From: a virus
Taxonomy: Duplodnaviria > Caudoviricetes
Length of the DNA stretch: 64,000 nucleotides
IMG/VR virus record: IMGVR_UViG_3300024346_000005
Direction: 5' to 3' (one strand)
Shown here: piece by piece, positions 1 through 64,000 of the stretch
Layout of the letters: each line of letters begins with the position of its first letter
Numbering within the stretch: the stretch's first letter is position 1
Notes under the pieces: generated by a model
The model's input: only the letters and a program-made list of their open reading frames with translations
Database searches by the model: none
What the model was told of the DNA's origin: nothing
Translations under genes and position numbers: made by a program

Positions 1-19
1 GAGAGGGAGCAACTAGGTA

Positions 20-484
20 ATGTCTGACATCAAAGTAAGAGTAGGACAACAAAATGCAGTTAAAGTTATATCTAGTATTTCTGGAGCTGCTGGCGGATCT
101 GCCATTACTGCTATTACTGCCGAAAATGTTATTGGTGGAATTGCTTCCGTAACTTCTCTCCACGTTTCCGGTATCTCTACTTTCGTAGGTGTAAGTACCT
201 TTAATAATGATGTATATATTAATGGCGATCTTTATGTTAGAGATGATTTATTATTTGATGAATTTACTGCTCGGAATGCAAATATTACCGGAATCCTTAC
301 AGTAGGTCAATCAATTTATTATCCGTTAGGACAACCTTATGGTGTTGCATATTTTGATCCTAATGACCGATTAGTTTCTACCGGAACTACTTCATCGGCA
401 ATATCAGAAACTAACTATATACTTACAACTGACAATTCAGGAATACCAACCTGGTCCAGTGTTATAGATGGAGGAACCTATTAG
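20..484 (+). CDS. Virion structural protein (hypothetical, Gly/Thr/Ser-rich, ends ...IDGGTY)
   Basis: 154-aa ORF directly upstream of the neck genes; beta-rich composition typical of tail-associated proteins. Confidence 0.55.
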   Translation: MSDIKVRVGQQNAVKVISSISGAAGGSAITAITAENVIGGIASVTSLHVSGISTFVGVSTFNNDVYINGDLYVRDDLLFDEFTARNANITGILTVGQSIYYPLGQPYGVAYFDPNDRLVSTGTTSSAISETNYILTTDNSGIPTWSSVIDGGTY

Positions 485-1329
485 TGTCTAAACCAGCAAG
501 TAGACAAGAACTCGTAGACTATTGCCTAAGACGCCTAGGTGCCCCTGTACTGGAGATTAACCTTGCCGACGACCAAATAGATGATTTAGTAGATGATGCC
601 CTACAGTACTTCCAGGAGAGGCACTTTGATGGCGTAGAAAGAATGTATTTGAAATATCAATTTACTCAAGATGATATTAATAGAGGAACCGCATCAAAAG
701 GAAGTGGAGTTGGATTAGTAACTACAACAGGAACATCAACAAATATATCAGGTCTTGGAACAATTACTTCCAACTTTTATGAAACATCCAATTTTATTCA
801 GGTTCCGGATTCTGTAATTGGAATAGAAAAAGTTTTTAAATTTGATGCTAGTTCTATCTCTAGAGGTATGTTTAGCATTAAATATCAACTATTCTTAAAT
901 GATTTATACTATTTCAATTCAATTGATTTATTACAATATTCGATGGTAAAAAGTTACCTTGAGGATATTGATTTTCTTTTGAGTACTGATAAGCAGATAA
1001 GATTTAATAAAAGACAGAATAGAATGTATCTCGATATTGACTGGGGATCTCAACAAGTTGGAACTTTCCTAATAATTGATTGTTACAGAATTTTAGATCC
1101 AAATACTTTTACTGACGTTTACAATGACAGTTTTTTAAAGAAATATCTAACTTCACTTATGAAAAAACAGTGGGGTCAGAACCTAATTAAATTCAGAGGA
1201 GTTAAATTACCGGGTGGAATTGAACTGAATGGTAGAGAACTTTATGAAGATGCTGAAAGAGAGTTGGAAGATATAAAACAAAGAATGGTACTTGAATATG
1301 AACTTCCACCTTACGATTTTATTGGATAA
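484..1329 (+). CDS. gp13: Neck protein gp13
   Basis: GTG start overlapping the upstream TAG; motifs LRRLGAPVLEIN, QWGQNLIKF, LPGGIELNG; first gene of the gp13-14-15 order. Confidence 0.9.
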   Translation: MSKPASRQELVDYCLRRLGAPVLEINLADDQIDDLVDDALQYFQERHFDGVERMYLKYQFTQDDINRGTASKGSGVGLVTTTGTSTNISGLGTITSNFYETSNFIQVPDSVIGIEKVFKFDASSISRGMFSIKYQLFLNDLYYFNSIDLLQYSMVKSYLEDIDFLLSTDKQIRFNKRQNRMYLDIDWGSQQVGTFLIIDCYRILDPNTFTDVYNDSFLKKYLTSLMKKQWGQNLIKFRGVKLPGGIELNGRELYEDAERELEDIKQRMVLEYELPPYDFIG

Positions 1330-1331
1330 TA

Positions 1332-2723
1332 ATGGCACTAAATCCCTTTTTTCTTCAAGGTTCACCAAATGAGCAAAGACTTGTTCAGGAATTAATCAAC
1401 GAGCAGTTGAGAATTTATGGTGTAGAAGTAATTTATATTCCTAGAAAATTTGTGAGAAGAGAAACTATACTTAGAGAGGTTTCTTCATCCAAATTCGATG
1501 ATAATTTTGCACTAGAAGCATACATAAGCAATTATGAAGGATATAGTGGACAGGGAGATATTCTTACCAAGTTTGGAATGAGTTTGAAGGATGATTTGAG
1601 TCTAATCATATCCAAGGAAAGATACGAAGACTTTATTGCACCTTTTCTTGAGGGTGATAACGATGAAGAAATTGTTTTATCTTCAAGACCCAGAGAAGGA
1701 GATTTAATATACTTCCCACTAGGTCAAAGACTATTTGAAGTTAAATTTGTAGAGCACGAGCAACCATTTTACCAGTTAGGTAAATTATATGTTTACGAAC
1801 TAAAATGTGAACTATTCGAATATGGGGATGAAGTTATTGATACATCTATCGATGAAATTGATACTCAAATTGAAGATGAAGGATATATAACCACACTAAA
1901 TTTGATTGGACTTGGAAGAACTGCTACTGCAACAGCAGGAATTGGAAGTGGTTATATTAGGCAGATAACATTGAATAATGATGGATATGGTTATACTTCT
2001 CCACCAGTAGTAAGCATATCCTCGGCACCTTTTGGGGGGACAAATGCAGTTGGAGAAGCAATTACAGAACTGAAATCCGGTATTTATTCAATTAAACAAA
2101 TAGTATTAAAAAATGCCGGGGCAGGTTATACTTCTGCTCCAATCATTACAATTACGGGTAATGGAAGCGGAGCGGCAGCTACTTGTGGAATTGAAACCTC
2201 ACAGTCTGGGGTCATATCTATAACTCTTACAGATAATGGTGTTGGGTATTCGACTGCACCTCTTGTGACTATTGTTGGAAGTGTTGGTTCCGGAGTAACT
2301 GCAACGGTAATATCGTCGGTCGTTGGTACTGCTCAGAGTGTATCTTCTATAAAAATTGCAAATACTGGAATAGGATACACTATTGCCCCTCAAGTTATCA
2401 TTAATGGACCTCCAATTCTAACTGGAATTGGGACCTATCTCTTTAATGAAATTGTAACCGGATCTAGGTCTGGCACAACAGCAAGAGTTAAATCTTGGGA
2501 TTTTGATACAAAAATTCTTAAGATTTCTTTTGTCAATAATGTAACACCTAATGGATTTTTCCCAGGAGAAACAATTGTGGGATCAATTTCTAGTGCTAGA
2601 TATTCCGTAAACGATTATAATAATTGGAATCCTTACGATAAATATGGAGATAATTTGCAGATTCAGACTGAAGCAGAATCTATTTTAGATTTTTCAGAAT
2701 CAAATCCATTTGGTTCTTATTGA
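1332..2723 (+). CDS. gp14: Neck protein gp14 with an internal Gly/Thr-rich repeat domain
   Basis: N-term NPFF..EQRLVQELINEQLRIYG, RPREGDLIYFP, C-term DFSESNPFG; synteny. Confidence 0.88.
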   Translation: MALNPFFLQGSPNEQRLVQELINEQLRIYGVEVIYIPRKFVRRETILREVSSSKFDDNFALEAYISNYEGYSGQGDILTKFGMSLKDDLSLIISKERYEDFIAPFLEGDNDEEIVLSSRPREGDLIYFPLGQRLFEVKFVEHEQPFYQLGKLYVYELKCELFEYGDEVIDTSIDEIDTQIEDEGYITTLNLIGLGRTATATAGIGSGYIRQITLNNDGYGYTSPPVVSISSAPFGGTNAVGEAITELKSGIYSIKQIVLKNAGAGYTSAPIITITGNGSGAAATCGIETSQSGVISITLTDNGVGYSTAPLVTIVGSVGSGVTATVISSVVGTAQSVSSIKIANTGIGYTIAPQVIINGPPILTGIGTYLFNEIVTGSRSGTTARVKSWDFDTKILKISFVNNVTPNGFFPGETIVGSISSARYSVNDYNNWNPYDKYGDNLQIQTEAESILDFSESNPFGSY

Positions 2724-2726
2724 TAC

Positions 2727-2734
2727 TATAAATA
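2727..2734 (+). promoter_or_regulatory. T4-type late promoter upstream of gp15
   Basis: Exact TATAAATA in the intergenic gap. Confidence 0.75.
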
Positions 2735-2771
2735 TATAATACGATAATGATTGGATAATCGGGTATAGAAA

Positions 2772-3572
2772 ATGCTAGGAACCTATTTTTATCACCAAAT
2801 TATTAGAAAGACTGTTACTGCATTTGGAACTCTTTTTAATGACATTTATATTGAGCATAAAAATTCATCTGATGTAGGAATCAGTCAGATGAAGGTTCCT
2901 CTTGGATATGGACCGATGCAAAAGTTTCTGGCCAGAATTGAACAACAATCTGAATTGAACAAACCAATTCAGATTACTCTTCCCAGAATATCATTTGAAA
3001 TGACTTCTATTCAGTATGATTCTACAAGAAAGGCAAATGTAACTCAAACATTCAAAACTTGTGGTAATGGTGATACTGTAAAGAAGGTTTATATGCCAGT
3101 TCCATATAATATTGGGTTTCAATTAAATATTATGACTAAGTTGCAAGATGATGCTCTGCAGATAGTAGAACAGATTCTTCCAAGTTTTCAACCATCATTC
3201 AATCTAACAGTAGATTTGGTAGATTCTATCGGAGAAAAAAGAGATATTCCCGTGGTTTTAGATAGTGTATCTTTTACCGATGATTATGAAGGAGATTATT
3301 CAACTCGGAGAACCCTAATATATACTTTAAATTTTACTGCTAAAACTTATCTGTTCGGACCAATTTCTGATAGTACAGATGGTCTTATTCGTAAGGTTCA
3401 GGTTGATATGTATACGAGTACCGATACTACAACTGCTAAGAGAGAAATGAGATATACTCTTGTTCCAGACCCGATTGACGCAGGTCCGGATGATAATTTT
3501 GGATTTAATGAAACTTGGGAAACATATAGTGATGCTAGAACTTATAGTCCAACTCAACAAAGTGATATTTGA
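2772..3572 (+). CDS. gp15: Tail sheath stabilizer / tail terminator gp15
   Basis: YFYHQIIRK, LPRISFE, YMPVPYNIGF, EQILPSFQP motifs; synteny. Confidence 0.9.
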   Translation: MLGTYFYHQIIRKTVTAFGTLFNDIYIEHKNSSDVGISQMKVPLGYGPMQKFLARIEQQSELNKPIQITLPRISFEMTSIQYDSTRKANVTQTFKTCGNGDTVKKVYMPVPYNIGFQLNIMTKLQDDALQIVEQILPSFQPSFNLTVDLVDSIGEKRDIPVVLDSVSFTDDYEGDYSTRRTLIYTLNFTAKTYLFGPISDSTDGLIRKVQVDMYTSTDTTTAKREMRYTLVPDPIDAGPDDNFGFNETWETYSDARTYSPTQQSDI

Positions 3573-3578
3573 TATATT

Positions 3579-4001
3579 ATGAAAAATAATTATGAAGATT
3601 TGGATAAAGCTCTGAACATAGAAAGTAGTATTATTGAGGTAGAAAAGTCTATTACACCAATTGATATTATTCCTACACAGAATAATGATATAAAAAAAGA
3701 TTATGAATATACAAGAGCAAATCTATATTCACTAATTGAGAAAGGTCAGGAAGCCATTAATGGAATTATGGAACTTGCCGGTGATGGTGGAAGTCCAAGA
3801 GCATACGAGGTGGCGGGGCAACTTATTAAGAGTGTGGCGGATACAACTGATAAATTAATAGATCTTCAGAAGAAATTGAAAGATGTTCAGGAGGATAATA
3901 CTAAAATTGCCAATAATGTTACAAATAATGCCGTGTTCGTTGGATCTACTTCGGAGTTGTCAAAATTACTGAAGCAAGGTTTTCTAAATAATAAAGAATA
4001 A
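3579..4001 (+). CDS. gp16: Terminase small subunit gp16
   Basis: DYEYTRANL, SPRAYEVAGQLIK, VFVGSTSEL motifs. Confidence 0.9.
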   Translation: MKNNYEDLDKALNIESSIIEVEKSITPIDIIPTQNNDIKKDYEYTRANLYSLIEKGQEAINGIMELAGDGGSPRAYEVAGQLIKSVADTTDKLIDLQKKLKDVQEDNTKIANNVTNNAVFVGSTSELSKLLKQGFLNNKE

Positions 4002-4013
4002 TGTTTTCCTAAA

Positions 4014-5480
4014 GTGCCTAAATTAAAATCCCACCAGACGGTTGAAAGTATTGCGAAAAAGCATCGTCAGGATATTTCTTTTGTAAGAAATCAACTTAAG
4101 ATGGGTATTGCTATTGAAAAGGAGCATACTAAAGATAAGGATCTTGCTGCTGATATTGCTCTTCAACATCTTGACGAGTTTCCAGATTATTACACTAAGT
4201 TGAAAAAGATGGAGTCTGATGCTAGAAAAGAGCATAAAAACTTTAAGGATGTGAAAGAGAGTCTTCGTGATTGGTTTGGTAAATCTGAATCAATCGGTAA
4301 AAAAAGAAAACCTGGTTGGGTTGAAGTAGTCTCCGGAGAACCTTGTGCCCGTGAAGAAGGCGAAGAGGATGAAACACCCAAGTGTGTTTCTTCAGATAAA
4401 AGAGCAAGTATGACTAAATCTGAAAGAATATCTGCTCAAAGAAGAAAAAGTGCCGCAGACCCAAATCAACCAGAAAAATCGGGTGCTGCTAAACCAACTT
4501 ATGTTTCTACCGATAAACCAAAAAAGAAAATGAACGAAGAATCAGATGTTAAAGGTAAAGGAAGCGGCACAAAAGATGCTTGTTATACTAAAGTAAAGTC
4601 AAGATATTCTGTCTGGCCTTCAGCATATGCTTCCGGAGCACTTGTAAAATGCCGCAAGGTTGGTGCTGCTAATTGGGGAAATAAATCAGAATCAATAAAT
4701 TTATCATCAAAAGATTCTATTTCAGAAGAAATGGGTATGAGATATTGCCCCAAATGTGAAAAAGATGAGACTAGAGATGTATGCAAATATGGTCCCAAGT
4801 ACTGGGATATGTTTTCACTACCTTCCAGATTATCCCCAAATCAGATGAAGTTTAGTATTGCTCAGGTTCATCCTACTAATGAGTCTAAGGAACCAGACCA
4901 CGAATATTCTATGGCAAGGTCTGAACTCTCTACAATTATTTCTGCTGCAAAAAGACTCCGTGGCAAATTGAATGGTGAGGGTAATATTGAGGCATGGGTT
5001 CAATCAAAAATTACAAAGGCAGCAGATTATATTGATGCTGCTGCTGACTACCTAGATAGTGGAGAACACGATGTTAAAGAGGCGTGTTGGAAAGGTTATA
5101 AGAAAAAGGGTATGAAGACGATGTTTGGTAAAAAATATCCAAACTGCGTTAAGGTTAAGGAATCTATTGATGTATATTCCAATTGGAGGGAAGATTTTGG
5201 TCTGAATGAAGCATCCGCTGCCTGGCAAAGAAAAGCAGGTAAAAATCCTGAGGGTGGTTTAAACGCAGCAGGAGTTGCATCTTATAGAAAAGAAAATCCA
5301 GGTTCAAAATTGCAAACTGCCGTTACTACTAAACCATCAAAATTAAAACCCGGTTCTAAGGATGCAAAACGCAGAAAATCATTCTGTGCTCGTATGAGTG
5401 GAATGCCTGGACCTGCGAAAGATGAAAAAGGTCGTCCAACAAGAAAGACATTATCCTTAAGAAAGTGGAACTGTAACTAA
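4014..5480 (+). CDS. Multi-module basic protein (488 aa); N-terminal module resembles DUF5661
   Basis: GTG start; MGIAIEKEH..IALQHLDEFPDYYTKL at the N-terminus, followed by several short Cys-pair modules. Confidence 0.7.
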   Translation: MPKLKSHQTVESIAKKHRQDISFVRNQLKMGIAIEKEHTKDKDLAADIALQHLDEFPDYYTKLKKMESDARKEHKNFKDVKESLRDWFGKSESIGKKRKPGWVEVVSGEPCAREEGEEDETPKCVSSDKRASMTKSERISAQRRKSAADPNQPEKSGAAKPTYVSTDKPKKKMNEESDVKGKGSGTKDACYTKVKSRYSVWPSAYASGALVKCRKVGAANWGNKSESINLSSKDSISEEMGMRYCPKCEKDETRDVCKYGPKYWDMFSLPSRLSPNQMKFSIAQVHPTNESKEPDHEYSMARSELSTIISAAKRLRGKLNGEGNIEAWVQSKITKAADYIDAAADYLDSGEHDVKEACWKGYKKKGMKTMFGKKYPNCVKVKESIDVYSNWREDFGLNEASAAWQRKAGKNPEGGLNAAGVASYRKENPGSKLQTAVTTKPSKLKPGSKDAKRRKSFCARMSGMPGPAKDEKGRPTRKTLSLRKWNCN

Positions 5481-5481
5481 A

Positions 5482-5796
5482 ATGAAATCCTTCAATCAGT
5501 TTATTTCAGAAAGTGTTAATATTGCCGGAAATTTCAACGGCAATCTTTATATGAATGGTTCAGAATCTCAATCAGAACCCGTTGGAGAGTCTTTTACCGC
5601 AGATATAGTTTGGGAAGGTAAAATGTATAGATTAGAAGTTGAAGGCAAGATGTTAAACAAAAATGAACTTGCAGAGCAACTTCAGGGAGAATATCCCGGA
5701 GCAATTGTACATAACATTTACCCTCAAACAACAAATTCTTTAAAAATTAAGAACTCACAAAGATATCAACCCGAAAGACTAACTTCGACTGATTAA
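5482..5796 (+). CDS. Hypothetical protein with capsid-targeting-like leader (MKSFNQFISES)
   Basis: 104-aa ORF tightly coupled to both neighbours. Confidence 0.7.
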   Translation: MKSFNQFISESVNIAGNFNGNLYMNGSESQSEPVGESFTADIVWEGKMYRLEVEGKMLNKNELAEQLQGEYPGAIVHNIYPQTTNSLKIKNSQRYQPERLTSTD

Positions 5797-5798
5797 TT

Positions 5799-7073
5799 AT
5801 GGCACAATGGAATAAGAAAACACAAGATTTTTTAGATCAAGAAAGAAGTCTCTTTGAGGTTTATAATATCGCAGATCATTGGGGAAACCAGACTGACTGG
5901 AGACCCCAATTTACTAACAACAACAGATTTAAAATATCTCCGTTCCAAACAGTATTCTTCAACACCTTCCAGTATGGAAAGGAAACTGATGTATGGGATG
6001 AAAGAGTAGTTGGAGTTGGAACTGCAACATTTAATGCAAATGCCAGTAATGTTGTAATGCAAGTTGAATCTACTGCTGGTAGTAAAATCGTTCGCCAAAC
6101 CAAGAATGTGATGAGATACATTCCTGGTAGGGGTGCAACTCTTGCATTTGCAATTCGTCTTGAACAACCACAAGTTGGTATTCGCAGAAGATTTGGATTG
6201 TTTGATGAAAATAATGGTGTTTATTTTGAGGATAATGGGGGAACATATTCTTATGTGCTCCGTAGTAGTGTAACTGGAATTGTTACAGAAACCAGAGTAT
6301 ACAGAGATGAATGGAATGGTGAGAAGTTTTATGGTAATGGGTGGACTGGAGTAACCGCAGATCCAACAAAACAACAAATGATTTCCATCAATTATGAATG
6401 GTATGGTGCAGGTATAATTCAATTTACTTGGTTGATGAAGAATGAGACTGTTGCATCTCATACTTTTGAGAACTCAAATACTAATCCGGGAGTTTGGTGT
6501 TCTACTCCATTCTTACCTATTAGACTTGAGATAGAAAATATAACAGGTGTTGCAGGAACTCATTACATGTATCAGGGTTCTAATTCTCTGATTCAGGAAG
6601 GAGAATCAGAAAAACTTGGAACTCTTTTGAGCATCTCAAATCCCATCACAGGGACAACGATGTCATCTGCAAATACATTTTATCCAATTATAAGCATTCG
6701 TTTGAAATCTAATAATCTAACTGGTGTAATTCTCTTGAGATCATTACAGGCAGCAACTGATGATAATACGAATGTTTATTGGCAACTTTTACAAAATGCA
6801 ACACTGACTGGAGGAACTTGGGTAAATCATCCCGATCCAAACTCTTTTATGCAGTATAATATCACTCAAACTGCAGTATCTGGTGGAAGTGATCTTTTGA
6901 GTGGTTTTGTAATTAATGGTAGTGGTGCGTTAGTTGATCTTGATGTTAGAGCAGCACTTCAGTTAGGTAGAAGTGGTATTGGAACAATTAGTGATACTTA
7001 CACTCTTGCTTGTGCATCTCCAAACACTAACAAAAAAGCACTTGCGGTATTGAATTGGATTGAACAAAGGTAA
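5799..7073 (+). CDS. Hypothetical beta-rich protein, probably virion structural
   Basis: 424-aa ORF in the late operon; no recognisable catalytic motif. Confidence 0.6.
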   Translation: MAQWNKKTQDFLDQERSLFEVYNIADHWGNQTDWRPQFTNNNRFKISPFQTVFFNTFQYGKETDVWDERVVGVGTATFNANASNVVMQVESTAGSKIVRQTKNVMRYIPGRGATLAFAIRLEQPQVGIRRRFGLFDENNGVYFEDNGGTYSYVLRSSVTGIVTETRVYRDEWNGEKFYGNGWTGVTADPTKQQMISINYEWYGAGIIQFTWLMKNETVASHTFENSNTNPGVWCSTPFLPIRLEIENITGVAGTHYMYQGSNSLIQEGESEKLGTLLSISNPITGTTMSSANTFYPIISIRLKSNNLTGVILLRSLQAATDDNTNVYWQLLQNATLTGGTWVNHPDPNSFMQYNITQTAVSGGSDLLSGFVINGSGALVDLDVRAALQLGRSGIGTISDTYTLACASPNTNKKALAVLNWIEQR

Positions 7074-7078
7074 TTTTT

Positions 7079-9784
7079 ATGGATATTCAAGACATTCAAC
7101 TAAAGATAGGTGATGCATATCTCTCTAATCCAAATCTAAAGAGAGCAAATACTCCAATACAATTTACCGAAGAACAAATTATTGAGTTCTTAACTTGTAA
7201 GGAAGACCCCGTTTATTTTGCCAAGAAATATATCAAGATTGTTAATGTTGATGATGGTCTTGTTAAGTTTAATATGTGGCCCTTTCAAGAGAGATTGGTC
7301 AGCAACTTTCATAAGAACAGATTTAACATAGCAAAGATGCCACGCCAGGTTGGTAAGGCATTAGCATTAGATACTCCAATACCAACACCTGAAGGATGGA
7401 CGACGATTGGGGATATTGAAGTTGGGGATCAAATACTTTCTCCCGATGGAAATTCAGTTTCTGTAACATTTAAAACAGAAACTATGATTAATCACCAGTG
7501 CTACAAAATATTTTTTGATAATGGAGAAGAAATTGTCGCTGATGCAGATCATTTGTGGGAAGTAAATAGTTCTTATTGGAGAACTGGAAAAAAAGTTATC
7601 AATACTGATGAAATATATTCAAGATACTTAAAGAAAACTAACAATAAAAGAGGTAAAGGTGTAGAAGGGTCACTTTATATTGACTTATCTAAAGCAATTA
7701 ATGGGAAAAATCAAAATTTGCCTATAGATCCATATCTTCTTGGTGTTTGGTTGGGTGATGGATATTCTGCAGACGGGAGAATAATAGCACATAAAGATGA
7801 TTATGAATTTTATAAAACAAAACTAGATATTGAACACGAAAGAGAAGATAATAATTGTATTCGTTTTAAGTGTAGGGATTTAAGAAAAAAATTAAAAGAA
7901 AATAATTTATTAAAGAATAAACACATTCCACAAATATATCTTCGCACATCCATAGAACAAAGAATGGAATTATTGCGAGGATTGATGGATACTGACGGTT
8001 CAATTACAAAAAATCAATCATTTGAATTTTACCAAAAGAATTATGAATTTATTCTTCAAGTTGTTGAACTTCTATCTTCTTTAGGTATAAAATCCAGAGT
8101 AAGTAGAAGGTTAATAAATCAGTGTTGGTATCATACTGTTCGTTTTCCCAGTAAGGAAAATATTTTCAATCTTCCAAGAAAGTCCGAATTAATAAATTTT
8201 GGTGGAAAGGGAAGACCTCAAAATAAAAGACATTATATACAAAAAATAGAAAAGGTCGATAGTGTCCCAGTTGCGTGTATTCAAGTAGATAGTGATGACC
8301 ATCTGTTTTTATGTGGAAGAACATTTATTCCCACACATAATACAACAACGGTAGTATCATACTTATTACATTATATTGTTTTTAATGACAACGTAAATGT
8401 GGGTATTCTGGCAAACAAAGCATCAACATCAAGAGAAATCTTAAGTAGACTTCAATTATCTTATGAGAATCTTCCAAAATGGATGCAACAGGGTATTGTT
8501 TCCTGGAATAAAGGTTCATTAGAATTGGAAAATGGGTCAAAAATTATTGCGGCATCAACGTCTGCTTCTGCCGTTCGAGGAATGTCATTCAACATTATTT
8601 TCTTGGACGAATTTGCGTTTGTTCCAAATCATATTGCCGACGATTTCTTCGCATCAGTATATCCCACAATTTCATCTGGTAAGTCCACCAAGGTTATTGT
8701 AGTATCCACACCCAAAGGTATGAATCATTTCTACCGTATGTGGCACGATGCAGAGCGTGGTAAGAACTCATTTGTTGCCACAGAGGTCCACTGGTCTGAA
8801 GTGCCCGGTAGAGATGAGGAATGGAAGGCACAGACGATTGCCAATACTAGTGAAGAGCAGTTTAGGGCAGAGCACCTTTGTGAGTTTCTGGGGTCGGTAG
8901 GAACACTCATCAATCCAAGCAAACTGAAAATATTAGTCTATGATGACCCAATAAAAAGAAGTAAAGGTCTTGATGTTTATGAAAATCCAATAGAAGACCA
9001 CAGTTATTTAATTACGGTTGATGTTGCTCGTGGAATGGGTAATGATTATTCGGCATTTGTTGTTTTTGATATTACGGAGTTTCCTTACAGAGTTGTGGCA
9101 AAATATAAAAATAATGAGATTAGACCGATGCTATTTCCAAGTATTATTAATGAGGTGGCAAGAGGATATGATAATGCCTGGTTACTTATAGAAGTAAATG
9201 ATATTGGAGATCAGGTTGCTAATATTCTTCACTACGATTTAGAATATGATAATATCCTAATGTGCTCTATGAGAGGTAGGGCAGGGCAATTAGTTGGGTC
9301 TGGATTTAGTGGTAAAAAATCTCAACTTGGAGTTAGAACAACTGCAGCAGTTAAAAAATTAGGATGTTCAAACTTAAAATTACTTATTGAGGATGATAAA
9401 TTATTTGTGAATGACTATGATATTATTAGTGAACTTACAACATTTGCCCAAAGACATAATTCATTTGAAGCGGAAGAAGGTTGTAATGATGATTTGGTAA
9501 TGTGCCTTGTAATTTTTGCCTGGTTAGTCGCTCAGGAATATTTCAAAGAAATGACTAATAATGATATTCGTAAAAGAATATATGAAGAACAAAAGAATCA
9601 AATAGACCAAGATATGTCTCCGTTTGGATTTATTTCAGATGGATTGGAAGATATGGAGGTATTTGTAGAACAAGAAACTGGAGACAGGTGGATGTTTGCC
9701 ACTTCAGAAAACGGAATACAGACACAAGATATTTGGAATGTTGATGAGTACGGAGATGTGTCAAATGAGTGGGATTACAGATAA
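7079..9784 (+). CDS. gp17: Terminase large subunit gp17 (901-aa precursor; about 573 aa after intein splicing)
   Basis: Walker A RQVGK/TTT split by the intein; Walker B IIFLDEFAF; nuclease motif ITVDVARG; DDLVM near C-term. Confidence 0.95.
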   Translation: MDIQDIQLKIGDAYLSNPNLKRANTPIQFTEEQIIEFLTCKEDPVYFAKKYIKIVNVDDGLVKFNMWPFQERLVSNFHKNRFNIAKMPRQVGKALALDTPIPTPEGWTTIGDIEVGDQILSPDGNSVSVTFKTETMINHQCYKIFFDNGEEIVADADHLWEVNSSYWRTGKKVINTDEIYSRYLKKTNNKRGKGVEGSLYIDLSKAINGKNQNLPIDPYLLGVWLGDGYSADGRIIAHKDDYEFYKTKLDIEHEREDNNCIRFKCRDLRKKLKENNLLKNKHIPQIYLRTSIEQRMELLRGLMDTDGSITKNQSFEFYQKNYEFILQVVELLSSLGIKSRVSRRLINQCWYHTVRFPSKENIFNLPRKSELINFGGKGRPQNKRHYIQKIEKVDSVPVACIQVDSDDHLFLCGRTFIPTHNTTTVVSYLLHYIVFNDNVNVGILANKASTSREILSRLQLSYENLPKWMQQGIVSWNKGSLELENGSKIIAASTSASAVRGMSFNIIFLDEFAFVPNHIADDFFASVYPTISSGKSTKVIVVSTPKGMNHFYRMWHDAERGKNSFVATEVHWSEVPGRDEEWKAQTIANTSEEQFRAEHLCEFLGSVGTLINPSKLKILVYDDPIKRSKGLDVYENPIEDHSYLITVDVARGMGNDYSAFVVFDITEFPYRVVAKYKNNEIRPMLFPSIINEVARGYDNAWLLIEVNDIGDQVANILHYDLEYDNILMCSMRGRAGQLVGSGFSGKKSQLGVRTTAAVKKLGCSNLKLLIEDDKLFVNDYDIISELTTFAQRHNSFEAEEGCNDDLVMCLVIFAWLVAQEYFKEMTNNDIRKRIYEEQKNQIDQDMSPFGFISDGLEDMEVFVEQETGDRWMFATSENGIQTQDIWNVDEYGDVSNEWDYR
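7358..8341 (+). mobile_element. Intein (328 aa) with LAGLIDADG homing endonuclease domain, Ala1 class-3 type
   Basis: Starts ALALDTPIPTPEGW, ends FIPTHN before Thr+1; block B ADADHLW; LAGLIDADG blocks PYLLGVWLGDG and LLRGLMDTDG; removal restores RQVGKTTT. Confidence 0.93.
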
Positions 9785-9805
9785 GTATATTGAAGACAAG
9801 GAAAT

Positions 9806-9813
9806 TATAAATA
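9806..9813 (+). promoter_or_regulatory. Late promoter upstream of gp18
   Basis: Exact TATAAATA. Confidence 0.75.
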
Positions 9814-9849
9814 CTTTTAGAATAATTCGGGATAATACGGAGAATAAAG

Positions 9850-12012
9850 ATGCCGCTAAATTTAGCATCTCCTGGAATCGTAGTAAGGGAAGTTGATCTA
9901 ACCTCTGGTAGAGTCCAACCAGCTTCCAATAAGATTGGGGCAATTGTTGCACCTTTCGCAAAGGGACCTGTAGATTCGCCAACCTTAGTAGAGAATGAAA
10001 ATGATCTGCTGAATAATTTTGGCGAACCATACTCCACAGATAAGCACTATGAAAGTTGGATGGTTGCTTCATCCTACCTTTCGTATGGTGGTTCATTACA
10101 GGTAGTCAGAGCAGACGACGCCGATCTAAAAAATGCCCGTGTTGCATCTGTAGGAGTTGCAACCGTTAAAATTAAGAGTTTAGATCATTATGAAGAATTG
10201 GGGTATGATGAAAATACCATTCCAAATGTTATTGTAGCAGCAAGAAATCCTGGTTCTTGGGCAAACGGAATCAAAGTAGCAATTATTGACTCCAAGGCAG
10301 ACCAAATTTTAAGCGGTATTGTAACTACGCTTGCCAGAGTTGGTTACGGTGTAACTCAATCCCTTACCGGAAAAGCAGATGTTGGAACGGGTACTTCCAT
10401 ATCGTTAACTGGTTCTTATCTAAAAGGAATCATTACTGAGGTTGGTGCCAGTTCAATTGCTGTTAAGATTTTAAGTAAGGTATCCTCCGGAAATACAGAA
10501 ACAATTGTTGATTATCAACAAGACGGAACTTATTGCTTTACCGAATCTGGAATTGTCGGTATCGTTACAACCGGAGACTCTCTGGTTTCATTGGGAACCA
10601 CATCTTACGCTAGTGAACTTGATTGGTTCAGTCAGCAATATATTACTCCCAACATTCAGTGGAATAATCTAGCACCAGCACCAGGAACTTCGGCATTTGC
10701 AGAACCAAGAGGATCAAGATTTGATGAAGTTCACGTAGTAGTTATTGATGATTTGGGAACAGTTACTGGTAATGCCGGAACAATTCTTGAAAAGCATATA
10801 GGTCTTTCTAAGGCAACTGATGCGGAGTTTTCTGCCGGAAGTACTTCTTATTGGAGAAAATATATTGCCGCAGGTTCTGCAAATATCTTTGCTGGTGGTG
10901 CTCCTGCTGGTCTTACCACAACAGGATATGATCCGAATCAATTTGACTTAACGACCGATAATGGATGGGACCAACCCGCAGAAGGTATCATTTTTGGTGC
11001 CGCAGGTGCAAATACTTACACGTTAGCAGGTGGTCTTAACTATAATGGACAAACAGGAATTGGAACTACCGGTGCTCTTACCGCAACTCTAGCAGAACTA
11101 AAAGACGGATATGATTTATTTGAGAACACAGAAGATATCAAAGTAGATTTCTTATTGATGGGATCTGCTGGTTATGCGAAAGAAACTGCACAAGAACTAG
11201 CAAACAAACTTATTTCGGTTGCCGAACTCAGAAAAGATGCAATTGCCTTCATTTCACCTTACAGAAGTTCTGCCCTTACTGATACGTCAGTACAAACTGA
11301 AGTTACGGTTAGAAACTCTACTGATATTACAAATAATGTAATTAGTTTCTTCTCTTCCGTAGCATCTTCGTCTTATGCAGTATTTGATTCTGGTTATAAG
11401 TATATGTACGATAGATTTGCAAATACTTATAGATATGCTCCTTTAAACGGTGATATTGCCGGTCTTTGTGCTCGTAGTGACATTAATTACTTCCCCTGGT
11501 ATTCTCCAGCAGGAACCTCAAGAGGTGCCATCTTAAATGCTGTTAAACTTGCTTATACTCCAAGTAAGTCTCAGAGAGATCGTCTTTATACAAACCGAAT
11601 CAATCCAATCATCTTCTCACCAGGAGCAGGTATTATTCTGTTCGGTGATAAGACTGGATTAGCAAGAACATCAGCATTTGATCGTATTAATGTTCGCAGA
11701 CTCTTCATCTACCTTGAGGATGCTATTTCTCGTGCCGCTAGGGATGTGCTATTTGAGTTTAACGATGAAATTACAAGAACTAATTTTGTAAATACTATTG
11801 AACCATTCTTGCGTGATGTTCAGGCAAAGAGAGGCATCTTTGATTATGTCGTAATTGCTGATGAAACTAATAACACGGCAGCAGTTATTGATGCTAATGA
11901 GTTTAGAGCAGACATCTACATTAAACCAGCGAGATCGATTAACTTCATCGGTCTTACCTTTATTGCCACCAAGACTGGTGTTGATTTTGAAGAAATAATC
12001 GGCAACTTTTAA
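9850..12012 (+). CDS. gp18: Tail sheath protein gp18
   Basis: LASPGIVVREVD, PWYSPAG, FDRINVRRLF, IKPARSINFI. Confidence 0.95.
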   Translation: MPLNLASPGIVVREVDLTSGRVQPASNKIGAIVAPFAKGPVDSPTLVENENDLLNNFGEPYSTDKHYESWMVASSYLSYGGSLQVVRADDADLKNARVASVGVATVKIKSLDHYEELGYDENTIPNVIVAARNPGSWANGIKVAIIDSKADQILSGIVTTLARVGYGVTQSLTGKADVGTGTSISLTGSYLKGIITEVGASSIAVKILSKVSSGNTETIVDYQQDGTYCFTESGIVGIVTTGDSLVSLGTTSYASELDWFSQQYITPNIQWNNLAPAPGTSAFAEPRGSRFDEVHVVVIDDLGTVTGNAGTILEKHIGLSKATDAEFSAGSTSYWRKYIAAGSANIFAGGAPAGLTTTGYDPNQFDLTTDNGWDQPAEGIIFGAAGANTYTLAGGLNYNGQTGIGTTGALTATLAELKDGYDLFENTEDIKVDFLLMGSAGYAKETAQELANKLISVAELRKDAIAFISPYRSSALTDTSVQTEVTVRNSTDITNNVISFFSSVASSSYAVFDSGYKYMYDRFANTYRYAPLNGDIAGLCARSDINYFPWYSPAGTSRGAILNAVKLAYTPSKSQRDRLYTNRINPIIFSPGAGIILFGDKTGLARTSAFDRINVRRLFIYLEDAISRAARDVLFEFNDEITRTNFVNTIEPFLRDVQAKRGIFDYVVIADETNNTAAVIDANEFRADIYIKPARSINFIGLTFIATKTGVDFEEIIGNF

Positions 12013-12031
12013 TTAACAGAGGTTAAAAACT

Positions 12032-12622
12032 ATGGCAACCAGAAATCAATTAAATCCACCCCCTTTAAGGAAGATTACAGACTTCAAGAGTAAGTTATCT
12101 GGTGGTGGTGCTAGAAGTAACCTCTTTGAGGTTGTTCTTTCATTCCCAGATGCTGCTCCTGCTGACACTAATGTTCTCGACAAGTCTAGATTTTTAGTCA
12201 AAACGGCGGCACTTCCAGGTTCAACGGTGACTCCACTGGAAGTTGCCTTTAGAGGAAGAACTCTAAAATTAGCAGGAGACCGCACCTTTGAAAGTTGGAC
12301 GATTACCGTCATTAACGATACTGATTTTGCCATTCGTTCGGCATTTGAAAATTGGATGAATGTAATCAACCGAGTTTCTGATAACACTGGAGTTACTGAT
12401 CCTGCACTATATCAGGCAGATGCATTTGTTTACCACTTAGATCGTGATGGTTCAACTCTAAGAGCATATCATTTCTATGATTTGTTTCCAACAAATATCA
12501 GTCCAATTCAGTTAGCATATGAAACTGATGCAATTCAGGAGTTTACTGTAGAAATGCAAGTTCTCTGGTGGGAAGCAGTCAAGGGTGATTCTCCTGCTGC
12601 TGGTGGCGAAGATATCAACTAA
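12032..12622 (+). CDS. gp19: Tail tube protein gp19
   Basis: GGGARSNLFEV, FRGRTLKLAGDRTFESWTIT; follows the sheath gene. Confidence 0.93.
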   Translation: MATRNQLNPPPLRKITDFKSKLSGGGARSNLFEVVLSFPDAAPADTNVLDKSRFLVKTAALPGSTVTPLEVAFRGRTLKLAGDRTFESWTITVINDTDFAIRSAFENWMNVINRVSDNTGVTDPALYQADAFVYHLDRDGSTLRAYHFYDLFPTNISPIQLAYETDAIQEFTVEMQVLWWEAVKGDSPAAGGEDIN

Positions 12623-12654
12623 ATAAACTATAACAGGTAAGCATACTTTATAAG

Positions 12655-14319
12655 ATGGCGAAACTTTTTGGTTTTTCAATTGAGGATAATGAAAAAAAAT
12701 CCAAATCTATAGTCTCCCCCGTTCCTCCTAATAATGAGGACGGGGTTGATCATTATATCCAATCGGGTTTTTATGGGCAAACTATTGATATTGAAGGTGT
12801 TTACAGAACTGAATATGATCTAATTAGAAGATATCGTGAGATGGCTCTTCATCCAGAATGTGATGGAGCAATTGAAGATGTTGTTAATGAAGCAATTGTA
12901 AGTGACTTATATGATTCTCCAGTTGAAATAGAACTATCAAATTTGAATGCGAGCGATAAACTAAAAAAAGTTATAAGAGAAGAATTTAAGCACATCAAAG
13001 AAATTATGGACTTCGATAAGAAGTCTCACGAAATTTTTAAAAACTGGTATGTTGACGGAAGACTATTTTATCTCAAAATTATTGATGTAAAGAAACCTGA
13101 AGATGGAATTCAGGAATTGAGATATATTGATCCTATGAAGATGAAGCACGTTCGTCAGGAAAAAAAGACAAATAATAATTCTGGACCAAATTTATCTGCA
13201 CTTACCAATTTTAATGTAAATCAGGTTACATATCCAGAAATTGAAGAATATTTTATCTATACTCCAACCACTAATTATCCCTCAGGTACTTTTAGTTCAT
13301 CAGCAAAGAATTCGGTAAAGATAGCAAAAGATTCTGTTACTTACTGCACTTCTGGATTAGTAGATAGAAATAAAGGAACAGTACTATCATATCTCCACAA
13401 ATCAATTAAGGCACTCAATCAACTTAGAATGATTGAAGATTCTCTGGTGATTTACAGATTATCCAGAGCACCAGAGCGTCGTATTTTTTATATTGATGTT
13501 GGCAATCTTCCAAAGGTAAAAGCAGAGCAATACCTCAAGGAGGTTATGAGTCGCTACCGCAATAAATTAGTTTATGATGCACAGACAGGTGAAGTTCGTG
13601 ATGATCGCAAGTATATGAGTATGCTTGAGGATTTCTGGCTTCCAAGAAGAGAAGGTGGTAGGGGAACTGAAATAACAACTCTACCTGGTGGTCAAAATCT
13701 TGGCGAACTTTCAGATATTGAATATTTCCAGAAAAAACTTTATAGGGCACTTGGAGTTCCAGAATCCAGAATTGCTGGTGGTGGTGATGGATTCAATCTG
13801 GGACGTTCATCAGAAATTCTAAGAGATGAACTTAAGTTTTCTAAGTTTGTCGGACGCCTAAGAAAGCGTTTTGCAAATATGTTTAATGATATGCTTCGCA
13901 CTCAACTACTCCTTAAGAATGTTGTAACTCCAGAAGATTGGGAGATTATGAGCGATCATATTCAGTATGATTTCTTATATGATAATCATTTTGCCGAACT
14001 TAAGGAGGCGGAATTACTTACAAATAGATTGTCACTTGTTACTTCTATGGAGGCATATATCGGAAAGTATTTTTCTACCGAATATGTTCGTAAAAAGATT
14101 CTTCGTCAAACTGATTCAGAAATTATCGAAATTGATGCTCAGATTGATGATGAAATTGCTAAAGGTATTCTCCCAGACCCGAATGCTCAGGTAGATGAAA
14201 TGGGAAATCCAATTCCAGAAGGTGGGGAAGTTCCACCGGCAGAAGGAGTTCCAGAAGAAATTCCACAAGAACCTGTTGCTCCAGAACCTCCTCCAGAACC
14301 TAAAGGTGGCAAGATATAA
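12655..14319 (+). CDS. gp20: Portal vertex protein gp20
   Basis: WYVDGR, RAPERRIFYIDVGNLP, EDFWLPRREGGRGTEITTLPG. Confidence 0.96.
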   Translation: MAKLFGFSIEDNEKKSKSIVSPVPPNNEDGVDHYIQSGFYGQTIDIEGVYRTEYDLIRRYREMALHPECDGAIEDVVNEAIVSDLYDSPVEIELSNLNASDKLKKVIREEFKHIKEIMDFDKKSHEIFKNWYVDGRLFYLKIIDVKKPEDGIQELRYIDPMKMKHVRQEKKTNNNSGPNLSALTNFNVNQVTYPEIEEYFIYTPTTNYPSGTFSSSAKNSVKIAKDSVTYCTSGLVDRNKGTVLSYLHKSIKALNQLRMIEDSLVIYRLSRAPERRIFYIDVGNLPKVKAEQYLKEVMSRYRNKLVYDAQTGEVRDDRKYMSMLEDFWLPRREGGRGTEITTLPGGQNLGELSDIEYFQKKLYRALGVPESRIAGGGDGFNLGRSSEILRDELKFSKFVGRLRKRFANMFNDMLRTQLLLKNVVTPEDWEIMSDHIQYDFLYDNHFAELKEAELLTNRLSLVTSMEAYIGKYFSTEYVRKKILRQTDSEIIEIDAQIDDEIAKGILPDPNAQVDEMGNPIPEGGEVPPAEGVPEEIPQEPVAPEPPPEPKGGKI

Positions 14320-14322
14320 ATA
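14315..14322 (+). promoter_or_regulatory. Late promoter overlapping the gp20 stop
   Basis: Exact TATAAATA. Confidence 0.7.
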
Positions 14323-14346
14323 ATCTTATAATAATAAATTGTTTTT

Positions 14347-14514
14347 ATGGAAGAACTTATCGATTTGATTGCAACAGATGCTTCGGCATCCGATGTATCC
14401 GATAGAATTAAAGAAATATTATACGCAAAAGCATCGGACAGAGTTGATTCTGCCCGACCTTATATTGCGGCATCGATGTTTGGTGATGAAGACAATACGG
14501 AGGACCAAGAGTAA
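14347..14514 (+). CDS. Small acidic protein (55 aa) at the prohead-core gene position; absent from the ORF track
   Basis: Manually translated MEELIDLIATDASASDVSDRIKEILYAKASDRVDSARPYIAASMFGDEDNTEDQE; TAA overlaps the next ATG; late promoter upstream. Confidence 0.7.
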   Translation: MEELIDLIATDASASDVSDRIKEILYAKASDRVDSARPYIAASMFGDEDNTEDQE

Positions 14515-15041
14515 TGGCAATTAAGGTTGTACAAAAAGTAAATAGAATAACTGCAACTGCGGGTGCAGCAACTACTAGCAATCCTATTGCTCTTAAAAGT
14601 GGATATTTGAGAGTTTCTACTGGACTAACATCGGTCTATGTTGAAATTGATAGTGAACCTGTTGCCACCGTAAATTCTTTTCAAATTGGTCCATATGGTA
14701 ATGAAGTATTGAAAGAAAGACTTGCAAGACAAAAGATTGCGGGAATTACTACGGGAACATCAACAATTGTTTCTTTTAGTGAAAATGCAGGAAATCCATT
14801 TTTAGTTGGTGATTATGTTACTATCCAAAATGCCCAACCGGCAGGAATTAATACAGAACATAAATTAGTCACTCAAGTGCTTAATGATTCTTTAACAATT
14901 TCACACAATAGTTCTTCTATTGTTGGAGTAATTACTACAACTAATGCAAATATTGCAAGAAGTGTGAAAGTGAGTGTTCTTGCGGCAGATGGATCTCAAA
15001 ATGTAAGTATCACAGAAATCGTTCAGTTAGTCACCGAATAA
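14514..15041 (+). CDS. Hypothetical protein between portal and prohead protease
   Basis: 175-aa ORF, translationally coupled. Confidence 0.65.
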   Translation: MAIKVVQKVNRITATAGAATTSNPIALKSGYLRVSTGLTSVYVEIDSEPVATVNSFQIGPYGNEVLKERLARQKIAGITTGTSTIVSFSENAGNPFLVGDYVTIQNAQPAGINTEHKLVTQVLNDSLTISHNSSSIVGVITTTNANIARSVKVSVLAADGSQNVSITEIVQLVTE

Positions 15042-15043
15042 AA

Positions 15044-15694
15044 ATGAAACTCATCACAGAAGAAGTCTCACACGTAGAGTTTATTACCGAAAAAGTAGGT
15101 AAAGAAACTAAAACCTTTATTCAAGGAGTTTTCCTTCAGGGAGACATTTGTAACCGTAACGGTAGAATGTATCCGATGGAAACTCTTGCGAAAGAAGTGG
15201 CAAGATATAATGAAGCATTCGTTTGTAAAGGTCGTGCTCTTGGAGAACTCGGACATCCAGATGGTCCTACGGTAAATCTTGACCGTGTTTCTCATAAGAT
15301 TGTTTCCTTAGAACAAAAGGGATGCAATTTTATTGGTAAGGCACAACTTCTTGGAACTCCTATGGGTAAGATTGCCGAATCTCTTATTAAAGAAGGCGTT
15401 TGTCTTGGAGTTTCTTCTCGTGGTGTTGGATCACTCCAAATGACTAATGAAGGTCATAAAATTGTTGGTAAAGACTTTATGCTCGCAACTGCTGCTGATA
15501 TTGTGGCAGATCCTTCTGCTCCCGATGCTTTTGTACAGGGAATATTTGAAGGGAAGGAATGGATTTGGGAAGGAGGAATCCTTCGTGAAAGACTTGCAGA
15601 GCAAACAAAGAAGAGAATTAATACTCTTGTAGATGAAAAAACTCTACAAGAGCATAAAGTTCAATTGTTTCAAGATTTCTTAGGAAATCTATAA
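15044..15694 (+). CDS. gp21: Prohead core protease gp21
   Basis: NRNGRMYP, ALGELGHP, GVSSRGVGSL, DIVADPSAPDA. Confidence 0.95.
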   Translation: MKLITEEVSHVEFITEKVGKETKTFIQGVFLQGDICNRNGRMYPMETLAKEVARYNEAFVCKGRALGELGHPDGPTVNLDRVSHKIVSLEQKGCNFIGKAQLLGTPMGKIAESLIKEGVCLGVSSRGVGSLQMTNEGHKIVGKDFMLATAADIVADPSAPDAFVQGIFEGKEWIWEGGILRERLAEQTKKRINTLVDEKTLQEHKVQLFQDFLGNL

Positions 15695-15696
15695 AT

Positions 15697-15704
15697 TATA
15701 AATA
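15697..15704 (+). promoter_or_regulatory. Late promoter upstream of gp22
   Basis: Exact TATAAATA. Confidence 0.75.
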
Positions 15705-15734
15705 AATATAGATTATAATACAAGATCTAAAAAA

Positions 15735-16895
15735 ATGTCCGTTGGTAGAAATTTACAAGAAATGGAAAACGTAGTAACCAAAGGAGCCTCACCTGCCGAA
15801 ACTCCTTCAAAGAGTGCAACTCCTATTTTAACTCCAGGTCAAACTGGTTCTTGGGAAGATTTGGGTGGTCCAACTCCAGAAAATTATCGTCCCGATGACG
15901 ATTCTTCAAAACTCAAGGATCCTGCCACAACTCTTGCACAAGTTAGAGATGTTGTAAATGCTAAGGCATCTGCAGCAGATCCTATGAAAGGTGTTAAGGA
16001 AGAGACTGAAGAAGATGAAGATCTTGTCGATGAAGAAGATGAAGAAGAAGATGTAGTATCTGAAGAGTCTCACGAAGACGAAGAAGAAGATCCAAAACCA
16101 AAGAAAGGTAAAAAGTCTTCTAAAGAAGAAGAAGATGAAGACGAAGATGAAATGAAGGAAGACTTTGACATCGAAGAAGATGTTAATGCTCTCCTTGCTG
16201 GTGAGGATCTCTCGGAAGAGTTCCAAGAAAAGGCAAGAACAATTTTTGAGGCAGCAATCCGTTCTAAGGTTGTTGAAATCAAAGAAGAACTTCAAGAAAC
16301 TTATGAAAATGCACTCATTGAAGAAATTGAAGTAATCAAAGAAGGTCTTGTTGATCGTGTCGATGCATACCTTGAGTATGTTGCTGATGAGTGGGTTTCT
16401 GAAAACGCACTTGCAGTTGAGCACGGTCTCAAAACTGAAATGACCGAATCATTCCTCCAAGGAATGAGAGGTCTTTTTGAAGATCATTATGTTTCAATCC
16501 CTGAAGATAGATATGATGTAATCGAGAGTATGGTAGATAAACTTGATGAAATGGAAGGAAAACTCAACGAGCAAATTCAAAGAAATGTTGCTCTGAACAG
16601 AAGATTAGCAGAGTCGGTTGCCGATGTAATTTTTGCAGATGTCGCTGAGGGTCTTGCACTTTCTCAGAAGGACAAACTCGCTTCTCTTGCCGAAAATGTT
16701 GAGTTTGATAGTGAAGCAAACTATCGTGAGAAACTGGTAACTCTGAGGGAATCTTATTTCCCAACATATACTAGTGCTCAAAGAGATGACTCTGAAACCT
16801 TATCCGAAAGTACTGATGTCCAGTCCCAACAACCACAAGTTGATGGAAGAATGGCAACATACCTTCAGACTCTGGGAAGAGTCGCCAAACTGTGA
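15735..16895 (+). CDS. gp22: Prohead core scaffold protein gp22
   Basis: Acidic coiled coil, LSEEFQEKARTIFEAA, YLEYVADEW; sits between gp21 and gp23. Confidence 0.92.
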   Translation: MSVGRNLQEMENVVTKGASPAETPSKSATPILTPGQTGSWEDLGGPTPENYRPDDDSSKLKDPATTLAQVRDVVNAKASAADPMKGVKEETEEDEDLVDEEDEEEDVVSEESHEDEEEDPKPKKGKKSSKEEEDEDEDEMKEDFDIEEDVNALLAGEDLSEEFQEKARTIFEAAIRSKVVEIKEELQETYENALIEEIEVIKEGLVDRVDAYLEYVADEWVSENALAVEHGLKTEMTESFLQGMRGLFEDHYVSIPEDRYDVIESMVDKLDEMEGKLNEQIQRNVALNRRLAESVADVIFADVAEGLALSQKDKLASLAENVEFDSEANYREKLVTLRESYFPTYTSAQRDDSETLSESTDVQSQQPQVDGRMATYLQTLGRVAKL

Positions 16896-16945
16896 TTTTT
16901 TAAATAATAAACAATCAAACAAAAACTTTTAACAAGGTAAAACAA

Positions 16946-18328
16946 ATGCAAATGTTCAACGCAGAATATTTGCAGGAGAAGTGGGCACCAATTCTGGATT
17001 ATTCCGGAATGGATCAGATCAAAGATGCACATCGCAGATCTGTAACCGCTATCCTGCTAGAAAACCAAGAGAGAGAACTCCGCGAAGAGCGTGACTTCCT
17101 CTACGAATCTCCAACCAACTCTGGCAATGCTGCTGGTGCTTCCGGTGGATTTGGTGGCAGTGCTCAAGGATTTAATGCTGGACCTACAGCTGGTTTCGAC
17201 CCCGTTCTGATTTCGTTAATCAGACGCTCGATGCCTAATCTGATTGCTTATGACCTGTGTGGCGTTCAACCAATGAACGGACCTACTGGACTCATCTTTG
17301 CGATGCGTTCACGTTACACCAGTCAGTCTGGAACTGAAGCATTCTTTGACGAAGCAGACACAAGATTCTCTGCTCAGAGTGCTACCAACAACCTTGTATC
17401 AGGTAACGTCGGTTTCGGTACTACTGCTGCTCAGTCAGGAACCAACCCAAGCGTTCTGAACGATACTCCAACCGCAGGAACCTACAACGTTTCCACCGGT
17501 ATGAATACTGGCGATTCAGAAGCACTTGGTGATGGCAATGCATTCAACGAAATGGCATTCTCAATCGAGAAAGTCACTGTTACTGCTAAGTCCCGTGCTC
17601 TGAAAGCTGAGTATTCACTTGAGCTCGCTCAAGACCTCAAGGCAATTCATGGTCTGAATGCTGAAGCAGAATTGGCAAACATTCTCTCAACTGAGATTCT
17701 TGCCGAAATCAACCGCGAAGTTATCAGAACCGTATACAAGATTGCTAAGCCTGGTGCTCAAGCAAACACTGCTACTGCTGGTACTTTTGACCTTGACGTT
17801 GACTCCAACGGTCGTTGGTCGGTTGAGAAGTTCAAGGGTCTTATCTTCCAAATCGAGCGCGATGCTAACGCTATCGCCCAGCAAACTCGTAGAGGAAAGG
17901 GTAATATGATTCTTTGCTCCGCAGACGTTGCTTCGGCACTTGCGATGGCAGGAGTTCTTGATTACACCCCAGCACTCAACGCAAACCTGAATGTTGATGA
18001 TACCGGCAATACCTTTGCTGGCGTTCTTCAAGGTAAGTATAAGGTTTATATTGACCCATATTCGGCAAACGTTGCTCCTAATCAGTTCTACGTTGTTGGT
18101 TATAAGGGTTCTTCTCCTTATGACGCAGGTCTATTCTACTGCCCTTATGTTCCTCTCCAAATGGTTCGTGCCGTTGGTGAGAACACCTTCCAACCAAAAA
18201 TCGGATTTAAGACCCGCTACGGCATGGTCGCCAATCCATTCGCTGAAGGTACAACCGTGGGTCAGGGTGCTCTTAATAACAACCTCAACGCTTATTACAG
18301 GAGAGTCAAAGTTGCAAATCTCATGTAA
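16946..18328 (+). CDS. gp23: Major capsid protein gp23
   Basis: GVQPMNGPTGLIFAMR, KSRALKAEYSLELAQDLKAIHG, YCPYVPL, QPKIGFKTRYG. Confidence 0.97.
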   Translation: MQMFNAEYLQEKWAPILDYSGMDQIKDAHRRSVTAILLENQERELREERDFLYESPTNSGNAAGASGGFGGSAQGFNAGPTAGFDPVLISLIRRSMPNLIAYDLCGVQPMNGPTGLIFAMRSRYTSQSGTEAFFDEADTRFSAQSATNNLVSGNVGFGTTAAQSGTNPSVLNDTPTAGTYNVSTGMNTGDSEALGDGNAFNEMAFSIEKVTVTAKSRALKAEYSLELAQDLKAIHGLNAEAELANILSTEILAEINREVIRTVYKIAKPGAQANTATAGTFDLDVDSNGRWSVEKFKGLIFQIERDANAIAQQTRRGKGNMILCSADVASALAMAGVLDYTPALNANLNVDDTGNTFAGVLQGKYKVYIDPYSANVAPNQFYVVGYKGSSPYDAGLFYCPYVPLQMVRAVGENTFQPKIGFKTRYGMVANPFAEGTTVGQGALNNNLNAYYRRVKVANLM

Positions 18329-18354
18329 GGTTATAAACCTAATGTGATTACTAG

Positions 18355-18362
18355 TATAAATA
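18355..18362 (+). promoter_or_regulatory. Late promoter abutting the gp23 terminator, upstream of an endonuclease gene
   Basis: Exact TATAAATA. Confidence 0.65.
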
Positions 18363-18388
18363 AGAGAGTCTTACGACTCTCTTTTTTT
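18363..18388 (+). terminator. Rho-independent terminator after gp23
   Basis: AGAGAGTC-ttac-GACTCTCT followed by a T run. Confidence 0.8.
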
Positions 18389-19099
18389 ATGCAACATTTT
18401 ATATACAAGACCACACATATTTCTGGAAAATATTATATCGGAAGGCACTCAACTAAAAATATAAATGATGGATATTTGGGCAGTGGAAGATGGGTGAAAT
18501 CAATAAAAGAAAAATCAAATCTTTCGAGAGAAATACTTGAATATTGTAATAATGATAAAGAACTAATAGAAAAAGAAACTCTTTTAATAGAACAAAATAT
18601 ATCAAATTCTTTATGTATGAACTGGAACGATAAAGGTGTCGGTTGGTCGTCAAGGTTTAATCCATCCAAACTAAATCCAAGTAGATTTGCTGGAGATAAA
18701 AATCCAATGAAAAATGAAGAAGTTAGAAATAAAGTAAGTGAGTCTGTAAAAAAAGGATATGCCGAAGGAAGAATTCATCCCCTACTAGGCAAAAAACATA
18801 CTGAAGAATCTAAAGAAAAAAATAGACAAAAGCATCTTGGTAAAAAACTTTCACCAGAAACTATTGAAAAAATAAGAAATGCCAATATAGGAAAAGAACA
18901 AACAGACTACCAAAAGCAAAAAGCAAGAGAGGCAAATGAAAAAACTTGGAAAATAATCACACCAGAGGGAGAAGAAGTCATTATAACAAATCTACGCCAA
19001 TATTCCTTAGAAAGAGGTTTAGACCCAGGAAATATGATGCATGTGGCAAGAGGAAGGCAAAAGCAACATAAGGGTTATAAAGTATCTAAAGTAACTTAA
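18389..19099 (+). CDS. Free-standing GIY-YIG (Seg-like) homing endonuclease with NUMOD3-like repeats
   Basis: FIYKTT..GKYYIGRHST..DGYLGSG; GKKHTEESKEK / GKKLSPETIEKIR repeats; start placed at the ATG after the terminator. Confidence 0.8.
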   Translation: MQHFIYKTTHISGKYYIGRHSTKNINDGYLGSGRWVKSIKEKSNLSREILEYCNNDKELIEKETLLIEQNISNSLCMNWNDKGVGWSSRFNPSKLNPSRFAGDKNPMKNEEVRNKVSESVKKGYAEGRIHPLLGKKHTEESKEKNRQKHLGKKLSPETIEKIRNANIGKEQTDYQKQKAREANEKTWKIITPEGEEVIITNLRQYSLERGLDPGNMMHVARGRQKQHKGYKVSKVT

Positions 19100-19128
19100 T
19101 ATACAAATCACTCTAAATAAAAATAAAA

Positions 19129-19683
19129 ATGCCTTGCTCCTTCCCCAACCAAATTGATAATAGAAACTTTCTATCACCAGTTGGGTTTAAGTTTTCATTA
19201 GCAAAAGAACCTAAAGTTGCCTTTTTCTGCAATACGGCAAGAATACCAGAAATTACATTATCTCTCAACATCCAACCATCATACCTAAAAGATATTGATG
19301 TTCCTGGTGATAAAATTACGTATGGTGATTTATCTCTAAGATTTTTGGTTGATGAGAACATGGAGAACTATATGGCAGTTCATAATTGGTTGACAGGTCT
19401 TGGATTTCCAGAAACAGCACAGCAATATAAAGATTTAATAACTATAGTAAATGATACAACACAAGCACAAGACCCCAAAAGAGCATTTAGTGATGGAAGT
19501 CTTTATATTCTGAATAGTAGCTATAACACAACTGCCGTGGTAAAATTCAAGGATTTATTTCCAGTATCATTAAGTTCTCTTGAGTTTGATGCCACACAAA
19601 CAGACATTCAGTACTTTACAGCAGACGTAGCTTTCAAGTATACTGTGTATAATATCCTTGATAATAATAATCAACCCCTATGA
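19129..19683 (+). CDS. gp3: Tail completion / sheath stabilizer gp3
   Basis: NRNFLSPVGFKF, PGDKITYGDL, FLVDENMENY, LFPVSLSSLEFD. Confidence 0.88.
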   Translation: MPCSFPNQIDNRNFLSPVGFKFSLAKEPKVAFFCNTARIPEITLSLNIQPSYLKDIDVPGDKITYGDLSLRFLVDENMENYMAVHNWLTGLGFPETAQQYKDLITIVNDTTQAQDPKRAFSDGSLYILNSSYNTTAVVKFKDLFPVSLSSLEFDATQTDIQYFTADVAFKYTVYNILDNNNQPL

Positions 19684-20111
19684 ACCTTGATGAAATCCAG
19701 GAAATGTGGCAAAGAGATTCTGTCATAGACCCTGATAACTTACACGATGAATCACTAAAAATTCCTCAACTTCATTCCAAATATTATACTCTATATAATA
19801 CCATCACTCTTCTTCGTGAAAAAGCAAGAGAAACACATAATAGAGTCAGGTTGGAACGCTATAACTACTACACAGGAAAGGCAACAGCAGAGGTCTATGC
19901 CGAAGAACCATTTCCGTATAAGGTAAGAGAAAAGGACGCCATACAGAGGTATATGGACGCCGATGAGAGACTGTCTAAGATTGATTTGAAGATTAGATAT
20001 TATGATGTTATGCTTAAGTTTCTTGAAGAAGTCATTAAGATGATTACGAATAGAAATTACTCCATCAAGAATGCTATAGACTGGCACAAGTTTACGGCAG
20101 GGTATAACTAA
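19680..20111 (+). CDS. uvsY: Recombination mediator UvsY
   Basis: IPQLHSKY, RNYSIKNAIDWHKF; upstream of uvsW. Confidence 0.88.
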   Translation: MNLDEIQEMWQRDSVIDPDNLHDESLKIPQLHSKYYTLYNTITLLREKARETHNRVRLERYNYYTGKATAEVYAEEPFPYKVREKDAIQRYMDADERLSKIDLKIRYYDVMLKFLEEVIKMITNRNYSIKNAIDWHKFTAGYN

Positions 20112-20159
20112 ATAAAAATAAAATGAAAACTTACCCACCTTTTTATGTGTATTATTTTG

Positions 20160-20167
20160 TATAAATA
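20160..20167 (+). promoter_or_regulatory. Late promoter of the endonuclease gene
   Basis: Exact TATAAATA. Confidence 0.7.
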
Positions 20168-20189
20168 GGAGTATGAGTGGATATTTTAA

Positions 20190-20747
20190 ATGGCATATAT
20201 TTACAAAATAACCAATTTAAAAAATAATAAAATTTACATTGGTTTTACAATAAATGAAATTGAAGTAAGGTTAAGGAATCATATAAGAGCATCAAGACAA
20301 AATAAAGAAAGACATACATATCTCCATTCGGCAATTAGAAAGTATGGTGAAAAATTTTTTATAGTTGAAGAAATAGAGAGTGGTGATGATAAAAAACTTT
20401 TAAATGAAAGAGAAAAATATTGGATTGATTATTTTAAACCAGATTATAACCTAACAAAAGGTGGAGATGGTTGTTTAGGTTATAAGCATTTGGAGGGGAC
20501 AAAGTTAAAAATAACTGGGTGCCCAAAAGGAGCAAAACAAACTTTGAGTGAAGAACAAAGAGATATTCTTTCCAATAGAGCAAAAATGATGAATGAGAAG
20601 AAGGGAAAGGGATATAAATTAAATGTTAGTGAAGAAGAGAGACAAAGAAGGAGAGAAAATATGATTAGAATTAATAAAGAAAGAAAAGGTCAAAATACAA
20701 CTTTAAATAAAAAAAGAGATGATAAGGGTCGGTTTTTATCGAAATAA
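20190..20747 (+). CDS. Free-standing GIY-YIG homing endonuclease
   Basis: AYIYKITNLKNNKIYIGFT, EREKYWI, YNLTKGGDG; inserted between uvsY and uvsW. Confidence 0.85.
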   Translation: MAYIYKITNLKNNKIYIGFTINEIEVRLRNHIRASRQNKERHTYLHSAIRKYGEKFFIVEEIESGDDKKLLNEREKYWIDYFKPDYNLTKGGDGCLGYKHLEGTKLKITGCPKGAKQTLSEEQRDILSNRAKMMNEKKGKGYKLNVSEEERQRRRENMIRINKERKGQNTTLNKKRDDKGRFLSK

Positions 20748-20771
20748 ATATCTATAACTGAAATTTTGTAA

Positions 20772-22235
20772 ATGGTCAATTTGGTCATAGAAAAAAAGAA
20801 TGAAGTATATTTACATATTACTGCAGAACCTCATATTTATTATGAATTAAAGGACTCTTTTCAATTTGAAGTTCCTAATGCAAAATTTTCTCCTGCATAT
20901 AAAAATAAATGGTGGGATGGTCGTATATATTTGTTTAATGTAGACACAAGAGAAATTTATATTGGACTCTTAGATAGAGTGATTCAGTTCTGTAAAGACC
21001 ACGATTATACTTATGAATTTGTGAATAATAAGTTTTATGGACTCCCCTTTGAGATAAATGAAAATATTTCAAAAGAAGGTGTAAAGGATTATTTAAATTC
21101 TATTTGCTCCCATATTCCACGCGATTACCAAATTGAGGGAGTATACGACGCTTTAAAATATAATCGTAAATTATTGATATCTCCAACTGCTTCTGGAAAG
21201 TCTTTGATGATATATGGTATTGTGAGATATTATGTTGAGAAAGAACAAAATATTCTCGTAGTTGTTCCAACGACTTCCCTTGTAGAACAAATGTATAAAG
21301 ATTTTGCAAGTTATGGGTTTGATGTTGGTTCATACTGCCACAAGATATACGCTGGTAAGGAAAGAGAAACTGATTCCCAAGTTATTATTACCACCTGGCA
21401 GTCTATTTACAAACTTCCCAAGCAGTATTTTTCCAGATTTAATGTAGTCGTAGGAGATGAGGCACACCAGTTTAAATCCAAGTCATTAATATCTATAATG
21501 ACGAAACTTTGTGATGCAAAATATCGTTTTGGATTCACCGGAACACTGGATGGGTCTCAAACTCATAAGTGGGTTTTGGAAGGTTTATTTGGACCTTCAT
21601 ATAAGATTATTAAGACAGATGAACTGATGCAGAAAGGTCATCTTGCTAAATTAGATATTAAAGTTCTACTACTGAAGCATCCTCCTCACAGATTTGAAGT
21701 ATTTGAGGATGAGGTTCAGTATATTATTAATCACTCAAAGAGAAATAACTTTATTAAAAATCTTGCTCTTGATTTAAAGGGTAATACTCTTGTTCTTTTT
21801 GCCAGAGTAGAAGGGCATGGGCAACCACTTTACGAACTCATAAATAATAGCAAAACTGACAATAGACACGTATTCTTTGTTCATGGAGGGGTTGCTACTG
21901 AAGAACGAGAATTAGTTAGGGAAATTACCGAAAGAGAGAATAATGCAATCATCGTTGCTTCCTATGGCACTTTTTCTACTGGTGTCAATATCAGAAATCT
22001 TCATAATGTTATATTTGCTTCACCTAGTAAATCAAGGATACGAAATCTCCAATCCATCGGAAGAGTCCTGCGAAAAGGAGAAAACAAAGTAAAGGCAACT
22101 CTATATGATATTGCCGATGATATTAGTTACAAATCAAGAAAAAATTATACACTCAATCACCTTATTGAAAGAATCAAGATTTATAATGAAGAAAACTTTA
22201 ATTACGATATTGTAAATATACCACTTAAGGATTAA
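20772..22235 (+). CDS. uvsW: RNA-DNA/DNA helicase UvsW
   Basis: SPTASGKS, GDEAH, GFTGT, QSIGRVLR. Confidence 0.95.
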   Translation: MVNLVIEKKNEVYLHITAEPHIYYELKDSFQFEVPNAKFSPAYKNKWWDGRIYLFNVDTREIYIGLLDRVIQFCKDHDYTYEFVNNKFYGLPFEINENISKEGVKDYLNSICSHIPRDYQIEGVYDALKYNRKLLISPTASGKSLMIYGIVRYYVEKEQNILVVVPTTSLVEQMYKDFASYGFDVGSYCHKIYAGKERETDSQVIITTWQSIYKLPKQYFSRFNVVVGDEAHQFKSKSLISIMTKLCDAKYRFGFTGTLDGSQTHKWVLEGLFGPSYKIIKTDELMQKGHLAKLDIKVLLLKHPPHRFEVFEDEVQYIINHSKRNNFIKNLALDLKGNTLVLFARVEGHGQPLYELINNSKTDNRHVFFVHGGVATEERELVREITERENNAIIVASYGTFSTGVNIRNLHNVIFASPSKSRIRNLQSIGRVLRKGENKVKATLYDIADDISYKSRKNYTLNHLIERIKIYNEENFNYDIVNIPLKD

Positions 22236-22236
22236 T

Positions 22237-22644
22237 ATGGGAGAAGAGTTTTACTGTATTTTAAAATTAGTATCAAGTGAAGAGATTCTATCACTTATTA
22301 TGATAGATGAGAATGATGGCGATCCAATTATTATTCTACAAAATCCAGTACTTATGAAACCCGTAACAACCTCTACCGGTGATTCTTATGTGAAGATTAA
22401 GCCCTGGATAGAAATGTCTAGTGATGATATGTTCTTGATTAAACTTGATAAAGTTATTACGATGACTGAAACACAAGACGTTAAATTAATTCAGTTATAT
22501 GAACATTATGTAAGTGATGATTCAATAGAAGTATATAAACCGGCTGGAGAAGTCAAACCTTCATCAACTATGGGTTATGTATCTTCGGTAGAGGAAGCAA
22601 GAAAGAATTTGGAGAATCTCTATAAAGATAATAAAGAAAGCTAA
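22237..22644 (+). CDS. Conserved hypothetical small beta protein (possible Sm-like fold)
   Basis: 135-aa ORF coupled to uvsW; LKLVSSEEI..NP..PW pattern. Confidence 0.65.
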   Translation: MGEEFYCILKLVSSEEILSLIMIDENDGDPIIILQNPVLMKPVTTSTGDSYVKIKPWIEMSSDDMFLIKLDKVITMTETQDVKLIQLYEHYVSDDSIEVYKPAGEVKPSSTMGYVSSVEEARKNLENLYKDNKES

Positions 22645-22647
22645 GAC

Positions 22648-22676
22648 TTATCTTCAACGGGGACAAACCTAGTCTA
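22648..22676 (-). repeat. Copy 1 of a 29-30-nt element also present at 58921-58950 in opposite orientation
   Basis: Reverse complement TAGACTAGGTTTGTCCCCGTTGAAGATAA vs TAGACTAGGTTTGTCTCCGTTGAAGGATAA. Confidence 0.85.
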
Positions 22677-22722
22677 TACGGTTTTTCAATACTTGTCAAG
22701 CCCTTGCGGTATGTGCTATAAT
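22671..22722. promoter_or_regulatory. Overlapping divergent sigma70-type promoters sharing a near-palindromic -35 region (CTTGTCAAG)
   Basis: + strand TTGTCA-18-TATAAT (extended TG) toward gp55; - strand TTGACA-17-TAGACT. Confidence 0.6.
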
Positions 22723-22752
22723 AATTACAACTTATACTAAAAGTTCGATGCT

Positions 22753-23274
22753 ATGCCTAAAAAGAAATCAGAACATTATGTAAACAATAAAGAGTTATTA
22801 GAATCTCTTATTGTTTATAGATCTAAAGTAGATAAGGCAGCACAGAAGTATTTTGAGAAGTATGATAAGTATCCCCCTAAGTCTGGTGCTTGGGAAGGAA
22901 AACCTAGAATTCCAGATTATATTGGAGAATGCTTCTTGAAGATTGCCACTCACCTTTCATATAAACCCAATTTTGTAAATTATATGTTCCGTGAGGATAT
23001 GTGCTCCGATGGAATAGAGAATTGTGTTCAGTACATTCATAATTTCAATCCAGAAAGGTCTCAGAATCCTTTTGCTTATTTCACTCAGATTATTCACTAT
23101 GCCTTTTTGAGAAGAATTCAGAAAGAAAAGAAGCAACTGGAAATCAAGACAAAAATTATTGAAAGAACCGGTTATGATGAGGTTATGACAATTGATGACG
23201 GAGTGCTTTCTGGGAACAATAGTGAATACAACAGTATGAAAGACGCCATCCAGTACAGAAACGGAAACCGATGA
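22753..23274 (+). CDS. gp55: Late transcription sigma factor gp55
   Basis: HYVNNKELL, NYMFREDMCSDGIENC, NPFAYFTQIIHYAFLRRIQKEK. Confidence 0.95.
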   Translation: MPKKKSEHYVNNKELLESLIVYRSKVDKAAQKYFEKYDKYPPKSGAWEGKPRIPDYIGECFLKIATHLSYKPNFVNYMFREDMCSDGIENCVQYIHNFNPERSQNPFAYFTQIIHYAFLRRIQKEKKQLEIKTKIIERTGYDEVMTIDDGVLSGNNSEYNSMKDAIQYRNGNR

Positions 23275-23291
23275 TTTTTAGATATTATTTT

Positions 23292-23299
23292 TATAAATA
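23292..23299 (+). promoter_or_regulatory. Late promoter of the endonuclease-like gene
   Basis: Exact TATAAATA. Confidence 0.7.
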
Positions 23300-23323
23300 G
23301 TATCGTGGTAATAAAAAAATAGA

Positions 23324-24046
23324 ATGAATATTCTTTATAAAATAACATATCTTCCTCATCTAAAAAATCAAACTCCCCCTTATTATTATGTTGGATCGAA
23401 ATACAACTATGGTAAAAAATATTTCGGATCTCCGTCATCCAAACAAAAAGATTGGTATAGTGGAGACCTTACTATTTGTAAATGGTGGAAAGAAAAAATA
23501 AAAAATAATATAGATGATTTTTATTTTGAAATAATATCAGAATATGGTGAAATATCTCCTAAGCAATTAGTTGAGGAGGAGAAAAAAATTCATATGGAAT
23601 TAGATGTTAAAAATAGTAAAGAATATTTTAATAAATCTGTAGCAACTTCTGGGTGGGTATCTGTTCCAAGAACAGATAATACAAAGAAAAAAATAAGTGA
23701 GATTACCAAAAATTATTGGGATCAAAATAGTCAAAAAGCATTAGAAAGAAGGAAAGAATTGAGTGAAAGAAATAAAAAAATAAAATCTAAAGAATTAAAA
23801 GAAAAATGGAAAAATCCAACTGATAAAATGTTGGATAATTATGAAAGATTTGTCAATATGGCAAAAAACCAAAAAAGGGGGAAGGATAAATCTAAAAGAA
23901 AACAAAGGACCACCCAAAAAGTTTTTTGTTGTGGTATAATATACGAAGATGCCGTTGAAGCAAGTAAAGTCGTCGGCATAAATCCAGTCAATATTCGTCG
24001 CAGATGTAGATTAGAACAATATACCGATTGGTATTATTTGGAATAA
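23324..24046 (+). CDS. Putative divergent GIY-YIG homing endonuclease with C-terminal NUMOD1/HTH-like domain
   Basis: ILYKITY...YYYVGSK, KYFGS; C-term KVFCCGIIYEDAVEASKVVGINPVNIRRRC; inserted between gp55 and gp47. Confidence 0.65.
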   Translation: MNILYKITYLPHLKNQTPPYYYVGSKYNYGKKYFGSPSSKQKDWYSGDLTICKWWKEKIKNNIDDFYFEIISEYGEISPKQLVEEEKKIHMELDVKNSKEYFNKSVATSGWVSVPRTDNTKKKISEITKNYWDQNSQKALERRKELSERNKKIKSKELKEKWKNPTDKMLDNYERFVNMAKNQKRGKDKSKRKQRTTQKVFCCGIIYEDAVEASKVVGINPVNIRRRCRLEQYTDWYYLE

Positions 24047-24050
24047 AATT

Positions 24051-25088
24051 ATGAAAGTTGCAATTTTAACAGACACCCACTGGAGCGCCCGCAAAGCTTC
24101 AAGAAATCTTCACGACTATTTTCAATTGTTTTACGATAATGTTTTCTTCCCTGCTCTAGAAGAACACGGGGTAGAGACTGTAATTCATATGGGTGATGCC
24201 TTTGATAATCGTAAAAGTATCGATTTCTGGGGTCTTGATTGGACTAAAAAAGTAGTATTAGAACCTCTTAGAAAGTACCAAGTCCATATGATTGTGGGTA
24301 ATCACGATATTTTTCTTCGTAATTCTACTGAAATTAATGCTCCAGAACTACTCCTAAAAGATTACTCAAACATAAAGACTTATAGTTCCCCAACGAATAC
24401 AAAGGTTTGTGGAATTGATATGACTTTTATTCCTTGGATTTGTAGTGAAAACTATGATGAAACTCTAAAAGTTATTCAGAAGTCAAAGGCAAAGATTGCG
24501 ATGGGGCACCTTGAACTCAAAGGGTTTCGGGTTAATAAACATCTTGTAATGGAGGAGCATGGACTGGAAGCAAATCTTTTTTCAAACTTCAAAAAGGTAT
24601 TTTCTGGTCATTACCACACTCGTTCTGATAATGGAACTGTGTTCTATCTCGGTAATCCTTATGAAATGTACTGGACGGATGTAAATGATACTCGTGGATT
24701 TCATATCTTTGATACCGAAACTCTAGAGCATACTCCAATCAACAATCCTTATAAATTATTCTATAACATTTATTATGAAGATACTCCACATCAGACTTTT
24801 GATGCCTCCGAGTATTCTAATAAGATTGTCAAAGTAATCGTCCGTAAGAAAACCAAGCAAAAAGATTTTGAAAAGTTTATTGACAAACTCTATAAGATTG
24901 GTATTCAAGACCTGAAGATTGTTGAAAACTTTGAGATTCAGGAAAATGAAAACTTTGTAATTGATGAGGAAGAGAATACTATTTCAATTCTGAATCGTTA
25001 TATTGATGAATCCGAATATGACTTTGATAAGAGTACTATCAAGAGTATATTCCAAGACCTCTATAAACAAGCTTGCGAAGTGGAGTAA
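24051..25088 (+). CDS. gp47: Recombination endonuclease subunit gp47 (Mre11/SbcD-like)
   Basis: TDTH, GDAFD, GNHD, SGHYH phosphoesterase motifs. Confidence 0.94.
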   Translation: MKVAILTDTHWSARKASRNLHDYFQLFYDNVFFPALEEHGVETVIHMGDAFDNRKSIDFWGLDWTKKVVLEPLRKYQVHMIVGNHDIFLRNSTEINAPELLLKDYSNIKTYSSPTNTKVCGIDMTFIPWICSENYDETLKVIQKSKAKIAMGHLELKGFRVNKHLVMEEHGLEANLFSNFKKVFSGHYHTRSDNGTVFYLGNPYEMYWTDVNDTRGFHIFDTETLEHTPINNPYKLFYNIYYEDTPHQTFDASEYSNKIVKVIVRKKTKQKDFEKFIDKLYKIGIQDLKIVENFEIQENENFVIDEEENTISILNRYIDESEYDFDKSTIKSIFQDLYKQACEVE

Positions 25089-25089
25089 A

Positions 25090-25371
25090 ATGTTTCTTCT
25101 AACTCTTAAGGGTCGTAAAGATGATGGTGCATATGCCGTTCAAGACCAATATGGAGAAAAGGTTTTATTTTTATTTGAAGAAGAGGATGATGCCACTCGG
25201 TATGCTATGATGCTTGAGTATGATGAAGACTACGAAAAAGAAATGGAAATTGTGGAAGTTGATGATGAACTTGCCATAAAGACTTGTAAGCATAACAACT
25301 ACAAGTATGCCGTAATTACTACTGATGATATTGTAATTCCTCCTAAAAATGATAACCTTCAAAAAAATTAA
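25090..25371 (+). CDS. Small acidic hypothetical protein
   Basis: ATG 1 nt after the gp47 stop (MFLLTLKG...), 93 aa. Confidence 0.7.
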   Translation: MFLLTLKGRKDDGAYAVQDQYGEKVLFLFEEEDDATRYAMMLEYDEDYEKEMEIVEVDDELAIKTCKHNNYKYAVITTDDIVIPPKNDNLQKN

Positions 25372-27064
25372 ATGGAAGAACTTTCTTTCTACCGGACAGC
25401 ATTTTACGGAGATTGATTTCCAAAAGAATAATACAAACTTAATTATTGGAGCAAATGGTGCAGGGAAATCAACTGTACTGGATGCTCTTACTTTTGTTTT
25501 ATTCAATAAAAGTTTTAGGAAAATCAATAAAAATCAATTAATCAATCAAACAAACGAAAAGGATTGTTTAGTTGAGATTGAGTTTTCTGTCAATAGTCGT
25601 GATTATTTGGTTCGTCGTGGAATCAAACCAAATGTCTTTGATATTGAAGTAAATGGAAAACAACTTCATAAGGAATCTGATGACCGCATTAATCAAAAAT
25701 TACTAGAAGAAAATATTCTAAAGGTAAATTATAAATCTTTCACTCAGATTGTAATTTTGGGTTCCAGTACCTTTGTGCCTTTTATGCAACTTACGACTGC
25801 CAATCGTCGTGAGGTGATTGAGGACTTATTGGATATTCGGATATTCTCTACGATGAACACTATCATCAAAGAAAAGATTCGTACTAAAAAGGAAGAAATA
25901 AAATCTCTTGAGTTGAAGAAGCAAAACCTTAAGGACAAGGTTGAAATGCAGAAGAGTTTTATTGAGGAACTTGAGAATCGTGGCAATGCTAATATAAATG
26001 CCAATAAACGGAAAATTTCCGATTTAGATACTGAAGTCGGTACTTATATGACCGAGAATGCCAAGACTGAAGAAGACATTTTCAAATACACAAAAGAACA
26101 AGAGGAGGTTATTGGTGCCGCAGAGAAGTTAGGGAAACTCAATAATCTTAAGGGTAAAATCTCTCAAAAAGTATCTACGATTACTAAAGAGCATAAGTTT
26201 TTTAGTGAAAATACGGTATGCCCTACTTGTACTCAAGGTATTGATGAAAGATTTCGCCTAGATAGAATTGCAGATGCTCAAAATAAAGCAAAGGAACTCC
26301 AGAAAGGTTTTCAGGAACTTGAGGAGACTATGAAGTTTGAACAAGAACGAGAGCGTCAATTTCTAGCACTATCACAGGAGATTACGAAACTCAACCATGA
26401 GATTTCTCAAAACAATACTCGGATTTCACTCAGTCAGAGACAAATCCGAAACCTTGAATCTGAAGTTCAAACTATTACCGAACAACTTAAAAACAGAAAT
26501 ACTGAAAATGAGAAGTTAGAAGAGTTTAGAGATAATCTTCAAAAAACATTTGATGACCTTTCGGATAAAAAAGAAGAAATCGTTCATTATGATTTTGCCT
26601 ATTCCTTACTCAAGGATGATGGTGTAAAAACGAAGATTATTAAAAAGTATCTCCCGTTCATAAATCAGCAGGTGAATCGTTACTTACAGATGATGGATTT
26701 TTATATCAATTTCCATCTTGATGAAGAGTTTAATGAGAGCATCAAGTCACCCATTCATGAGAACTTTTCTTATGCTTCTTTTAGTGAGGGTGAGAAAATG
26801 AGAGTTGATTTGAGTTTGCTATTTACTTGGAGAGAAGTCGCAAGACTTAAGAACTCTGTAAATACAAATCTTTTGATAATGGATGAAGTTTTCGACTCAT
26901 CCCTTGATGGATTTGGAACCGATGAGTTTCTTAAGATTATTCGTTATGTCATAAAGGATGCTAATATATTCGTGATTTCTCATAAGACCGGACTTGAGGA
27001 CAAATTCCAAAGTGTCACAAGGTTTGATAAGAAGGCAGGATTCTCGTATAAAGTAGAAACATAA
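25349..27064 (+). CDS. gp46: Recombination endonuclease subunit gp46 (Rad50/SbcC-like)
   Basis: Walker A GANGAGKST, zinc hook CPTC, signature FSEGEK, Walker B LIMDEVFD. Confidence 0.95.
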   Translation: MITFKKIKWKNFLSTGQHFTEIDFQKNNTNLIIGANGAGKSTVLDALTFVLFNKSFRKINKNQLINQTNEKDCLVEIEFSVNSRDYLVRRGIKPNVFDIEVNGKQLHKESDDRINQKLLEENILKVNYKSFTQIVILGSSTFVPFMQLTTANRREVIEDLLDIRIFSTMNTIIKEKIRTKKEEIKSLELKKQNLKDKVEMQKSFIEELENRGNANINANKRKISDLDTEVGTYMTENAKTEEDIFKYTKEQEEVIGAAEKLGKLNNLKGKISQKVSTITKEHKFFSENTVCPTCTQGIDERFRLDRIADAQNKAKELQKGFQELEETMKFEQERERQFLALSQEITKLNHEISQNNTRISLSQRQIRNLESEVQTITEQLKNRNTENEKLEEFRDNLQKTFDDLSDKKEEIVHYDFAYSLLKDDGVKTKIIKKYLPFINQQVNRYLQMMDFYINFHLDEEFNESIKSPIHENFSYASFSEGEKMRVDLSLLFTWREVARLKNSVNTNLLIMDEVFDSSLDGFGTDEFLKIIRYVIKDANIFVISHKTGLEDKFQSVTRFDKKAGFSYKVET

Positions 27065-27075
27065 GCAAAAGGAAA

Positions 27076-27213
27076 ATGCAAGTACCTAACAGGCATCACC
27101 ACTCACGCAAGGAGCAGAAGCGGAAACTCAAACCGCAGGCACTCCGACAGGCAAAGGCACGACTCAAAGCCTTTAAGAAAAAGCACTCTTCGGAGTGTTT
27201 TTTTTATAAATAA
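27076..27213 (+). CDS. Small, highly basic protein (45 aa); absent from the ORF track
   Basis: Manually translated MQVPNRHHHSRKEQKRKLKPQALRQAKARLKAFKKKHSSECFFYK; AAGGA upstream. Confidence 0.55.
   Translation: MQVPNRHHHSRKEQKRKLKPQALRQAKARLKAFKKKHSSECFFYK
27181..27204 (+). terminator. UUCG-loop terminator
   Basis: AAGCACTC-ttcg-GAGTGTTT plus T run. Confidence 0.8.
27205..27212 (+). promoter_or_regulatory. Late promoter fused to the terminator T run
   Basis: Exact TATAAATA. Confidence 0.72.
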
Positions 27214-27231
27214 TTAGAAAGTTTTGGAAAA

Positions 27232-27870
27232 ATGAGAGAACAAGAAGTTAGAAATCTTTGGGAAGCATATCTGGAAGTTTGTGAAAATCAGCAACTTGAT
27301 GAAGTTTCTGATGAACTTGTAGGTAGAGCTGTAAATAAACGTATTGCTGCTACTGGTGCCGCAAATGATACGGAAATGAAAGACCGCACTCCTGAAAATA
27401 TGAGAGCTTCTGTGAGAGCTGGCGAAAAGGAAGCAAGTATGAAGACTGCTGCCGCTAAAAGAAGGAAAAGAATGAATAAAGAAGAAGTTGACCTCTTTGA
27501 CACCATTCTTGAGCACCTAGTTGCCGAAGGTTATGCCGATACAAATGAAGCAGCACTTGCTATTATGGCAAATATGAGTGAAGAGTGGATTGGTAGTATT
27601 GTTGAGGCAGTAGACCCAGACTATACGGGTCCATCTCAAGATCCGTTATCTAGAGCAAGCAGAGCAATTGGAAATGCTGTAAAGTTTGCTACGGGACAAC
27701 AAGCTGCGGAAGTAAGAGCAAAACAAAAAGGTGTTCCCGGAAATGTTGTTGTTAAGCAGTCTGGTCCCTTTTCGACAAAAAATGTTCCAACTAAGGGATC
27801 TTTTATTTCTGATACTGAAATGAGAAGGAGAGGTCAAAGTACACAACCAATGGGACCCATAGGAAAATAA
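27232..27870 (+). CDS. EAY/EGY-module paralog family member 1 (212 aa)
   Basis: N-term NLWEAY; module DLFDTILEHLVAEGYADTNEAALAIMANMSEEWIGSIVE at 27490-27606. Confidence 0.75.
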   Translation: MREQEVRNLWEAYLEVCENQQLDEVSDELVGRAVNKRIAATGAANDTEMKDRTPENMRASVRAGEKEASMKTAAAKRRKRMNKEEVDLFDTILEHLVAEGYADTNEAALAIMANMSEEWIGSIVEAVDPDYTGPSQDPLSRASRAIGNAVKFATGQQAAEVRAKQKGVPGNVVVKQSGPFSTKNVPTKGSFISDTEMRRRGQSTQPMGPIGK

Positions 27871-27871
27871 A

Positions 27872-27926
27872 CCACTTTCAAAACTGGCACACCAGAGGGT
27901 TTCACGACCCTCTTTTTTTGTATAAT
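27872..27926 (+). promoter_or_regulatory. Promoter with upstream CCACTT-N4-AACTGG motif, overlapping terminator hairpin and TG-TATAAT
   Basis: Motif 27872-27887; hairpin AGAGGGT-ttcacg-ACCCTCT; TATAAT 27921-27926. Confidence 0.6.
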
Positions 27927-27952
27927 AGGTTCATAAGACAAACGAACTCCTA

Positions 27953-30130
27953 ATGACCGTAAATTTTGAAGTAAAAGGTATGCTTGCCCGTCTTCTGGCA
28001 ACGGAAGACCTGATTGTGGAACACAAGAAGGTTGAGACTGCCTGCTTTAATGTTCATACGCGGGTCCTGACGCTTCCTATGTGGCAGAAGGCAAGTAATT
28101 GTGTCTATGATATGTTGGTTGCCCATGAGGTATCCCATTCACTTTATACACCTGATGAAGACTGGACGGAGCAGGTTAGGGTTCCTCAACAGTTTGTGAA
28201 TGTCTGTGAGGATGCTCGTGTGGAGAAACTCATCAAACGCCGTTATGCCGGATTGGCAAAGACCTTCTATGGTGCCTATCGGGAACTTCAGGAAGAAGAT
28301 TTCTTTCAGATTGGTGATGATGACCTTTCAACACACAATCTTGCCGACCGTGCGAACCTTTACTTCAAGGTTGGTAATTTCTTGACTCTTGAATTTACCA
28401 ATAGGGAGCAAGAAATTGTTGATATGATTGGCAAGGCAGAAACCTTTGATGAAACTCTGGATGCTGCCAAGGTTCTTTATGATTACTGTAAGCAAAAGCA
28501 AGAAGAACAAACAAAACTTCCGAGTATTGATAATCACGAAAAGTCTTCTGGTTCTGGTGCCGGAGAGCAACCCGAAGAACAGCAAGAACTTTCTCCCGAA
28601 GAGGATGGTGAAGGTGAGAGTGATAAGCAACAGACTTCTGAGTCTGAGCAACAAACTCAAGGCGAAAAGTTTGATGACCAGAATACCCAACAAACTGGTG
28701 GACAACACGCCGAACCAGATGTGAAGACTATGAGTTCTCTTGAGGAAAACCTTAAGGAACTGGTGAATAACAACATTCAGGAAACTAATTATATTGAAGT
28801 TCCTAAATTGAATCTGGATTCGGTGATTATTTCTAATCAAATTATTCACAATACTTGTAAAGATAATTGGGAGAAGCAACTCTTTATTCACGAAGATAGT
28901 GAAATCTTTACCACAGTGGATGCCGAGTATGTATCTTTTAAGCGTTCGGCACAAAAGGAAGTCAATTATCTGGTGAAAGAGTTTGAGTGTCGTAAGGCAG
29001 CAGACTCTTATGCCAGAGCATCAGTTTCTAAGACTGGTGTTCTGGACTGTACGAAACTTCATACCTATAAGTATCAGGAGGATTTGTTTAAGAAAGTAAC
29101 CACATTTGCCACCGGTAAAAATCACGGTCTGGTTTTTATTCTTGATTGGTCTGGGTCTATGAGTAATGTTCTTATGGATACGGTCAAGCAACTTTATAAT
29201 CTTATTTGGTTCTGTAATAAGGTTAATATTCCTTTTGAGGTTTATGCCTTTACAAATGATTGGAACTATAGGTCTTCATATGATGCCGATGGTAAAGTGA
29301 CTAGTACTCCTCAAGAACATACAGTTCGTAAAGAAAATGAACTAGTGGTTGATTATACATTTGGTCTTCTGAATCTCTTTACCAGCAAGGTAAAAAGTTC
29401 GGTTCTTGATACTCAACTCAAGAATATCTACCGGGTTGCCAAACAATATGATCGCACTGGTTGTGGGGGTTGTAAGTATCAATCCCCCCATAAACTAACT
29501 CTTTCTGGAACTCCACTGAATGAGTCACTTGTTGCCTTACATCAGATTCTTCCATATTTTCAGAAAGAACATAAACTTCAGAAAGTCCAGTGTGTAATTC
29601 TGACTGATGGTGAAGCAGCTCCTCTGAAGTATTATCGGGAAGTTAAACGTACTTGGGATAATGGAGAGTCTTATTTGGGATGTAATTATATTCAAGATAA
29701 TTCTTATCTTCGTGACCGTAAGACTGGAAATGTATATAAGTTTTCTGAAAAAAACTGGAATAATAATACGTCTTTTACGGACCTTCTTCTCCGAAATCTT
29801 CGTGATAAGTTTCCCAGCGTGAATTTTATTGGAATGCGTATTCTTGATAGTCGTGATGCCGGGCATTTTATTCGGAATTATACTGGTTATACTGACGGCA
29901 CTTACGATAAAGTGATGTCCCGTTGGAGGAAAGAACGTAGTTTTGCCATTACCTCTTCCGGATATCATACTTACTTTGGTATTTCTTCCTCTGCTCTCAA
30001 TAGTGATAGTGAGTTCAAGGTTGCCGAAGATGCCTCAAAGGCACAAATTAGAACCGCATTTGTCAAGTCTTTGAGTTCTAAAAAAATGAACAAAAAGATT
30101 CTTGGTGAATTTATTCAATTAGTTGCTTAA
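27953..30130 (+). CDS. VWA-domain protein with N-terminal HExxH metallopeptidase-like domain (CobT-like partner of the AAA ATPase)
   Basis: VAHEVSH; acidic Q/E-rich linker; MIDAS residues ILDWSGSM, SGTPL, ILTDGE. Confidence 0.8.
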   Translation: MTVNFEVKGMLARLLATEDLIVEHKKVETACFNVHTRVLTLPMWQKASNCVYDMLVAHEVSHSLYTPDEDWTEQVRVPQQFVNVCEDARVEKLIKRRYAGLAKTFYGAYRELQEEDFFQIGDDDLSTHNLADRANLYFKVGNFLTLEFTNREQEIVDMIGKAETFDETLDAAKVLYDYCKQKQEEQTKLPSIDNHEKSSGSGAGEQPEEQQELSPEEDGEGESDKQQTSESEQQTQGEKFDDQNTQQTGGQHAEPDVKTMSSLEENLKELVNNNIQETNYIEVPKLNLDSVIISNQIIHNTCKDNWEKQLFIHEDSEIFTTVDAEYVSFKRSAQKEVNYLVKEFECRKAADSYARASVSKTGVLDCTKLHTYKYQEDLFKKVTTFATGKNHGLVFILDWSGSMSNVLMDTVKQLYNLIWFCNKVNIPFEVYAFTNDWNYRSSYDADGKVTSTPQEHTVRKENELVVDYTFGLLNLFTSKVKSSVLDTQLKNIYRVAKQYDRTGCGGCKYQSPHKLTLSGTPLNESLVALHQILPYFQKEHKLQKVQCVILTDGEAAPLKYYREVKRTWDNGESYLGCNYIQDNSYLRDRKTGNVYKFSEKNWNNNTSFTDLLLRNLRDKFPSVNFIGMRILDSRDAGHFIRNYTGYTDGTYDKVMSRWRKERSFAITSSGYHTYFGISSSALNSDSEFKVAEDASKAQIRTAFVKSLSSKKMNKKILGEFIQLVA

Positions 30131-30157
30131 CTAAATACTCAAAAAGTGCTTATAAAA

Positions 30158-30715
30158 ATGAAGACCTTTCAGGAATTTATGGTAGAATGCTATTCTATTC
30201 AAGAGACTTCTCTTACTCGTGTAATGAGTAAGTCCGAAAAGGGTGGGATGGCAATTCTTTCTGGGCAGAGGGGTGACAAATCAAAATCAGAAAATAAGGA
30301 AAGGTCTGCAAGAACTGAAAGAAGAATTAGAGGTGCCGGTCTTCCGGGTCCAACAAAAGTATCTGGAAGATATACGGAAAACCCAGGAACTCCAGATGAG
30401 AAAAAAGTGGGTGAAAAATCTCACGTAGTTTCTTCTGGTAAAATGGGTAAGAAGAGGTTTAAGAAAACCATAGAGAAACTTGGAACTGAAAGAGGACTCA
30501 AACAAAAGCGTAATGCTCCTGAAGGTTCATCTAAAGACGACCAAGATTCCGTATTGATTCAACGTAAAGGTGGGGGTGAAGCATCACTCAAAGGAACATC
30601 CAAAACATCTTGGCCTGGTAAAGGTAAGAATGTTGGAGTCGGAAAAATGAAACCAGGAAGAACTGGTGAGTTTGATACAAAAGTCAAAAACAAAACATTT
30701 ACTTATGAAAACTAA
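30158..30715 (+). CDS. Basic hypothetical protein with capsid-targeting-like leader (MKTFQEFMVE)
   Basis: 185 aa; late promoter variant CTAAATA at 30131-30137. Confidence 0.72.
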   Translation: MKTFQEFMVECYSIQETSLTRVMSKSEKGGMAILSGQRGDKSKSENKERSARTERRIRGAGLPGPTKVSGRYTENPGTPDEKKVGEKSHVVSSGKMGKKRFKKTIEKLGTERGLKQKRNAPEGSSKDDQDSVLIQRKGGGEASLKGTSKTSWPGKGKNVGVGKMKPGRTGEFDTKVKNKTFTYEN

Positions 30716-30893
30716 ATTGAGATTAGAACACGTTGTAAATCACGACACCAAAGAAGTTTGGGTGAAGTGTGACAGTGCGATTACTGCTATGGGTATTCCT
30801 GCTATGGTAAATGAATATTATCCTGGTTATAGGGGTCATTGTGCGAGTCTTGAGTACATAGATAAACTACGAAACCAGCAGGTCCAATCTTAA
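30705..30893 (+). CDS. Small hypothetical protein (62 aa)
   Basis: ATG overlaps the upstream gene end (MKTKLRLEHV...). Confidence 0.55.
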   Translation: MKTKLRLEHVVNHDTKEVWVKCDSAITAMGIPAMVNEYYPGYRGHCASLEYIDKLRNQQVQS

Positions 30894-30938
30894 AACCGTC
30901 CATAGGGGGTCCCACGACCCCCTTTTTTATTGTATAAT
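30884..30938 (+). promoter_or_regulatory. Promoter with degenerate upstream palindrome, overlapping terminator and TG-TATAAT
   Basis: CCAATC-ttaa-AACCGT 30884-30899; hairpin AGGGGGT-cccacg-ACCCCCT; TATAAT 30933-30938. Confidence 0.55.
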
Positions 30939-30971
30939 TACTTCAGTTAAACAAAACCACCTAACTAGATT

Positions 30972-32117
30972 ATGCCTCGCAAAACTGCCGTGAATGACGC
31001 CCAACTGATTGAAGCAATCAAAGAACTTTATGGTACTGAAATTACTTCTGGCGACCTCAAGGGTTTCTGTGCCTCTCGTTCGCTCAACTATCAAACCGTA
31101 AGCAATAAACTCTCACAATACAAAACTTCCCGTGGCAAATGGAACCTTGAAGTGACTCAAGAGCGTGTAGAAGAGATTGAGCGTTCTTTCCAAAATGTTG
31201 CGGTTCTTCCTGAGCATCAGCAAAACCTTATTCCCGATAAAGATGATACCTTCGTCAAGTTTGGTAGTTTTGCTGATGTTAAAAAAATTCTTCAGTCCCG
31301 TCTTTTTTATCCTACGTTCATTACGGGTCTTTCGGGTAATGGTAAAACGTTCAGTGTGGAGCAAGCGTGTGCTCAACTAAAGCGGGAACTTATCCGTGTG
31401 AATATCACTATTGAAACCGATGAGGATGATTTGATTGGTGGTTTCCGTCTCGTGAATGGTGAAACTGCTTGGCACAACGGTCCTGTGATTGAGGCACTTG
31501 AGCGTGGTGCCGTATTGCTTCTGGATGAGGTTGACCTTGCTTCCAATAAAATCCTGTGCCTTCAATCCATTCTTGAAGGTAAGGGTGTGTTCCTGAAAAA
31601 AATCGGACGGTTCGTCAAACCTGCTCCCGGATTCAACGTGATTGCCACCGCAAACACCAAGGGAAAGGGTTCTGAGGACGGTAGGTTCATCGGCACCAAC
31701 GTGCTCAACGAAGCGTTCCTAGAGCGGTTCTGCGTGACCTTTGAGCAACCATATCCTGCTGCTGCTACTGAGATTCGCATCCTTCAGGGAATCGCAGCAT
31801 CTCTGGGTCTTACCGAGATTGATGATTTTTGTAAGCGGTTGGCAGATTGGGGTGACGTAATCCGTAAGACATTCTATGATGGTGGTATTGAAGAAATTAT
31901 CTCTACCCGCCGACTGGTTCATATCGTCCGTGCCTACAGCATCTTTGGTGATAAGGCAAAAGCAATTCAGGTTTGTATCAATCGTTTTGATGATGAAACC
32001 AAAACTGCCTTCTTGGAACTGTACGATAAGATTGATGCCGATTTTGTAATGCCTTCCGAAACTCTTGAACTGACTATTGAGGGTGGTAGGGAGATTGACA
32101 TTAACCTTCCCTTCTGA
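30972..32117 (+). CDS. MoxR/CobS-like AAA+ ATPase
   Basis: Walker A GLSGNGKT, Walker B LLLDEVD, ATANTKG, NEAFLERF, ISTRRL. Confidence 0.88.
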   Translation: MPRKTAVNDAQLIEAIKELYGTEITSGDLKGFCASRSLNYQTVSNKLSQYKTSRGKWNLEVTQERVEEIERSFQNVAVLPEHQQNLIPDKDDTFVKFGSFADVKKILQSRLFYPTFITGLSGNGKTFSVEQACAQLKRELIRVNITIETDEDDLIGGFRLVNGETAWHNGPVIEALERGAVLLLDEVDLASNKILCLQSILEGKGVFLKKIGRFVKPAPGFNVIATANTKGKGSEDGRFIGTNVLNEAFLERFCVTFEQPYPAAATEIRILQGIAASLGLTEIDDFCKRLADWGDVIRKTFYDGGIEEIISTRRLVHIVRAYSIFGDKAKAIQVCINRFDDETKTAFLELYDKIDADFVMPSETLELTIEGGREIDINLPF

Positions 32118-32123
32118 TATAAT
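32095..32123 (+). promoter_or_regulatory. Consensus sigma70 promoter
   Basis: TTGACA-17 bp-TATAAT. Confidence 0.8.
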
Positions 32124-32138
32124 TGGGGGAGGTTAATT

Positions 32139-32582
32139 ATGACTTCTCCCCTTATGTTTGGACCTGAAGACGAACAAAATCTTATCAATAAATTCAATCT
32201 CACTATGAATGGTGAGACTGGCATACTTAATGTTACAAAAACTCCTGTTACTATGACTGATAAAACAAATCATCTTTGGAAATACAACGAAGATAAAATC
32301 CTTAAAGATGTTGAAGAATATGTGACTACTACCTATCACGGTCATTACTGTGGTGATAGTGATGGTTATGCCGATATTCAGACTATTGACCTGATGGCAG
32401 CAAAAAAACTGGCAGCAGGTTTCTGTCAGGCAAACATCCTGAAGTATGGTTCTCGTTATGGGGACAAGGATGGTCGCAATAAGCGTGACTTGATGAAAGT
32501 CATTCACTATGCTATGCTACTTCTCCACTTTGACGGGCATTATACTCGTAAAGATAATGGACTCTCCGAATTCAATCGCTGA
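32139..32582 (+). CDS. Conserved hypothetical protein, DUF3310-like
   Basis: HY..IQTIDL..FCQANILKY.SRYG.K..DL.KVIHY pattern; GGAGG Shine-Dalgarno. Confidence 0.6.
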   Translation: MTSPLMFGPEDEQNLINKFNLTMNGETGILNVTKTPVTMTDKTNHLWKYNEDKILKDVEEYVTTTYHGHYCGDSDGYADIQTIDLMAAKKLAAGFCQANILKYGSRYGDKDGRNKRDLMKVIHYAMLLLHFDGHYTRKDNGLSEFNR

Positions 32583-32587
32583 TTATT

Positions 32588-33277
32588 ATGAAACTGAAAG
32601 AAAACACTATGAAACTCTCTGACAATACTCTGACTCTTCTCAAGAACTTTGCCGGTATCAATCAGTCTATTCTCGTAAAGCAGGGTAATAAACTTCGCAC
32701 AATTTCTATTGCCAAGAACATTTTGGCAGAGGCAGAAATTACCGAAGATTTCCCTCGTGAATTTGCGGTTTATGACCTGAATCAGTTCCTGAATGGTTTG
32801 AGTCTTCATCAGGACCCAGACCTTGATTTTACCGAAGATTCTTATATTACCATTCGTGAAGGTAAGCGTAGGGTCAAGTATTTCTATGCCGACCCTAACG
32901 TAATCATTTCTCCTCCAGAAAAAGAAATCAAACTTCCTTCCGAAGATGTGTGTTTTCAGTTGGAAACTGGTTCTCTGGAGAAACTGGTGAAAGCAGCAGG
33001 AGTTTATCAGTTGCCTGATATTTCGGCAATTGGTGATGCCGGTGTGATTCGTCTGGTGGTTCGTGATAAGAAGAATGATACTTCTAACGAATACTCTATC
33101 GTTGTGGGTGAAACTGACGAACAATTTACTTTCAACTTCAAGGTTGAGAACATCAGTAAGATTGTTTCTGGTGCCTATAATGTGGTTGTGTCACGGAAAC
33201 TTCTGTCACAATTTACCAACACGAAGCACAATCTTTCTTACTGGATTGCTCTGGAACCAGACAGCACTTTTAATTGA
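32588..33277 (+). CDS. gp45: Sliding clamp gp45
   Basis: LKNFAGINQSI, FAVYDLNQFL, YWIALE. Confidence 0.93.
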   Translation: MKLKENTMKLSDNTLTLLKNFAGINQSILVKQGNKLRTISIAKNILAEAEITEDFPREFAVYDLNQFLNGLSLHQDPDLDFTEDSYITIREGKRRVKYFYADPNVIISPPEKEIKLPSEDVCFQLETGSLEKLVKAAGVYQLPDISAIGDAGVIRLVVRDKKNDTSNEYSIVVGETDEQFTFNFKVENISKIVSGAYNVVVSRKLLSQFTNTKHNLSYWIALEPDSTFN

Positions 33278-33293
33278 TTCTTTCTTCTTTATT

Positions 33294-33698
33294 ATGGAAT
33301 TTCTACTCTATTTGACTCCTGCTGGTCAGGAAATAATTAGCAAAATTATGCTAAAGAATTATAATGTTAGAGAAAATGCTCCAGTCTGTAGAGACAAGCA
33401 GTTATTTGGACTTCTAAAGTCTCCCGACTTTATAATTTGTTTAGATAATATCAAAAACACAATTAGTCCAGTAAAGCATTATGTAAATGAAACTGTGTAT
33501 CACGAAGCAGTTCACGTTGCACAGGCGTGTAAGGGTGGTAAACTGGGAATATCTGCTTCTCTGAACCAGTATAAACTAAATGATGTTATGCGGTCAGTAA
33601 AGGCAACTGGTTCATATGCCATTTATGAAACAGAGGCATATTATCTAGAAGATAAACCAGAAGAAGTTCTTTACCATCTTAAGAAATATTGTTTCTGA
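33294..33698 (+). CDS. Hypothetical protein with HExxH motif
   Basis: YHEAVHVAQ and downstream ETEAY; start at MEFLLYLTP. Confidence 0.6.
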   Translation: MEFLLYLTPAGQEIISKIMLKNYNVRENAPVCRDKQLFGLLKSPDFIICLDNIKNTISPVKHYVNETVYHEAVHVAQACKGGKLGISASLNQYKLNDVMRSVKATGSYAIYETEAYYLEDKPEEVLYHLKKYCF

Positions 33699-34210
33699 TG
33701 AATATTTTTGTTACTTCTGAATTTCCGGCAGAGTCTGCAATTTGTCTTCCGGACAAACACATAGTTAAAATGCCGCTTGAATGCTGTCAAATGCTCTCTA
33801 TTGTAGCATCAACAAAGTGGGGACACGATTATGGAACTCTTCCTAAAAAAGATGGAACTCCATATGCAACGGAGAAAGGTGCTTTCCGTAATCATCCCTG
33901 TACTCAATGGGCAGCAAAGACTATTGATAATGCCTACTGGCTAATTAAGTGGGGTATGAATCTGTGTGATGAATATACGTTGCGGTATGGTAAGACCCAT
34001 TCGTGCTACAATACTCTTGTAGATGCCTACTATTTGTTTCCTAAGGGGAAGATTACTAATGTAACACCATTTGCCCGTGCTATGCCCGATGAATATAAAT
34101 TTGACACAAGCATTGACACTTTTACTGCTTACAAGATGTATATTGCATCCAAACCTTGGGTTGCATCTAATTATCTTCGTATGCCACAAAGAAAACCTGA
34201 ATGGATTTGA
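33698..34210 (+). CDS. Putative pyrimidine-dimer DNA glycosylase (DenV-family-like) protein
   Basis: MNIF..DKHIVKMPLECCQML, NHPCTQW, F.RAMPDEYK pattern recalled for this family. Confidence 0.5.
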   Translation: MNIFVTSEFPAESAICLPDKHIVKMPLECCQMLSIVASTKWGHDYGTLPKKDGTPYATEKGAFRNHPCTQWAAKTIDNAYWLIKWGMNLCDEYTLRYGKTHSCYNTLVDAYYLFPKGKITNVTPFARAMPDEYKFDTSIDTFTAYKMYIASKPWVASNYLRMPQRKPEWI

Positions 34211-34216
34211 TTGATT

Positions 34217-35158
34217 ATGAGTGATTTCTTATGGTGCGAACGATACCGCCCAAAAACAATTGAAGAATGTATTCTTCCCGAACAGACTAAAAAGTCGTTT
34301 CAAGATTTTCTAAATAGTGGCGAACTGCCTAACTTGCTTCTTTGTGGTCCTGCTGGTGTGGGAAAAACCACTGTGGCAAAGGCACTATGTAATGAATTGG
34401 GGGTAGATTGTTATGTCATCAATGGATCCGACGAAGGTAGATTCCTCGATACTGTCCGAAACAATGCGAAAAACTTCGCTTCGACCGTCTCACTTTCGTC
34501 AGATGCTAAACACAAAGTCGTCCTTATTGATGAGGCAGATAACACAAGTAACGATGTTCAACTCCTCTTACGGGCGTTTATTGAGGAATTTGCTGGTAAT
34601 TGTCGATTCATCTTCACCTGCAACTACAAAAACAAAATCATTGAACCTCTTCACTCCCGATGTGCCGTCATTGACTTCACAATCAAAGGAAAAGAAAAGA
34701 CTAAGTTGGCAGGATCCTTCTTCAAGCGTCTACAAAACATCCTGGATAAGGAGAGCGTCAGATATGATCCGAAGGTCCTTGCGGAACTAATAAACAAACA
34801 CTTCCCAGACTTCAGACGGGTCACCAACGAATGTCAAAGATATTCTGTTAGTGGTGAAATTGATTCGGGTATTTTGGCATCCTTTTCGGACATCTCCGTA
34901 AATGAACTAAACAAGTATCTGAAAGAAAAGAACTTTTCCGAAGTTCGTAAGTGGGTTGTTTCCAATTTGGATAATGACACCAATATCATTTTGCGTCGTA
35001 TCTATGACTCCTTGTACGATGTTCTTGATGGACCTTCTATTGCTGCCGCAGTATTAGTTGTGGCAAAGTATCAATATCAATCGGCATTTGTTGCGGACCA
35101 AGAGATAAATCTTCTTGCTTGCTTGACTGAAATAATGGTGGAGTGCAATTTCAAGTGA
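34217..35158 (+). CDS. gp44: Clamp loader large subunit gp44
   Basis: LWCERYRP, GPAGVGKTT, IDEAD, PLHSRC. Confidence 0.95.
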   Translation: MSDFLWCERYRPKTIEECILPEQTKKSFQDFLNSGELPNLLLCGPAGVGKTTVAKALCNELGVDCYVINGSDEGRFLDTVRNNAKNFASTVSLSSDAKHKVVLIDEADNTSNDVQLLLRAFIEEFAGNCRFIFTCNYKNKIIEPLHSRCAVIDFTIKGKEKTKLAGSFFKRLQNILDKESVRYDPKVLAELINKHFPDFRRVTNECQRYSVSGEIDSGILASFSDISVNELNKYLKEKNFSEVRKWVVSNLDNDTNIILRRIYDSLYDVLDGPSIAAAVLVVAKYQYQSAFVADQEINLLACLTEIMVECNFK

Positions 35159-35373
35159 ACCAGTATAAAATCTCATATAAGAATCTTAAAGAAGAACCTG
35201 TTAAAACAACTCCAGAGAATGTGAAAGAGGCAAATGAAGCACTCTTTCGTGCTAAAATGACTCTTCCTGCTGCAGCAAAGCACTGTGGTATGACGCATAA
35301 AGAAATGAAACTTACCTTTTGGGAATACTTGAAGTATCACAAATCTGATTATGAAAACACAGAAATCTCTTAA
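35155..35373 (+). CDS. Small hypothetical protein (possible HTH)
   Basis: GTG overlapping the gp44 stop; LPAAAKHCGMT..EMK. Confidence 0.55.
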   Translation: MNQYKISYKNLKEEPVKTTPENVKEANEALFRAKMTLPAAAKHCGMTHKEMKLTFWEYLKYHKSDYENTEIS

Positions 35374-36262
35374 AACCCCTTTGCGGTATCCTGGCGGCAA
35401 GTCCCGTGCTTGTACCAAGATGGACCCTTATTTCCCAGATCTTCGTAATTATGATGAGTTCCGAGAACCATTTCTTGGCGGTGGTTCTGTGGCAATTCAT
35501 ATTACTAAAAAATATCCAGACCTCAAGATTTGGGTGAATGACCTTTATTCTCCGCTTGTAATCTTCTGGCAGCAACTCCAGATGTTTGGAACGGAACTTA
35601 AGGACCATCTCTTACATTTTAAGAGTGCCTGCCCTGATCCTGATTCTGCAAGGGGGTTGTTTGACATCTCTAAAACTATCCTAAATGATCCTAAGACTGG
35701 AGATTTTGAGCGAGCAGTCAGATTTTATATCGTCAATAAGTGCTCCTTTAGTGGTCTTACCGAAAGTTCTTCTTTTTCTCCACAAGCATCGAATAGCAAT
35801 TTTTCACTGAGAGGTATTGAAAAACTTTCGGAGTATTCTAAACTGATTGCAAATTGGCGTATAACTAATTATTCCTATGATTATCTAATGGATGGAAACA
35901 AAGGTGCTTTTATGTATCTCGATCCTCCTTATGACATTAAGGATAATCTCTATGGGCGTAAGGGATCAATGCACAAAGGATTTGATCACGATAAGTTTGC
36001 TGCTGATTGCGATTCTAATAATATGGATCAATTAGTGAGTTATAATTCAGATCAACTTGTAAAAGATAGATTTACGAACTGGACTGCCGCTGAGTTTGAT
36101 TTAACTTATACGATGCGTTCAGTAGGTGAATATATGAGAGATCAAAAACAACGTAAAGAACTGCTATTATTTAATTACACAAAAACTCCCAAAATCCAAT
36201 TTAATTTTGATGGATGTTATAATTACAATAGATTAAAAAGTGAGGGATTGATTGGTGACTGA
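35351..36262 (+). CDS. dam: DNA adenine methyltransferase (Dam/D12 class)
   Basis: LRYPGGKS, EPFLGGGS, YLDPPY. Confidence 0.9.
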   Translation: MKTQKSLKTPLRYPGGKSRACTKMDPYFPDLRNYDEFREPFLGGGSVAIHITKKYPDLKIWVNDLYSPLVIFWQQLQMFGTELKDHLLHFKSACPDPDSARGLFDISKTILNDPKTGDFERAVRFYIVNKCSFSGLTESSSFSPQASNSNFSLRGIEKLSEYSKLIANWRITNYSYDYLMDGNKGAFMYLDPPYDIKDNLYGRKGSMHKGFDHDKFAADCDSNNMDQLVSYNSDQLVKDRFTNWTAAEFDLTYTMRSVGEYMRDQKQRKELLLFNYTKTPKIQFNFDGCYNYNRLKSEGLIGD

Positions 36263-36638
36263 ATTGAAGGACTGGTTGAACTCGATCAATCAAACAAAGA
36301 AGAACCTGATTGACGAAGACCCTTCAACTGAGAAGGGGTATGCACCATATATTATCAATCGGTGTCTTTCCGGAGAAATTGATTGTATTATGTTTGTTAA
36401 TGAATTGAATCAGTATCATTTTCTTCCTAAAAAAATGCAATATGACTTTCTTATAAATATTCTGAGAGTTAAGAGGAGATATTCTCCTTGGATTCGTAAA
36501 GATAAAATCAAAGATCTTGATATTGTCAAGCGTTATTATGGTTATAGTAATGAAAAGGCACAGCAGGCTTTGAGGATTCTAACAAAAGAACAACTAACAT
36601 TTATTAAATCGAAATTTGAAACTGGAGGAACAAAATGA
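36255..36638 (+). CDS. gp62: Clamp loader small subunit gp62
   Basis: LKDWLNSIN, PYIINR, QYDFL, YYGYS.EKA. Confidence 0.88.
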   Translation: MTELKDWLNSINQTKKNLIDEDPSTEKGYAPYIINRCLSGEIDCIMFVNELNQYHFLPKKMQYDFLINILRVKRRYSPWIRKDKIKDLDIVKRYYGYSNEKAQQALRILTKEQLTFIKSKFETGGTK

Positions 36639-37075
36639 GTGTCGTTCAAGAACCCACTGTACAATGGTCGCCTGATATGATGATAGAAGTCATTCTGAAT
36701 GAACCAGATGATTTCTTAAAAGTTCGTGAAACTTTGACTCGTATTGGAGTTGCCTCAAGAAAAGAGAAGAAACTTTATCAGAGTTGTCACATTCTTCATA
36801 AGCAAGGTCGTTATTTTATTACACACTTTAAAGAACTTTTTGCTCTGGATGGCAAACACGCAAACTTAACTGTAAATGATATTCAGCGTCGTAATCGTAT
36901 CGTTCAGTTAATTGCTGATTGGGGATTGGTTGAAGTAGTTGATGTGAGCAAGGTTCAGGATATTGCCCCTCTAAATCAAATTAAAGTTCTCCCGCATAAG
37001 GAAAAAGGTGACTGGATTCTAGAGACTAAGTATAATATTGGTTCTAAGAAGAAAAAGGTTGAAGAAACCGAATAA
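36635..37075 (+). CDS. regA: Translational repressor RegA
   Basis: DDFLKVRETLTRIG, CHILHKQGRYFITHFKELF, WILETKY. Confidence 0.95.
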   Translation: MSVVQEPTVQWSPDMMIEVILNEPDDFLKVRETLTRIGVASRKEKKLYQSCHILHKQGRYFITHFKELFALDGKHANLTVNDIQRRNRIVQLIADWGLVEVVDVSKVQDIAPLNQIKVLPHKEKGDWILETKYNIGSKKKKVEETE

Positions 37076-37081
37076 TAAAGT

Positions 37082-37105
37082 AGGGAGTTCAACACTCCCT
37101 TTTTT
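37082..37105 (+). terminator. Terminator after regA
   Basis: AGGGAGT-tcaac-ACTCCCT plus T run. Confidence 0.75.
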
Positions 37106-37184
37106 ATTATGAACTCATATATAATAGTAAGGACGCCTTCGGGGTCCACAAAACACAAACTCGCTTTAAAAAGGAGCTACCATA

Positions 37185-37619
37185 ATGACTAATCTTACGA
37201 GATATACTGCTGCGGATCTTCCTGCTCTAATGGATAGGATTACTCGCAATAGTATTGGAATGGACGAATATTTTGATCGTCTATTCAATCTTCACGAAAC
37301 TACAAATAACTATCCACCCTACAATCTAATTCAGGTAAATAATGTAGAGTCTCATTTAGAGATTGCACTTGCAGGATTTAAGAGAGGAGAAGTAAATGTC
37401 TTCACAGAGTATGGAAAACTTTTTGTCGAAGGGCAAAAATCAGATACTGAATCGGATAGGACGTTTGTCCACAAGGGTCTGGCTCAACGAAGTTTCAAAA
37501 GAGCATGGACACTATCAGACGACACCGAAGTCCGAGAAGTCACCTTTGAGGACGGACTACTTACCATTCGACTAGGTAAGATTGTTCCAGAACACCACAG
37601 CAGAAAAGAGTACCTATAA
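37185..37619 (+). CDS. hsp20: Small heat shock protein Hsp20
   Basis: NYPPYN, ALAGF, HKGLAQRSFKRAWTL, DGLLTI. Confidence 0.93.
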   Translation: MTNLTRYTAADLPALMDRITRNSIGMDEYFDRLFNLHETTNNYPPYNLIQVNNVESHLEIALAGFKRGEVNVFTEYGKLFVEGQKSDTESDRTFVHKGLAQRSFKRAWTLSDDTEVREVTFEDGLLTIRLGKIVPEHHSRKEYL

Positions 37620-37622
37620 ATA
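37615..37622 (+). promoter_or_regulatory. Late promoter overlapping the hsp20 stop
   Basis: Exact TATAAATA; no ORF before the next terminator. Confidence 0.55.
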
Positions 37623-37627
37623 CTTGA

Positions 37628-37695
37628 GGCTGCCCCAAAAATATCGTTGCCGCAGGGAGGTAACTGGCAAAAACCAGTTGACACCTCCCTTTTTT
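37628..37695 (+). ncRNA. Candidate small RNA of about 68 nt
   Basis: Between a late promoter and a 13-bp bulged hairpin plus T6; no ORF. Confidence 0.3.
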
Positions 37696-37705
37696 ATGCT
37701 ATAAT
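37655..37705 (+). promoter_or_regulatory. Terminator overlapped with the sigma70 promoter of the polymerase operon
   Basis: Hairpin GGGAGGT-AACTGG/CCAGTT-ACCTCCC; TTGACA 37678-37683, TGc-TATAAT 37700-37705. Confidence 0.7.
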
Positions 37706-37726
37706 GAATTGAGAGGAAAACTAAAA

Positions 37727-38062
37727 ATGTCTGTAAAAATTGCTCTATTAAAATCTGGAGAATCAGTAATTGCCGATATTAAGGAATTGATTTCTGAAGA
37801 TAAAGTGTGTGGGTACTTATTCACAAATCCACATAAAATGCAGGTCAGTAATTCAATTTTCTTGACGGAAGAACCAATAGGATCCGAAGATGGTACTGTA
37901 AGTGTAACATTTTCTTCTTGGATTCTCTTTACAAGTGATAATGAGATTCCAGTTCGTCCCGATTGGGTTGTAACAATTGTTGAACCAGTTAAAGATATTA
38001 AAAAAATGTATGAGGAAAAGGTAAATGGAACGGAATGTGAAGTGTCTTCTATTGAAGGTTGA
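37727..38062 (+). CDS. Conserved hypothetical small beta protein
   Basis: MSVKIALLKSGESVIA..NP..W pattern, 111 aa. Confidence 0.7.
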   Translation: MSVKIALLKSGESVIADIKELISEDKVCGYLFTNPHKMQVSNSIFLTEEPIGSEDGTVSVTFSSWILFTSDNEIPVRPDWVVTIVEPVKDIKKMYEEKVNGTECEVSSIEG

Positions 38063-38279
38063 TACGGTATTAATTACTGAGATTATTGAAGTTGGTTCTG
38101 AACTTGGAGAACCTGATTGTAAACTAATCAATCCATATCAGTTTTTGAGTATAGATGATATGAGACCCTGGCCAGAAGTTACTAATCAGACTGAACTAAT
38201 GATTCATTCTGATAGTATTCTTACAATCGCAGAACCTACTCCGGAAATTGTTACAAAGTATCTTGAACTAACTACCTGA
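38025..38279 (+). CDS. Conserved hypothetical small beta protein
   Basis: 84 aa; stop overlaps the gp43 start. Confidence 0.65.
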   Translation: MERNVKCLLLKVDTVLITEIIEVGSELGEPDCKLINPYQFLSIDDMRPWPEVTNQTELMIHSDSILTIAEPTPEIVTKYLELTT

Positions 38280-40780
38280 TGAATTTTTATACAAACGTAC
38301 AAATGGTTGGGGACCACTTCTTGGTTCGTGGTTATGAAAATGGTAGACATTTTATGACCCGTGAGAAGTTTTCTCCAACTCTTTTTGTTCCGTCTAAAAA
38401 ACCAACCAAATATAAAACACTGAATGGTGAATATGTTGAAGCAGTTCAACCTGGTTCTGTGAGAGATTGTAGAGAGTTTTTTAAAACGTATAATGGGGTA
38501 GAAAATTTTAAAATCTATGGAAATGAGAAGTACATTTATCAATACATTTCCGATAAATATCCAGAAAATGAAATTAAGTTTGATATTAGTAAAATTAAAC
38601 TAACAACAATTGATATTGAGGTTGCATCGGAAAATGGATTTCCAGATGTAGAAAATGCTGCAGAAGAAGTGCTGCTTATTACACTTCAAGACTATAATAC
38701 CAAACAGATTCGTACTTGGGGGTTGGGTCCATTTGACAATAAACAAACTAATGTTTCTTACCGAGCATTTTCTGATGAGCATAGTCTTTTAAATGATTTT
38801 ATCCACTGGTGGATGATTGAGGAAAATACTCCAGAAGTTATTACTGGTTGGAATAGTGAACTTTATGATATTCCATATCTAGTTCGTCGTCTAGAAAGAA
38901 TTTTGGGCGAAAAACTGATGAAGAGAATGTCACCTTGGGGACTTGTAACTGAGGATGAAACTTATATCTCTGGAAGAAAGCATATTTCCTATGATATTGG
39001 AGGTATTAGTCAACTTGATTATATCAAACTTTATAAAAAATTTACATATAAAGCACAGGAATCTTATCGCCTAGATCATATTGTGAGTGTGGAACTTGGG
39101 CAAAAAAAACTTGACCACTCCGAGTTTGATACATTCAAAGACTTCTATACTAAGGGTTGGCAGAAATTCGTAGAGTATAACATTATCGACGTAGAACTTG
39201 TTGACCGTTTGGAAGACAAGATGAAACTGATTGAACTTGCCCTTACGATGGCATATGATGGAAAGGTAAATTATGAGGATGTATTTTCACAAGTTCGTAT
39301 GTGGGATACTATTATCTACAACTATTTGAAGAAGAGGGATATTGTTATCCCCCCAAAAGAAAAAACTGATAAGGATTCTAAGTATGCTGGTGCTTATGTA
39401 AAAGAACCTGTTCCTGGAATTTATGATTGGGTTGTAAATTTTGACTTAAATAGTCTATATCCACATTTAATTATGCAATTTAATGTGAGTCCAGAAACTC
39501 TTGTTGATGAAAGACATCCTACCGTAACTGTAGATAAGATTCTTAATCAACAACTTACCTTTGAAATGTATAAGGACTATGCGGTCTGTCCTAACGGTGC
39601 TATGTATCGTAAGGACATTCGTGGTTTTCTTCCAGAACTAATGGAGAAAATGTATAATGATCGTGTCATTTTTAAGGAAAAAATGATTGAGGCAAAAAAA
39701 CAATATGAGAAGAAAAAAACAAAAGAATTGGAGAAGGAAATTTCTAGATGTAACAATATCCAAATGGCAAAAAAGATTGCTCTCAATTCTGCCTATGGAA
39801 GTGTCGGGAATGAATGGTTTAGGTACTTTAAACTAGCAAATGCCGAAGCAATTACTCTTTCGGGGCAAGTTGCTATTCGTTGGATTGAAAATAAGATGAA
39901 TACATATTTCAATAAACTTCTTAAAACTAAGGACTTTGATTATGTTATTGCTTCTGATACTGACTCCATCTATCTTAATATGGGTCCTTTGGTTGAAACT
40001 GTATACGAGGGAAGAGAGAAAACTACTGAAGGCGTTGTTTCGTTCCTTGATAAGATCTGTAAGGTGGAACTTGAAAAGTATATTGAAGGTTGCTACCAAG
40101 AACTGGCGGAGTATATGAATGCCTATGATCAGAAAATGCAGATGAAGCGGGAGAATATTGCCGACCGTGGAATTTGGACTGCGAAGAAGCGTTATATTCT
40201 CAATGTCTGGGATAGTGAAGGAGTTAGATATTCTGAACCTAAATTGAAGATGATGGGTATTGAGGCAGTCAAGTCTTCAACTCCGGCACCTTGTCGCAAG
40301 ATGATTAAGGATGGTCTTAAGATTATGATGAGCGGAACCGAAGATGAGGTGATTAGATTTATTGATAAGTGTCTCCAAGAATTTAAATCTCTTCCACCGG
40401 AGCAAATTGCTTTTCCCAGAACAGCATCTGATATTCGTAAGTATAGTTCTAACTCTGGAATCTATAGTAAGGGAACTCCAATTCACGTTCGTGGGTCTCT
40501 TTTGTTTAATCATCACATAAAAGAAAAAAAACTTACTAACAAATATTCACTTATTAATAATGGTGAGAAAGTTAAGTATATTTTCTTAAAAAAACCCAAT
40601 ATTATACAGGAGAATGTCATTTCCTTTATCTCCGAATTTCCAAAAGAATTGGGACTTGACAAATATATTGATTATGAATTACAATTTGAGAAGAGTTTCT
40701 TGGACCCACTCAAGTCTATTTTGGATTCTATTGGGTGGAAAACCGAACATACAACAAATCTTGATTCATTTTTTACCTGA
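38279..40780 (+). CDS. gp43: Family B DNA polymerase gp43 (uninterrupted)
   Basis: Exo DIEV; FDLNSLYP; KIALNSAYG; ASDTDS. Confidence 0.97.
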   Translation: MNFYTNVQMVGDHFLVRGYENGRHFMTREKFSPTLFVPSKKPTKYKTLNGEYVEAVQPGSVRDCREFFKTYNGVENFKIYGNEKYIYQYISDKYPENEIKFDISKIKLTTIDIEVASENGFPDVENAAEEVLLITLQDYNTKQIRTWGLGPFDNKQTNVSYRAFSDEHSLLNDFIHWWMIEENTPEVITGWNSELYDIPYLVRRLERILGEKLMKRMSPWGLVTEDETYISGRKHISYDIGGISQLDYIKLYKKFTYKAQESYRLDHIVSVELGQKKLDHSEFDTFKDFYTKGWQKFVEYNIIDVELVDRLEDKMKLIELALTMAYDGKVNYEDVFSQVRMWDTIIYNYLKKRDIVIPPKEKTDKDSKYAGAYVKEPVPGIYDWVVNFDLNSLYPHLIMQFNVSPETLVDERHPTVTVDKILNQQLTFEMYKDYAVCPNGAMYRKDIRGFLPELMEKMYNDRVIFKEKMIEAKKQYEKKKTKELEKEISRCNNIQMAKKIALNSAYGSVGNEWFRYFKLANAEAITLSGQVAIRWIENKMNTYFNKLLKTKDFDYVIASDTDSIYLNMGPLVETVYEGREKTTEGVVSFLDKICKVELEKYIEGCYQELAEYMNAYDQKMQMKRENIADRGIWTAKKRYILNVWDSEGVRYSEPKLKMMGIEAVKSSTPAPCRKMIKDGLKIMMSGTEDEVIRFIDKCLQEFKSLPPEQIAFPRTASDIRKYSSNSGIYSKGTPIHVRGSLLFNHHIKEKKLTNKYSLINNGEKVKYIFLKKPNIIQENVISFISEFPKELGLDKYIDYELQFEKSFLDPLKSILDSIGWKTEHTTNLDSFFT

Positions 40781-40917
40781 TGAATTTACCTATTAACGAA
40801 AAAGAACTGAATACTATTATTAGTGCTATGAGGATTGGTGGAGATACTGCTCTTTACCAAAAACTCTGGTGCTATAAAATGAATTATCTCAATAAACAAA
40901 AACAAAAGGAGGAATGA
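40780..40917 (+). CDS. Small hypothetical protein (45 aa); absent from the ORF track
   Basis: MNLPINEKELNTIISAMRIGGDTALYQKLWCYKMNYLNKQKQKEE; fills the gap and its end supplies the GGAGG for uvsX. Confidence 0.55.
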   Translation: MNLPINEKELNTIISAMRIGGDTALYQKLWCYKMNYLNKQKQKEE

Positions 40918-40920
40918 ATT

Positions 40921-41922
40921 GTGGATTTTTTGAAAGATATAGTGAAGGAGATTGGTGGAGAATACACTCAACTAGCTTCGGATATTGATGAAACTGAAAC
41001 TTATGTGGATACGGGTTCGTACATTTTTAATGCTCTTGTATCCGGCAGTATATTTGGTGGTGTATCTGGGAATAAGATTACTGCAATCGCTGGTGAAACT
41101 TCTACTGGAAAAACTTTCTTCAGTCTTGCCGTCGTTAAAAATTTCCTTGATAATAATCCTACTGGATACTGTCTGTATTTTGATACTGAAGCAGCAATCA
41201 CAAAATCCCTTTTGGAAAGTAGGGGAGTTGACACAAGTCGTCTGGTGGTTGTCAATGTAGTTACGGTAGAAGAATTCCGTACCAAGACACTCAAGGCAGT
41301 TGATATTTACCTAAAGAAAAAAGAGGATGAAAGAAACCCTTGTATCTTTGTATTAGATTCTCTGGGAATGCTTTCTACTAATAAAGAAATTAATGATGCC
41401 TTGGCAGAGAAGGATACAAGAGATATGACTAAGGCACAACTTATCAAAGGTGCCTTCCGTATGCTGACTCTCAAACTGGGTCAGGCAAAGATTCCTATGC
41501 TAGTGACAAATCACACCTATGAGTCGATGTCTCTTTATGGTGGTAAGCAAATGTCTGGAGGTTCTGGATTGCAATATGCCGCATCCACAATTATCTATCT
41601 TTCTAAGTCAAAGGAAAAAGATGGAACGGAAGTAATTGGAAACATTATCAGGGCAAAGACTCAAAAGTCCCGTTTAAGTAAGGAGAATCAAGATGTTGAA
41701 ATCCGTCTGTATTATGATGATCGCGGTCTTGATCGTTACTACGGTCTTCTTGAACTTGGTGAACTTGGTGGACTCTGGAAGAATGTAGCAGGTCGTTATG
41801 AGATTGATGGTAAGAAACTTTATGCCAAAGAAATCTTAAAAAATACCGAAAAATATTTTACACCGGAAGTAATGGAAAAACTTGATGTGATTGCTAAAGG
41901 TGAGTTTAGTTATGGCAAATGA
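40921..41922 (+). CDS. uvsX: RecA-like recombinase UvsX
   Basis: AGETSTGKT, FDTEAA, LDSLG, MSGGSG. Confidence 0.93.
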   Translation: MDFLKDIVKEIGGEYTQLASDIDETETYVDTGSYIFNALVSGSIFGGVSGNKITAIAGETSTGKTFFSLAVVKNFLDNNPTGYCLYFDTEAAITKSLLESRGVDTSRLVVVNVVTVEEFRTKTLKAVDIYLKKKEDERNPCIFVLDSLGMLSTNKEINDALAEKDTRDMTKAQLIKGAFRMLTLKLGQAKIPMLVTNHTYESMSLYGGKQMSGGSGLQYAASTIIYLSKSKEKDGTEVIGNIIRAKTQKSRLSKENQDVEIRLYYDDRGLDRYYGLLELGELGGLWKNVAGRYEIDGKKLYAKEILKNTEKYFTPEVMEKLDVIAKGEFSYGK

Positions 41923-42464
41923 AAAACATTCGTATAATAAAAACTAATGTAAATGTTTCTAAAATATTAGAACAACTTAAGCAATATCCCGAAGACTGGG
42001 GTTCTCAAAAAGATATTGAAGACTCTGAACAACTAGACCCCACAGAATATACTGTTACTGTGGATGTATTACAACTTATAATGGGTGGAGTTGAAACCGA
42101 AGGTCAATATGTTGGGAATACTGAAATATGTATTAAAACTCCGGCATATGAAAAACACACGGAGATTCTTAATTACTTGGGAAAGTATTTTAAGAAACTC
42201 CGTCGTTGTGGATTCTTGGCACTTCCTGTAGGTGAAATAGTGGGTTCTCATATTGATGAAGGAACTTATTATCTTACGAAGGATAGATATCACCTTTCCA
42301 TTCAGGGAAAATACGAGTATACTGTTGGGGATGAAACTATTATTATTGAACCGGGAACACTCTTTTGGTTCAATAATAAACTACCCCATAAGGCAGTTAA
42401 TATTGGCAACAACATTAGAATTACTTTTGTATTCGATGTTCCACATCATAAACGAAATCTTTAA
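41919..42464 (+). CDS. 2OG-Fe(II) oxygenase (Asp/Asn beta-hydroxylase-like)
   Basis: HID...RYHLSI...WFNNKLPH...RITFVFD. Confidence 0.7.
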   Translation: MKNIRIIKTNVNVSKILEQLKQYPEDWGSQKDIEDSEQLDPTEYTVTVDVLQLIMGGVETEGQYVGNTEICIKTPAYEKHTEILNYLGKYFKKLRRCGFLALPVGEIVGSHIDEGTYYLTKDRYHLSIQGKYEYTVGDETIIIEPGTLFWFNNKLPHKAVNIGNNIRITFVFDVPHHKRNL

Positions 42465-42472
42465 TTAAAATA

Positions 42473-43852
42473 ATGGAACGACTTGAACTTACAATCCTTA
42501 GAAACTTAGTATTTAATGAAGATTATGCCAGAAAAGTTATTCCATTTATTCAACCAGAGTACTACGAACAAAGAGTAGAAAAGATAGTTTTTGAGGAAAT
42601 TGTTGAGTTTATCGTTAAGTATGGTTCTTCAATTACAATAGAAGCACTCAATATTGAGATTGATAATCGTAGAGATTTAACAGAAACTGAAAATAAAGAA
42701 ATTGTAGAATTACTTTCTAAACTTAATAACAGTCCTGTGGATAAGCAGTGGATTCTTGATACTACAGAAAAGTGGTGTCGTGACCGTGCTATTTACTTGG
42801 CACTTATGGAATCCATTCATATTGCCGATGGTAAGGATGATAAAAAAGGTAGAGATGCTATTCCCAGTATTCTTTCTGATGCTCTGGCAGTATCTTTTGA
42901 TAATAATATAGGTCACGATTATCTTCAGAATTATGAGGAACGATATGAGTTCTATCATCGTAAAGAAGATAAGATTGAATTTGACTTAGAATATTTCAAC
43001 AAAATAACAAAAGGTGGATTGCCTAATAAGACTCTGAATATTGCTCTTGCCGGAACGGGTGTGGGAAAATCTCTCTTTATGTGTCATGTTGCCAGTTCTG
43101 CCTTACTACAGAATAGAAATGTTCTTTACATCACTCTTGAAATGGCAGAAGAAAGAATTGCCGAAAGAATTGATGCGAATCTTCTTAATGTTCCAATTCA
43201 ACAACTGATTGATTTACCACGCTCAGCATTTGAGAATAAAGTAAATGGTATTTCCAAGAAGACTCGGGGTTCTTTGGTAATCAAAGAATATCCTACTGCT
43301 TCGGCACACTCCGGGCACTTCAAGGCACTTCTGAATGAACTTGCTCTGAAGAAATCATTTAGACCTGATATTATCTTTATTGACTATTTGAATATCTGTT
43401 CATCTTCACGATTTAAGAGTGGTAGTAATATCAATTCTTATACTTTGGTTAAGTCTATTGCCGAAGAACTTCGTGGTTTGGCAGTAGAGTTTAATGTTCC
43501 TATTATGAGTGCGACACAGACGACTAGGAGCGGTTTTGGTTCTTCCGATGTAGAATTGACCGATACTTCTGAATCGTTCGGTCTTCCTGCTACTGCCGAC
43601 CTTATGTTTGCTCTGATTAGTACAGAGGAACTTGAAGGTCTAGGGCAGATTATGGTGAAGCAACTTAAAAACAGATATAATGACCCAACAATCTTTAAGC
43701 GTTTCGTTGTTGGAATTGACCGTGCCAAGATGAGACTTTATGATGTGGAACAATCGGCACAAAATGACATACTTGACAGTGGTAAAGAAGAGGAGTATAA
43801 TAATGAAGAAAATAAACCAAAAAAATCATTTGAGGGATTTAAATTTTCATGA
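42473..43852 (+). CDS. gp41: Replicative helicase gp41
   Basis: AGTGVGKS, FIDYL, ATQTTR, DTSESFGLP, QLKNRY. Confidence 0.95.
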   Translation: MERLELTILRNLVFNEDYARKVIPFIQPEYYEQRVEKIVFEEIVEFIVKYGSSITIEALNIEIDNRRDLTETENKEIVELLSKLNNSPVDKQWILDTTEKWCRDRAIYLALMESIHIADGKDDKKGRDAIPSILSDALAVSFDNNIGHDYLQNYEERYEFYHRKEDKIEFDLEYFNKITKGGLPNKTLNIALAGTGVGKSLFMCHVASSALLQNRNVLYITLEMAEERIAERIDANLLNVPIQQLIDLPRSAFENKVNGISKKTRGSLVIKEYPTASAHSGHFKALLNELALKKSFRPDIIFIDYLNICSSSRFKSGSNINSYTLVKSIAEELRGLAVEFNVPIMSATQTTRSGFGSSDVELTDTSESFGLPATADLMFALISTEELEGLGQIMVKQLKNRYNDPTIFKRFVVGIDRAKMRLYDVEQSAQNDILDSGKEEEYNNEENKPKKSFEGFKFS

Positions 43853-44259
43853 CACAACGAGTTGATTTTAATAAGTATCAGAACTTCGTAGATGCCGTAA
43901 CTTCTGATGCATCCAAAGATTTCCTTGCTCTTTCTGACCGTATGGTTCAGTTGGATGAGAAAGGTGCTAATATTGAGCGTCTCCTGACTGCCTCTGTTGG
44001 TATTAATGCCGAGGGTGGTGAATTCTTGGAGATTGTAAAGAAAATGGTTTTCCAAGGTAAGTCTTGGAATGATGAGACCCGAACTCACTTGATTAAGGAA
44101 CTGGGTGATACGATGTGGTATGTGGCACAAGCGTGTATTGCTCTTGATGTCTCTTTTGATGAAGTAATTCAGACCAATATTGATAAACTGATGAAGCGTT
44201 ATCCGGACGGATTCTTTGATGTATATTATAGTGAAAATCGTGAAGATGGAGACATTTGA
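43849..44259 (+). CDS. mazG: MazG-like nucleotide pyrophosphohydrolase
   Basis: GINAEGGEFLEIVKK, KELGD.MWY, NIDKL..RYP. Confidence 0.9.
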   Translation: MTQRVDFNKYQNFVDAVTSDASKDFLALSDRMVQLDEKGANIERLLTASVGINAEGGEFLEIVKKMVFQGKSWNDETRTHLIKELGDTMWYVAQACIALDVSFDEVIQTNIDKLMKRYPDGFFDVYYSENREDGDI

Positions 44260-44438
44260 TGACTAAAACAGTATCTGTTAAGATGGATGTTCGGACTGCC
44301 GCTGCCGTTCGTCAAATTCTTTTTGAGAATCAAAAAGGTTATACCTATGATGAACTTTCTGTTCCTCCTCGTATTTCTGACATTCGTGCCGTGATTTTAG
44401 ACCTTGATGAAAAGATTGGTGCTGTAGTTGGTGAATGA
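44259..44438 (+). CDS. Small hypothetical protein
   Basis: ATG overlaps the mazG stop; 59 aa. Confidence 0.55.
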   Translation: MTKTVSVKMDVRTAAAVRQILFENQKGYTYDELSVPPRISDIRAVILDLDEKIGAVVGE

Positions 44439-44479
44439 CCCTTCGGGAGTCTTGAGCACTAAATAAAAATAAAATACTT

Positions 44480-45403
44480 ATGGCTACCTTATCCGTGAAT
44501 GATTTGGGAAAAAGAAATAACTTTAATATTTTTTTAACCAGAATTAGAACTGGTAAAGATTTTGTATTGAATGAATCTAATGGTCAGAAAATAAAACTAA
44601 GTAAAACTATCGTAACTGAATTAACAGATATTACTAAATTTAATAAGTTTAAATCTGGTCAATCCATAGTTCTCCCAACTTCTTCTGGTTCAACTGTAAG
44701 ATTAACTGAATTATATAAAGACTCTGAATTTTCTGGAAGAACCCAGGCAACAACCGCCCAAGAAGACGCTCAGATTATAAGAGTAAATCAGCAATTACAA
44801 GATATATTTGACAAATTAGGTACAGATTTTATACCACTAAAAGTTGGTGCCACAACTTACCAGGTGGGACTTTGTGAAAGTACACCGGGAACACCTAAAT
44901 GCGATTTTCATTTTAGAGGAATATCTGGGTATGTTGGGCACGTTTCTCATAAGGCAGGTTCTGGACCTAAAGCATTTCAACAGTGGTCTGGAACGTCTGC
45001 AAGAGTGGAACCAACAATTAATAATCATCCAGAAACTCAGGCATTTATTAATACTTTACTTGAAATGTTTCCAAACGGTATGCCTCCAGCAACAACTGTA
45101 GGAAGAAAAATACAGGATGAAACACTTAAAAAATTGGCAGTCTATGGTAATGGATTTGGGGGTCCAAAGGGTGAAAATAATGTAGATGTTACTATGCAGG
45201 GAGTTTTAAATGTTCAAAGTAGAGGAAGATATTATGAATTAACTTGTACTGGACATAAAATAAATAATGGTGATAGAATAAATGCAAGTTATGAACCTGT
45301 ATTTTTAGGCGTTTATAAAGGAGACCGAAGTGACCACGGTATAAGAGGTGCCAGAGTTATTATTCAACCAATCGGTGGTAGAAGCATACAGAAATTTGTG
45401 TAA
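44480..45403 (+). CDS. Hypothetical protein, possible PD-(D/E)xK nuclease
   Basis: TPKCDF..VSHK pattern; late promoter variant CTAAATA at 44459. Confidence 0.5.
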   Translation: MATLSVNDLGKRNNFNIFLTRIRTGKDFVLNESNGQKIKLSKTIVTELTDITKFNKFKSGQSIVLPTSSGSTVRLTELYKDSEFSGRTQATTAQEDAQIIRVNQQLQDIFDKLGTDFIPLKVGATTYQVGLCESTPGTPKCDFHFRGISGYVGHVSHKAGSGPKAFQQWSGTSARVEPTINNHPETQAFINTLLEMFPNGMPPATTVGRKIQDETLKKLAVYGNGFGGPKGENNVDVTMQGVLNVQSRGRYYELTCTGHKINNGDRINASYEPVFLGVYKGDRSDHGIRGARVIIQPIGGRSIQKFV

Positions 45404-45406
45404 TAT

Positions 45407-45655
45407 ATGAAAGACCTCCAAGCATTCCTTGATAATATTATTGATATTTTTACCACTAAAAAATCATTACCTAAAGATGTAATGAATGATTTTATCAAGT
45501 ATTTTTACTTCACTCTTGATAAGGAAATCAAATCAAATAAGTCGGAAGTATTAAAGAATAAATATATTAAGATTAGAAAAAATGGATTAAACTATATTGT
45601 TGCTAATAAAGAAGCAATAATGGCGAATATTCGTAAGAAAAAATTAAGTAAGTAA
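45407..45655 (+). CDS. Small basic hypothetical protein
   Basis: 82-aa ORF coupled to neighbours. Confidence 0.55.
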   Translation: MKDLQAFLDNIIDIFTTKKSLPKDVMNDFIKYFYFTLDKEIKSNKSEVLKNKYIKIRKNGLNYIVANKEAIMANIRKKKLSK

Positions 45656-46986
45656 TGAAAAGTTTCTTTCAGTTCATATCAGAAGCAACTTCTGCATCAG
45701 ACCAAGCTCAGCGTCTTGGGTTGCAGGGTGACGGGCACGGTGGTTGGTATGATAGAAGAACTAATGAGTTTGTTGCCAAGACCGAAGGTGGAAAGTTAAA
45801 GTTTTATAATAAGCGTCAGAGAGTAGGAAAGGACCCAAATCAAACCCCACACGAAAAGGATGTTCCTTCACCGAGTTATAATGACCCAAATGCTCAACAG
45901 CAACCCCAACCCCAAGCAGAACCCCAACCGGAACCTGCTCCAGAGCAACAACCGGTAGCACAGGAACCACAACAACCTGTAGAAACTCCTCCACCAGTTC
46001 CTAAGACCAAAGGAACTCTTACGATTGCTTTTGGTCGTTTTAATCCTCCTACGGTCGGGCACCAGCAATTAATGGATGTTGCTGCTGCTTCATCTCAGGC
46101 AGATGGTGGAGACTATCTAATCTATCCATCCAGAAGTCAGGATAAGAAAAAGAATCCACTGGACCCTGATACAAAGATTTCATATATGAGACAGATGTTT
46201 CCTGCTCATAGTGAAAGAATTGTGAATGATGCCGCAAATAAGACTATTTTTGATGTTCTTAAAAAGGCACATAATGATGGATATACTAATGTTAGAATCG
46301 TGGGTGGTTCCGACCGTGTAAAGGAGTTTGAGAAATTATCCAATAACTATAATGGTCAATTATATGCCTTTGATGCGATTGAAGTAGTTTCTGCCGGAGA
46401 CCGCGATCCTGATGCCAAAGGTGTTGAGGGAATGTCTGCATCCAGAATGAGACTTGCCGCTGCCGAAGGAGATTTTCGTAAGTTTAGAGAAGGTCTTCCT
46501 CCAGATATGAAGCGTAAATCGGCACAAGAATTATTTGATTCTGTAAGAGCATCTATGGGTATTAATGAGAACTGGAATCTCTGGGAAATTGCCCCTAAGT
46601 TTGATTACCAGACTCTTCGTGAGAATTATGTTTCCGAAAAAATATTCCAAATCGGTCAACTGGTTGAGAATCTGAATACTGGACTTGTTGGAAGAATCAT
46701 TCGTCGTGGAACTAATTATCTGATTTGTGTAACTGAATCTAATATGATGTTTAAGTCTTGGATTAAGGATGTAATGGAAACCAAAAAATATACCGAAGTT
46801 AAAATGGATAGAAAGATGAGAGAACCCGGAAAACCAAATACTTTAGTTGGAACTTCTGGATTCTACAAGTATGTTGCGGATATGACACCAGAGGCACCCG
46901 AAACAAATCTACAATACGGAGCAAAACCCTATCGTGGTTATAAAGTATCTAATATCAGGGAGTTTATAAATAAGTATAGAAAATAG
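45655..46986 (+). CDS. HIGH-family nucleotidyltransferase (cytidylyltransferase-like) with capsid-targeting-like leader
   Basis: FGRFNPPTVGH, GMSASRMR; N-term MKSFFQFISEA; Q/P-rich linker. Confidence 0.8.
   Translation: MKSFFQFISEATSASDQAQRLGLQGDGHGGWYDRRTNEFVAKTEGGKLKFYNKRQRVGKDPNQTPHEKDVPSPSYNDPNAQQQPQPQAEPQPEPAPEQQPVAQEPQQPVETPPPVPKTKGTLTIAFGRFNPPTVGHQQLMDVAAASSQADGGDYLIYPSRSQDKKKNPLDPDTKISYMRQMFPAHSERIVNDAANKTIFDVLKKAHNDGYTNVRIVGGSDRVKEFEKLSNNYNGQLYAFDAIEVVSAGDRDPDAKGVEGMSASRMRLAAAEGDFRKFREGLPPDMKRKSAQELFDSVRASMGINENWNLWEIAPKFDYQTLRENYVSEKIFQIGQLVENLNTGLVGRIIRRGTNYLICVTESNMMFKSWIKDVMETKKYTEVKMDRKMREPGKPNTLVGTSGFYKYVADMTPEAPETNLQYGAKPYRGYKVSNIREFINKYRK
46965..46972 (+). promoter_or_regulatory. 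Late promoter
   Basis: Exact TATAAATA at the end of the upstream CDS. Confidence 0.65.
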
Positions 46987-47006
46987 TAAAGTAGTAAAGT
47001 CTTAAT

Positions 47007-48434
47007 ATGAAAAATCATATTGCCGAAGATCTGCCAGCAAGAAAATTTGCCCCTGCTGCTGCCGATTCTGGTCCTACTGACAAGAACGATAAAAAGGAAA
47101 GTTCTGGAAAGTCTCCAGAGAAAAAGGCAAAGCAGGCAGTGTATGATATTCGTTATAGAGCAAGAAGAGAAGATATTCCACTTCCTCAGGCATTTTCTCA
47201 ATATATGCAAAATAGCAGTATGGGAGGTGAGGAAAGAAAGATGGTCAAGGCAAAACTATTCGGTAAAGAAGGTGGTGGTATGAAGGCAGAAGACTTTAAT
47301 CCTATTTTTAAGGATGCGGCATCTGATAATGTTGCCAAAGCACTTTTTAAAGTTTTTGTGGAAGGAACGGAACAAGAACAGCAATCAATTTCTCTAACTT
47401 ATCTTGAAGAATTAGACAGTCCAGAGCACAGAAAGTATAAGGTAAGAGTTACTGATAAGAATACTAAAAGGTCTTATGTGAGAATGGCAACCCGTGAGAA
47501 AATCAATCAACTTCGTGCCAATCCAAATATTGAATCAGTTGAGATGACCGAATATGGCGAACCTTATGAGGGTGAGAGAAAGAAAGGTTCTCAGACCGCA
47601 AGAGTTGCTGCAGGTAAAGGATTAGACCCCGTAGGTAAAGAAGACGGTGATGTTGATAATGATGGGGATAAAGATAAGTCTGATAAGTATCTAATGAAGA
47701 GGCGTGGTGCGATTGGTAATGCCATCGCAACTCGTAAAGAAGAGTTCATTCACGAAGCAGAAACCGAAGATTCTAACACCCAAACACTTGATTATATAAA
47801 GGGAAAAGTTAAGAATAAAGTAACTATTTCTCCTATTCAGGGTGGAAATGAAAAAGTTAGAATAGTGGCACATAATGAACTTGAAGGTGAATTGATTGCT
47901 GAAACTGGGTACTCAAAGTTTCTTAAAAAGGTTCATTCTCTTCAAGAAAAAGCAGTAAGTCAAAATCAGCAACAACTTGCTGCTATGGCTATTGAATATC
48001 TTGATGGAAATATGCCTGATGCGAGTGACGCTGTAAAACAAATGGCAAAAATGGGAAGAAAAGAACTCAAAAAATTTGCCAAAACCAAGCACAAAGGTCT
48101 TCCAGAAAAAGTAAAGGAAGAAATGGATTGTGGTTCTGATGATAAGAAAAAAAAGAATGGTGAAGAGGAAGACCCCCGTTCTTCGAAGACAAAGGATAAC
48201 CTTAGAAGAAATTATTTAAGGGCGATGGGTCTTAAGATGTCTTATGAACCAGAAGGTGAGGTATTGGAGGATTATATGAGAGTAAATTCTGATGGTAGCA
48301 GAGAAAGAGTTGCAGGTGACCCCCCAAAGGCAAAACTAAAAAGAAAACCACTAGGTCATACTCCCGAACAACAAAGGCAAATGAATAAACAACCTAAAAC
48401 AGACTATAGAGCAAGACCTGGAGAATCCGATTAA
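47007..48434 (+). CDS. Multi-module charged protein (475 aa) with DxDNDGD motif and a DUF3008-like module
   Basis: DGDVDNDGDKDKSD; KAVSQNQQQ..KELKKFAKTKHKGLPEKV. Confidence 0.7.
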   Translation: MKNHIAEDLPARKFAPAAADSGPTDKNDKKESSGKSPEKKAKQAVYDIRYRARREDIPLPQAFSQYMQNSSMGGEERKMVKAKLFGKEGGGMKAEDFNPIFKDAASDNVAKALFKVFVEGTEQEQQSISLTYLEELDSPEHRKYKVRVTDKNTKRSYVRMATREKINQLRANPNIESVEMTEYGEPYEGERKKGSQTARVAAGKGLDPVGKEDGDVDNDGDKDKSDKYLMKRRGAIGNAIATRKEEFIHEAETEDSNTQTLDYIKGKVKNKVTISPIQGGNEKVRIVAHNELEGELIAETGYSKFLKKVHSLQEKAVSQNQQQLAAMAIEYLDGNMPDASDAVKQMAKMGRKELKKFAKTKHKGLPEKVKEEMDCGSDDKKKKNGEEEDPRSSKTKDNLRRNYLRAMGLKMSYEPEGEVLEDYMRVNSDGSRERVAGDPPKAKLKRKPLGHTPEQQRQMNKQPKTDYRARPGESD

Positions 48435-48473
48435 TTCCTAAATAATACAGGATACTCTTCACACGAGGTAATT

Positions 48474-48659
48474 ATGTCAGTCGCAGCTCTCTGGGCTTGG
48501 GTTATTGCTAATGAGGCAGCAGTAGCAACTATTCTTTTAGTTGTTTCTGAGTTCCTTGGTGCAGTTCCAAAATTAAAGGCAAATGGTTTAGTTTCATACG
48601 TTATTCTTCAAGTTCAGCAAAATCTTAAGAAAAAAGGTGCAGTAGATCCTACTCCCTGA
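48474..48659 (+). CDS. Small membrane protein
   Basis: 61 aa, hydrophobic helices; GAGG upstream. Confidence 0.6.
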   Translation: MSVAALWAWVIANEAAVATILLVVSEFLGAVPKLKANGLVSYVILQVQQNLKKKGAVDPTP

Positions 48660-48680
48660 ACTAAACGGGGTTGATAATAA

Positions 48681-48710
48681 GGAGACCAAATATTAGGGTC
48701 TCCTTTTTTT
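48681..48710 (+). terminator. Terminator
   Basis: GGAGACC/GGTCTCC stem plus T run. Confidence 0.75.
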
Positions 48711-48717
48711 ATAAATA
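48710..48717 (+). promoter_or_regulatory. Late promoter fused to the terminator
   Basis: Exact TATAAATA. Confidence 0.7.
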
Positions 48718-48749
48718 TTACTAGAAAAAGAATTTTGTAGGTAAGAAAC

Positions 48750-49517
48750 ATGTCACTTTGGGGCATTTCAACAAACGCTGAAACTGCAGCAAATAATTAC
48801 GCGATTCCAAAATATTTGGGCAACTATTCTGCTGCAAACGGTCAATTCGAAGCAACTGATAGAACCAGAAGTCCTTATAATTGTTTTGCAGATAATCGTG
48901 GATGGATTCAAAGACATTATAAGACTACTAGTAATTCTGGAATTTCTACTCGCTATTGGGATTCTATTTTAGTTCCTGTAGCTGGATTAAATACTGCTGG
49001 TGCTGGAACAAGTACAACTGGTTTAGGGCAAGCAACTCCAATTGCTGTTTTCTTTGAGGATCCTAATCTTGCTTCTCCAATTAGCATCGGTGCCGGTGGA
49101 ACAACTGGAATTGGAACCGGAACTACTGGATATGTTCATATAGTATGGAACGAAATGGTATACTGCTCCGCTGGAGCAACTGTTCTTATTTCTCAATCTA
49201 CTGGAGCAAATATTGTTGCTACTGCAGCTTCTACAGGAGTTCCAGTTCAAGTTAATGTTCCCGGAATAGGACAAACTGTAATCACTTTTAACGGACAAAT
49301 TACTAATAGAGTTGGATTTGCATTTACTGCTCCTAATACTGGTATTGGAACTGTTCTTAGAATTGCAACTACTGGTGGTGTTGTTGGTGTTATTACTGAT
49401 GCTTCTGGTGGTGCCGCAGTAGATAAAACTATTGTCGGACTTGTTAAAAATATTGCAGGTGCAGGAACAACATCTGGTGTTGGTATTGGAACTACTACTT
49501 TAACAATTAAAGCATGA
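48750..49517 (+). CDS. Gly/Thr-rich virion structural protein
   Basis: 255 aa; MSLWG start; GIGT repeats as in this phage's tail proteins. Confidence 0.6.
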   Translation: MSLWGISTNAETAANNYAIPKYLGNYSAANGQFEATDRTRSPYNCFADNRGWIQRHYKTTSNSGISTRYWDSILVPVAGLNTAGAGTSTTGLGQATPIAVFFEDPNLASPISIGAGGTTGIGTGTTGYVHIVWNEMVYCSAGATVLISQSTGANIVATAASTGVPVQVNVPGIGQTVITFNGQITNRVGFAFTAPNTGIGTVLRIATTGGVVGVITDASGGAAVDKTIVGLVKNIAGAGTTSGVGIGTTTLTIKA

Positions 49518-49518
49518 T

Positions 49519-49890
49519 ATGAGATTTGATGAGTTGAATGAGAATAATTATATATTATTTGCCATTAAGTATTATGAAAATCCCCAATCAGTAACGATGG
49601 AGGACTTTGAGTCTGACTTGAAAAGAATAAGATATGTAAAGAGATTATTAAAAAGATATAAAAATACTGGCGAATTAAAGACGCATTTAATATTAAATCA
49701 TCTTATTATCCTCTTTAATGTTTTTAATGATGCCACAGTTCCTTTGTTATTCTATAACTTAGAAAAGGAACTTTGGCCGTCTATTAAAAGTTTTTTACTT
49801 TTCTTAAATCGTTTACCGGAATATCCCAAAACTCAGATACACGAAATTATTGAAGATTCTGAGTGTCTGTCTCAATTGCAGAAAATCTAA
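49519..49890 (+). CDS. Conserved hypothetical protein of T4-like phages
   Basis: F.ELNE.N..LFAIKYYENP, LILNHLIILFNVF pattern. Confidence 0.7.
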   Translation: MRFDELNENNYILFAIKYYENPQSVTMEDFESDLKRIRYVKRLLKRYKNTGELKTHLILNHLIILFNVFNDATVPLLFYNLEKELWPSIKSFLLFLNRLPEYPKTQIHEIIEDSECLSQLQKI

Positions 49891-50102
49891 TGGATATAAA
49901 CAAGATTATTGATATTATCCACACTCTCAAAGAAGAGGGTATGGTAACTGGTGCTCCTACCAATAGTCTTGTTGGTGGAAAAATAGCAGGAACCGCAGAG
50001 GCGGGTGATAGTCCTCCAGTAGATTTGAGAAAAGGAAAGAGGAGGAATTGGAACCCATTCTTCAAAAATCTTGCCAGAATGCAAAGAAGAAAACCCAAAT
50101 AA
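49890..50102 (+). CDS. Small hypothetical protein (70 aa)
   Basis: ATG overlaps the upstream TAA. Confidence 0.6.
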   Translation: MDINKIIDIIHTLKEEGMVTGAPTNSLVGGKIAGTAEAGDSPPVDLRKGKRRNWNPFFKNLARMQRRKPK

Positions 50103-50165
50103 ATAATAGCAAGACCACTACTTGATTTTTTTGTTTTGTAGAACCCAATATCCACCAACAAAAAA

Positions 50166-50609
50166 ATGTTTAACAAATCATCTAACGAAACAAAAATTGC
50201 AGTTCTAGAAGAACGTCTTACTTCCTATGAGGTTATGATGAAAAAGATAGATGAAGCCATTCAAATAATGGGGCAGACCAGTCAAAACATCTCAAAGATG
50301 TTAGCAGTTCACGAAGAAAAGTTAGATAATACTAATAAGACTGATGAGGTAATTTTTAGTAGAATTCGAGTGATGGAGGATAAAAATACAGAAGAGCACG
50401 GTAGAGTAATCGAAAGGTTTGAATCATTAGAAAAAAAGATAGATAACCGCATAGAATCGGTAGATAAAAAAGTTGATGACGTAACAAAGTTTCGTTGGTT
50501 AGTTGTAGGTGCTTTAGTAATAATTTCTTTTGTGTTTTCTCAGTCAGGTATGGTTGTGGATGTCTTGACACCAGACGCAGAACAGATTAGAATAGAGAAA
50601 GCAAAATAA
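50166..50609 (+). CDS. Coiled-coil protein with C-terminal transmembrane helix
   Basis: Heptad-rich N-part; FRWLVVGALVIISFVFS. Confidence 0.65.
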   Translation: MFNKSSNETKIAVLEERLTSYEVMMKKIDEAIQIMGQTSQNISKMLAVHEEKLDNTNKTDEVIFSRIRVMEDKNTEEHGRVIERFESLEKKIDNRIESVDKKVDDVTKFRWLVVGALVIISFVFSQSGMVVDVLTPDAEQIRIEKAK

Positions 50610-50619
50610 TACCCTCATA

Positions 50620-51591
50620 ATGGACTTGATTGATTCCAAGTATATTGGATTAGTTTCTTCACGCCTTCAGAAATTTAAAAGAGTTAAAGCAGACCTCTAT
50701 AACTTCAGATGTTGCCTATGTGGAGATTCTCAAAAGAATAAAAGTAAGACACGAGGGTATTTGTATGCCGTAAAGACTAATACAAACTTTAAGTGTCATA
50801 ACTGTGGGGCAAGTATGTCCTTCAATAATTTTCTCAAAGAATTAGACCCTACTCTTCATAAACAATATACGATGGAGAAGTTTAAGGAAGGATATACTGG
50901 TAAGAACTTCGTGGTTGAAGAACCAAAGTTTGAATTCTCAAAACCAACTTTTTCCAAGAAACTAGACCTTCCAAAAGCATCATCAAATCAAATTGCTAAA
51001 GAATACTTGGAAAAAAGAAAACTCAATCCAGAAAAGTTTTATTTTGCTGACAAGTTTCAGGAGTGGGTGAATACTCAAAAACCCACATATAGTAGGATTG
51101 TAAAGGACGAGAGTCGTATAGTCATACCACTATACACTAGGGAAGGAGAAGTCTTCGGATTTCAAGGAAGAGCACTAGGACCGAACAATGTTAAATACAT
51201 TACCGTCATCTTGGATGATTCGATTCCCAAACTTTATGGACTCAATAAGGTAAATGTAAATGAGACGGTTTATATTGTCGAAGGACCATTTGACTCTGAG
51301 TTTGTAGAGAATGGAATTGCTATGTGTGGTGCCGATGTTGATATATCATCCTGTAACTTTAAGGATGTTGTTTATGTCTTTGATAACGAACCACGAAATC
51401 GAGAAATATGTAGTAGAATGAATAAGATTATTGAAGATGGAAACAAAATTATAGTATGGTCCAAATCTATTCAGCAAAAAGACATTAACGATATGGTGCT
51501 TGCTGGACTTTCGGTTATGGATGTGTTAAAATTAAATACTCACTCAGGTTTAGAAGCAAAAGTAAAGTTTACCGAATGGAAGAAAGTATGA
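50620..51591 (+). CDS. gp61: DNA primase gp61
   Basis: Zn finger CCLCGDS..CHNCG; TOPRIM IVEGPFDS, FDNE, KDIND. Confidence 0.93.
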   Translation: MDLIDSKYIGLVSSRLQKFKRVKADLYNFRCCLCGDSQKNKSKTRGYLYAVKTNTNFKCHNCGASMSFNNFLKELDPTLHKQYTMEKFKEGYTGKNFVVEEPKFEFSKPTFSKKLDLPKASSNQIAKEYLEKRKLNPEKFYFADKFQEWVNTQKPTYSRIVKDESRIVIPLYTREGEVFGFQGRALGPNNVKYITVILDDSIPKLYGLNKVNVNETVYIVEGPFDSEFVENGIAMCGADVDISSCNFKDVVYVFDNEPRNREICSRMNKIIEDGNKIIVWSKSIQQKDINDMVLAGLSVMDVLKLNTHSGLEAKVKFTEWKKV

Positions 51592-53888
51592 GCAACGGAA
51601 CAAAGGTTATTAAAAGAAACGGATCGATTGAGGGTCTTGACTTAAACAAACTTCACCTAATGGTAGAAGAAGCATGTAAGGACTTGGCAGGAGTATCGGC
51701 ATCTCAGGTTGAAATGAAGTCCGGTATTCAGTTTTATGATGGCATTACTACATCGGAGGTTCAGGAGATTCTAATTCGCTCTGCAAGCGACTTGATTGAC
51801 CTTGACCATCCTAACTATCAGTTTGTTGCTGCCAGACTCCTTCTGTTCGCTCTCCGCAAGCAGTTATTCGGTCGTATGCACGAGTGCTCTACTCTGATTG
51901 AACACGTTCATAATTGTGTTGATAAGGGTGTCTATGATGAAGAGATCTTAAGTCTTTATAGTGATGAAGAGTTTGATAAACTTCAATCCTTTATTGTTCA
52001 TGAGCGTGATTACCTCTTCACTTATGCGGGTCTCCGTCAGGTAGTTGATAAGTATCTGGTTCAGGATAGAAGTTCTGGTGCTCTTTATGAGACTCCTCAG
52101 TTTATGTACCTGATGATTGCTGCTACCATCTTCTCTAAATATCCAAAGGAAACTCGTTTGGATTACGTTAAAAAATATTATGACGCAATCAGCAAGCACA
52201 AAATCAACATCCCAACGCCGATTATGGCAGGAGTCAGAACTCCGCTTCGTCAATTTGCATCTTGTGTTCTCGTTGATGTTGATGACACCCTCGATAGCAT
52301 CTTTAGCAGCGATGTGGCTATTGGTAAATATGTCTCACAAAGGGCTGGTATCGGTATTAACGCTGGTAGAATTCGTGGCATCAACAGCAAAATCAGAGGC
52401 GGAGAGGTACAACACACAGGCGTGGTGCCCTTCCTTAAGAAGTTTGAAGCAACTGTCCGATGCTGCACTCAGAACGGCATCAGAGGTGGTTCTGCTACAG
52501 TTTTCTTTCCTATCTGGCACCAAGAAATAGAAGACATTCTAGTTCTCAAAAATAACAAAGGAACTGAAGATAATCGTGTTCGTAAATTGGATTATGGAAT
52601 TCAAATATCCAAACTGTTCTATGAAAGATTCATCAAGAATCAGGAGATCACACTTTTCTCCCCACACTCAGTTCCCGGATTGTATGATGCTTTTGGTACA
52701 GATTCATTCGATGAGATATATGTAAATGCGGAGCAAGATGAGTCTATTCCAAGAAAAACTATTGGAGCACAAGAACTTTTTCTGGATCTTCTGAAGGAAA
52801 GAGCAGAGACCGGTCGTATTTACATTATGAATATTGACCACTGCAACTCTCATAGTTCTTATCTGGATAAGGTTAATATGAGTAACCTTTGTATGGAGAT
52901 CACCGAACCCACGACTCCAATACAGCATATTGATGATGAGAATGGAGAAGTCGCAACTTGTATTCTATCTGCGATAAATGTTGGAAAACTAAAGCACTTT
53001 GATGATATGAAAGAACTTTGCGATCTTTCTGTTCGTGCTTTGGATGAGATTATTGACTATCAAAATTACCCCGTAAAGGCAGCAGAGAACTTCACCAAGA
53101 GGCGCCGATCACTTGGGATAGGTTATATTGGTTTGGCACACTTCCTTGCTAAGCACGGCGTCAAATATGAGGATCCTGCATCTTGGAATCTGGTTCACGA
53201 CTTGAGTGAGGCATTCCAATATTATCTGATTAAGTCAACCGTAAATCTTGCGAAAGAAAAAGGTGCCTGTGAGTATTCTCATCGTACCAAGTATGGTCAG
53301 GGTATTCTACCGATTGATACATACAAGAGAGATGTTGATGAAATTGTTCCGAATAATTTGAAATATGATTGGGATAGTCTTAGGGAACAAGTTAAGCAAT
53401 ATGGAGTACGGAACTCAACACTGTCGGCACAAATGCCTTCGGAGAGCAGTTCCGTTGTGTCAAATGCAACAAATGGAATTGAACCACCTCGGGGATACTT
53501 GTCCATTAAGAAATCAAAGAAGGGTCCGCTCAAACAGATTGTACCCCAGTATCAAACTCTTAAGAACAACTATACGCTTCTTTGGGATATGCCTAGCAAT
53601 ACTGGTTATATCAATATTGTTGCTGTTATGCAAAAGTTCTTTGATCAGGCAATTTCTGGAAACTGGTCATATAATCCAGAAAATTATCCCAATAATGAAG
53701 TACCTGTGTCGGTGATGGCACAAGACCTTCTTACAACTTACAAATTGGGATGGAAAACAAGTTATTATCAGAATACTTATGACATTAAGACCGATGAAGT
53801 GGTTGAAGAATCAAAAGAAGACCTTCAATCACTCCTGAATGACATTATGAGTTCTGATGAAAACGACTGTGAAAGTTGCAAAATCTGA
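51588..53888 (+). CDS. nrdA: Ribonucleotide reductase class Ia alpha subunit
   Basis: ATP cone VIKRNG; PTP; QFASC; SNLCMEI; MPSESSS; C-term CESCKI. Confidence 0.96.
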   Translation: MSNGTKVIKRNGSIEGLDLNKLHLMVEEACKDLAGVSASQVEMKSGIQFYDGITTSEVQEILIRSASDLIDLDHPNYQFVAARLLLFALRKQLFGRMHECSTLIEHVHNCVDKGVYDEEILSLYSDEEFDKLQSFIVHERDYLFTYAGLRQVVDKYLVQDRSSGALYETPQFMYLMIAATIFSKYPKETRLDYVKKYYDAISKHKINIPTPIMAGVRTPLRQFASCVLVDVDDTLDSIFSSDVAIGKYVSQRAGIGINAGRIRGINSKIRGGEVQHTGVVPFLKKFEATVRCCTQNGIRGGSATVFFPIWHQEIEDILVLKNNKGTEDNRVRKLDYGIQISKLFYERFIKNQEITLFSPHSVPGLYDAFGTDSFDEIYVNAEQDESIPRKTIGAQELFLDLLKERAETGRIYIMNIDHCNSHSSYLDKVNMSNLCMEITEPTTPIQHIDDENGEVATCILSAINVGKLKHFDDMKELCDLSVRALDEIIDYQNYPVKAAENFTKRRRSLGIGYIGLAHFLAKHGVKYEDPASWNLVHDLSEAFQYYLIKSTVNLAKEKGACEYSHRTKYGQGILPIDTYKRDVDEIVPNNLKYDWDSLREQVKQYGVRNSTLSAQMPSESSSVVSNATNGIEPPRGYLSIKKSKKGPLKQIVPQYQTLKNNYTLLWDMPSNTGYINIVAVMQKFFDQAISGNWSYNPENYPNNEVPVSVMAQDLLTTYKLGWKTSYYQNTYDIKTDEVVEESKEDLQSLLNDIMSSDENDCESCKI

Positions 53889-53933
53889 CCTGAGTAAATA
53901 TAAAAGTGTGAGTTAATTTAGAGAATAAAAATT

Positions 53934-55115
53934 ATGGATTTTAACTTTAAGACAAAACTAGCGGAGAAGAATGTGGTCAATCAAATGACAGTTTTTAACT
54001 CTGAAGAGGTAGATACTAAAAAGCAACCGATGTTTTTTGGAGCACCTCTGGGCATCCAGCGTTATGATTCTTACAAGTATCCAATCTTTGATAAATTAAC
54101 TCAGCAACAACTTGGATACTTTTGGAGACCTGAAGAAATATCTCTTCAGAAAGATCGTGGTGATTATCAAACATTACGTCCAGAACAAAAACATATTTTC
54201 ACCAGTAATCTGAAATATCAGATTATGCTTGATTCGGTTCAGGGAAGAGGTCCCGGTATGGCATTTGCTCCCTACTGCTCTCTTCCTGAATTGGAAGCAT
54301 GTATGAAGGTCTGGGAGTTTATGGAGATGATTCATAGTCGCTCATATACCTATATCATTAAGAATGTTTATTCGGACCCTGCGGATGTCTTTGATACAAT
54401 TCTTCGTGATGAAAGAATCCTAGAACGTGCCGTGAGTGTCACCGAAGCATATAATGATTTCATCAATAGTGCTCAACATTATGGAACTTCTGAACTTTGG
54501 AAATACGCCCAAGAATCAGTTCCTTACGCACAGGCAGAAAGATATGAACTCAAACGAAAACTTTTCAGAGCAGTTGCAAACGTTAATATTCTTGAAGGTA
54601 TTCGCTTTTACGTCAGTTTCGCTTGCAGTTTTGCATTTGGCGAACTCAAACTTATGGAGGGAAGTGCAAAAATCATCGGTCTAATTGCCCGTGATGAGAG
54701 TCAGCACTTGGTCATTACTCAGAACATTCTCAACAAATGGAAGGAGGGTGATGACCCTGATATGAAGAAAATCTCACAGGAAGAAGAGCAGTGGGTCTAT
54801 AAGACTTTTGAGAATGCAGTCAATCAAGAAAAACTCTGGGCAGAATATTTGTTCAAGGATGGTTCTATGATTGGTCTGAATGATAAACTTCTTTGCCAGT
54901 ATGTCGAATGGACTGCCAACCGCAGAATGAAGGCAATTGGTCTTCGCCCACTTTATGATATTCCTGCGAAGAATAATCCTCTTCCTTGGACCTCACACTG
55001 GTTGAATTCAAGAGAACTTCAGGAGGCACCTATGGAAACGGAAAAAGAATCCTATGTGATTGGTGGTATTAAACAGGATGTTGGTGCTAATACTTTCTCC
55101 GGATTCAAGTTGTGA
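53934..55115 (+). CDS. nrdB: Ribonucleotide reductase class Ia beta subunit
   Basis: FWRPEE, EMIHSRSY, LEGIRFY, RDESQH. Confidence 0.96.
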   Translation: MDFNFKTKLAEKNVVNQMTVFNSEEVDTKKQPMFFGAPLGIQRYDSYKYPIFDKLTQQQLGYFWRPEEISLQKDRGDYQTLRPEQKHIFTSNLKYQIMLDSVQGRGPGMAFAPYCSLPELEACMKVWEFMEMIHSRSYTYIIKNVYSDPADVFDTILRDERILERAVSVTEAYNDFINSAQHYGTSELWKYAQESVPYAQAERYELKRKLFRAVANVNILEGIRFYVSFACSFAFGELKLMEGSAKIIGLIARDESQHLVITQNILNKWKEGDDPDMKKISQEEEQWVYKTFENAVNQEKLWAEYLFKDGSMIGLNDKLLCQYVEWTANRRMKAIGLRPLYDIPAKNNPLPWTSHWLNSRELQEAPMETEKESYVIGGIKQDVGANTFSGFKL

Positions 55116-55273
55116 CACCAAAAATACTCAATAGTGATGGAAATTACGATGAGTGGTGTGAAGAAGAAATTATAAAATCTTATAAGGATGCTGCCGAATA
55201 TGATGATGTGCTTTTTGGAGACCACGACTATTCTTATATTTGGTTGAATAATAAAACTAATGAGAGTCCTTGA
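55112..55273 (+). CDS. Small acidic protein (53 aa); absent from the ORF track
   Basis: GTG overlaps the nrdB stop; VTPKILNSDGNYDEWCEEEIIKSYKDAAEYDDVLFGDHDYSYIWLNNKTNESP. Confidence 0.5.
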   Translation: MTPKILNSDGNYDEWCEEEIIKSYKDAAEYDDVLFGDHDYSYIWLNNKTNESP

Positions 55274-55294
55274 GGCTCTCTTTTTTTATAAATA
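55262..55294 (+). terminator. Terminator fused to a late promoter
   Basis: GAGAGTC/GGCTCTC stem, T run, TATAAATA 55287-55294. Confidence 0.72.
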
Positions 55295-55320
55295 AAACTA
55301 TAAAGAACTTATAAGAAAAG

Positions 55321-56517
55321 ATGTCTAGACTTACTGGTACTGATGCATATGGTTTGATGGAGGCATATCAAGCAGTATATGCTCCTCAAGAACTCACCGA
55401 AGAGCAAGTTTGGGAAGAAGTTGAGAACTGGGTCAATTCACTTCTTGAAGAAGGTTATGACCTGAGTGATTATACCTGGGAGGAGATGTATGAAGAGTAT
55501 TTGGAAGAAATTTATGGAACTAATCTGGGGGGAAATACTAAAACTAAACCTAATAAGTTAGATACTGCTGTAGGTAATGCCATTAAATCTATAACAAGTT
55601 CCGGTGCAGACGCCACACCAAGAACTACAGGTATTTACGGACAACCAACAAGGAAACCTGCATCCCCAACTTTCCAAAATACTGGTGGATTTGGTAGATA
55701 TGCTCCCCCATCCACACAAGTAAAAACTCCTGCTCCTGCCGCTCCTGCCAATAGAACTCCTGGACTTACTCCTGTTCCCATCACTAGAACTCCTGCTCCT
55801 GCCACAAAACCAGCAGCACCAGCACCCGCTGCCGCCAGACCTTCTGGCGGTGCTCCTAGACCTTCTGCCGGTGCTCCCGCTAAAGTATCACCAACACCCA
55901 CAAAACCAGCAGGACCTGCAATGGGTAAACTTGGGGGCACTACCTTTGAGAGAAGGACTCCAACATCTGCCGAATTGAAGGCAGCACAATCGGCAAGAGC
56001 ATCGGGAGCATCTCCAGAGAAAGCACTTCAGGCAGCAAAGTCTGCTGGTGGAGCACTTCAACAAACTGCTGCTAAGGTAATGGAAAAACCACCAGCATTT
56101 AGTCCAACTCCTGCCGCTGCAAAAACAACCCCAACTCCATCCACACCAAAGGCACCTACACTTGGTTCCAAAAAACCCGGCAGTATGGTTTCTCATTTTG
56201 ACCCATTTGATGTAATCAAAGGTCATCTTCTTGATGAAGGTTATGCCGATACTGAAGAATCGGCACTTGCTATTATGGCAAATATGAGTGAAGAGTGGAG
56301 AGAGAGTATTTTAAATGAGGGTGACAACTACGATAAGAATCGCCAAAGAGCAGCGAAAAGAGCAGCAGAAAGAAATGCTGCCAGAGATAGAGGACAAACT
56401 GGAAATGTCCCTGGAGTAGGTTATGTAACACCAAGAAGAGAAAGAGAAACTTATAGAGATGCTGCAGGCACTGAAAGGCACACTTCTGGTGCTAAAATGC
56501 CAAAAAAAGAAGGTTGA
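55321..56517 (+). CDS. EAY/EGY-module paralog family member 2 (398 aa, Pro/Ala/Thr/Lys-rich core)
   Basis: LMEAYQAVYAPQELTEEQVWEEVENW..; module DPFDVIKGHLLDEGY..MSEEWRESILNE at 56200-56319. Confidence 0.78.
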   Translation: MSRLTGTDAYGLMEAYQAVYAPQELTEEQVWEEVENWVNSLLEEGYDLSDYTWEEMYEEYLEEIYGTNLGGNTKTKPNKLDTAVGNAIKSITSSGADATPRTTGIYGQPTRKPASPTFQNTGGFGRYAPPSTQVKTPAPAAPANRTPGLTPVPITRTPAPATKPAAPAPAAARPSGGAPRPSAGAPAKVSPTPTKPAGPAMGKLGGTTFERRTPTSAELKAAQSARASGASPEKALQAAKSAGGALQQTAAKVMEKPPAFSPTPAAAKTTPTPSTPKAPTLGSKKPGSMVSHFDPFDVIKGHLLDEGYADTEESALAIMANMSEEWRESILNEGDNYDKNRQRAAKRAAERNAARDRGQTGNVPGVGYVTPRRERETYRDAAGTERHTSGAKMPKKEG

Positions 56518-56541
56518 TATTATTTTTCAAGTAATCACAAG

Positions 56542-56574
56542 ACCTCTCCACCAGGAGGGGTTTTTTTATAAATA
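56542..56574 (+). terminator. Terminator fused to a late promoter
   Basis: ACCTCTCC-acca-GGAGGGGT, T run, TATAAATA 56567-56574. Confidence 0.72.
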
Positions 56575-56594
56575 ACTAAAAAAGTAAGAAATAA

Positions 56595-57851
56595 ATGAAA
56601 AGTTTTAGAGAGTTTATGATAGAGGCACGAGATGCTGTAAAAGACGCTACATATACTGGAGATGCTGCCGAACAGGAAAGAATAAGACAAAGAGACCTTA
56701 AAAGGGGTTTTGATCCTGATAAGGAAAGAGCAGAGGCTAGAAGAAAAGCTAAAGAAGAATTATTGCGTAATAGGTCTAAGAATACTACAGTTCCTGGTGG
56801 TAACAAAGCAGATTCTCCTTTTGGTGGAAAACCTCAACCACAACCTGAACAACCTTCTGATACGACACAACAAACTAAAACACCTCCTAAATCATCCACT
56901 CCACCTTCACAACCTTCTGATACGACACAACAAACTAAAACACCTCCTAAATCATCCACTCCACCTTCACAACCTTCTGGTGGAAGTGGTGGAAGAGGAA
57001 CATCTTCACCTCCTCCATCAAGTTCAACCACAACCCCATCTTCCGGAAGAAACCCAAATCAGTACAGAGGTCCTGGTACTGGAAGAACTGAAACTCCAAG
57101 AAGCACAACAAATCCAGGAAAAGGTCCCGGTGCATTTCAGACGGTAAAAAATAATGCAAAAAATATTAAAAACTTCAAACCTGGTAGTGTTCCGGGATTG
57201 AAGTCTGGTGGTGTTTTATCCGGTGTAGTTGATACCGCAGTTGAGAAATCTAGGGGTTCTGGGTGGTTAAGATCTCTAGCCAAAGGCACAGCATCAGCAT
57301 TAGGAGCTGTTGGTGGTGGTATTGCCGGTGGTGCTGCAGGATCTCTTGCTGGTCCAGTTGGAACCGCAGTCGGTGGATATGCTGGGCAAGCAGCAGGAGC
57401 CGCTGCTGCAGGTAAGGCATTTGATACTGTTGCCGGAGCAAATGCAGTAGGAAGAAAGCAAATTGCAACTGATAATCGTAAGAGTCAATCTGGTGGTGCA
57501 TTAGTTGGAACCGGCGGAAAGACTTCCTTTGATACTAAAAAGAATACGATTACAAGTGGCGGAAAAACCGCTCAATTGGGTAAGACTTCTGTTGTTACGG
57601 ATCCAAAAACAGGAAAGCAGGGTGTCGGATATCTTGCATATAAAGGTGGAAAAGCAGTTTATAAAAAACCAGATACAAAATCTCTTGCTCAGACATCATC
57701 CAATCCATTAGAAAGAGTTGGTAGGTCTTTATTTGCCGGTGCTTATAAGGCAAATGATGCTAAACTTGCTGCCGCAAAACTTAAGACAGCTGCTACAAGT
57801 GATGCTTCTCGTAACAAACAACTTGGTGTTAAATTGAAGCCGGGAGGTTAA
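56595..57851 (+). CDS. Low-complexity basic protein with capsid-targeting-like leader (MKSFREFMIEA) and a Gly/Ala-rich glycine-zipper segment
   Basis: 418 aa; GALGAVGGGIAGGAAGSLAGPVGTAVGG. Confidence 0.75.
   Translation: MKSFREFMIEARDAVKDATYTGDAAEQERIRQRDLKRGFDPDKERAEARRKAKEELLRNRSKNTTVPGGNKADSPFGGKPQPQPEQPSDTTQQTKTPPKSSTPPSQPSDTTQQTKTPPKSSTPPSQPSGGSGGRGTSSPPPSSSTTTPSSGRNPNQYRGPGTGRTETPRSTTNPGKGPGAFQTVKNNAKNIKNFKPGSVPGLKSGGVLSGVVDTAVEKSRGSGWLRSLAKGTASALGAVGGGIAGGAAGSLAGPVGTAVGGYAGQAAGAAAAGKAFDTVAGANAVGRKQIATDNRKSQSGGALVGTGGKTSFDTKKNTITSGGKTAQLGKTSVVTDPKTGKQGVGYLAYKGGKAVYKKPDTKSLAQTSSNPLERVGRSLFAGAYKANDAKLAAAKLKTAATSDASRNKQLGVKLKPGG
56849..56979 (+). repeat. Exact 60-bp in-frame tandem duplication (about 2.2 copies)
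   Basis: Unit AACCTTCTGATACGACACAACAAACTAAAACACCTCCTAAATCATCCACTCCACCTTCAC, encoding PSDTTQQTKTPPKSSTPPSQ. Confidence 0.95.
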
Positions 57852-57855
57852 TTTT

Positions 57856-57863
57856 TATAAATA
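57856..57863 (+). promoter_or_regulatory. Late promoter
   Basis: Exact TATAAATA. Confidence 0.7.
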
Positions 57864-57885
57864 ATTGAAAATAGTGTTTATTCAT

Positions 57886-58866
57886 ATGTCAAAAGAAATT
57901 GTAGACTTGATGGAGGCATATCAAGCAGTATATGCTCCCCAAGAATTGACAGAAGAGCAAGTATGGGAAGAAGTTGAGAACTGGGTTAATTCACTTTTAG
58001 AAGAAGGTTATGATCTAAGTGATTATACTTGGGAAGAGATGTATGAGAATTATGTAACTGAGAATTGGGCAGCTGTAGGTAAAGCATTATTAGGTTATGG
58101 GGCAAGAGGATTAAATGTAGCAAAGGTTGGAGCAAAACCTGTATTAAAAAATGTAGTAACTAAGGGTGGAAAGTATGGAGCTATTGGTCTTGGTGCATTA
58201 ACAGCAGATGAATTACTTACAAGAGGAGCTGGAAGAACAGCAGTAGGTAAAGGTTTGGAGCAAACAAGAAAACTCGGACCAGCACTTAGAGGAGAACCAG
58301 CAACACCATCTGCAAAAGTAGAACCCTCATCTTCAGAGAAACCTGGAGAATCCACAGGGAAAGTAGTGAACGCTGCCGGTGGTAAAGGAGGAACAGTTAC
58401 TTCCGGAACAAAATATGCAGCAACTCTTGGTGGAAAAAAGGGTAGTGTAACTTATGATGATACTGGTAAAAAGACATTTACTACCGACTCTTATGGATAT
58501 GATGCCTATGACCTTGTGCTTGAGTATCTCCTCTCACAAGGGCACACAGACACCGTAGAAGAGGCAAATTATGTAATGTTGGTAATGGATGCCGAAACTA
58601 TTGGAACTATTGTTGAGACAGCGGCAGACCAATCTGATAAGCAAATTGATAAAGGTGTAAAGACGACTTATAAAGCACAAAATGTTCTTGATAATCAACA
58701 TCAAGGTAGAAGTAAAGGATTGAATAAACTTCCAAGAGGCGAAAGAGAAGAGAAGGCAAAAAGAATGGGAGGTCGTCTAAAAAGTCGTAGAGACGATTTA
58801 TTTGGAGAACGCAATAAGCGTGAAGATTCAAAAAGAGAACAACTGAAGAAAATGTTAGGTTTATAA
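57886..58866 (+). CDS. EAY/EGY-module paralog family member 3 (326 aa)
   Basis: 47-aa N-terminal block identical to member 2; divergent module DAYDLVLEYLLSQGH..TIVE at 58501-58617. Confidence 0.78.
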   Translation: MSKEIVDLMEAYQAVYAPQELTEEQVWEEVENWVNSLLEEGYDLSDYTWEEMYENYVTENWAAVGKALLGYGARGLNVAKVGAKPVLKNVVTKGGKYGAIGLGALTADELLTRGAGRTAVGKGLEQTRKLGPALRGEPATPSAKVEPSSSEKPGESTGKVVNAAGGKGGTVTSGTKYAATLGGKKGSVTYDDTGKKTFTTDSYGYDAYDLVLEYLLSQGHTDTVEEANYVMLVMDAETIGTIVETAADQSDKQIDKGVKTTYKAQNVLDNQHQGRSKGLNKLPRGEREEKAKRMGGRLKSRRDDLFGERNKREDSKREQLKKMLGL

Positions 58867-58887
58867 TCTAAAATCCTAACATAACTC

Positions 58888-58926
58888 AAAGCACCTCTTG
58901 ACAAGGTGCTTTTTTATTGCTAGACT
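58888..58926 (+). promoter_or_regulatory. Terminator overlapping a sigma70 promoter
   Basis: AAAGCACCT/AGGTGCTTT stem with TTGACA (58898-58903) in the loop; 17 bp; TAGACT 58921-58926. Confidence 0.65.
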
Positions 58927-58950
58927 AGGTTTGTCTCCGTTGAAGGATAA
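58921..58950 (+). repeat. Copy 2 of the element at 22648-22676
   Basis: One substitution and one 1-nt indel relative to copy 1. Confidence 0.85.
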
Positions 58951-58974
58951 ATAATAGCTCTATAAGACTACTAA

Positions 58975-59418
58975 ATGAGCTATGAGAATCCTTGGAGATA
59001 TAATGGGGAGATTTTTGAATCAAACCATATAGAAGATTATTTTGGATTCGTATATCTCATATCCTGTAAGACCACCGGTAGAAATTATATTGGACGCAAG
59101 TACCTTTGGCAGTTCAGAACCCCAAAAGGAAAAAAGAGAAAAGTAAAGTCAGAATCTGATTGGAAAAATTATTATGGTTCTTGCCCAGAATTAAAAGAAG
59201 ATATAATCAAATACGGCAAGGAGTTCTTCAGTAGAGAAATTATAAGTCTTCATAAGACAAAAGGTAAATGTAACTTTGAGGAAACAAGACAACTTTTTCT
59301 AAATAATGTACTGACCGAATCACTTGACTCTGGGGTTCCGGCATACTATAATAGCAATATTCTCTCTAGATATTTTCGGAAAGACTATTATGATGACGCT
59401 ACTGGAACAAACTCTTAG
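58975..59418 (+). CDS. Compact GIY-YIG-family endonuclease (YENPW type)
   Basis: FGFVYLI..TGRNYIGRK, WKNYYGS, YYNSNI; no long DNA-binding tail. Confidence 0.75.
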   Translation: MSYENPWRYNGEIFESNHIEDYFGFVYLISCKTTGRNYIGRKYLWQFRTPKGKKRKVKSESDWKNYYGSCPELKEDIIKYGKEFFSREIISLHKTKGKCNFEETRQLFLNNVLTESLDSGVPAYYNSNILSRYFRKDYYDDATGTNS

Positions 59419-59572
59419 GTCTTCTCACGATTGGGCAGTTGATCGCATACATACATTATGTGAAGATAAGAGTGTCGAAGACGCTCAGGCAATTCAGGCA
59501 GAGTTTAGAGAATGGATGAACCCCGATATCTCAGAACACGATGTTTTTTCACTTGAATACTTAGGAGACTAA
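59390..59572 (+). CDS. Small hypothetical protein (60 aa)
   Basis: MMTLLEQTLRSSHDWAVDRIH...; coupled to the downstream gene. Confidence 0.55.
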   Translation: MMTLLEQTLRSSHDWAVDRIHTLCEDKSVEDAQAIQAEFREWMNPDISEHDVFSLEYLGD

Positions 59573-59574
59573 TA

Positions 59575-60273
59575 ATGCGAATAGACCTTCATAACTTCTT
59601 TCAGTACTACGACCCAAAGAATCCAAAACACGTTGCGGCAGTAGAGCAACTTGAAGTAGATTTGGTGGGTAAATCTCCAGACCTGATGGAGGATACTGCT
59701 AATTGGGTGAAGATTTTTAGAACAAAACTAGAAGTAGTAATTCCAGGAATTTTGAATGTTCCTTACTATCCTCAAACAGATAATTATAGAGACGCTAATC
59801 GTACTTGTAATAGTTCTTCCTGTGCTATGTGCCTTGAGTATTTTAAACCAGGAACTTTAGTAGGAGCAAAAGGTGATGATGCTTATGTTCAGAAAGTATT
59901 CGCAGTCGGTGATACAACTGACCACTCAGTTCAAACCAAAGTTCTTGCTTCTTACGGAGTTAAGTCTGAGTTTAGGTATAATCTTGGGTTTGCTGACCTT
60001 GATCGTGAGTTGTCTGCTGGGAGACCCGTTGTTATTGGCATACTCCATCGTGGCACTTTATCTTCTCCTACTGGCGGGCATATGCTGTGTGTAATAGGAA
60101 AAAGTCCTGATGGAAAATCTTATATCTGTAATGACCCATATGGGGATTTGAATGATGGATACACAGGAGCAGTCACGAATGGTAAAGGTGCCGTATATAA
60201 GAAGTCAGACCTTCAGTATCGTTGGTTAGAAAATAATAAAGATAAAACTGGTTGGGGAAGGATTTTCAAATGA
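59575..60273 (+). CDS. C39-like cysteine peptidase, probable cell-wall hydrolase
   Basis: VPYYPQTD..CNSSSCAM (Cys), GGHMLCV (His), NDPYG (Asp). Confidence 0.78.
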   Translation: MRIDLHNFFQYYDPKNPKHVAAVEQLEVDLVGKSPDLMEDTANWVKIFRTKLEVVIPGILNVPYYPQTDNYRDANRTCNSSSCAMCLEYFKPGTLVGAKGDDAYVQKVFAVGDTTDHSVQTKVLASYGVKSEFRYNLGFADLDRELSAGRPVVIGILHRGTLSSPTGGHMLCVIGKSPDGKSYICNDPYGDLNDGYTGAVTNGKGAVYKKSDLQYRWLENNKDKTGWGRIFK

Positions 60274-60881
60274 CTATCAAATTTGTAGATGCTGCAAAAA
60301 ACCATAAAGACCTAGAGCATCAAAATCGTGCCTGGGCATTTCTTCAGGCATCAGTTCACAAAGAAATATTGGATGAGTTTGCTAGGATTTATAGAAACCA
60401 AAAGATAGAACCAACACTTGATGGACTACCACTTCAAGGTGTTGCCCTTATCAAGGAATTTGAAGATTGTCATCTCAAAGCATATTATGATCCTCTTACA
60501 GGTGGGTTGCCCATCACGATTGGGTGGGGCAGCACTCGTAGAAAGGATGGAACGCGATTTATGATTGGGAATAAAATTACTCAAGAAGAAGCAGATGATT
60601 TGTTCTACTATCAACTTCGCCGGGAGTTTATTCCTGCTCTTCAAAAAATACCTTACTGGAGTGAGATGAATGACAATCAACGCGGAGCACTTTTATCCTT
60701 TGCTTACAATCTCGGAGATTTTTATGGTCATCCTGACTTCAATACTATTACAAGAGTCCTAAAGAATAAGGAATGGGATAAAGTTCCTGAAGCACTTAAA
60801 CTCTATCGTAATCCTGGAACTAATGTTGAAGCAGGATTATTAAGAAGAAGAGTTGCAGAAGCAAAATTATGGTCATCCTGA
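60270..60881 (+). CDS. GH24 phage lysozyme (endolysin) with N-terminal extension
   Basis: IKEFED..AYYD..TIGWGST, QRGALLSFAYNLG, GLLRRR.AE. Confidence 0.85.
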   Translation: MTIKFVDAAKNHKDLEHQNRAWAFLQASVHKEILDEFARIYRNQKIEPTLDGLPLQGVALIKEFEDCHLKAYYDPLTGGLPITIGWGSTRRKDGTRFMIGNKITQEEADDLFYYQLRREFIPALQKIPYWSEMNDNQRGALLSFAYNLGDFYGHPDFNTITRVLKNKEWDKVPEALKLYRNPGTNVEAGLLRRRVAEAKLWSS

Positions 60882-61214
60882 ATAAGGTTTGGCAATACCT
60901 TCGTTCAACATCCTTTCGTTGATTGTGACTGGATCGTCAACAAAATAAAGAGTGCCAAGTATCCTTCCATACTTATCTTCTTTGAAAGTTTCAATTACCC
61001 ATTCACCTTCTCGGGACAGTTCTTTTTCTAACCACGCTTTTGTCGCAAGACCTTCTGCTTTTTCTTTAAGGTCTTTGGTTCTTGTTTCTGCGGCATTAAT
61101 ACCTTTGAGACGAACTCTTTGAACAGTTGTAAGATTGAATCCCAAATCTATTGAAACATCTAATGTGTCACCATCAACAATTCTTTCTATCTTCTTGATT
61201 TTATAGTGATACAT
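60873..61214 (-). CDS. Thermonuclease (SNase/ParB-like) family nuclease
   Basis: VDGDT, VRLKGINAAE, DKYGRILG. Confidence 0.82.
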   Translation of the reverse strand: MYHYKIKKIERIVDGDTLDVSIDLGFNLTTVQRVRLKGINAAETRTKDLKEKAEGLATKAWLEKELSREGEWVIETFKEDKYGRILGTLYFVDDPVTINERMLNEGIAKPYSG

Positions 61215-61317
61215 TATCTTCTTCGTATGCTAATTTAAGTATATAGTAAATGATATAAGCAGCACCGGCAAGTCCAATACCTAATAGTATATTTACACTC
61301 CATACTGGGTCAGTCAT
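61201..61317 (-). CDS. Small single-pass membrane protein (38 aa); absent from the ORF track
   Basis: MTDPVWSVNILLGIGLAGAAYIIYYILKLAYEEDNVSL; overlaps both neighbours. Confidence 0.55.
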   Translation of the reverse strand: MTDPVWSVNILLGIGLAGAAYIIYYILKLAYEEDNVSL

Positions 61318-61603
61318 TTTCTTTTTCTTCAGGTTTTTTATTTAAGTTTGCCTTCAAAGCAATAATAGTTGCCAGAAGAGACATCAAAACTTGAATTGAT
61401 TCTGATGTATTATCGTCACATTTACTTGGAGGTTTTGCTCCACTTTTATCAAATGCCTTTACCAGATACAGATAATGTAAACTACTCATCACTTTGAAAT
61501 TACATATTACATAATTTGTGAAAGTCATTCCGACAATTGCTGTTGCTACAAATGCAACCATCACAGGAACTATATTATCAAGTGTTGGATATTTGAATTT
61601 CAT
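61310..61603 (-). CDS. Two-TM membrane protein
   Basis: Two hydrophobic segments; basic C-terminal tail. Confidence 0.6.
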   Translation of the reverse strand: MKFKYPTLDNIVPVMVAFVATAIVGMTFTNYVICNFKVMSSLHYLYLVKAFDKSGAKPPSKCDDNTSESIQVLMSLLATIIALKANLNKKPEEKEND

Positions 61604-61794
61604 AATCGTCCTTCGGTTTTATGTATCCATTCCTTCAACTCAGCAACATATTTTCTGAGTTCTTGTGCCTTATTTAGATGCCATTCATCACCACTCCTGA
61701 AGTACTCGTGAGTGTGATTATCTATTGCCTTTAGAATATTGTGTATCGGTGTATTCCAGTGCTCTCTATGAGGTGTATTCCACTCTCGTGGCAT
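61600..61794 (-). CDS. Small hypothetical protein (64 aa)
   Basis: MPREWNTPHREHWNTPIH..; stop overlaps the next start. Confidence 0.6.
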   Translation of the reverse strand: MPREWNTPHREHWNTPIHNILKAIDNHTHEYFRSGDEWHLNKAQELRKYVAELKEWIHKTEGRL

Positions 61795-61852
61795 AAAATG
61801 TGAAAAGCAGTTTGAAGTATTTAGATTCTTGGGAGACTTATTCACCCCCCAA

Positions 61853-61902
61853 CCACTTCTCAAACTGGCACACTTGACAGAACCTAAATAATCTCATATA
61901 AT
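61853..61902 (+). promoter_or_regulatory. Consensus sigma70 promoter with upstream CCACTT-N4-AACTGG motif
   Basis: Motif 61853-61868; TTGACA 61874-61879; 17 bp; TATAAT 61897-61902. Confidence 0.78.
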
Positions 61903-61960
61903 GCAAAGGAACCCACTCAAAAGGTGGGTTTTGTCATAATGAGTCTGTGATGTGACACTT

Positions 61961-62025
61961 AGAGCCGTGGAAGATGCCCTTCGAGAGAGGTGGTATACCC
62001 CTCTTCTATACGGATGCCGAATTCT
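61961..62025 (+). ncRNA. Candidate structured leader RNA
   Basis: GC-rich island; closing stem CCGU-GGAAGA/UCUUCU-AU-ACGG with internal hairpins, just upstream of the ATG. Confidence 0.35.
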
Positions 62026-62035
62026 ATTAAAATTA

Positions 62036-62686
62036 ATGCAACAATTTTTTACTGTAGCCTTTCCCCTTTTGGCAATGGTTACAACCAGCACGGCAACACT
62101 GCCCCAAGTGTTTCCTCCTCCACCCGTGAGTGGTCCGCCACCATTCTCTATTATTCAAGAGGATCCTACACGAAAGACAGCGACCAGAGAGGTTGCTCCA
62201 GTTAAACCAAAAGAAAAAAGACTAATTTGTAAAGGATGTAATACTAATGAAACGAAGACTGTAGAATTTCTACAGAATCGTGGAATTACTGACAAAAATG
62301 CCATAGCAACCATTATGGGCAATATCCGACAAGAATCTACCTTCACTCCTAATGTATGTGAGGGTGGTGCTATAGTGTCTTATGGTGCTTGTACAAGTGG
62401 TGGTTATGGTCTTATTCAATTTACCGATGCTCCAAGATATAATGGTCTTGGTAAGTTTGCTGCTCGTATTGGTGGAGACCCTTCCACACTTGATACTCAA
62501 CTTCGTTATATTATTACTGAACCACAATGGAGAGGTATTGAAGATAGATTGAAAGTCCCAGGAAAACCTATTGAATATTATATGCGTTTAGCATATACTT
62601 GGTTGGGGTGGGGACATAAAGGAGCAAGAACTGATTTTGCTTATAACTACTCAAATAAGTTAGTTCTAACTGTGATTGACTCCTAA
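62036..62686 (+). CDS. Phage tail-type lysozyme domain protein with signal peptide and Pro-rich linker
   Basis: AIATIMGNIRQES, GYGLIQFT, LDTQLRYI; N-term MQQFFTVAFPLLAMV. Confidence 0.75.
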   Translation: MQQFFTVAFPLLAMVTTSTATLPQVFPPPPVSGPPPFSIIQEDPTRKTATREVAPVKPKEKRLICKGCNTNETKTVEFLQNRGITDKNAIATIMGNIRQESTFTPNVCEGGAIVSYGACTSGGYGLIQFTDAPRYNGLGKFAARIGGDPSTLDTQLRYIITEPQWRGIEDRLKVPGKPIEYYMRLAYTWLGWGHKGARTDFAYNYSNKLVLTVIDS

Positions 62687-62694
62687 ATACATAT

Positions 62695-62750
62695 ACCTGA
62701 CTTGCTGACACTTTTCAGGTGAGATTGGAGTGCTTCGGCACTCCTTTCTT
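62695..62750 (+). ncRNA. Candidate 56-nt small RNA
   Basis: CTAAATA promoter variant at 62683-62689; hairpin ACCTGA/TCAGGT; terminator GGAGTGC-ttcg-GCACTCC-TTTCTT. Confidence 0.4.
62727..62750 (+). terminator. UUCG-loop terminator
   Basis: 7-bp perfect stem plus TTTCTT. Confidence 0.8.
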
Positions 62751-62751
62751 G

Positions 62752-62759
62752 TATAAATA
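62752..62759 (+). promoter_or_regulatory. Late promoter
   Basis: Exact TATAAATA. Confidence 0.65.
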
Positions 62760-62762
62760 ATA

Positions 62763-62817
62763 ATGTCAGCAAGAATGTACCGGCGTTGAATGGAAACGAG
62801 GTATGATTTATAAATAA
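62763..62817 (+). pseudogene. Possible deletion scar of an endonuclease gene
   Basis: Mini-ORF MSARMYRR in one frame; ECTGVEWKRGMIYK-stop in another. Confidence 0.3.
62809..62816 (+). promoter_or_regulatory. Late promoter
   Basis: Exact TATAAATA. Confidence 0.7.
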
Positions 62818-62835
62818 CTAAAAAGTATTCATAAA

Positions 62836-63765
62836 ATGGACGCACAAGAACTTCGCAATCTTCAAGAAGCATATATGGAAGTTTATGAACTTGATGAAGA
62901 TTGGAAACCTGTAAATGTGCCAAGAGTAAAAACTCGTATGGGAAATCTTGAAGGGAGATTGTCTTCAGTTTCTAATGATAGATTTTCCAGCAATACCCCA
63001 GAATATGCCAGATATCAAAGAACCGCAAATGTTGTCTCACAATCAACTGAAAATCCAAATAAACCTTTCCAAAAACCAACATTTGATCCAGGTGGACTGA
63101 AAATAAAACCAGGAGGCCGAGGTGTCACATTTTCTCCAGAAAGAAATTCACAATGGAAACCATTTTCATCTAGATTACCTACCAAAACTCCTGCTACAGT
63201 AACAAAACCATCTACACCATCATCCACAAAACCAAACCCTCGTAGTATTTCTGGTTCTAGTGCTCCTAGACCGGGAAGAGGATCTACATCAAATTGGATG
63301 ACAGATAGAATGGGTGAATTTACATCTGCGTTAAATAGATTATCAGATCCAAGAAAACCAAATTCAACCACAAAACCACAAGTAAAACCAACCAAAAGTT
63401 CAAGAGGTGGTGGTTCATCAGCACAAGGCGTTGGTTCTCCATCAGGAACTGGTAGATATCAAGTTGGTGGGGCGCAAGGACATGGTATTTCTGGAATAAA
63501 AATGGCCGATAGTTATGACCTCTACGACATCATTCTCTCACACCTTCTTGATGAGGGTTATGCCGAAACACCAGAAGCAGCAGAATCTATTATGGTGAAT
63601 ATGAGTGAAGAGTGGAGAGAGAGTATTTGTGAGGCAGAGATTGAACCCCCAAAAGAAAGAGTTGGTGCTTTGACGAATATTGATATTCCAATGTCCGAAA
63701 GAGAAGCAGCAAGACAAAGAACACTTGCAAAAGCAAAAGCAAAAAGAGAAAAAAACAAAAATTGA
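62836..63765 (+). CDS. EAY/EGY-module paralog family member 4 (309 aa, Pro/Ser/Thr/Lys-rich core)
   Basis: N-term NLQEAY; module DLYDIILSHLLDEGY..MSEEWRESICE at 63517-63633. Confidence 0.78.
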   Translation: MDAQELRNLQEAYMEVYELDEDWKPVNVPRVKTRMGNLEGRLSSVSNDRFSSNTPEYARYQRTANVVSQSTENPNKPFQKPTFDPGGLKIKPGGRGVTFSPERNSQWKPFSSRLPTKTPATVTKPSTPSSTKPNPRSISGSSAPRPGRGSTSNWMTDRMGEFTSALNRLSDPRKPNSTTKPQVKPTKSSRGGGSSAQGVGSPSGTGRYQVGGAQGHGISGIKMADSYDLYDIILSHLLDEGYAETPEAAESIMVNMSEEWRESICEAEIEPPKERVGALTNIDIPMSEREAARQRTLAKAKAKREKNKN

Positions 63766-63773
63766 ATAAATAT

Positions 63774-63802
63774 AGGAGGGCACTCATAACCCTCCTTTTT
63801 TT
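63774..63802 (+). terminator. Terminator
   Basis: AGGAGGG/CCCTCCT stem plus T run. Confidence 0.75.
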
Positions 63803-64000
63803 ATGTTCAATTTCAATTTCGGCAAGAAGAAACCTGATATTAAGCAATATGCAATTATAGGAGTCGTATTATCTTCTGTGATTGTAATACTCTCACAGTG
63901 CTCTAGTATTCCTAGCAATCAACTTTGGGATTTACTGGATGAGATACAAAGAAAATATTTTCCACAAACTATACTAAATGAGTTTATTATCAAAGATGAT
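63803..64000 (+). CDS. 5' part of a membrane-anchored protein, truncated by the window end
   Basis: MFNFNFGKKKPDIKQYAIIGVVLSSVIVILSQCSS...; open to the window end. Confidence 0.6.
   Translation, partial: MFNFNFGKKKPDIKQYAIIGVVLSSVIVILSQCSSIPSNQLWDLLDEIQRKYFPQTILNEFIIKDD

Follow-up and report, generated by a model that had tools for sequence, protein, structure and literature searches.

Internal head proteins and composite proteins of phages

The cleavage rule of the T4 prohead protease gp21, after L/I-x-E, and the biology of the leaders have been described (PMC9026906). The T4 proteins IPI, IPII, IPIII and Alt are basic head cargo with sites of this type; each gene of an internal protein gives one mature product behind an N-terminal leader, and lysines of these proteins contact the packaged DNA (PMC3012670). 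In phiKZ and SPN3US, a gp21 homologue likewise cleaves many head proteins behind Glu, mainly to remove propeptides (PMC9026906). Unrelated domains shuffled within one polypeptide are known from the polyvalent proteins, which contain conflict enzymes and embedded peptidases and which their authors likened to viral polyproteins (Iyer et al., 2017, PMC5512222). Closest to the gene studied here is the "structural protein" family T4-GC119, which has the same modules in the same place by gp16/gp17 but is described as hypothetical or structural only (Sullivan et al., 2010, PMC3037559). Genes of this family are 276 to 2985 nt long, and S-PM2 has none (PMC3037559). The S-SM1 protein was found in virions with 13 counts, whereas that of Syn9 was undetected (PMC3037559, Table S8). 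In the papers that could be searched, we found no description of modular shuffling, processing or function of the DUFs concerned.

The protein examined here, a 488-aa chain from an uncultured freshwater cyanobacterial phage, resembles the T4 internal proteins in having gp21-type sites ahead of the predicted mature parts, basic predicted products and a gp21 encoded in the same genome. It differs in that about seven products are predicted from one gene and that an N-terminal leader is absent; no sequence homology to T4 internal proteins was found. In contrast to polyvalent proteins, it consists of mini-domains with head-protease sites and no peptidase of its own, and unlike in phiKZ and SPN3US, the predicted cuts would separate modules which are free-standing elsewhere. 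We read it as a head-cargo polyprotein which gp21 would cut into basic, DNA-binding products, and give this reading a probability of about 0.62.

Genomic setting and identity of the open reading frame

The window, i.e., the whole stretch of DNA analysed, comprises 64,000 nucleotides of a 128.5-kb virus record (IMGVR_UViG_3300024346_000005), whose genes include psbA and T4-like ones for head, tail and replication. The ORF (4014-5480, GTG start, T4-GC119/phrog_727 family) encodes 99 K+R vs. 67 D+E and sits between the genes of the small terminase gp16 (3579-4001) and the large terminase gp17 (7079-9784), the latter read from the sequence as having an intein-like insertion. A late-promoter-like CTAAATA (3984-3990), 24 nt upstream of the start, may drive its expression; the TAAATA core also precedes gp15, gp18, gp20, gp22 and gp23. 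The prohead protease gene gp21 (15044-15694; Peptidase_S77, E 1e-32) retains the motifs GHP70, SSRG124 and DIVADP152, and its product is the presumed processing enzyme. All these features are on the plus strand. As side observations, the large terminase ORF (901 aa) contains an apparent intein, KALALDT...THN/T, with an endonuclease-like region, and three GIY-YIG-like free-standing endonuclease ORFs (18344-19099, 20190-20747, 23324-24046) were recognized by eye among the core genes.

Among cultured phages, the freshwater Synechococcus phage S-SRM01 matches the ORF most closely (65% identity over 99%), and cultured orthologues, found using tblastn, carry the annotation T4-GC119. In PHROGs, the ORF matches phrog_727 (E 6e-85) and several overlapping unknown families; in Pfam, DUF6321 (aa 409-485, 81.6 bits) and DUF5661 (aa 12-68, 59.7 bits) exceed their gathering cut-offs. 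Pfam and PHROGs returned unknown-function families only. The ESM Atlas gave matches to these same DUFs and otherwise to viral clusters without a name, and PDB sequence searches with the whole protein and with profiles of modules B, C and G (defined below) gave no match. A gene-calling artefact or read-through was rejected, as the ORF is open in dozens of relatives, and so was a part of the terminase, given the absence of homology and a variable position (in P-SSM4 far from gp16).

The protein starts with MPKLKSHQTV, and a pattern search found no 10-residue T4 capsid-targeting leader at 4014. Leaders of this kind were detected elsewhere in the window, at the gene starts 5482, 30158, 45655 and 56595. 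The next gene (5482-5796, plus strand) begins with MKSFNQFISE, alike to MKTYQEFIAE of T4, and continues with a small domain, named I here. The gene at 45655 encodes a cytidylyltransferase/NMNAT-like protein, whose family, T4-GC190, was represented by 25 counts in S-SM1 virions.

Seven modules in one chain

The first-pass annotation had described the protein as a string of short units, and all motifs quoted for it are present in the ORF. Seven modules, all on the plus strand, can be delimited. Module A (DUF5661; 4026-4214, aa 5-67) is helical, has no Cys and contains one internal LDE; in the Caulobacter phage Cr30 it stands alone, downstream of a leader-like start. Module B (4260-4505, aa 83-164; W..W..C..PxC with C111/C124) corresponds to the C-terminal half of DUF5872 and is a gene of its own in podophages. 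One stand-alone B matches positions 49-99 of this Pfam family with 27.3 bits at a gathering cut-off of 27.5. Module C (4572-4679, aa 187-222; PSAYA core, C190/C213), also a separate podophage gene, weakly matches DUF5872 positions 12-44 (E 0.007, 13.7 bits), and the order of the two halves is reversed in the 488-aa protein. Module D (4740-4814, aa 243-267) is mobile within the family and, with its CxxC-x8-C pattern, could bind metal. Module E (4896-5054, aa 295-347) is a predicted helical hairpin without Cys, net acidic, and turns up in S-H35 as part of an unrelated gene. The most mobile module is F (5085-5150, aa 358-379; CW..Y...PNC, C358/C378), and the chain ends with G (DUF6321; 5211-5477, aa 400-488; C458/C487), a separate gene in many non-T4 phages.

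The predicted products carry net charges of +5 (B and C), +8 (F, as a 27-aa product), +17 (G), +3 (A), +1 (D) and −4 (E). The basic products among these are B, C, F and G. Stabilization by cysteines, as first proposed, applies to five of the seven units: A and E (the HEYSMAR unit) have no Cys, and the YCPKC unit has three. In C the pair is optional, with both cysteines in 48 sequences, neither in 92 and a single one in none, and this strict pairing suggests an optional disulfide, not a metal site. In the free particle, paired cysteines would probably be oxidized to disulfides.

A fold was predicted with an alignment for module G, giving three helices at a pLDDT of 90.6. Foldseek found no match of this fold to a solved structure at E ≤ 0.001, the best VIA match had Z 3.5 (rmsd 2.7, 53 aligned), and fold searches with G matched its own family only. 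The whole-protein fold from a single sequence was uninformative (pLDDT 41.6, pTM 0.22).

Shuffling of modules among relatives

Searching each unit separately, as had been suggested, revealed that relatives have acquired, dropped and rearranged modules (per-unit profiles). The order ABCDEFG of the present ORF becomes HABCFDEG in close relatives, MEKBJCFLIG, with a DUF192 insert, in S-SM2, BECFDIG in S-T4, BFCG in P-SSM2, DBCFG in S-SM1, EKFBCI in S-SCSM2R and K-B-C-F-D-I-G in S-SCSM1, while in P-SSM4 the set is split over two distant genes. Among the best 150 matches to G (divergent representatives at 50% identity), 26 architectures were counted. The small domain of 5482-5796 takes part in this exchange: in S-SM2, S-T4, S-B43 and S-SCSM1 it forms part of the polyprotein itself (hhalign 94%, E 9e-8). 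S-SCSM1 carries it twice, within the polyprotein and in the leader-bearing next gene, ORF30 (L355:9216-9536), which has no annotation as a virion protein.

Modular shuffling of the T4-GC119 family, with B, C and G also as genes of their own, is real and widespread. The shuffled order and the stand-alone genes strongly support modular independence, and the opposite pattern, units always in a fixed order and in one fold, is not seen.

Candidate gp21 sites in the linkers

The junctions originally read as hydrophobic-x-Glu sites end in Glu 82, 175, 238, 290, 356, 383 and 399, with codon ends from 4259 to 5210 exactly as first given. On the plus strand, the candidate sites are VKE/S (E82, 4251-4259), MNE/E (E175, 4530-4538), ISE/E (E238, 4719-4727), TNE/S (E290, 4875-4883), VKE/A (E356, 5073-5081), and VKE/S (E383, codon end 5162) and LNE/A (E399), which together with the 16-aa acidic spacer between them (YSNWRED motif) span 5154-5210. 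Six of the seven agree with the description; TNE/S, with the off-consensus Thr at P3, is the weakest and corresponds to ANE/S or FPE/S in relatives.

The raw number of motifs was rejected as evidence. Phi-x-Glu (Phi = L/I/V/M/F) occurs seven times in 488 aa, i.e., 1.4 per 100 aa, which is below the background of 2.5 in the genome's non-virion proteins. Position is more informative, as Phi stands at P3 of 6/14 linker Glu vs. 1/24 module-core Glu (Fisher p = 0.006). The DUF5661 unit contains an additional motif, LDE55, and LPE occurs inside 30 distant E modules, so that the presence of the motif does not equal a boundary. In 21 non-redundant orthologues, which are not phylogenetically independent, Phi-x-Glu falls within the final six positions of 68 of 110 linkers, compared to 19.5 in within-linker shuffles (maximum 32 in 2000 shuffles). 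P3 is the most enriched position of the linkers (34% vs. 18% base); the bias recurs in the scaffold protein gp22 (42% vs. 24%), whereas non-virion (replication) proteins show 32% vs. 29%.

A second, independent set of 149-150 proteins carrying G, with counts not free of shared ancestry, gave a corresponding picture. The motif directly precedes G in 136 of 149 divergent proteins (shuffles 45.7, maximum 63), and in 126 of these the Glu is placed 4-5 residues ahead of the first Trp of G, although the sequence upstream of G is otherwise unrelated across the 150-protein set. Modules E (28/40), F (24/44) and B (7/10) are preceded by the motif like G, while the signal before C and D is less clear in an 8-residue window. 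Within G cores, one motif was found among 435 Glu. Scarcity of Glu in the cores was rejected as a proof of avoidance, as stand-alone C and G are Glu-poor, too.

In the phage's own gp23 and gp21, LYE/S and ITE/E stand where N-terminal cleavage sites would be expected. Of the earlier proposal of a gp21-processed polyprotein, the gp21-type punctuation is strongly supported; the cleavage itself is deduced from the sequence, and it is likely that gp21 processes the product of this ORF. In some relatives, the slot of the acidic spacer before G is occupied by a leader-like KTFxxFMxE, and the spacer may therefore be an internal targeting tag.

Split genes as a natural comparison

In T7-like and other small phages (podo- and pelagiphages), B, C and G are separate genes of 55-100 aa, which form clusters in the neighbourhood of genes for scaffold, capsid, portal or terminase proteins. 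A search for proteomics of podophage particles with the stand-alone versions gave no result. In CRP-7, G, C and B follow each other ahead of the terminase, and in P-SCSP2, C, B and G are flanked by the scaffold and major capsid genes; genes for C, B and G are also present in HTVC027P, and genes for C and B in C72C1. Most of 240 IMG/VR loci chosen by one stand-alone module have one or two of the others within 2.5 kb (median 54-99 aa, 26-31% K+R). The starts of the stand-alone genes fall near the predicted cut points of the chain. Of ten genomes tested, gp21 was found in each of the five with a fused chain and in none of the five with split genes, a small sample confounded with lineage. Further, a W-F-x-E core motif is found in 114/127 stand-alone B but 2/33 fused B, as expected if phages with gp21 had purged an internal site, possibly in a single event. 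Since phages without gp21 keep the three modules as separate genes, the chain is probably loaded into the head and cut there.

The units need not be independent effectors, as first supposed: genes for B, C and G keep together in a cluster, as would suit a common task in the head. Some of these clusters (loci L095, L097, L100, L188, L215 etc.) include more tiny K/R-rich genes of the KHSKHH and MPGYH/MPGHY families, which may belong to the same kit.

Proposed fate of the products in the head

Presence in virions is known from orthologues, namely those of S-SM1 and S-SCSM1, the latter annotated "virion protein" after virion MS. We propose that the polyprotein is expressed late and built into the prohead core, and that during head maturation gp21 would cut after the hydrophobic-x-Glu linkers, as their statistics suggest. 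The predicted products are of about 82, 93, 63, 52, 66, 27, 16 and 89 aa. Acidic spacers would be discarded and at least five small folded products (27-93 aa) would stay with the genome, where the basic products of B, C, F and G would most likely attach to the packaged DNA and compensate part of its charge. Fusion would then provide one shared route for many tiny proteins into a gp21-type head, and phages without gp21 would encode the same proteins singly. A DNA-binding role is probable on grounds of charge and gene context: the products are small, very basic, encoded among head genes and conserved even where the hosts of the phages are unrelated, and in T4 internal proteins lysines are in contact with packaged DNA (PMC3012670).

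The same packaging and cutting might instead deliver ejected effectors against host targets (for example, a nuclease or another defence protein), for which IPI* of T4 is a precedent (PMC3012670). The compact, confidently predicted fold of G with its invariant non-basic residues, the invariant aromatic and PSAY motifs of B and C, the entry of foreign domains such as DUF192 into the chain, and enzymes encoded by other leader-bearing genes (NMNAT-like at 45655) would all suit such a role. However, the high conservation of the modules among phages infecting Synechococcus, Prochlorococcus, Pelagibacter, Roseobacter, Microcystis and Planktothrix is easier to reconcile with a ligand that does not depend on the host, such as DNA, than with the target of an arms race; T4 internal proteins, in contrast, are poorly conserved, and fold searches revealed no similarity of G to known anti-defence folds. 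We consider this main rival reading less likely but plausible, and it does not exclude DNA binding.

Less probable still is an accessory prohead-core protein like gp67/gp68, cut for destruction with most pieces leaving the head, or a chain remaining uncut as beads on a string. The same P3 bias in gp22, the internal sites of the helical modules A and E, the modest spectral counts in S-SM1 and the undetected Syn9 orthologue are in line with it. On the other hand, the cores of B, C, D, F and G are kept free of sites (in G, 1 of 435 Glu), phages without gp21 encode the stand-alone versions as complete genes, and scaffold proteins are acidic whereas the modules are basic. Disulfide-stabilized cement or decoration proteins on the outside of the capsid, suggested by the paired cysteines and by genes adjoining the major capsid gene in podophages, are very improbable, as gp21 acts within the head and the capsid of P-SCSP1u has no cement protein (PMC10575957), while its close relative P-SCSP1c has a stand-alone G beside the capsid gene.

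A Gly-Gly linker group and further candidates

In a third group, of large unclassified phages, B and C are embedded in long ORFs (L345:2840-8310, L351:5644-8241, L352:6001-8241, L353:5497-8370) containing x-x-Gly-Gly 6-14 times. The motif, (M/Y/F/K/L)-x-x-G-G, flanks these and other modules, and the ORFs adjoin virion structural genes; this looks like another grammar for polyproteins. Searches of the contigs with Gly-Gly linkers, which are mostly incomplete, found neither an S77 nor a C48 protease. There is about an even chance that aquatic tailed phages share a kit of small basic, genome-associated virion proteins in three maturation-dependent grammars. These would be separate genes (no head protease), a Phi-x-Glu chain (gp21) and a Gly-Gly chain (other large phages), and the kit would comprise DUF6321, the two DUF5872 halves and others.

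Within the window, 47007-48434 encodes a basic protein of modular build, in which DUF3008 is joined by a D-x-D-x-D-G repeat resembling a small gene of the P-SCSP2 cluster (gp20); it may be another cargo polyprotein. Four paralogues (27232-27870, 55321-56517, 57865-58866, 62836-63765) have acidic EGY/SEEW motifs around basic low-complexity stretches and raised Phi-x-Glu ratios of 1.6-2.5.

Implications for phage heads

New in this analysis are the comparison of split and fused genes, the co-occurrence with gp21, the second linker grammar and the link to virion data. For module G alone, 3,172 relatives were counted at the level of 50% clusters, and the module is present in 537 GenBank phage records, including most T4-like cyanophages and many pelagiphages. 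If our reading holds, three DUF families could be assigned to the DNA within the head, tailed phages would gain a widespread multi-product polyprotein, and the linker grammar would predict head cargo from sequence. Should the kit with three grammars prove true as well, genuine polyproteins would be a frequent means, reached by convergence, of loading phage heads.

What the first reader, a model, noticed from the sequence alone, without database searches (positions are those of the whole stretch)
55321..58866. Dispersed paralog family: conserved acidic EAY/EGY modules around swappable basic low-complexity cores (candidate prohead cargo system)
Seen: four ORFs (27232-27870, 55321-56517, 57886-58866, 62836-63765) open with L-x-E-A-Y (NLWEAY, GLMEAY, DLMEAY, NLQEAY). 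Each carries a 39-40-aa module D(L/P/A)(F/Y)D..L.HL..EGY..MSEEW..I.E at 27490, 56200, 58501 (divergent) and 63517. The segments around the modules are unrelated and rich in K/R/P/T/A/S. Each gene has its own TATAAATA. Established: T4 prohead protease gp21 cleaves after (L/I)-x-E, and this phage's gp23 has a matching LYE/S at the expected propeptide position. Inference: the module ends (LME/A, SIVE/A, ILNE/G, TIVE/T, SICE/A) are gp21 sites. The acidic modules would dock the proteins into the scaffold core, and proteolysis would release variable basic peptides that are packaged and injected or that condense DNA. This would be an expandable internal-protein system.
Basis: partly seen in the sequence, partly recalled or inferred. 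Interest (0 to 1): 0.82.

Follow-up and report, generated by a model that had tools for sequence, protein, structure and literature searches.

The report
Charge-balanced late protein family of cyanophages
A T4-like cyanophage carries four late genes of a huge, unnamed, virus-only family in which a fixed acidic leader and a small acidic helical module almost exactly cancel the charge of exchangeable basic segments; these are most likely head-internal proteins trimmed by the head protease, but no experiment has yet shown this.

Summary
Four ORFs (27232, 55321, 57886, 62836) share an N-terminal L-x-E-A-Y leader and a 44-residue acidic "EGY...MSEEW" module. The segments between and after them are unrelated and basic. 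Each gene lies 19-26 nt behind a TATAAATA late promoter.

The family is very large: 4184 clusters at 50% identity, all viral where a taxon is known. Every database calls it hypothetical.

New here:
- Leader and module are almost always found together (109 of 113 leader-bearing proteins), and no enzyme domain is ever attached.
- The leader Glu sits at residue 11 in 79% of members.
- 96% of modules end in [LI]-x-E, the phage T4 gp21 cleavage motif.
- One head is joined to many different tails (45 tail types in 239 proteins).
- Acidic and basic parts cancel. Median net charge is +1, and its spread is half that of random re-pairing.

The same genome has four proteins with a canonical T4 capsid-targeting sequence, one of them lying between two family genes. 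One tail type is homologous to the C-terminus of a protein found by mass spectrometry in S-SM1 virions.

Best reading (about 0.45): charge-masked polycation precursors that are built into the prohead and cut by gp21. Virion presence and cleavage are untested. First readers of this scan noted the same family in three other genomes.

The parts
27205..27212 (+). TATAAATA late-promoter motif of the 27232 gene
27232..27870 (+). Family member 1 (212 aa). Leader with L9-W-E11/A-Y, basic helical core (net +7), acidic module at residues 84-127 (27481-27612, net -11), basic tail (net +7).
55287..55294 (+). TATAAATA late-promoter motif of the 55321 gene
55321..56517 (+). Family member 2 (398 aa). Leader with L12-M-E14/A-Y, a second N-proximal EGY-type acidic block (residues 25-64, net -15), a Pro/Thr/Ala-rich basic core (net +23), the module at residues 291-334 (56191-56322), and a conserved basic tail that matches PHROG 9737.
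56567..56574 (+). TATAAATA late-promoter motif of the 56595 gene
56595..57851 (+). Neighbouring gene, not a family member. It encodes a 418-aa very basic low-complexity protein (net +37) that starts with a canonical T4-type capsid-targeting sequence, MKSFREFMIE/A. This is an internal-protein-like gene wedged between two family genes.
57856..57863 (+). TATAAATA late-promoter motif of the 57886 gene
57886..58866 (+). Family member 3 (326 aa). Leader with L8-M-E10/A-Y. Its first 47 leader and EGY-N residues are identical to member 2 despite 13 synonymous base changes. It has a basic core and a divergent module at residues 203-246 (58492-58623) that ends I-V-E/T, then a basic tail.
62809..62816 (+). 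TATAAATA late-promoter motif of the 62836 gene (a second copy lies at 62752-62759)
62836..63765 (+). Family member 4 (309 aa). Leader with L9-Q-E11/A-Y, a 200-aa basic core (net +22), the module at residues 225-268 (63508-63639, net -12) ending I-C-E/A, and a short basic tail.
15044..15694 (+). gp21-type head maturation protease, the presumed processing enzyme
   Evidence: phrog_207, E 9e-77
15735..16895 (+). gp22 head scaffolding protein. Its N-terminus MSVGRNLQE/ME shares the five residues R-N-L-Q-E with the commonest leader variant.
45655..46986 (+). HIGH-motif nucleotidyltransferase ('cytidylyltransferase') with the canonical CTS MKSFFQFISE/A. Its orthologues are known virion proteins.
   Evidence: PMC3037559 Table S8; PMC10665884 Table 3
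30158..30715 (+). Protein with the canonical CTS MKTFQEFMVE. An earlier follow-up in this scan reads it as a SAM lyase.
5482..5796 (+). 104-aa protein with the canonical CTS MKSFNQFISE/S (PHROG 1742, function unknown)

Best explanation
The four genes encode late proteins built as charge-masked polycation precursors.

Anatomy (shown): A fixed acidic N-terminal leader forms an amphipathic helix. Its L-x-E/A-Y site is usually at residues 9-13. One or more acidic three-helix EGY modules neutralise long basic segments within the same chain.

Proposed mechanism (inferred): The precursors are built into the prohead core together with the scaffold gp22 and the CTS-bearing internal proteins. The gp21 protease then cuts after the [LI]-x-E sites, which lie almost only in the acidic pieces. 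The acidic fragments leave or are degraded, as T4 core fragments are. The basic cores and tails stay behind with the packaged DNA as counter-ions or condensers, and may be ejected with it. Recombination at the conserved leader and module swaps the basic segments.

Shown here: the anatomy, conservation of the motifs, charge balance, cassette swapping, late-promoter context, and homology of one tail type to a virion protein.

Inferred only: entry into the prohead, cleavage, the fate of the fragments, and what the basic pieces do.
For: 1. Position-specific leader. In 253 dereplicated members the Glu is at residue 11 in 200, at 14 in 25 and at 8 in 20. P3 is L/I in 94%, P1' is Ala in 96% and P2' is Tyr in 99%. 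T4 internal-protein propeptides are 10-19 residues long and are cut after L/I-x-E (PMC9026906).

2. Module ends. 346 of 362 modules end in [LI]-x-E, even where an indel shifts the register. The density of [LI]-x-E is 5.2 per 100 aa in leader plus modules, against 0.7 in the rest.

3. Charge balance. In 410 members the leader averages -4, the modules -12 and the rest +18. Median net charge is +1, and the rest is net positive in 99.8%. In 262 dereplicated members r(acidic, basic) = 0.77 (0.46 after removing length). The sd of net charge is 6.0 against 12.5 when parts are re-paired at random, and 0 of 5000 permutations reach the observed value.

4. Late genes. Each has its own TATAAATA. 11 of 14 homologues in five other contigs also have one.

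5. Head-loading machinery in the same genome. There are a gp21 protease, gp22, gp23 with L-Y-E/S, and four canonical CTS proteins. One CTS gene sits between two family genes, and this order is conserved in phage S-SRM01.

6. Links to virion proteomes.
- The tail type of P0147 is homologous to the C-terminus of S-SM1 SSM1_191 (E 7e-8). That protein is T4-GC1454, detected in virions with 10 counts.
- The tail of the 55321 protein recurs in the S-RIM8 orthologue of that protein (73% identity).
- S-CREM2 ORF111, a virion protein, gives a PHROG 3708 match.

7. The scaffold's own N-terminal site R-N-L-Q-E/M equals the commonest leader variant.

8. T4 gp68 has the same layout: an acidic half rich in L/I-x-E followed by a basic half.
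Against: - No proteome exists for any phage that carries a bona fide EGY module. The only one, S-SCSM2R, lists 23 proteins and does not name the module-bearing ORF205.
- The leader does not match the T4 CTS at the positions that matter for targeting. The phage already has a working-looking CTS, so a second address needs a reason.
- Conservation runs on past the supposed cut (A-Y-x-x-V), which T4 CTS proteins do not show.
- [LI]-x-E is easy to find in acidic amphipathic helices, so its conservation could be structural.
- Late promoters also drive non-virion genes here.
- The charge-balance statistics rest on related sequences that were only roughly dereplicated.
Confidence: 0.45

Rival explanations
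1. These are accessory prohead-core (scaffold-like) proteins, functional stand-ins for T4 gp67 and gp68, which cyanophages lack between gp20 and gp21. They help build or size the core and are then wholly degraded and expelled. In this reading the basic parts are not lasting cargo.
For: - T4 gp67 starts M-E-G-L-I-E/A-I. T4 gp68 has an acidic half rich in L/I-x-E followed by a basic half.
- In this window the slot between gp20 and gp21 holds only an unrelated 175-aa ORF.
- The leader resembles the N-terminus of gp22.
- The module looks like a LisH-type self-association motif in some members.
Against: - There are two to four dispersed copies per genome, 45 tail types and very variable lengths. 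This is unlike an essential, stoichiometric core part.
- The basic segments carry almost no [LI]-x-E sites (0.7 per 100 aa), so gp21 would leave them whole.
- No Pfam match to any gp67 or gp68 family was returned.
Confidence: 0.15
2. These are late cytoplasmic proteins that never enter the capsid. They would be self-neutralised, disordered DNA- or RNA-binding proteins that oligomerise through the EGY module, for instance to compact DNA before packaging, organise an assembly zone, or shut down the host nucleoid.
For: - Basic low-complexity segments joined to a small acidic helical association module are typical of nucleic-acid chaperones and condensate formers.
- There is no direct virion evidence for any bona fide member.
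- Late promoters also serve non-virion genes.
- LisH-like matches occur in some members.
Against: - This reading does not explain the fixed distance of L-x-E/A from the start codon.
- It does not explain the [LI]-x-E at 96% of module ends.
- It does not explain the placement among CTS genes.
- It does not explain the shared tails with S-SM1 virion proteins.
Confidence: 0.22
3. These are polymorphic injected anti-defence effectors, like T4 IPI*. The variable basic tails would be the active parts and would evolve in an arms race with host nucleases. The acidic modules might mimic DNA.
For: - The tails are highly polymorphic on a constant head.
- There are several dispersed copies per genome.
- T-even internal-protein genes are likewise variable between related phages, and IPI blocks a host restriction enzyme (PMC9026906).
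Against: - No enzyme or known inhibitor domain was found in 77 long representatives, nor in any precomputed Pfam column.
- The tails are short and basic, and their charge tracks the acidic load. This points to a bulk electrostatic role rather than specific targets.
- This reading also needs the unproven capsid loading.
Confidence: 0.1
4. These are ribosomally made peptide precursors, with a conserved leader and variable core peptides, processed by the nearby C39-like peptidase.
For: - There are weak Pfam hits to Frankia_peptide and to the nitrile-hydratase alpha chain in one member.
- The layout is a conserved leader with a variable end.
- A C39-like gene lies at 59575.
Against: - The Pfam hits are far below the curated cut-offs (28 bits against 48; 20.3 against 27.2).
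- No double-glycine site follows the module.
- The proteins are 150-500 aa long.
- The C39-like protein matches an endolysin PHROG over its full length and sits beside a lysozyme gene.
- No modification enzyme lies nearby.
Confidence: 0.02

Closest known systems
Phage T4 internal proteins IPI, IPII, IPIII (and Alt) with their capsid-targeting sequence
   Same: - They are late, basic, non-essential-looking proteins.
- They have a short N-terminal propeptide that ends in L/I-x-E followed by Ala.
- They vary strongly between related phages.
- They are encoded in a genome with gp21, gp22 and gp23.
- A canonical CTS gene lies inside the locus.
   Different: - The leader sequence differs from MKTYQEFIAE at the targeting positions 4 and 7.
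- The leader is always paired with an internal acidic module.
- Conservation continues past the putative cut.
- The precursors are charge-neutral overall.
- No enzyme is ever attached, whereas the canonical CTS in this genome sits on a nucleotidyltransferase and a putative SAM lyase.
Phage T4 prohead core proteins gp67 and gp68
   Same: They are small acidic helical segments dense in L/I-x-E sites. In gp68 these are joined to a basic C-terminal half. gp67 begins M-E-G-L-I-E/A.
   Different: No detectable sequence homology. The family here has several copies per genome, is dispersed, and is polymorphic in length and tails. gp67 and gp68 are single essential genes that lie next to gp21.
S-SM1 SSM1_191 / Syn9 gp185 / S-RIM8 SXDG_00169 (T4-GC1454; mislabelled 'cytidyltransferase' in RefSeq)
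   Same: These are mosaic late proteins of acidic helical blocks and basic low-complexity stretches. They share the M-Y-R-x-A-G...K-I-V-S-A-I tail (E 7e-8), the Y-D-R-N-R...P-R-R-E-R-E-T-Y block and an I-E-E-G-Y-containing block. The S-SM1 protein was detected in virions.
   Different: They have a different N-terminus (M-N-L-N-D-L-P-D-M-S...). They lack the L-x-E-A-Y leader and the MSEEW module. They lie between mazG and the primase gene rather than after nrdB.
LisH dimerisation motif (Pfam PF08513)
   Same: The first two helices of the module follow the LisH pattern (hydrophobic-x-x-Y/H-L-x-x-E-G-Y-x-x-T). Two family members exceed Pfam's gathering score (27.2 and 24.3 bits against 21.6).
   Different: The four proteins of this window give no LisH hit at E<=1. 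The structure searches with the module model did not return LisH structures. LisH is known mainly from eukaryotes.

Membership tests
T4-type CTS-bearing internal proteins | N-terminal propeptide of about 10-19 residues ending in L/I-x-E, followed by a small residue | tested here: met
   L-x-E/A lies at residues 9-11, 12-14, 8-10 and 9-11 in the four proteins. Family-wide, P1 is at residue 11 in 79%, P3 is L/I in 94% and P1' is Ala in 96%. The T4 rule comes from PMC9026906.
T4-type CTS-bearing internal proteins | CTS consensus M-K-T-Y-Q-E-F-I-A-E, with aromatic or hydrophobic residues at positions 4 and 7 | tested here: not met
   The leaders read M-R-E-Q-E-V-R-N-L-W-E and similar. A regular-expression scan of the whole contig sorts 4 CTS-type and 4 leader-type proteins into separate sets. 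The T4 sequence was verified in the T4 genome.
T4-type CTS-bearing internal proteins | Present in proheads and mature virions | not testable with these tools
   Evidence is indirect only: shared tails with the S-SM1 virion protein T4-GC1454. There is no proteome for S-SRM01, B3, B23 or DSL-LC02. The shallow S-SCSM2R proteome does not name ORF205.
T4-type CTS-bearing internal proteins | Cleaved by the gp21 prohead protease | not testable with these tools
   gp21 is present and the motifs fit, but there are no cleavage data.
T4 prohead core proteins gp67/gp68 | Sequence homology to gp67 or gp68 | tested here: not met
   Pfam returned no match to any gp67 or gp68 family for the four proteins at E<=1 or for 77 representatives. 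Only the layout is alike.
PHROG 3708 / 22522 / 27516 (function unknown) | Significant profile match | tested here: met
   E values are 3e-17, 4e-14, 4e-7 and 1e-7 to phrog_3708. 65 of 77 representatives match it.
LisH motif (PF08513) | Pfam match at or above the gathering score | tested here: not met
   The window's four proteins give no hit. It is met only by two distant multi-module members.
RiPP precursors with NHLP/Nif11-type leader | Leader-family match above cut-off, a double-glycine site, and a nearby maturation enzyme | tested here: not met
   Only sub-threshold hits were found. No G-G follows the module. The C39-like neighbour matches an endolysin family.

The most novel reading that the evidence does not exclude
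Cyanomyoviruses have a second head-loading and processing system beside the T4 CTS. An L-x-E-A-Y leader and a LisH-like acidic module would together act as a cleavable intramolecular counter-ion and as a docking unit that copies the scaffold's own N-terminus. Through them the phage would load a recombining repertoire of polycationic peptides. Once gp21 removes the acidic masks, these peptides would neutralise and organise the packaged genome, much as protamines do. This would be a protein-encoded, evolvable answer to the DNA charge problem in large phage heads.
Probability: 0.25. Interest if true: 0.8.

Novelty: new variant of a known kind. Interest (0 to 1): 0.62.

Why it matters
How large phage heads neutralise and order 200 kb or more of DNA is only partly understood even in T4. 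So is what the many "hypothetical" virion proteins of cyanophages do.

This family is one of the larger unnamed viral protein families: 4184 clusters at 50% identity, with two to four copies per genome. It has a simple, measurable design rule, charge cancellation between fixed acidic and exchangeable basic parts.

If the acidic parts are removed in the prohead, the family would be a natural pro-protamine system. It would also be a second packaging address that could be used to load proteins into cyanophage capsids. It would further explain part of the unassigned virion proteome reported for S-SM1 and S-CREM2.

If the proteins are not in virions, their design still marks an undescribed class of self-neutralised late phage proteins.

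Tried and rejected
- **Pfam on the four proteins:** nothing meaningful, only a sub-threshold Tir_receptor_C hit.
- **PDB sequence search with the module profile:** only a designed protein at E = 1.
- **Foldseek and VIA-align with the whole 27232 model and with the module model:** no significant match. The rows are generic three-helix fragments, best Z 5.3. LisH could therefore not be confirmed by structure.
- **Megablast of the locus against cultured phages:** no match.
- **tblastn against cultured phages:** the module occurs only in B3, B23, S-SRM01, DSL-LC02 and S-SCSM2R. The leader block occurs only in S-SRM01.
- **PHROG 3708 search of Syn9, S-SM1, S-PM2 and S-SCSM1:** no match. The classic cyanophage proteomes therefore cannot test the family directly.
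- **Is the leader a portable tag on other cargo?** No. 109 of 113 leader-bearing proteins also have the module, and the other four look truncated or chimeric.
- **Enzymatic cargo:** none. A single PARP hit at E = 5e-4 among the 77 representatives was not traced to its member and is treated as noise.
- **RiPP-precursor reading:** rejected.
- **Covariation between the leader and the gp22 N-terminus across five contigs:** none seen. gp22 is constant at L-Q-E while the leaders vary at the middle residue. The resemblance stays a clue, not a test.
- **Late promoter as evidence for virion proteins:** weakened, because the motif also precedes three homing endonuclease genes and regA.


Full report
**What the window is**

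The window lies on a 128.5-kb IMG/VR contig that is about 60% complete. It belongs to a T4-like cyanomyovirus. PHROGs identify the portal, the gp21 head maturation protease, the gp22 scaffold and the gp23 major head protein. The nearest cultured relative for this locus is the freshwater Synechococcus phage S-SRM01.

**Checking the observation**

- The four ORFs exist as described.
- Alignment A1 shows two conserved pieces. One is an N-terminal leader with invariant L-x-E-A-Y. The other is a 44-residue module with invariant or near-invariant D, D, L, E-G-Y, T, A, I-M, N-M-S-E-E-W and I. The segments between and after them do not align.
- TATAAATA, the T4 late-promoter core, occurs 17 times, always on the + strand. 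5.65 are expected, and no shuffle in 100 reaches 17.
- One copy ends 19-26 nt before each of the four start codons. This fixes the third gene's start at the ATG at 57886 rather than the TTG at 57865.
- The contig holds exactly these four module copies.

**Size and nature of the family**

- A profile of the module (A2) was scored against 1.84 billion representative proteins. It finds 4184 clusters at E<=0.001 and 2576 at E<=1e-10. Many proteins have two or three modules.
- Full-length searches give 1824 and 1672 hits.
- No source gives a name other than "hypothetical". Atlas neighbours are 100% viral.
- PHROGs 3708, 22522, 27516 and 9737, which cover the pieces, are all "unknown function".
- Five other long IMG/VR contigs carry two to four dispersed copies each. 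11 of their 14 genes have TATAAATA just upstream.
- Among cultured phages the module is found only in B3, B23, S-SRM01, DSL-LC02 and S-SCSM2R.

**Anatomy**

- *Leader.* In 253 dereplicated leader-bearing proteins, the Glu of L-x-E is at residue 11 in 200, at 14 in 25 and at 8 in 20. The residue two before it is L or I in 94%. The next residue is Ala in 96% and the one after that is Tyr in 99%.
- *Fold.* AlphaFold2 places the leader in a helix (residues 3-18 of the 27232 protein). It folds the module into three short helices, with pLDDT 85.6 for the module alone.
- *Known folds.* Structure searches give no significant match. At sequence level the first two helices follow the LisH pattern, and two distant multi-module members pass Pfam's LisH threshold. 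The window's own proteins do not. I therefore call the module LisH-like and no more.
- *Coupling.* Leader and module are coupled. Of 113 proteins found through the leader alone, 109 carry the module, and the other four look truncated or chimeric.
- *No enzymes.* No enzyme domain is attached in 77 long representatives or in any precomputed Pfam column.

**Swapping**

- The same 40-residue head (the one in the 27232 protein) is joined in different metagenomic proteins to at least ten unrelated tails.
- Among 239 sampled proteins the segments after the last module fall into 45 clusters.
- The tails are short (38-110 aa), basic, and conserved within each type.
- The tail of the 55321 protein is itself a conserved module (PHROG 9737). 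It recurs inside a different protein in 142 cultured cyanophage records.
- The first 47 leader and EGY-N residues of the 55321 and 57886 proteins are identical although 13 bases differ, all synonymously. That block is under strong purifying selection in both copies.

**Charge**

- In the four window proteins the leader and modules have pI about 4.1 (net -2 to -15). The cores and tails have pI 10-11.6 (net +5 to +23).
- Across 410 full-length members the leader averages -4, the modules -12 and the remainder +18. The remainder is net positive in 99.8%, and the whole protein has a median net charge of +1.
- In 262 roughly dereplicated members the acidic and basic loads correlate (r = 0.77; 0.46 after removing length). 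The spread of net charge is 6.0, against 12.5 when acidic and basic parts are re-paired at random. None of 5000 permutations reaches the observed value.
- The precursors are thus kept near neutrality however long the basic part is. Members with long basic cores, such as 55321, carry an extra acidic block.
- The sequences are related, so the P value is only indicative.

**Cleavage motifs**

T4 gp21 cuts after L/I-x-E, and T4 internal-protein propeptides are 10-19 residues long (PMC9026906).

- The leader fits this rule.
- 346 of 362 modules end with [LI]-x-E, and the motif is kept even where an indel shifts its register.
- The E-G-Y core is usually preceded by [LIV]-x.
- The motif is 7.4 times denser in the leader and modules than in the basic parts. 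Complete digestion would therefore shred the acidic pieces and spare the basic ones.
It is consistent with the sequences but not proven, since acidic amphipathic helices readily contain such triplets.

**Context that bears on head loading**

- The same contig encodes four proteins with a near-perfect T4 capsid-targeting sequence, at 5482, 30158, 45655 and 56595. The T4 sequence MKTYQEFIAE was verified twice in the T4 genome.
- The 45655 protein is the "cytidylyltransferase". Its orthologues were found in S-SM1 virions (T4-GC190, 25 counts; PMC3037559) and in S-CREM2 virions (ORF154; PMC10665884).
- The 56595 protein is a net +37 low-complexity protein lying between two family genes. The order nrdB, family gene, CTS gene, family gene, C39-like gene is conserved in S-SRM01.
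- The scaffold's own N-terminus reads M-S-V-G-R-N-L-Q-E/M-E. It shares R-N-L-Q-E with the commonest leader variant, in this phage and in four relatives. In T4 the scaffold N-terminus (M-L-K-E-Q-L-I-A-E/A) likewise resembles the CTS. I saw no covariation, so this is a clue only.

**Links to virion proteomes**

No phage with a bona fide member has a useful proteome. The family does, however, shares pieces with proteins that do.

- S-SM1 SSM1_191 (T4-GC1454, 10 peptide counts in virions) ends with a tail homologous to one of this family's tail types (E 7e-8). In SSM1_191 that tail is preceded by an acidic I-E-E-G-Y block.
- The S-RIM8 orthologue of SSM1_191 contains the tail block of the 55321 protein.
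- The neighbours SSM1_192, SSM1_115 and S-CREM2 ORF111, 155 and 160 are all virion-detected. They are of the same general kind, basic low-complexity proteins with short acidic pieces.

**Weighing**

- The head-internal precursor reading explains the fixed leader position, the motif placement, the charge balance, the context and the shared tails. I give it about 0.45.
- A purely cytoplasmic role (0.22) explains the composition but not the leader geometry or the context.
- A gp67/gp68-like core role (0.15) fits the layout, but fits poorly with the copy number and polymorphism.
- An effector role (0.1) fits the polymorphism, but not the absence of any domain or the charge tracking.
- A RiPP reading is rejected.

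**Novelty**

A full-text search for cyanophage together with "capsid targeting sequence" returned one paper, a T4 review. The cyanophage genome and proteome papers I opened for other reasons do not describe this family either. Every database label is "hypothetical".

If the best reading holds, the family is a new variant of the T4 internal/core protein theme, with three features not described for T4: an obligate leader-module pair, overall charge neutrality, and cassette exchange of the basic parts.

First readers of this scan noted the same family in three other genomes. None of those notes had been followed up.

Noticed in passing
window 56595-57851: A 418-aa, net +37, Pro/Thr/Ser/Gly-rich protein starts with a near-perfect T4 capsid-targeting sequence (MKSFREFMIE/A) and has its own late promoter. 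It looks like the cyanophage counterpart of a T4 internal protein. S-SRM01 has a syntenic orthologue (MKSFSQFLEE/S).
   Followed up: partly
window 5482-5796: A 104-aa protein (PHROG 1742, function unknown) also starts with a canonical CTS (MKSFNQFISE/S). It lies directly after the T4-GC119-like gene, between the small and large terminase genes.
   Followed up: no
window 55354-55494 and 57907-58047: 47 identical residues are encoded with 13 base differences in 11 codons, all synonymous. Similarity stops abruptly on both sides. This indicates strong purifying selection on the leader plus EGY-N block in both paralogues.
   Followed up: yes
window 15735-15770 (gp22 N-terminus): The scaffold begins M-S-V-G-R-N-L-Q-E/M-E. 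It shares R-N-L-Q-E with the commonest leader of the family. The same holds in S-SRM01 and in four IMG/VR relatives. T4 gp22 (…L-I-A-E/A) similarly resembles the T4 CTS.
   Followed up: partly
window 47007-48434: This late gene shares the L-D-P-V-G-K-E-D-G-D-x-D-N-D-G-D-K-D block with Syn9 gp185 and S-SM1 SSM1_191 (a virion protein). RefSeq labels those proteins 'cytidyltransferase' although they lack the H-x-G-H nucleotidyltransferase motif. The label appears to have been carried over from the neighbouring true enzyme.
   Followed up: partly
window 4014-5480: This is a homologue of S-SM1 SSM1_115 (T4-GC119, detected in virions) and of S-CREM2 gp160 (also in virions). It contains repeated Cys-bearing motifs of the form D-A-C-Y-x-K-V-K-x-R-Y-x-V-W-P-S-A-Y-A-S-G-A-L-V-K-C-R-K. 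Table S8 of PMC3037559 shows very variable gene lengths between phages (276-2985 nt).
   Followed up: no
window 18355, 20160, 23292 (TATAAATA) before 18344-19099, 20190-20747, 23324-24046: Late-promoter motifs also precede three homing-endonuclease genes, and a motif at 36452 lies upstream of regA. A late promoter therefore does not by itself mark a virion gene in this phage.
   Followed up: partly
window 59575-60273: The C39-like cysteine peptidase matches an endolysin PHROG over its whole length and overlaps the start of a lysozyme gene. It is probably part of the lysis or cell-wall cassette, not a leader peptidase.
   Followed up: partly
L014 8998-10590 (S-SCSM2R ORF205): This 530-aa protein begins directly with the EGY module, without the leader. 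It then strings together blocks also found in Syn9 gp185 and gp186, so it is a further mosaic of the same module pool.
   Followed up: no

Follow-up and report, generated by a model that had tools for sequence, protein, structure and literature searches.

Homing endonucleases have to be expressed at a level high enough for their spread and low enough to spare the genome that carries them. In phage T4 the solution takes the form of hairpins that keep the ribosome site concealed up to the point at which they are bypassed by a late promoter. In IS10 RNA-OUT/RNA-IN and in the type I antitoxins, an RNA loop is complementary to the 5' end or the ribosome-binding region of the mRNA for a mobile-element nuclease or a toxic protein.

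For T4 e, soc, 49, and I-TevI and for Aeh1 mobE, with T4 segB also implicated, upstream RNA folds over the ribosome-binding region (PMC3014915). The late promoter of such a T4-type mask lies downstream of the 5' strand, and the late RNA, which is without that strand, is translated; several of the genes known to be masked in this way are homing endonuclease genes (PMC3014915). The PeSL elements (Arbiol 2010; Comeau 2014) are short cassettes of a promoter and a stem-loop/terminator that border variable genes (PMC2839356, PMC4122927). CfrI of cyanophage S-PM2 (Millard 2010, cited in PMC2984593) is a non-coding RNA tied to a homing endonuclease gene, an opposite-strand antisense transcript of ~225 nt that spans the endonuclease gene and psbA.

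The window analyzed here is the whole of a 64,000-nucleotide stretch from a virus of the Caudoviricetes (IMG/VR record IMGVR_UViG_3300024346_000005). Close to its 3' end, late-promoter-like boxes, a hairpin, and a terminator form a compact module in which the hairpin loop is complementary to a stretch just past the second box. We think it reasonably likely that the module once controlled, from the 5' side, a free-standing homing endonuclease gene of a T4-like cyanophage and was left over when that gene was deleted, and that the intact form of the module is a T4-type mask.

Elements in the window and the gene remnant

The locus comprises the following elements.

61874-61902, + strand, sigma-70-type promoter consensus (TTGACA-17-TATAAT, 12 of 12 matches), upstream of the lysozyme-like gene
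61952-62686, + strand, gene for a phage tail lysozyme-like virion protein, upstream of the module (Pfam PF18013 Phage_lysozyme2, E 2.6e-16)
62682-62689, + strand, P1, first late-promoter-like box, CCTAAATA here with NATAAATA predominant among the copies, separated from the hairpin base by 5 nt
62695-62720, + strand, hairpin 1, stem ACCTGA (62695-62700) with TCAGGT (62715-62720)
62701-62710, + strand, 5' arm CTTGCTGACA, in the hairpin 1 loop, covarying with the 3' arm
62727-62750, + strand, intrinsic terminator, GGAGTGC-TTCG-GCACTCC (62727-62744) followed by TTTCTT, also found by a terminator scan
62752-62759, + strand, P2, late-promoter box TATAAATA, placed between the two arms
62764-62773, + strand, 3' arm TGTCAGCAAG, starting 4 nt past P2, which is about -1/+1 in the predicted late RNA
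62774-62817, + strand, 3' remnant of a deleted homing endonuclease gene, with 62782-62817 encoding GVEWKRGMIYK*
62809-62816, + strand, P3, TATAAATA, late promoter native to the next gene, overlaps the stop codon of the remnant
62836-63765, + strand, next real gene (309 aa, phrog_3708, unknown function), with its own TATAAATA at 62809-62816

A direct read of the sequence recovered, each in its place, all of the elements that a first-pass annotation of the locus had listed. The CTAAATA of P1 occupies 62683-62689, and the TAA stop codon of the upstream ORF (62684-62686) lies inside the box. The hairpin 1 loop has 14 nt (62701-62714), of which the first 10 (62701-62710) are CTTGCTGACA; TGTCAGCAAG matches these 10 exactly when reverse-complemented. 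The ATG that had been noted at 62763 is present but is not the start of a gene; 62763-62765 opens a frame of only eight codons, MSARMYRR*.

Homologues of the upstream lysozyme-like gene are annotated as "tail tip lysozyme" in DSL-LC03 and as "virion structural protein" in DSL-LC02. Early RNA might enter the module from the consensus promoter at 61874-61902. The module does not target the gene at 62836-63765, which has no Pfam match. The promoter P3 and the leader of that gene are 88-98% identical across dozens of contigs.

The remnant aligns with the end of an intact homing endonuclease ORF in a related contig, L087 (..CQQECPGVEWKRGRVYK*), which carries AATGCCAACAAG at the position of the window arm AATGTCAGCAAG. 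The deletion junction falls directly after CAAG, at 62773, and the 3' arm is one side of the short repeat used in the deletion. In the closest relative, L086, the endonuclease copy is frameshifted by a 44-nt deletion, and a further contig, L171, has lost the endonuclease independently. The window can be viewed as an end-stage snapshot of the endonuclease life cycle, in which the gene is decayed in the nearest relative and deleted here, with the module remaining.

Because the loss is recent, the window still has its arm, terminator, and promoters undamaged. RNA from P2 would run through the 44-nt remnant into the next gene, so that the pairing in the window is probably now without function. The arm helix still forms when the window RNA is folded, and the gene start that would lie adjacent to it is absent. 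The phage's own 128.5-kb record contains no other copies of the module and no other loop targets; a target in another late-transcript leader would read GTCAGCAAG. The first-pass annotation had proposed an antisense pair silencing the downstream gene. The selected pairing of a loop with a 5' end is borne out by covariation (below), but in the window the endonuclease gene is deleted and the decamer has no downstream gene to silence.

Conservation and covariation of the module

An inverted repeat of this length is not unusual in itself. Counted with a gap of up to 100 nt, distinct perfect inverted repeats of at least 10 nt number 14 in the AT-rich window, against 8.7 ± 2.8 expected from first-order Markov simulations, so that a 10-nt repeat alone is within chance. 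The significance of the repeat comes solely from its conservation and from compensatory change in relatives. A chance repeat beside an ordinary terminator and promoter is what such counts might suggest, but more than 120 distinct copies, described below, show conservation and compensatory change on a massive scale, which refutes that explanation, and we give it practically no weight.

A module of ~95 nt was found in at least 136 distinct copies, on uncultured T4-like cyanophage contigs and in the cultured Synechococcus phage S-SRM01. The order of its parts is N[A/C]TAAATA, hairpin, terminator, TATAAATA, and, last, the complement of the hairpin loop. A pattern search in which the arms were left unspecified matched at least 120 stretches; among the matches listed, 86 of 95 distinct copies have a perfect loop complement of 9-15 nt past TATAAATA. 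The succession of arm, P2, and arm is the same in all aligned copies. The S-SRM01 copy lies at 192422-192531 of NC_070963 and has the P1 box AATAAATA. A 17-mer taken from the hairpin has 23 exact matches in IMG/VR, and in 21 of these the module stands directly 3' of the stop codon of the same lysozyme-like gene. Those 21 modules are near-identical despite a diverging coding flank.

N[A/C]TAAATA is present at the P1 offset in 126 of 136 distinct copies, and P1 was found in all 17 copies recovered without the use of the P1 motif. In copies recovered independently of the motif TATAAATA occupies the P2 position, with the exceptions of L151 (TATAAAAA) and the relic L112. The geometry of both boxes is conserved: P1 is followed by 5 nt and a purine at the stem base, and the P2 box TATAAATA by 4-5 nt and the arm. 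The T4-like spacing from box to start that the first-pass annotation had assumed is thus maintained at both boxes across copies. With few exceptions, the start of the 3' arm falls at about -1/+1 of the late RNA. The terminator is at the same position in all of them, formed by several different stem sequences. The CCUG/CAGG core of hairpin 1 is near-invariant, and the rare variants (CUUG/CAAG, CCUU/AAGG, and GUCUG/CGGAC) still pair.

The module is known essentially from uncultured contigs. A blastn search with the window module against 50,697 isolate phage records gave no match, and a search of isolate phage records with a different arm allele matched S-SRM01 only. An Rfam scan of 62000-64000 at permissive thresholds, a check suggested by the first-pass annotation, turned up no matching family; the best overlapping hits scored 17-21 bits with E values of at least 1, far below the gathering scores. 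A full-text literature search found no published account of the module.

An ORF of at least 60 aa follows the module on its 3' side in 113 of 121 copies. When eight representative ORFs were compared with PHROGs, six matched homing endonuclease or HNH endonuclease families, one matched families of unknown function only, and one (L226) matched transposase. In Pfam searches at E ≤ 0.01, GIY-YIG and HNH domains were not recognized in the nucleases and only NUMOD3 was found, in two of the eight ORFs and in one of these below the curated cut-off. Judged by these matches, the module almost always lies 5' of a free-standing gene assignable to a homing endonuclease, GIY-YIG-like or HNH, and once of a TnpB-like transposase gene. 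In intact copies the arm in the loop of the small hairpin is locus-specific and 10-15 nt long; beyond P2, the late mRNA opens with the complementary arm, after which come a Shine-Dalgarno region of the AGAG type and the endonuclease ATG. The sequence comparisons show that homing endonuclease genes belonging to several families are accompanied by the module in many different genomic contexts, into which the two move together. A promoter-bounded cassette, in which P1 is a duplicate of the target late promoter and the endonuclease gene ends in a matching box, was considered and rejected, as NATAAATA stands at the end of just 11 of 95 endonuclease ORFs. Many of the endonuclease ORFs run into sigma-70-like promoters.

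The relationship between the arms was analyzed without alignment in 81 copies. The median complementarity of an arm was 11 nt with its own partner, 4 nt with the partners of other copies, and 4 nt with its own +40 to +65 region. At least 35 arm alleles occur, each matched by its partner. RNAalifold applied to 121 copies returned the arm helix as its sole output, with double changes in 8 of 8 predicted pairs. A count of pairs across the alignment found changes on both sides in 10 of 10 pairs and pairing in 85.5% of cells, and G-U pairs are present among them. The covariation score was 0.364 as compared with 0.166 in shuffles (0 of 500 reached 0.364) and 0.09-0.14 for slid partners. The comparison of orthologous loci for compensatory changes, proposed in the first-pass annotation, therefore has a strongly positive outcome, with 10 of 10 pairs and at least 35 matched alleles. 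It shows, at the level of sequence comparison, that the arms pair as RNA or single-stranded nucleic acid, and the pattern of substitution indicates that the complementarity of loop and decamer is kept by evolution in more than 100 related phage contigs.

A role at the level of DNA, with the inverted repeat and the terminator and promoter serving recombination or cassette mobility as in the shuffling proposed for PeSLs, appears very unlikely. It would suit the movement of the module with nuclease genes among many genomic contexts and the use of the window 3' arm as one side of the deletion repeat, and composite promoter-terminator motifs have been proposed to act in shuffling in T4-like phages (PMC4122927). 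However, the positions of the arms are fixed relative to the two promoter boxes, the terminator, and the Shine-Dalgarno region, and the helix reaches across the Shine-Dalgarno-like AGAG. The G-U pairs between the arms fit RNA rather than DNA, and arms of 10-15 bp set ~50 bp apart are poor cruciform formers.

Cis and trans readings of the arm pairing

Covariation is unable to separate pairing in cis from pairing in trans. In the T4-type mask that we prefer, an RNA reading through the terminator would hold both arms, form a helix of 16-18 bp over positions -17 to -8 before the AUG, including the Shine-Dalgarno region, and remain untranslated. An RNA started at P2 would be without the 5' arm and would be translated. 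The module would in this way insulate the nuclease from transcription around its insertion site.

Folding of 96 copies agrees with such a mask. The probability that positions -17 to -8 are unpaired was 0.0-0.35 in the read-through RNA versus 0.47-0.80 in the late mRNA. The AUG and positions -7 to +5 were unmasked in the predicted folds, and averaging over -12 to +3 gave a modest difference in accessibility (0.52 versus 0.42 and 0.36). One contig, L168, has the same 57-nt segment from P1 to the terminator as the window together with an intact gene; its minimum-free-energy fold contains a helix from ACCUGA to UUAGAGU (-49.3 kcal/mol, z = -6.45). The first-pass annotation had offered a pseudoknot in the read-through RNA as a second possibility. 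Pairing in the read-through RNA is now the better supported of its proposals, but in the form of a 16-18-bp helix that displaces the small hairpin and not as a pseudoknot. For every copy we infer promoter activity, termination efficiency, and translational effect.

Two features of the module are unexplained by the cis model, namely why P1 keeps its 5-nt distance from the hairpin in nearly all copies, whatever the genomic context, and why the arm is displayed in a hairpin loop. In addition, if the terminator between the arms were efficient, there would be little read-through RNA to mask. The conserved P1 box would fit a trans-acting small RNA, a reading that we regard as possible but doubtful. 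Transcription from an active P1 would begin at the hairpin 1 base, stop at the terminator, and give a ~56-nt RNA of two hairpins whose loop pairs with the 5' end of the endonuclease mRNA initiated at P2. The pairing can spread to CCUGA:UUAGAG over the Shine-Dalgarno region, throttling or stabilizing the nuclease mRNA, and such an RNA may exist alongside the cis mask.

The frequency of P1 given above argues for this small RNA, as do the purine 6 nt downstream of the box, a geometry like that at P2, and the fact that P1 is not accounted for as a duplicate of the target promoter. Moreover, NATAAATA is the cyanomyovirus late-promoter consensus (PMC2984593). The predicted RNA is 48-74 nt long (median 56) and consists of hairpin 1 and the terminator hairpin; the window copy folds with -23.7 kcal/mol (z = -4.35), and for the duplex that it would form with the first 30 nt of late mRNA the median energy over the copies is -22.5 kcal/mol. 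The hairpin 1 stem is preserved through its rare compensatory variants, and the start of the 3' arm at the very beginning of the late RNA would suit a target placed at the mRNA 5' end.

However, the P1 box of the window, CCTAAATA, differs from TATAAATA at two positions, and the intramolecular helix is strongly favored wherever an RNA holds both arms. According to a 2010 review, T4 has no functionally characterized trans-acting small RNA (PMC3014915). The arm alleles differ in 9 of 9 contigs with two copies, but ~95% would be expected to differ by chance given the observed allele frequencies, which makes the test powerless and leaves selection for orthogonality unsupported. If the small RNA acted in trans, the window would contain an orphan that is still transcribed, which we suggest only tentatively. 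The general form of the proposal, that each cyanophage homing endonuclease cassette encodes its own ~56-nt late trans-acting small RNA in tandem upstream of the nuclease, is likewise something we put forward as conjecture. If true, no earlier trans-acting regulatory RNA would have been linked to the homing endonucleases of T4-like phages, and the RNA would represent antisense-type control from the same strand as the target. For small regulatory RNAs of T4-like phages the module supplies a concrete candidate, which can be tested in the cultured S-SRM01. It also provides a heavily covarying natural RNA-RNA pair, a system for testing how mobile genes are insulated from the context of their insertion.

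Comparison with described systems

The module shares with the PeSLs the idea of a conserved, portable regulatory cassette. PeSLs, however, have early sigma-70-type promoters and a proposed role in DNA shuffling, whereas the boxes of the module are of the late type, (N)ATAAATA. Furthermore, PeSLs have no described leader-complementary arm and no described tie to homing endonucleases or cyanophages; the terms "cyanophage" and "late promoter" each occur 0 times in the text of PMC4122927. CfrI is unlike the module in both sequence and architecture.

The resemblance to IS10 RNA-OUT and the type I antitoxins lies in a loop that is complementary to an mRNA 5' end and maintained by selection, with a possible spread of the pairing from loop to stem. 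The terminator at 62727-62750 would give the RNA a discrete 3' end, as in those systems, and a candidate counterpart of their own promoter would be the conserved N[A/C]TAAATA at fixed spacing, which agrees with the published consensus NATAAATA and reads CCTAAATA in the window. Unlike those RNAs, the module RNA is on the same strand as its target and in tandem upstream of it, with no opposite-strand overlap. The complementarity is also just 10-15 nt, and the candidate RNA is a predicted one.

The T4 masks have more in common with the module. In folding models of the intact relatives, the read-through RNA forms a helix over the Shine-Dalgarno sequence, and P2 (TATAAATA) lies downstream of the 5' arm, such that the predicted late RNA is without the arm. 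The two nevertheless differ in several ways. Between the strands of the module lie ~50 nt that hold a complete intrinsic terminator as well as the promoter; its 5' strand is located in the loop of a small hairpin of its own, and a second late-promoter-like box stands before that strand. On a constant scaffold, the segment that pairs is hypervariable (at least 35 alleles), the AUG is unpaired in the folds of the module, and the whole module is portable among endonuclease families and insertion sites. The window copy stands apart from the T4 masks in one further respect, in that it has no controlled gene and only the 8-codon frame, whereas its relatives have the gene. Set beside the T4 masks, the cyanophage module would represent T4 logic in a self-contained, movable unit of ~100 nt. 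The unit brings along a terminator, a pair of promoter boxes, and an "address" segment that can be exchanged, and it is found with several nuclease families and one TnpB-like transposase gene.

The element and its genomic setting

The source virus is a T4-like cyanophage, represented in IMG/VR by a 128.5-kb record with an estimated completeness of about 60%, and of the named phages, those nearest to it are S-SRM01, DSL-LC02, and DSL-LC03, all freshwater phages of Synechococcus. The gene upstream of the element encodes a tail-lysozyme-like virion protein (Pfam PF18013). Reading of the window sequence confirmed every part recognized in the first-pass annotation (CTAAATA, the stem ACCTGA/TCAGGT, the terminator, TATAAATA, and the decamer complementary to the hairpin loop) at the following positions.

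Features of the element in the window
62683-62689, + strand: CTAAATA box (part of P1, the first late-promoter-like box), from sequence reading; its TAA is the stop codon of the upstream ORF
62695-62700 / 62715-62720, + strand: hairpin stem ACCTGA/TCAGGT with a 14-nt loop that begins CTTGCTGACA (62701-62710, the 5' arm)
62727-62744, + strand: hairpin of a UUCG-loop terminator, then TTTCTT, from sequence reading and a terminator scan
62752-62759, + strand: late-promoter box TATAAATA (P2), from sequence reading
62764-62773, + strand: 3' arm TGTCAGCAAG, the exact reverse complement of the loop decamer

The arm allele of this copy is TGTCAGCAAGT. The ATG noted at 62763 is present but opens a frame of eight codons only; the next real gene begins at 62836 and has its own TATAAATA box at 62809-62816. 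The AT-rich window contains 14 perfect 10-nt inverted repeats with gaps of up to 100 nt, compared with 8.7 ± 2.8 in Markov simulations, so the repeat by itself could have arisen by chance.

In DSL-LC02 and DSL-LC03 a terminator and a gene starting MFNFNFGKKK lie directly 3' of the lysozyme-like gene. The corresponding start in the window is at 63803, and positions 62687-63770, comprising the element and a 309-amino acid ORF, are therefore extra relative to these phages. The late promoter, leader, and first ∼8 codons of the 309-amino acid gene (TTTATAAATAACTAAAAAGTATTCATAAAATGGACGCACAAGAACTTCG; 62806-62860) share 88-98% DNA identity with the corresponding place in dozens of otherwise divergent viral contigs (including L010, L028, L029, L035-L040, and L053). 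Its protein (phrog_3708) has a hypervariable low-complexity middle and is conserved only in the N-terminal ∼20 and C-terminal ∼50 residues. A perfect sigma-70 consensus (TTGACA, 17 nt, TATAAT) at 61874-61902 precedes the lysozyme-like gene, a gene expected to be late.

Arm pairing and its predicted effects

The 17-mer ACCTGACTTGCTGACAC has 23 exact matches in IMG/VR, and 21 of these lie in this same element (∼95 nt), placed immediately 3' of the stop codon of the same lysozyme-like gene. These 21 elements are almost base-for-base identical despite divergence of the coding flank. Most of the contigs have TTAGAGTAG after the second arm, then an ATG and an ORF starting MKHFYVYYSYEEYGRGYIGKRE or MYYTYAYLREDRTPYYVGKG. 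More distant copies of this unit, hereafter the module, were found in other genomic contexts by an nhmmer search of the collected loci. Among these copies the loop variants CTTGATGACA, CTTGTTCGCA, GTTGGGTGCA, and TGTGGTTCGCA are matched by their own complementary partners, TGTCATCAAG, TGCGAACAAG, TGCACCCAAC, and TGCGAACCACA, respectively.

An IMG/VR pattern that left both arms free (ATAAATA-N6-CCTG-N15-18-CAGG-N26-50-TATAAATA) matched at least 120 stretches. Among the matches listed, the loop is perfectly complementary over 9-15 nt (Watson-Crick pairs) to the stretch starting 4-5 nt after TATAAATA in 86 of 95 distinct copies. In an alignment-free test of 81 copies, which carry 35 different arm sequences, the median longest complement was 11 nt with a copy's own partner versus 4 nt with the partners of other copies and 4 nt with its own +40 to +65 region. 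RNAalifold analysis of 121 distinct copies gave the long-range arm helix as the sole consensus structure, with double compensatory changes in all eight predicted pairs (in one pair, AU 31, UA 29, CG 19, and GC 18). In a pair count on the same alignment, all 10 arm pairs had changes on both sides and 85.5% of cells were paired; covariation scored 0.364, compared with 0.166 after shuffling (reached by 0 of 500) and 0.09-0.14 with slid partners. The compensatory change that the first-pass annotation had proposed to look for between loop and downstream decamer is clearly present, and this conservation and covariation across copies indicate that the arms do pair as RNA and that the pairing is under selection.

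Predicted folds of 96 intact copies place positions -17 to -8 before the AUG, including the AGAG-type Shine-Dalgarno region, in paired structure when the RNA starts at the hairpin or further upstream. The unpaired probability of this stretch is 0.0-0.35 in read-through RNA versus 0.47-0.80 when the RNA begins 6 nt 3' of TATAAATA; no effect was seen at positions -7 to +5. Contig L168 has the window's 57-nt P1-to-terminator segment together with an intact gene, and its minimum-free-energy fold (-49.3 kcal/mol, z = -6.45) contains a helix of ACCUGA with UUAGAGU in place of the small hairpin. The arm helix is also predicted in the window's own read-through RNA. On this model the helix would sequester the Shine-Dalgarno region of the nuclease gene in read-through RNA, and late RNA from P2, which is without the 5' arm, would escape the mask. 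Early RNA reaching the module in the window could be supplied by the sigma-70 consensus. Such sequestration of the ribosome site in upstream-started RNA is described for T4 e, soc, 49, and I-TevI and for Aeh1 mobE, with T4 segB implicated; late RNA, whose promoter lies beyond the 5' strand, escapes (PMC3014915). We consider this masking in cis to be probably the primary mode; for a mobile gene it would provide insulation from transcription around the insertion site.

P1 may also act in its own right, by starting a small RNA that pairs in trans with the 5' end of the late mRNA. Firing of P1 would necessarily yield an RNA with two hairpins, 48-74 nt long (median 56), and the predicted duplex of this candidate with the 5'-terminal 30 nt of the late mRNA has a median energy of -22.5 kcal/mol. 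The published cyanomyovirus late-promoter consensus is NATAAATA (PMC2984593). The fixed position of P1 is left unexplained by the cis model: among the matches listed, N[A/C]TAAATA lies exactly 5 nt before the hairpin-base purine in 126 of 136 distinct copies, including all 17 recovered by protein searches, in which the motif played no part. P1 as a duplicate of the target promoter was ruled out, because just 11 of 95 endonuclease ORFs end in such a box, and the cis model does not account for this either. Nor does it account for the display of the 5' arm in the loop of a stem kept through rare compensatory variants (CUUG/CAAG, CCUU/AAGG, and GUCUG/CGGAC), with a terminator at once after the hairpin. 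The covariation does not distinguish cis from trans pairing. The two readings are not exclusive, and we regard a functional trans RNA as a tentative and rather doubtful candidate.

Genes behind the module and their loss in the window

Behind the module, 113 of 121 distinct copies have an ORF of at least 60 amino acids. Scanned against PHROGs, six of eight representative downstream ORFs fall in homing endonuclease or HNH endonuclease families (phrog_314, phrog_655, phrog_953, phrog_10820, and others). The matches of the L166 ORF are limited to families of unknown function. The L226 ORF (3844-5151, 398 amino acids) has the module in front and no homing endonuclease; it matches transposase family phrog_506 (E 9e-127), and its N terminus (MHLKAYKFRIYPNKEQ..) looks TnpB/OrfB-like. 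The Pfam NUMOD3 motif occurs in two of the eight ORFs, in one of them below the curated cut-off. In the cultured phage S-SRM01 a copy with arms AATGGGTGGTT and AACCACCCATT precedes a RefSeq-annotated homing endonuclease. By these endonuclease, HNH, and transposase matches the module is a portable leader common to several mobile nuclease gene families.

The annotated start of the S-SRM01 gene (PQC13_gp297, "homing endonuclease"; locus L309, NC_070963.1 192466-193167) lies inside the module's terminator; the true start is likely the ATG after a Shine-Dalgarno-like AGAGTAG (locus position 1599, MNYLKIYCNLIRKAE..). In L189, L201, and L208 the endonuclease stop codon falls within the -35 box of the next gene's sigma-70-like promoter (..TTGAC..N17..TATAAT); these cassettes fit precisely between the end of one gene and the promoter of its neighbor.

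The upstream regions of two other endonuclease-like genes in the window (18390-19099 and 20190-20747) differ from the module. The first, GIY-YIG-like (MQHFIYKTTHISGKYYIGRHS.., to 19099), directly follows a major-capsid-like gene (16946-18328). Here TATAAATA (18354-18361) directly precedes a terminator hairpin, AGAGAGTC-TTAC-GACTCTCT, so RNA started there would begin within the terminator's 5' strand, and could escape termination and read into the gene, whose ATG directly follows the T-run. Here (18354-18392) the late-promoter box is built into a structure in another manner than in the module. The second GIY-YIG-like gene (MAYIYKITNLKNNKIYIGFT..) lies behind TATAAATA at 20160-20167, without an arm/terminator module.

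Window positions 62761-62835 align with the 3' end of an intact endonuclease ORF in contig L087, which shares 96% identity with the window in the lysozyme-like protein. The L087 sequence is ..AATGCCAACAAGAATGTCCTGGTGTTGAATGG..TTTATAAATAA, and the window reads AATGTCAGCAAG joined to AATGTACCGGCGTTGAATGG..TTTATAAATAA, which places the loss of the window's gene between the 3' arm and a 10/12 look-alike near the ORF end. The last codons, GVEWKRGMIYK and stop, remain at 62782-62817, the stop codon overlapping the next gene's native promoter. In L086, the nearest relative of all (97% identical), the endonuclease gene is still there, but a frameshifting deletion of 44 nt has taken out the GRGYIGKRE motif; L171 has lost the gene through a different deletion. 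Neither a second module copy nor another leader with the target sequence was found in the phage's 128.5-kb, about 60% complete record. By these alignments the window's copy is an orphaned remnant, a relic of a lost nuclease gene. This succession of invasion, decay, and loss is the life cycle that textbooks give for homing endonuclease genes. The first-pass proposal of an antisense pair silencing the downstream gene is supported in part: the RNA pairing is real and under selection, but the window no longer has the gene that the module would control, and a free small RNA stays a candidate, the less likely of the two modes.

Comparison with known systems

IS10 RNA-OUT/RNA-IN has a loop-to-5'-end geometry, which the module resembles; the module's candidate RNA is on its target's own strand. 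Identity with PeSL was rejected, since PeSL has early promoters and a proposed role in DNA shuffling (PMC4122927), as was identity with CfrI, a true antisense RNA (cited in PMC2984593). The Rfam search suggested in the first-pass annotation gave no matching family, and no description of the module was found in the full-text literature searched, a library that may simply lack one. The module works like the T4-type masks (PMC3014915), and the family is a variant of that known control. Unlike those masks, it has arms separated by a full terminator plus promoter, a 5' arm housed in its own hairpin, a second promoter box, a hypervariable "address" segment on a constant scaffold, and portability across nuclease families.
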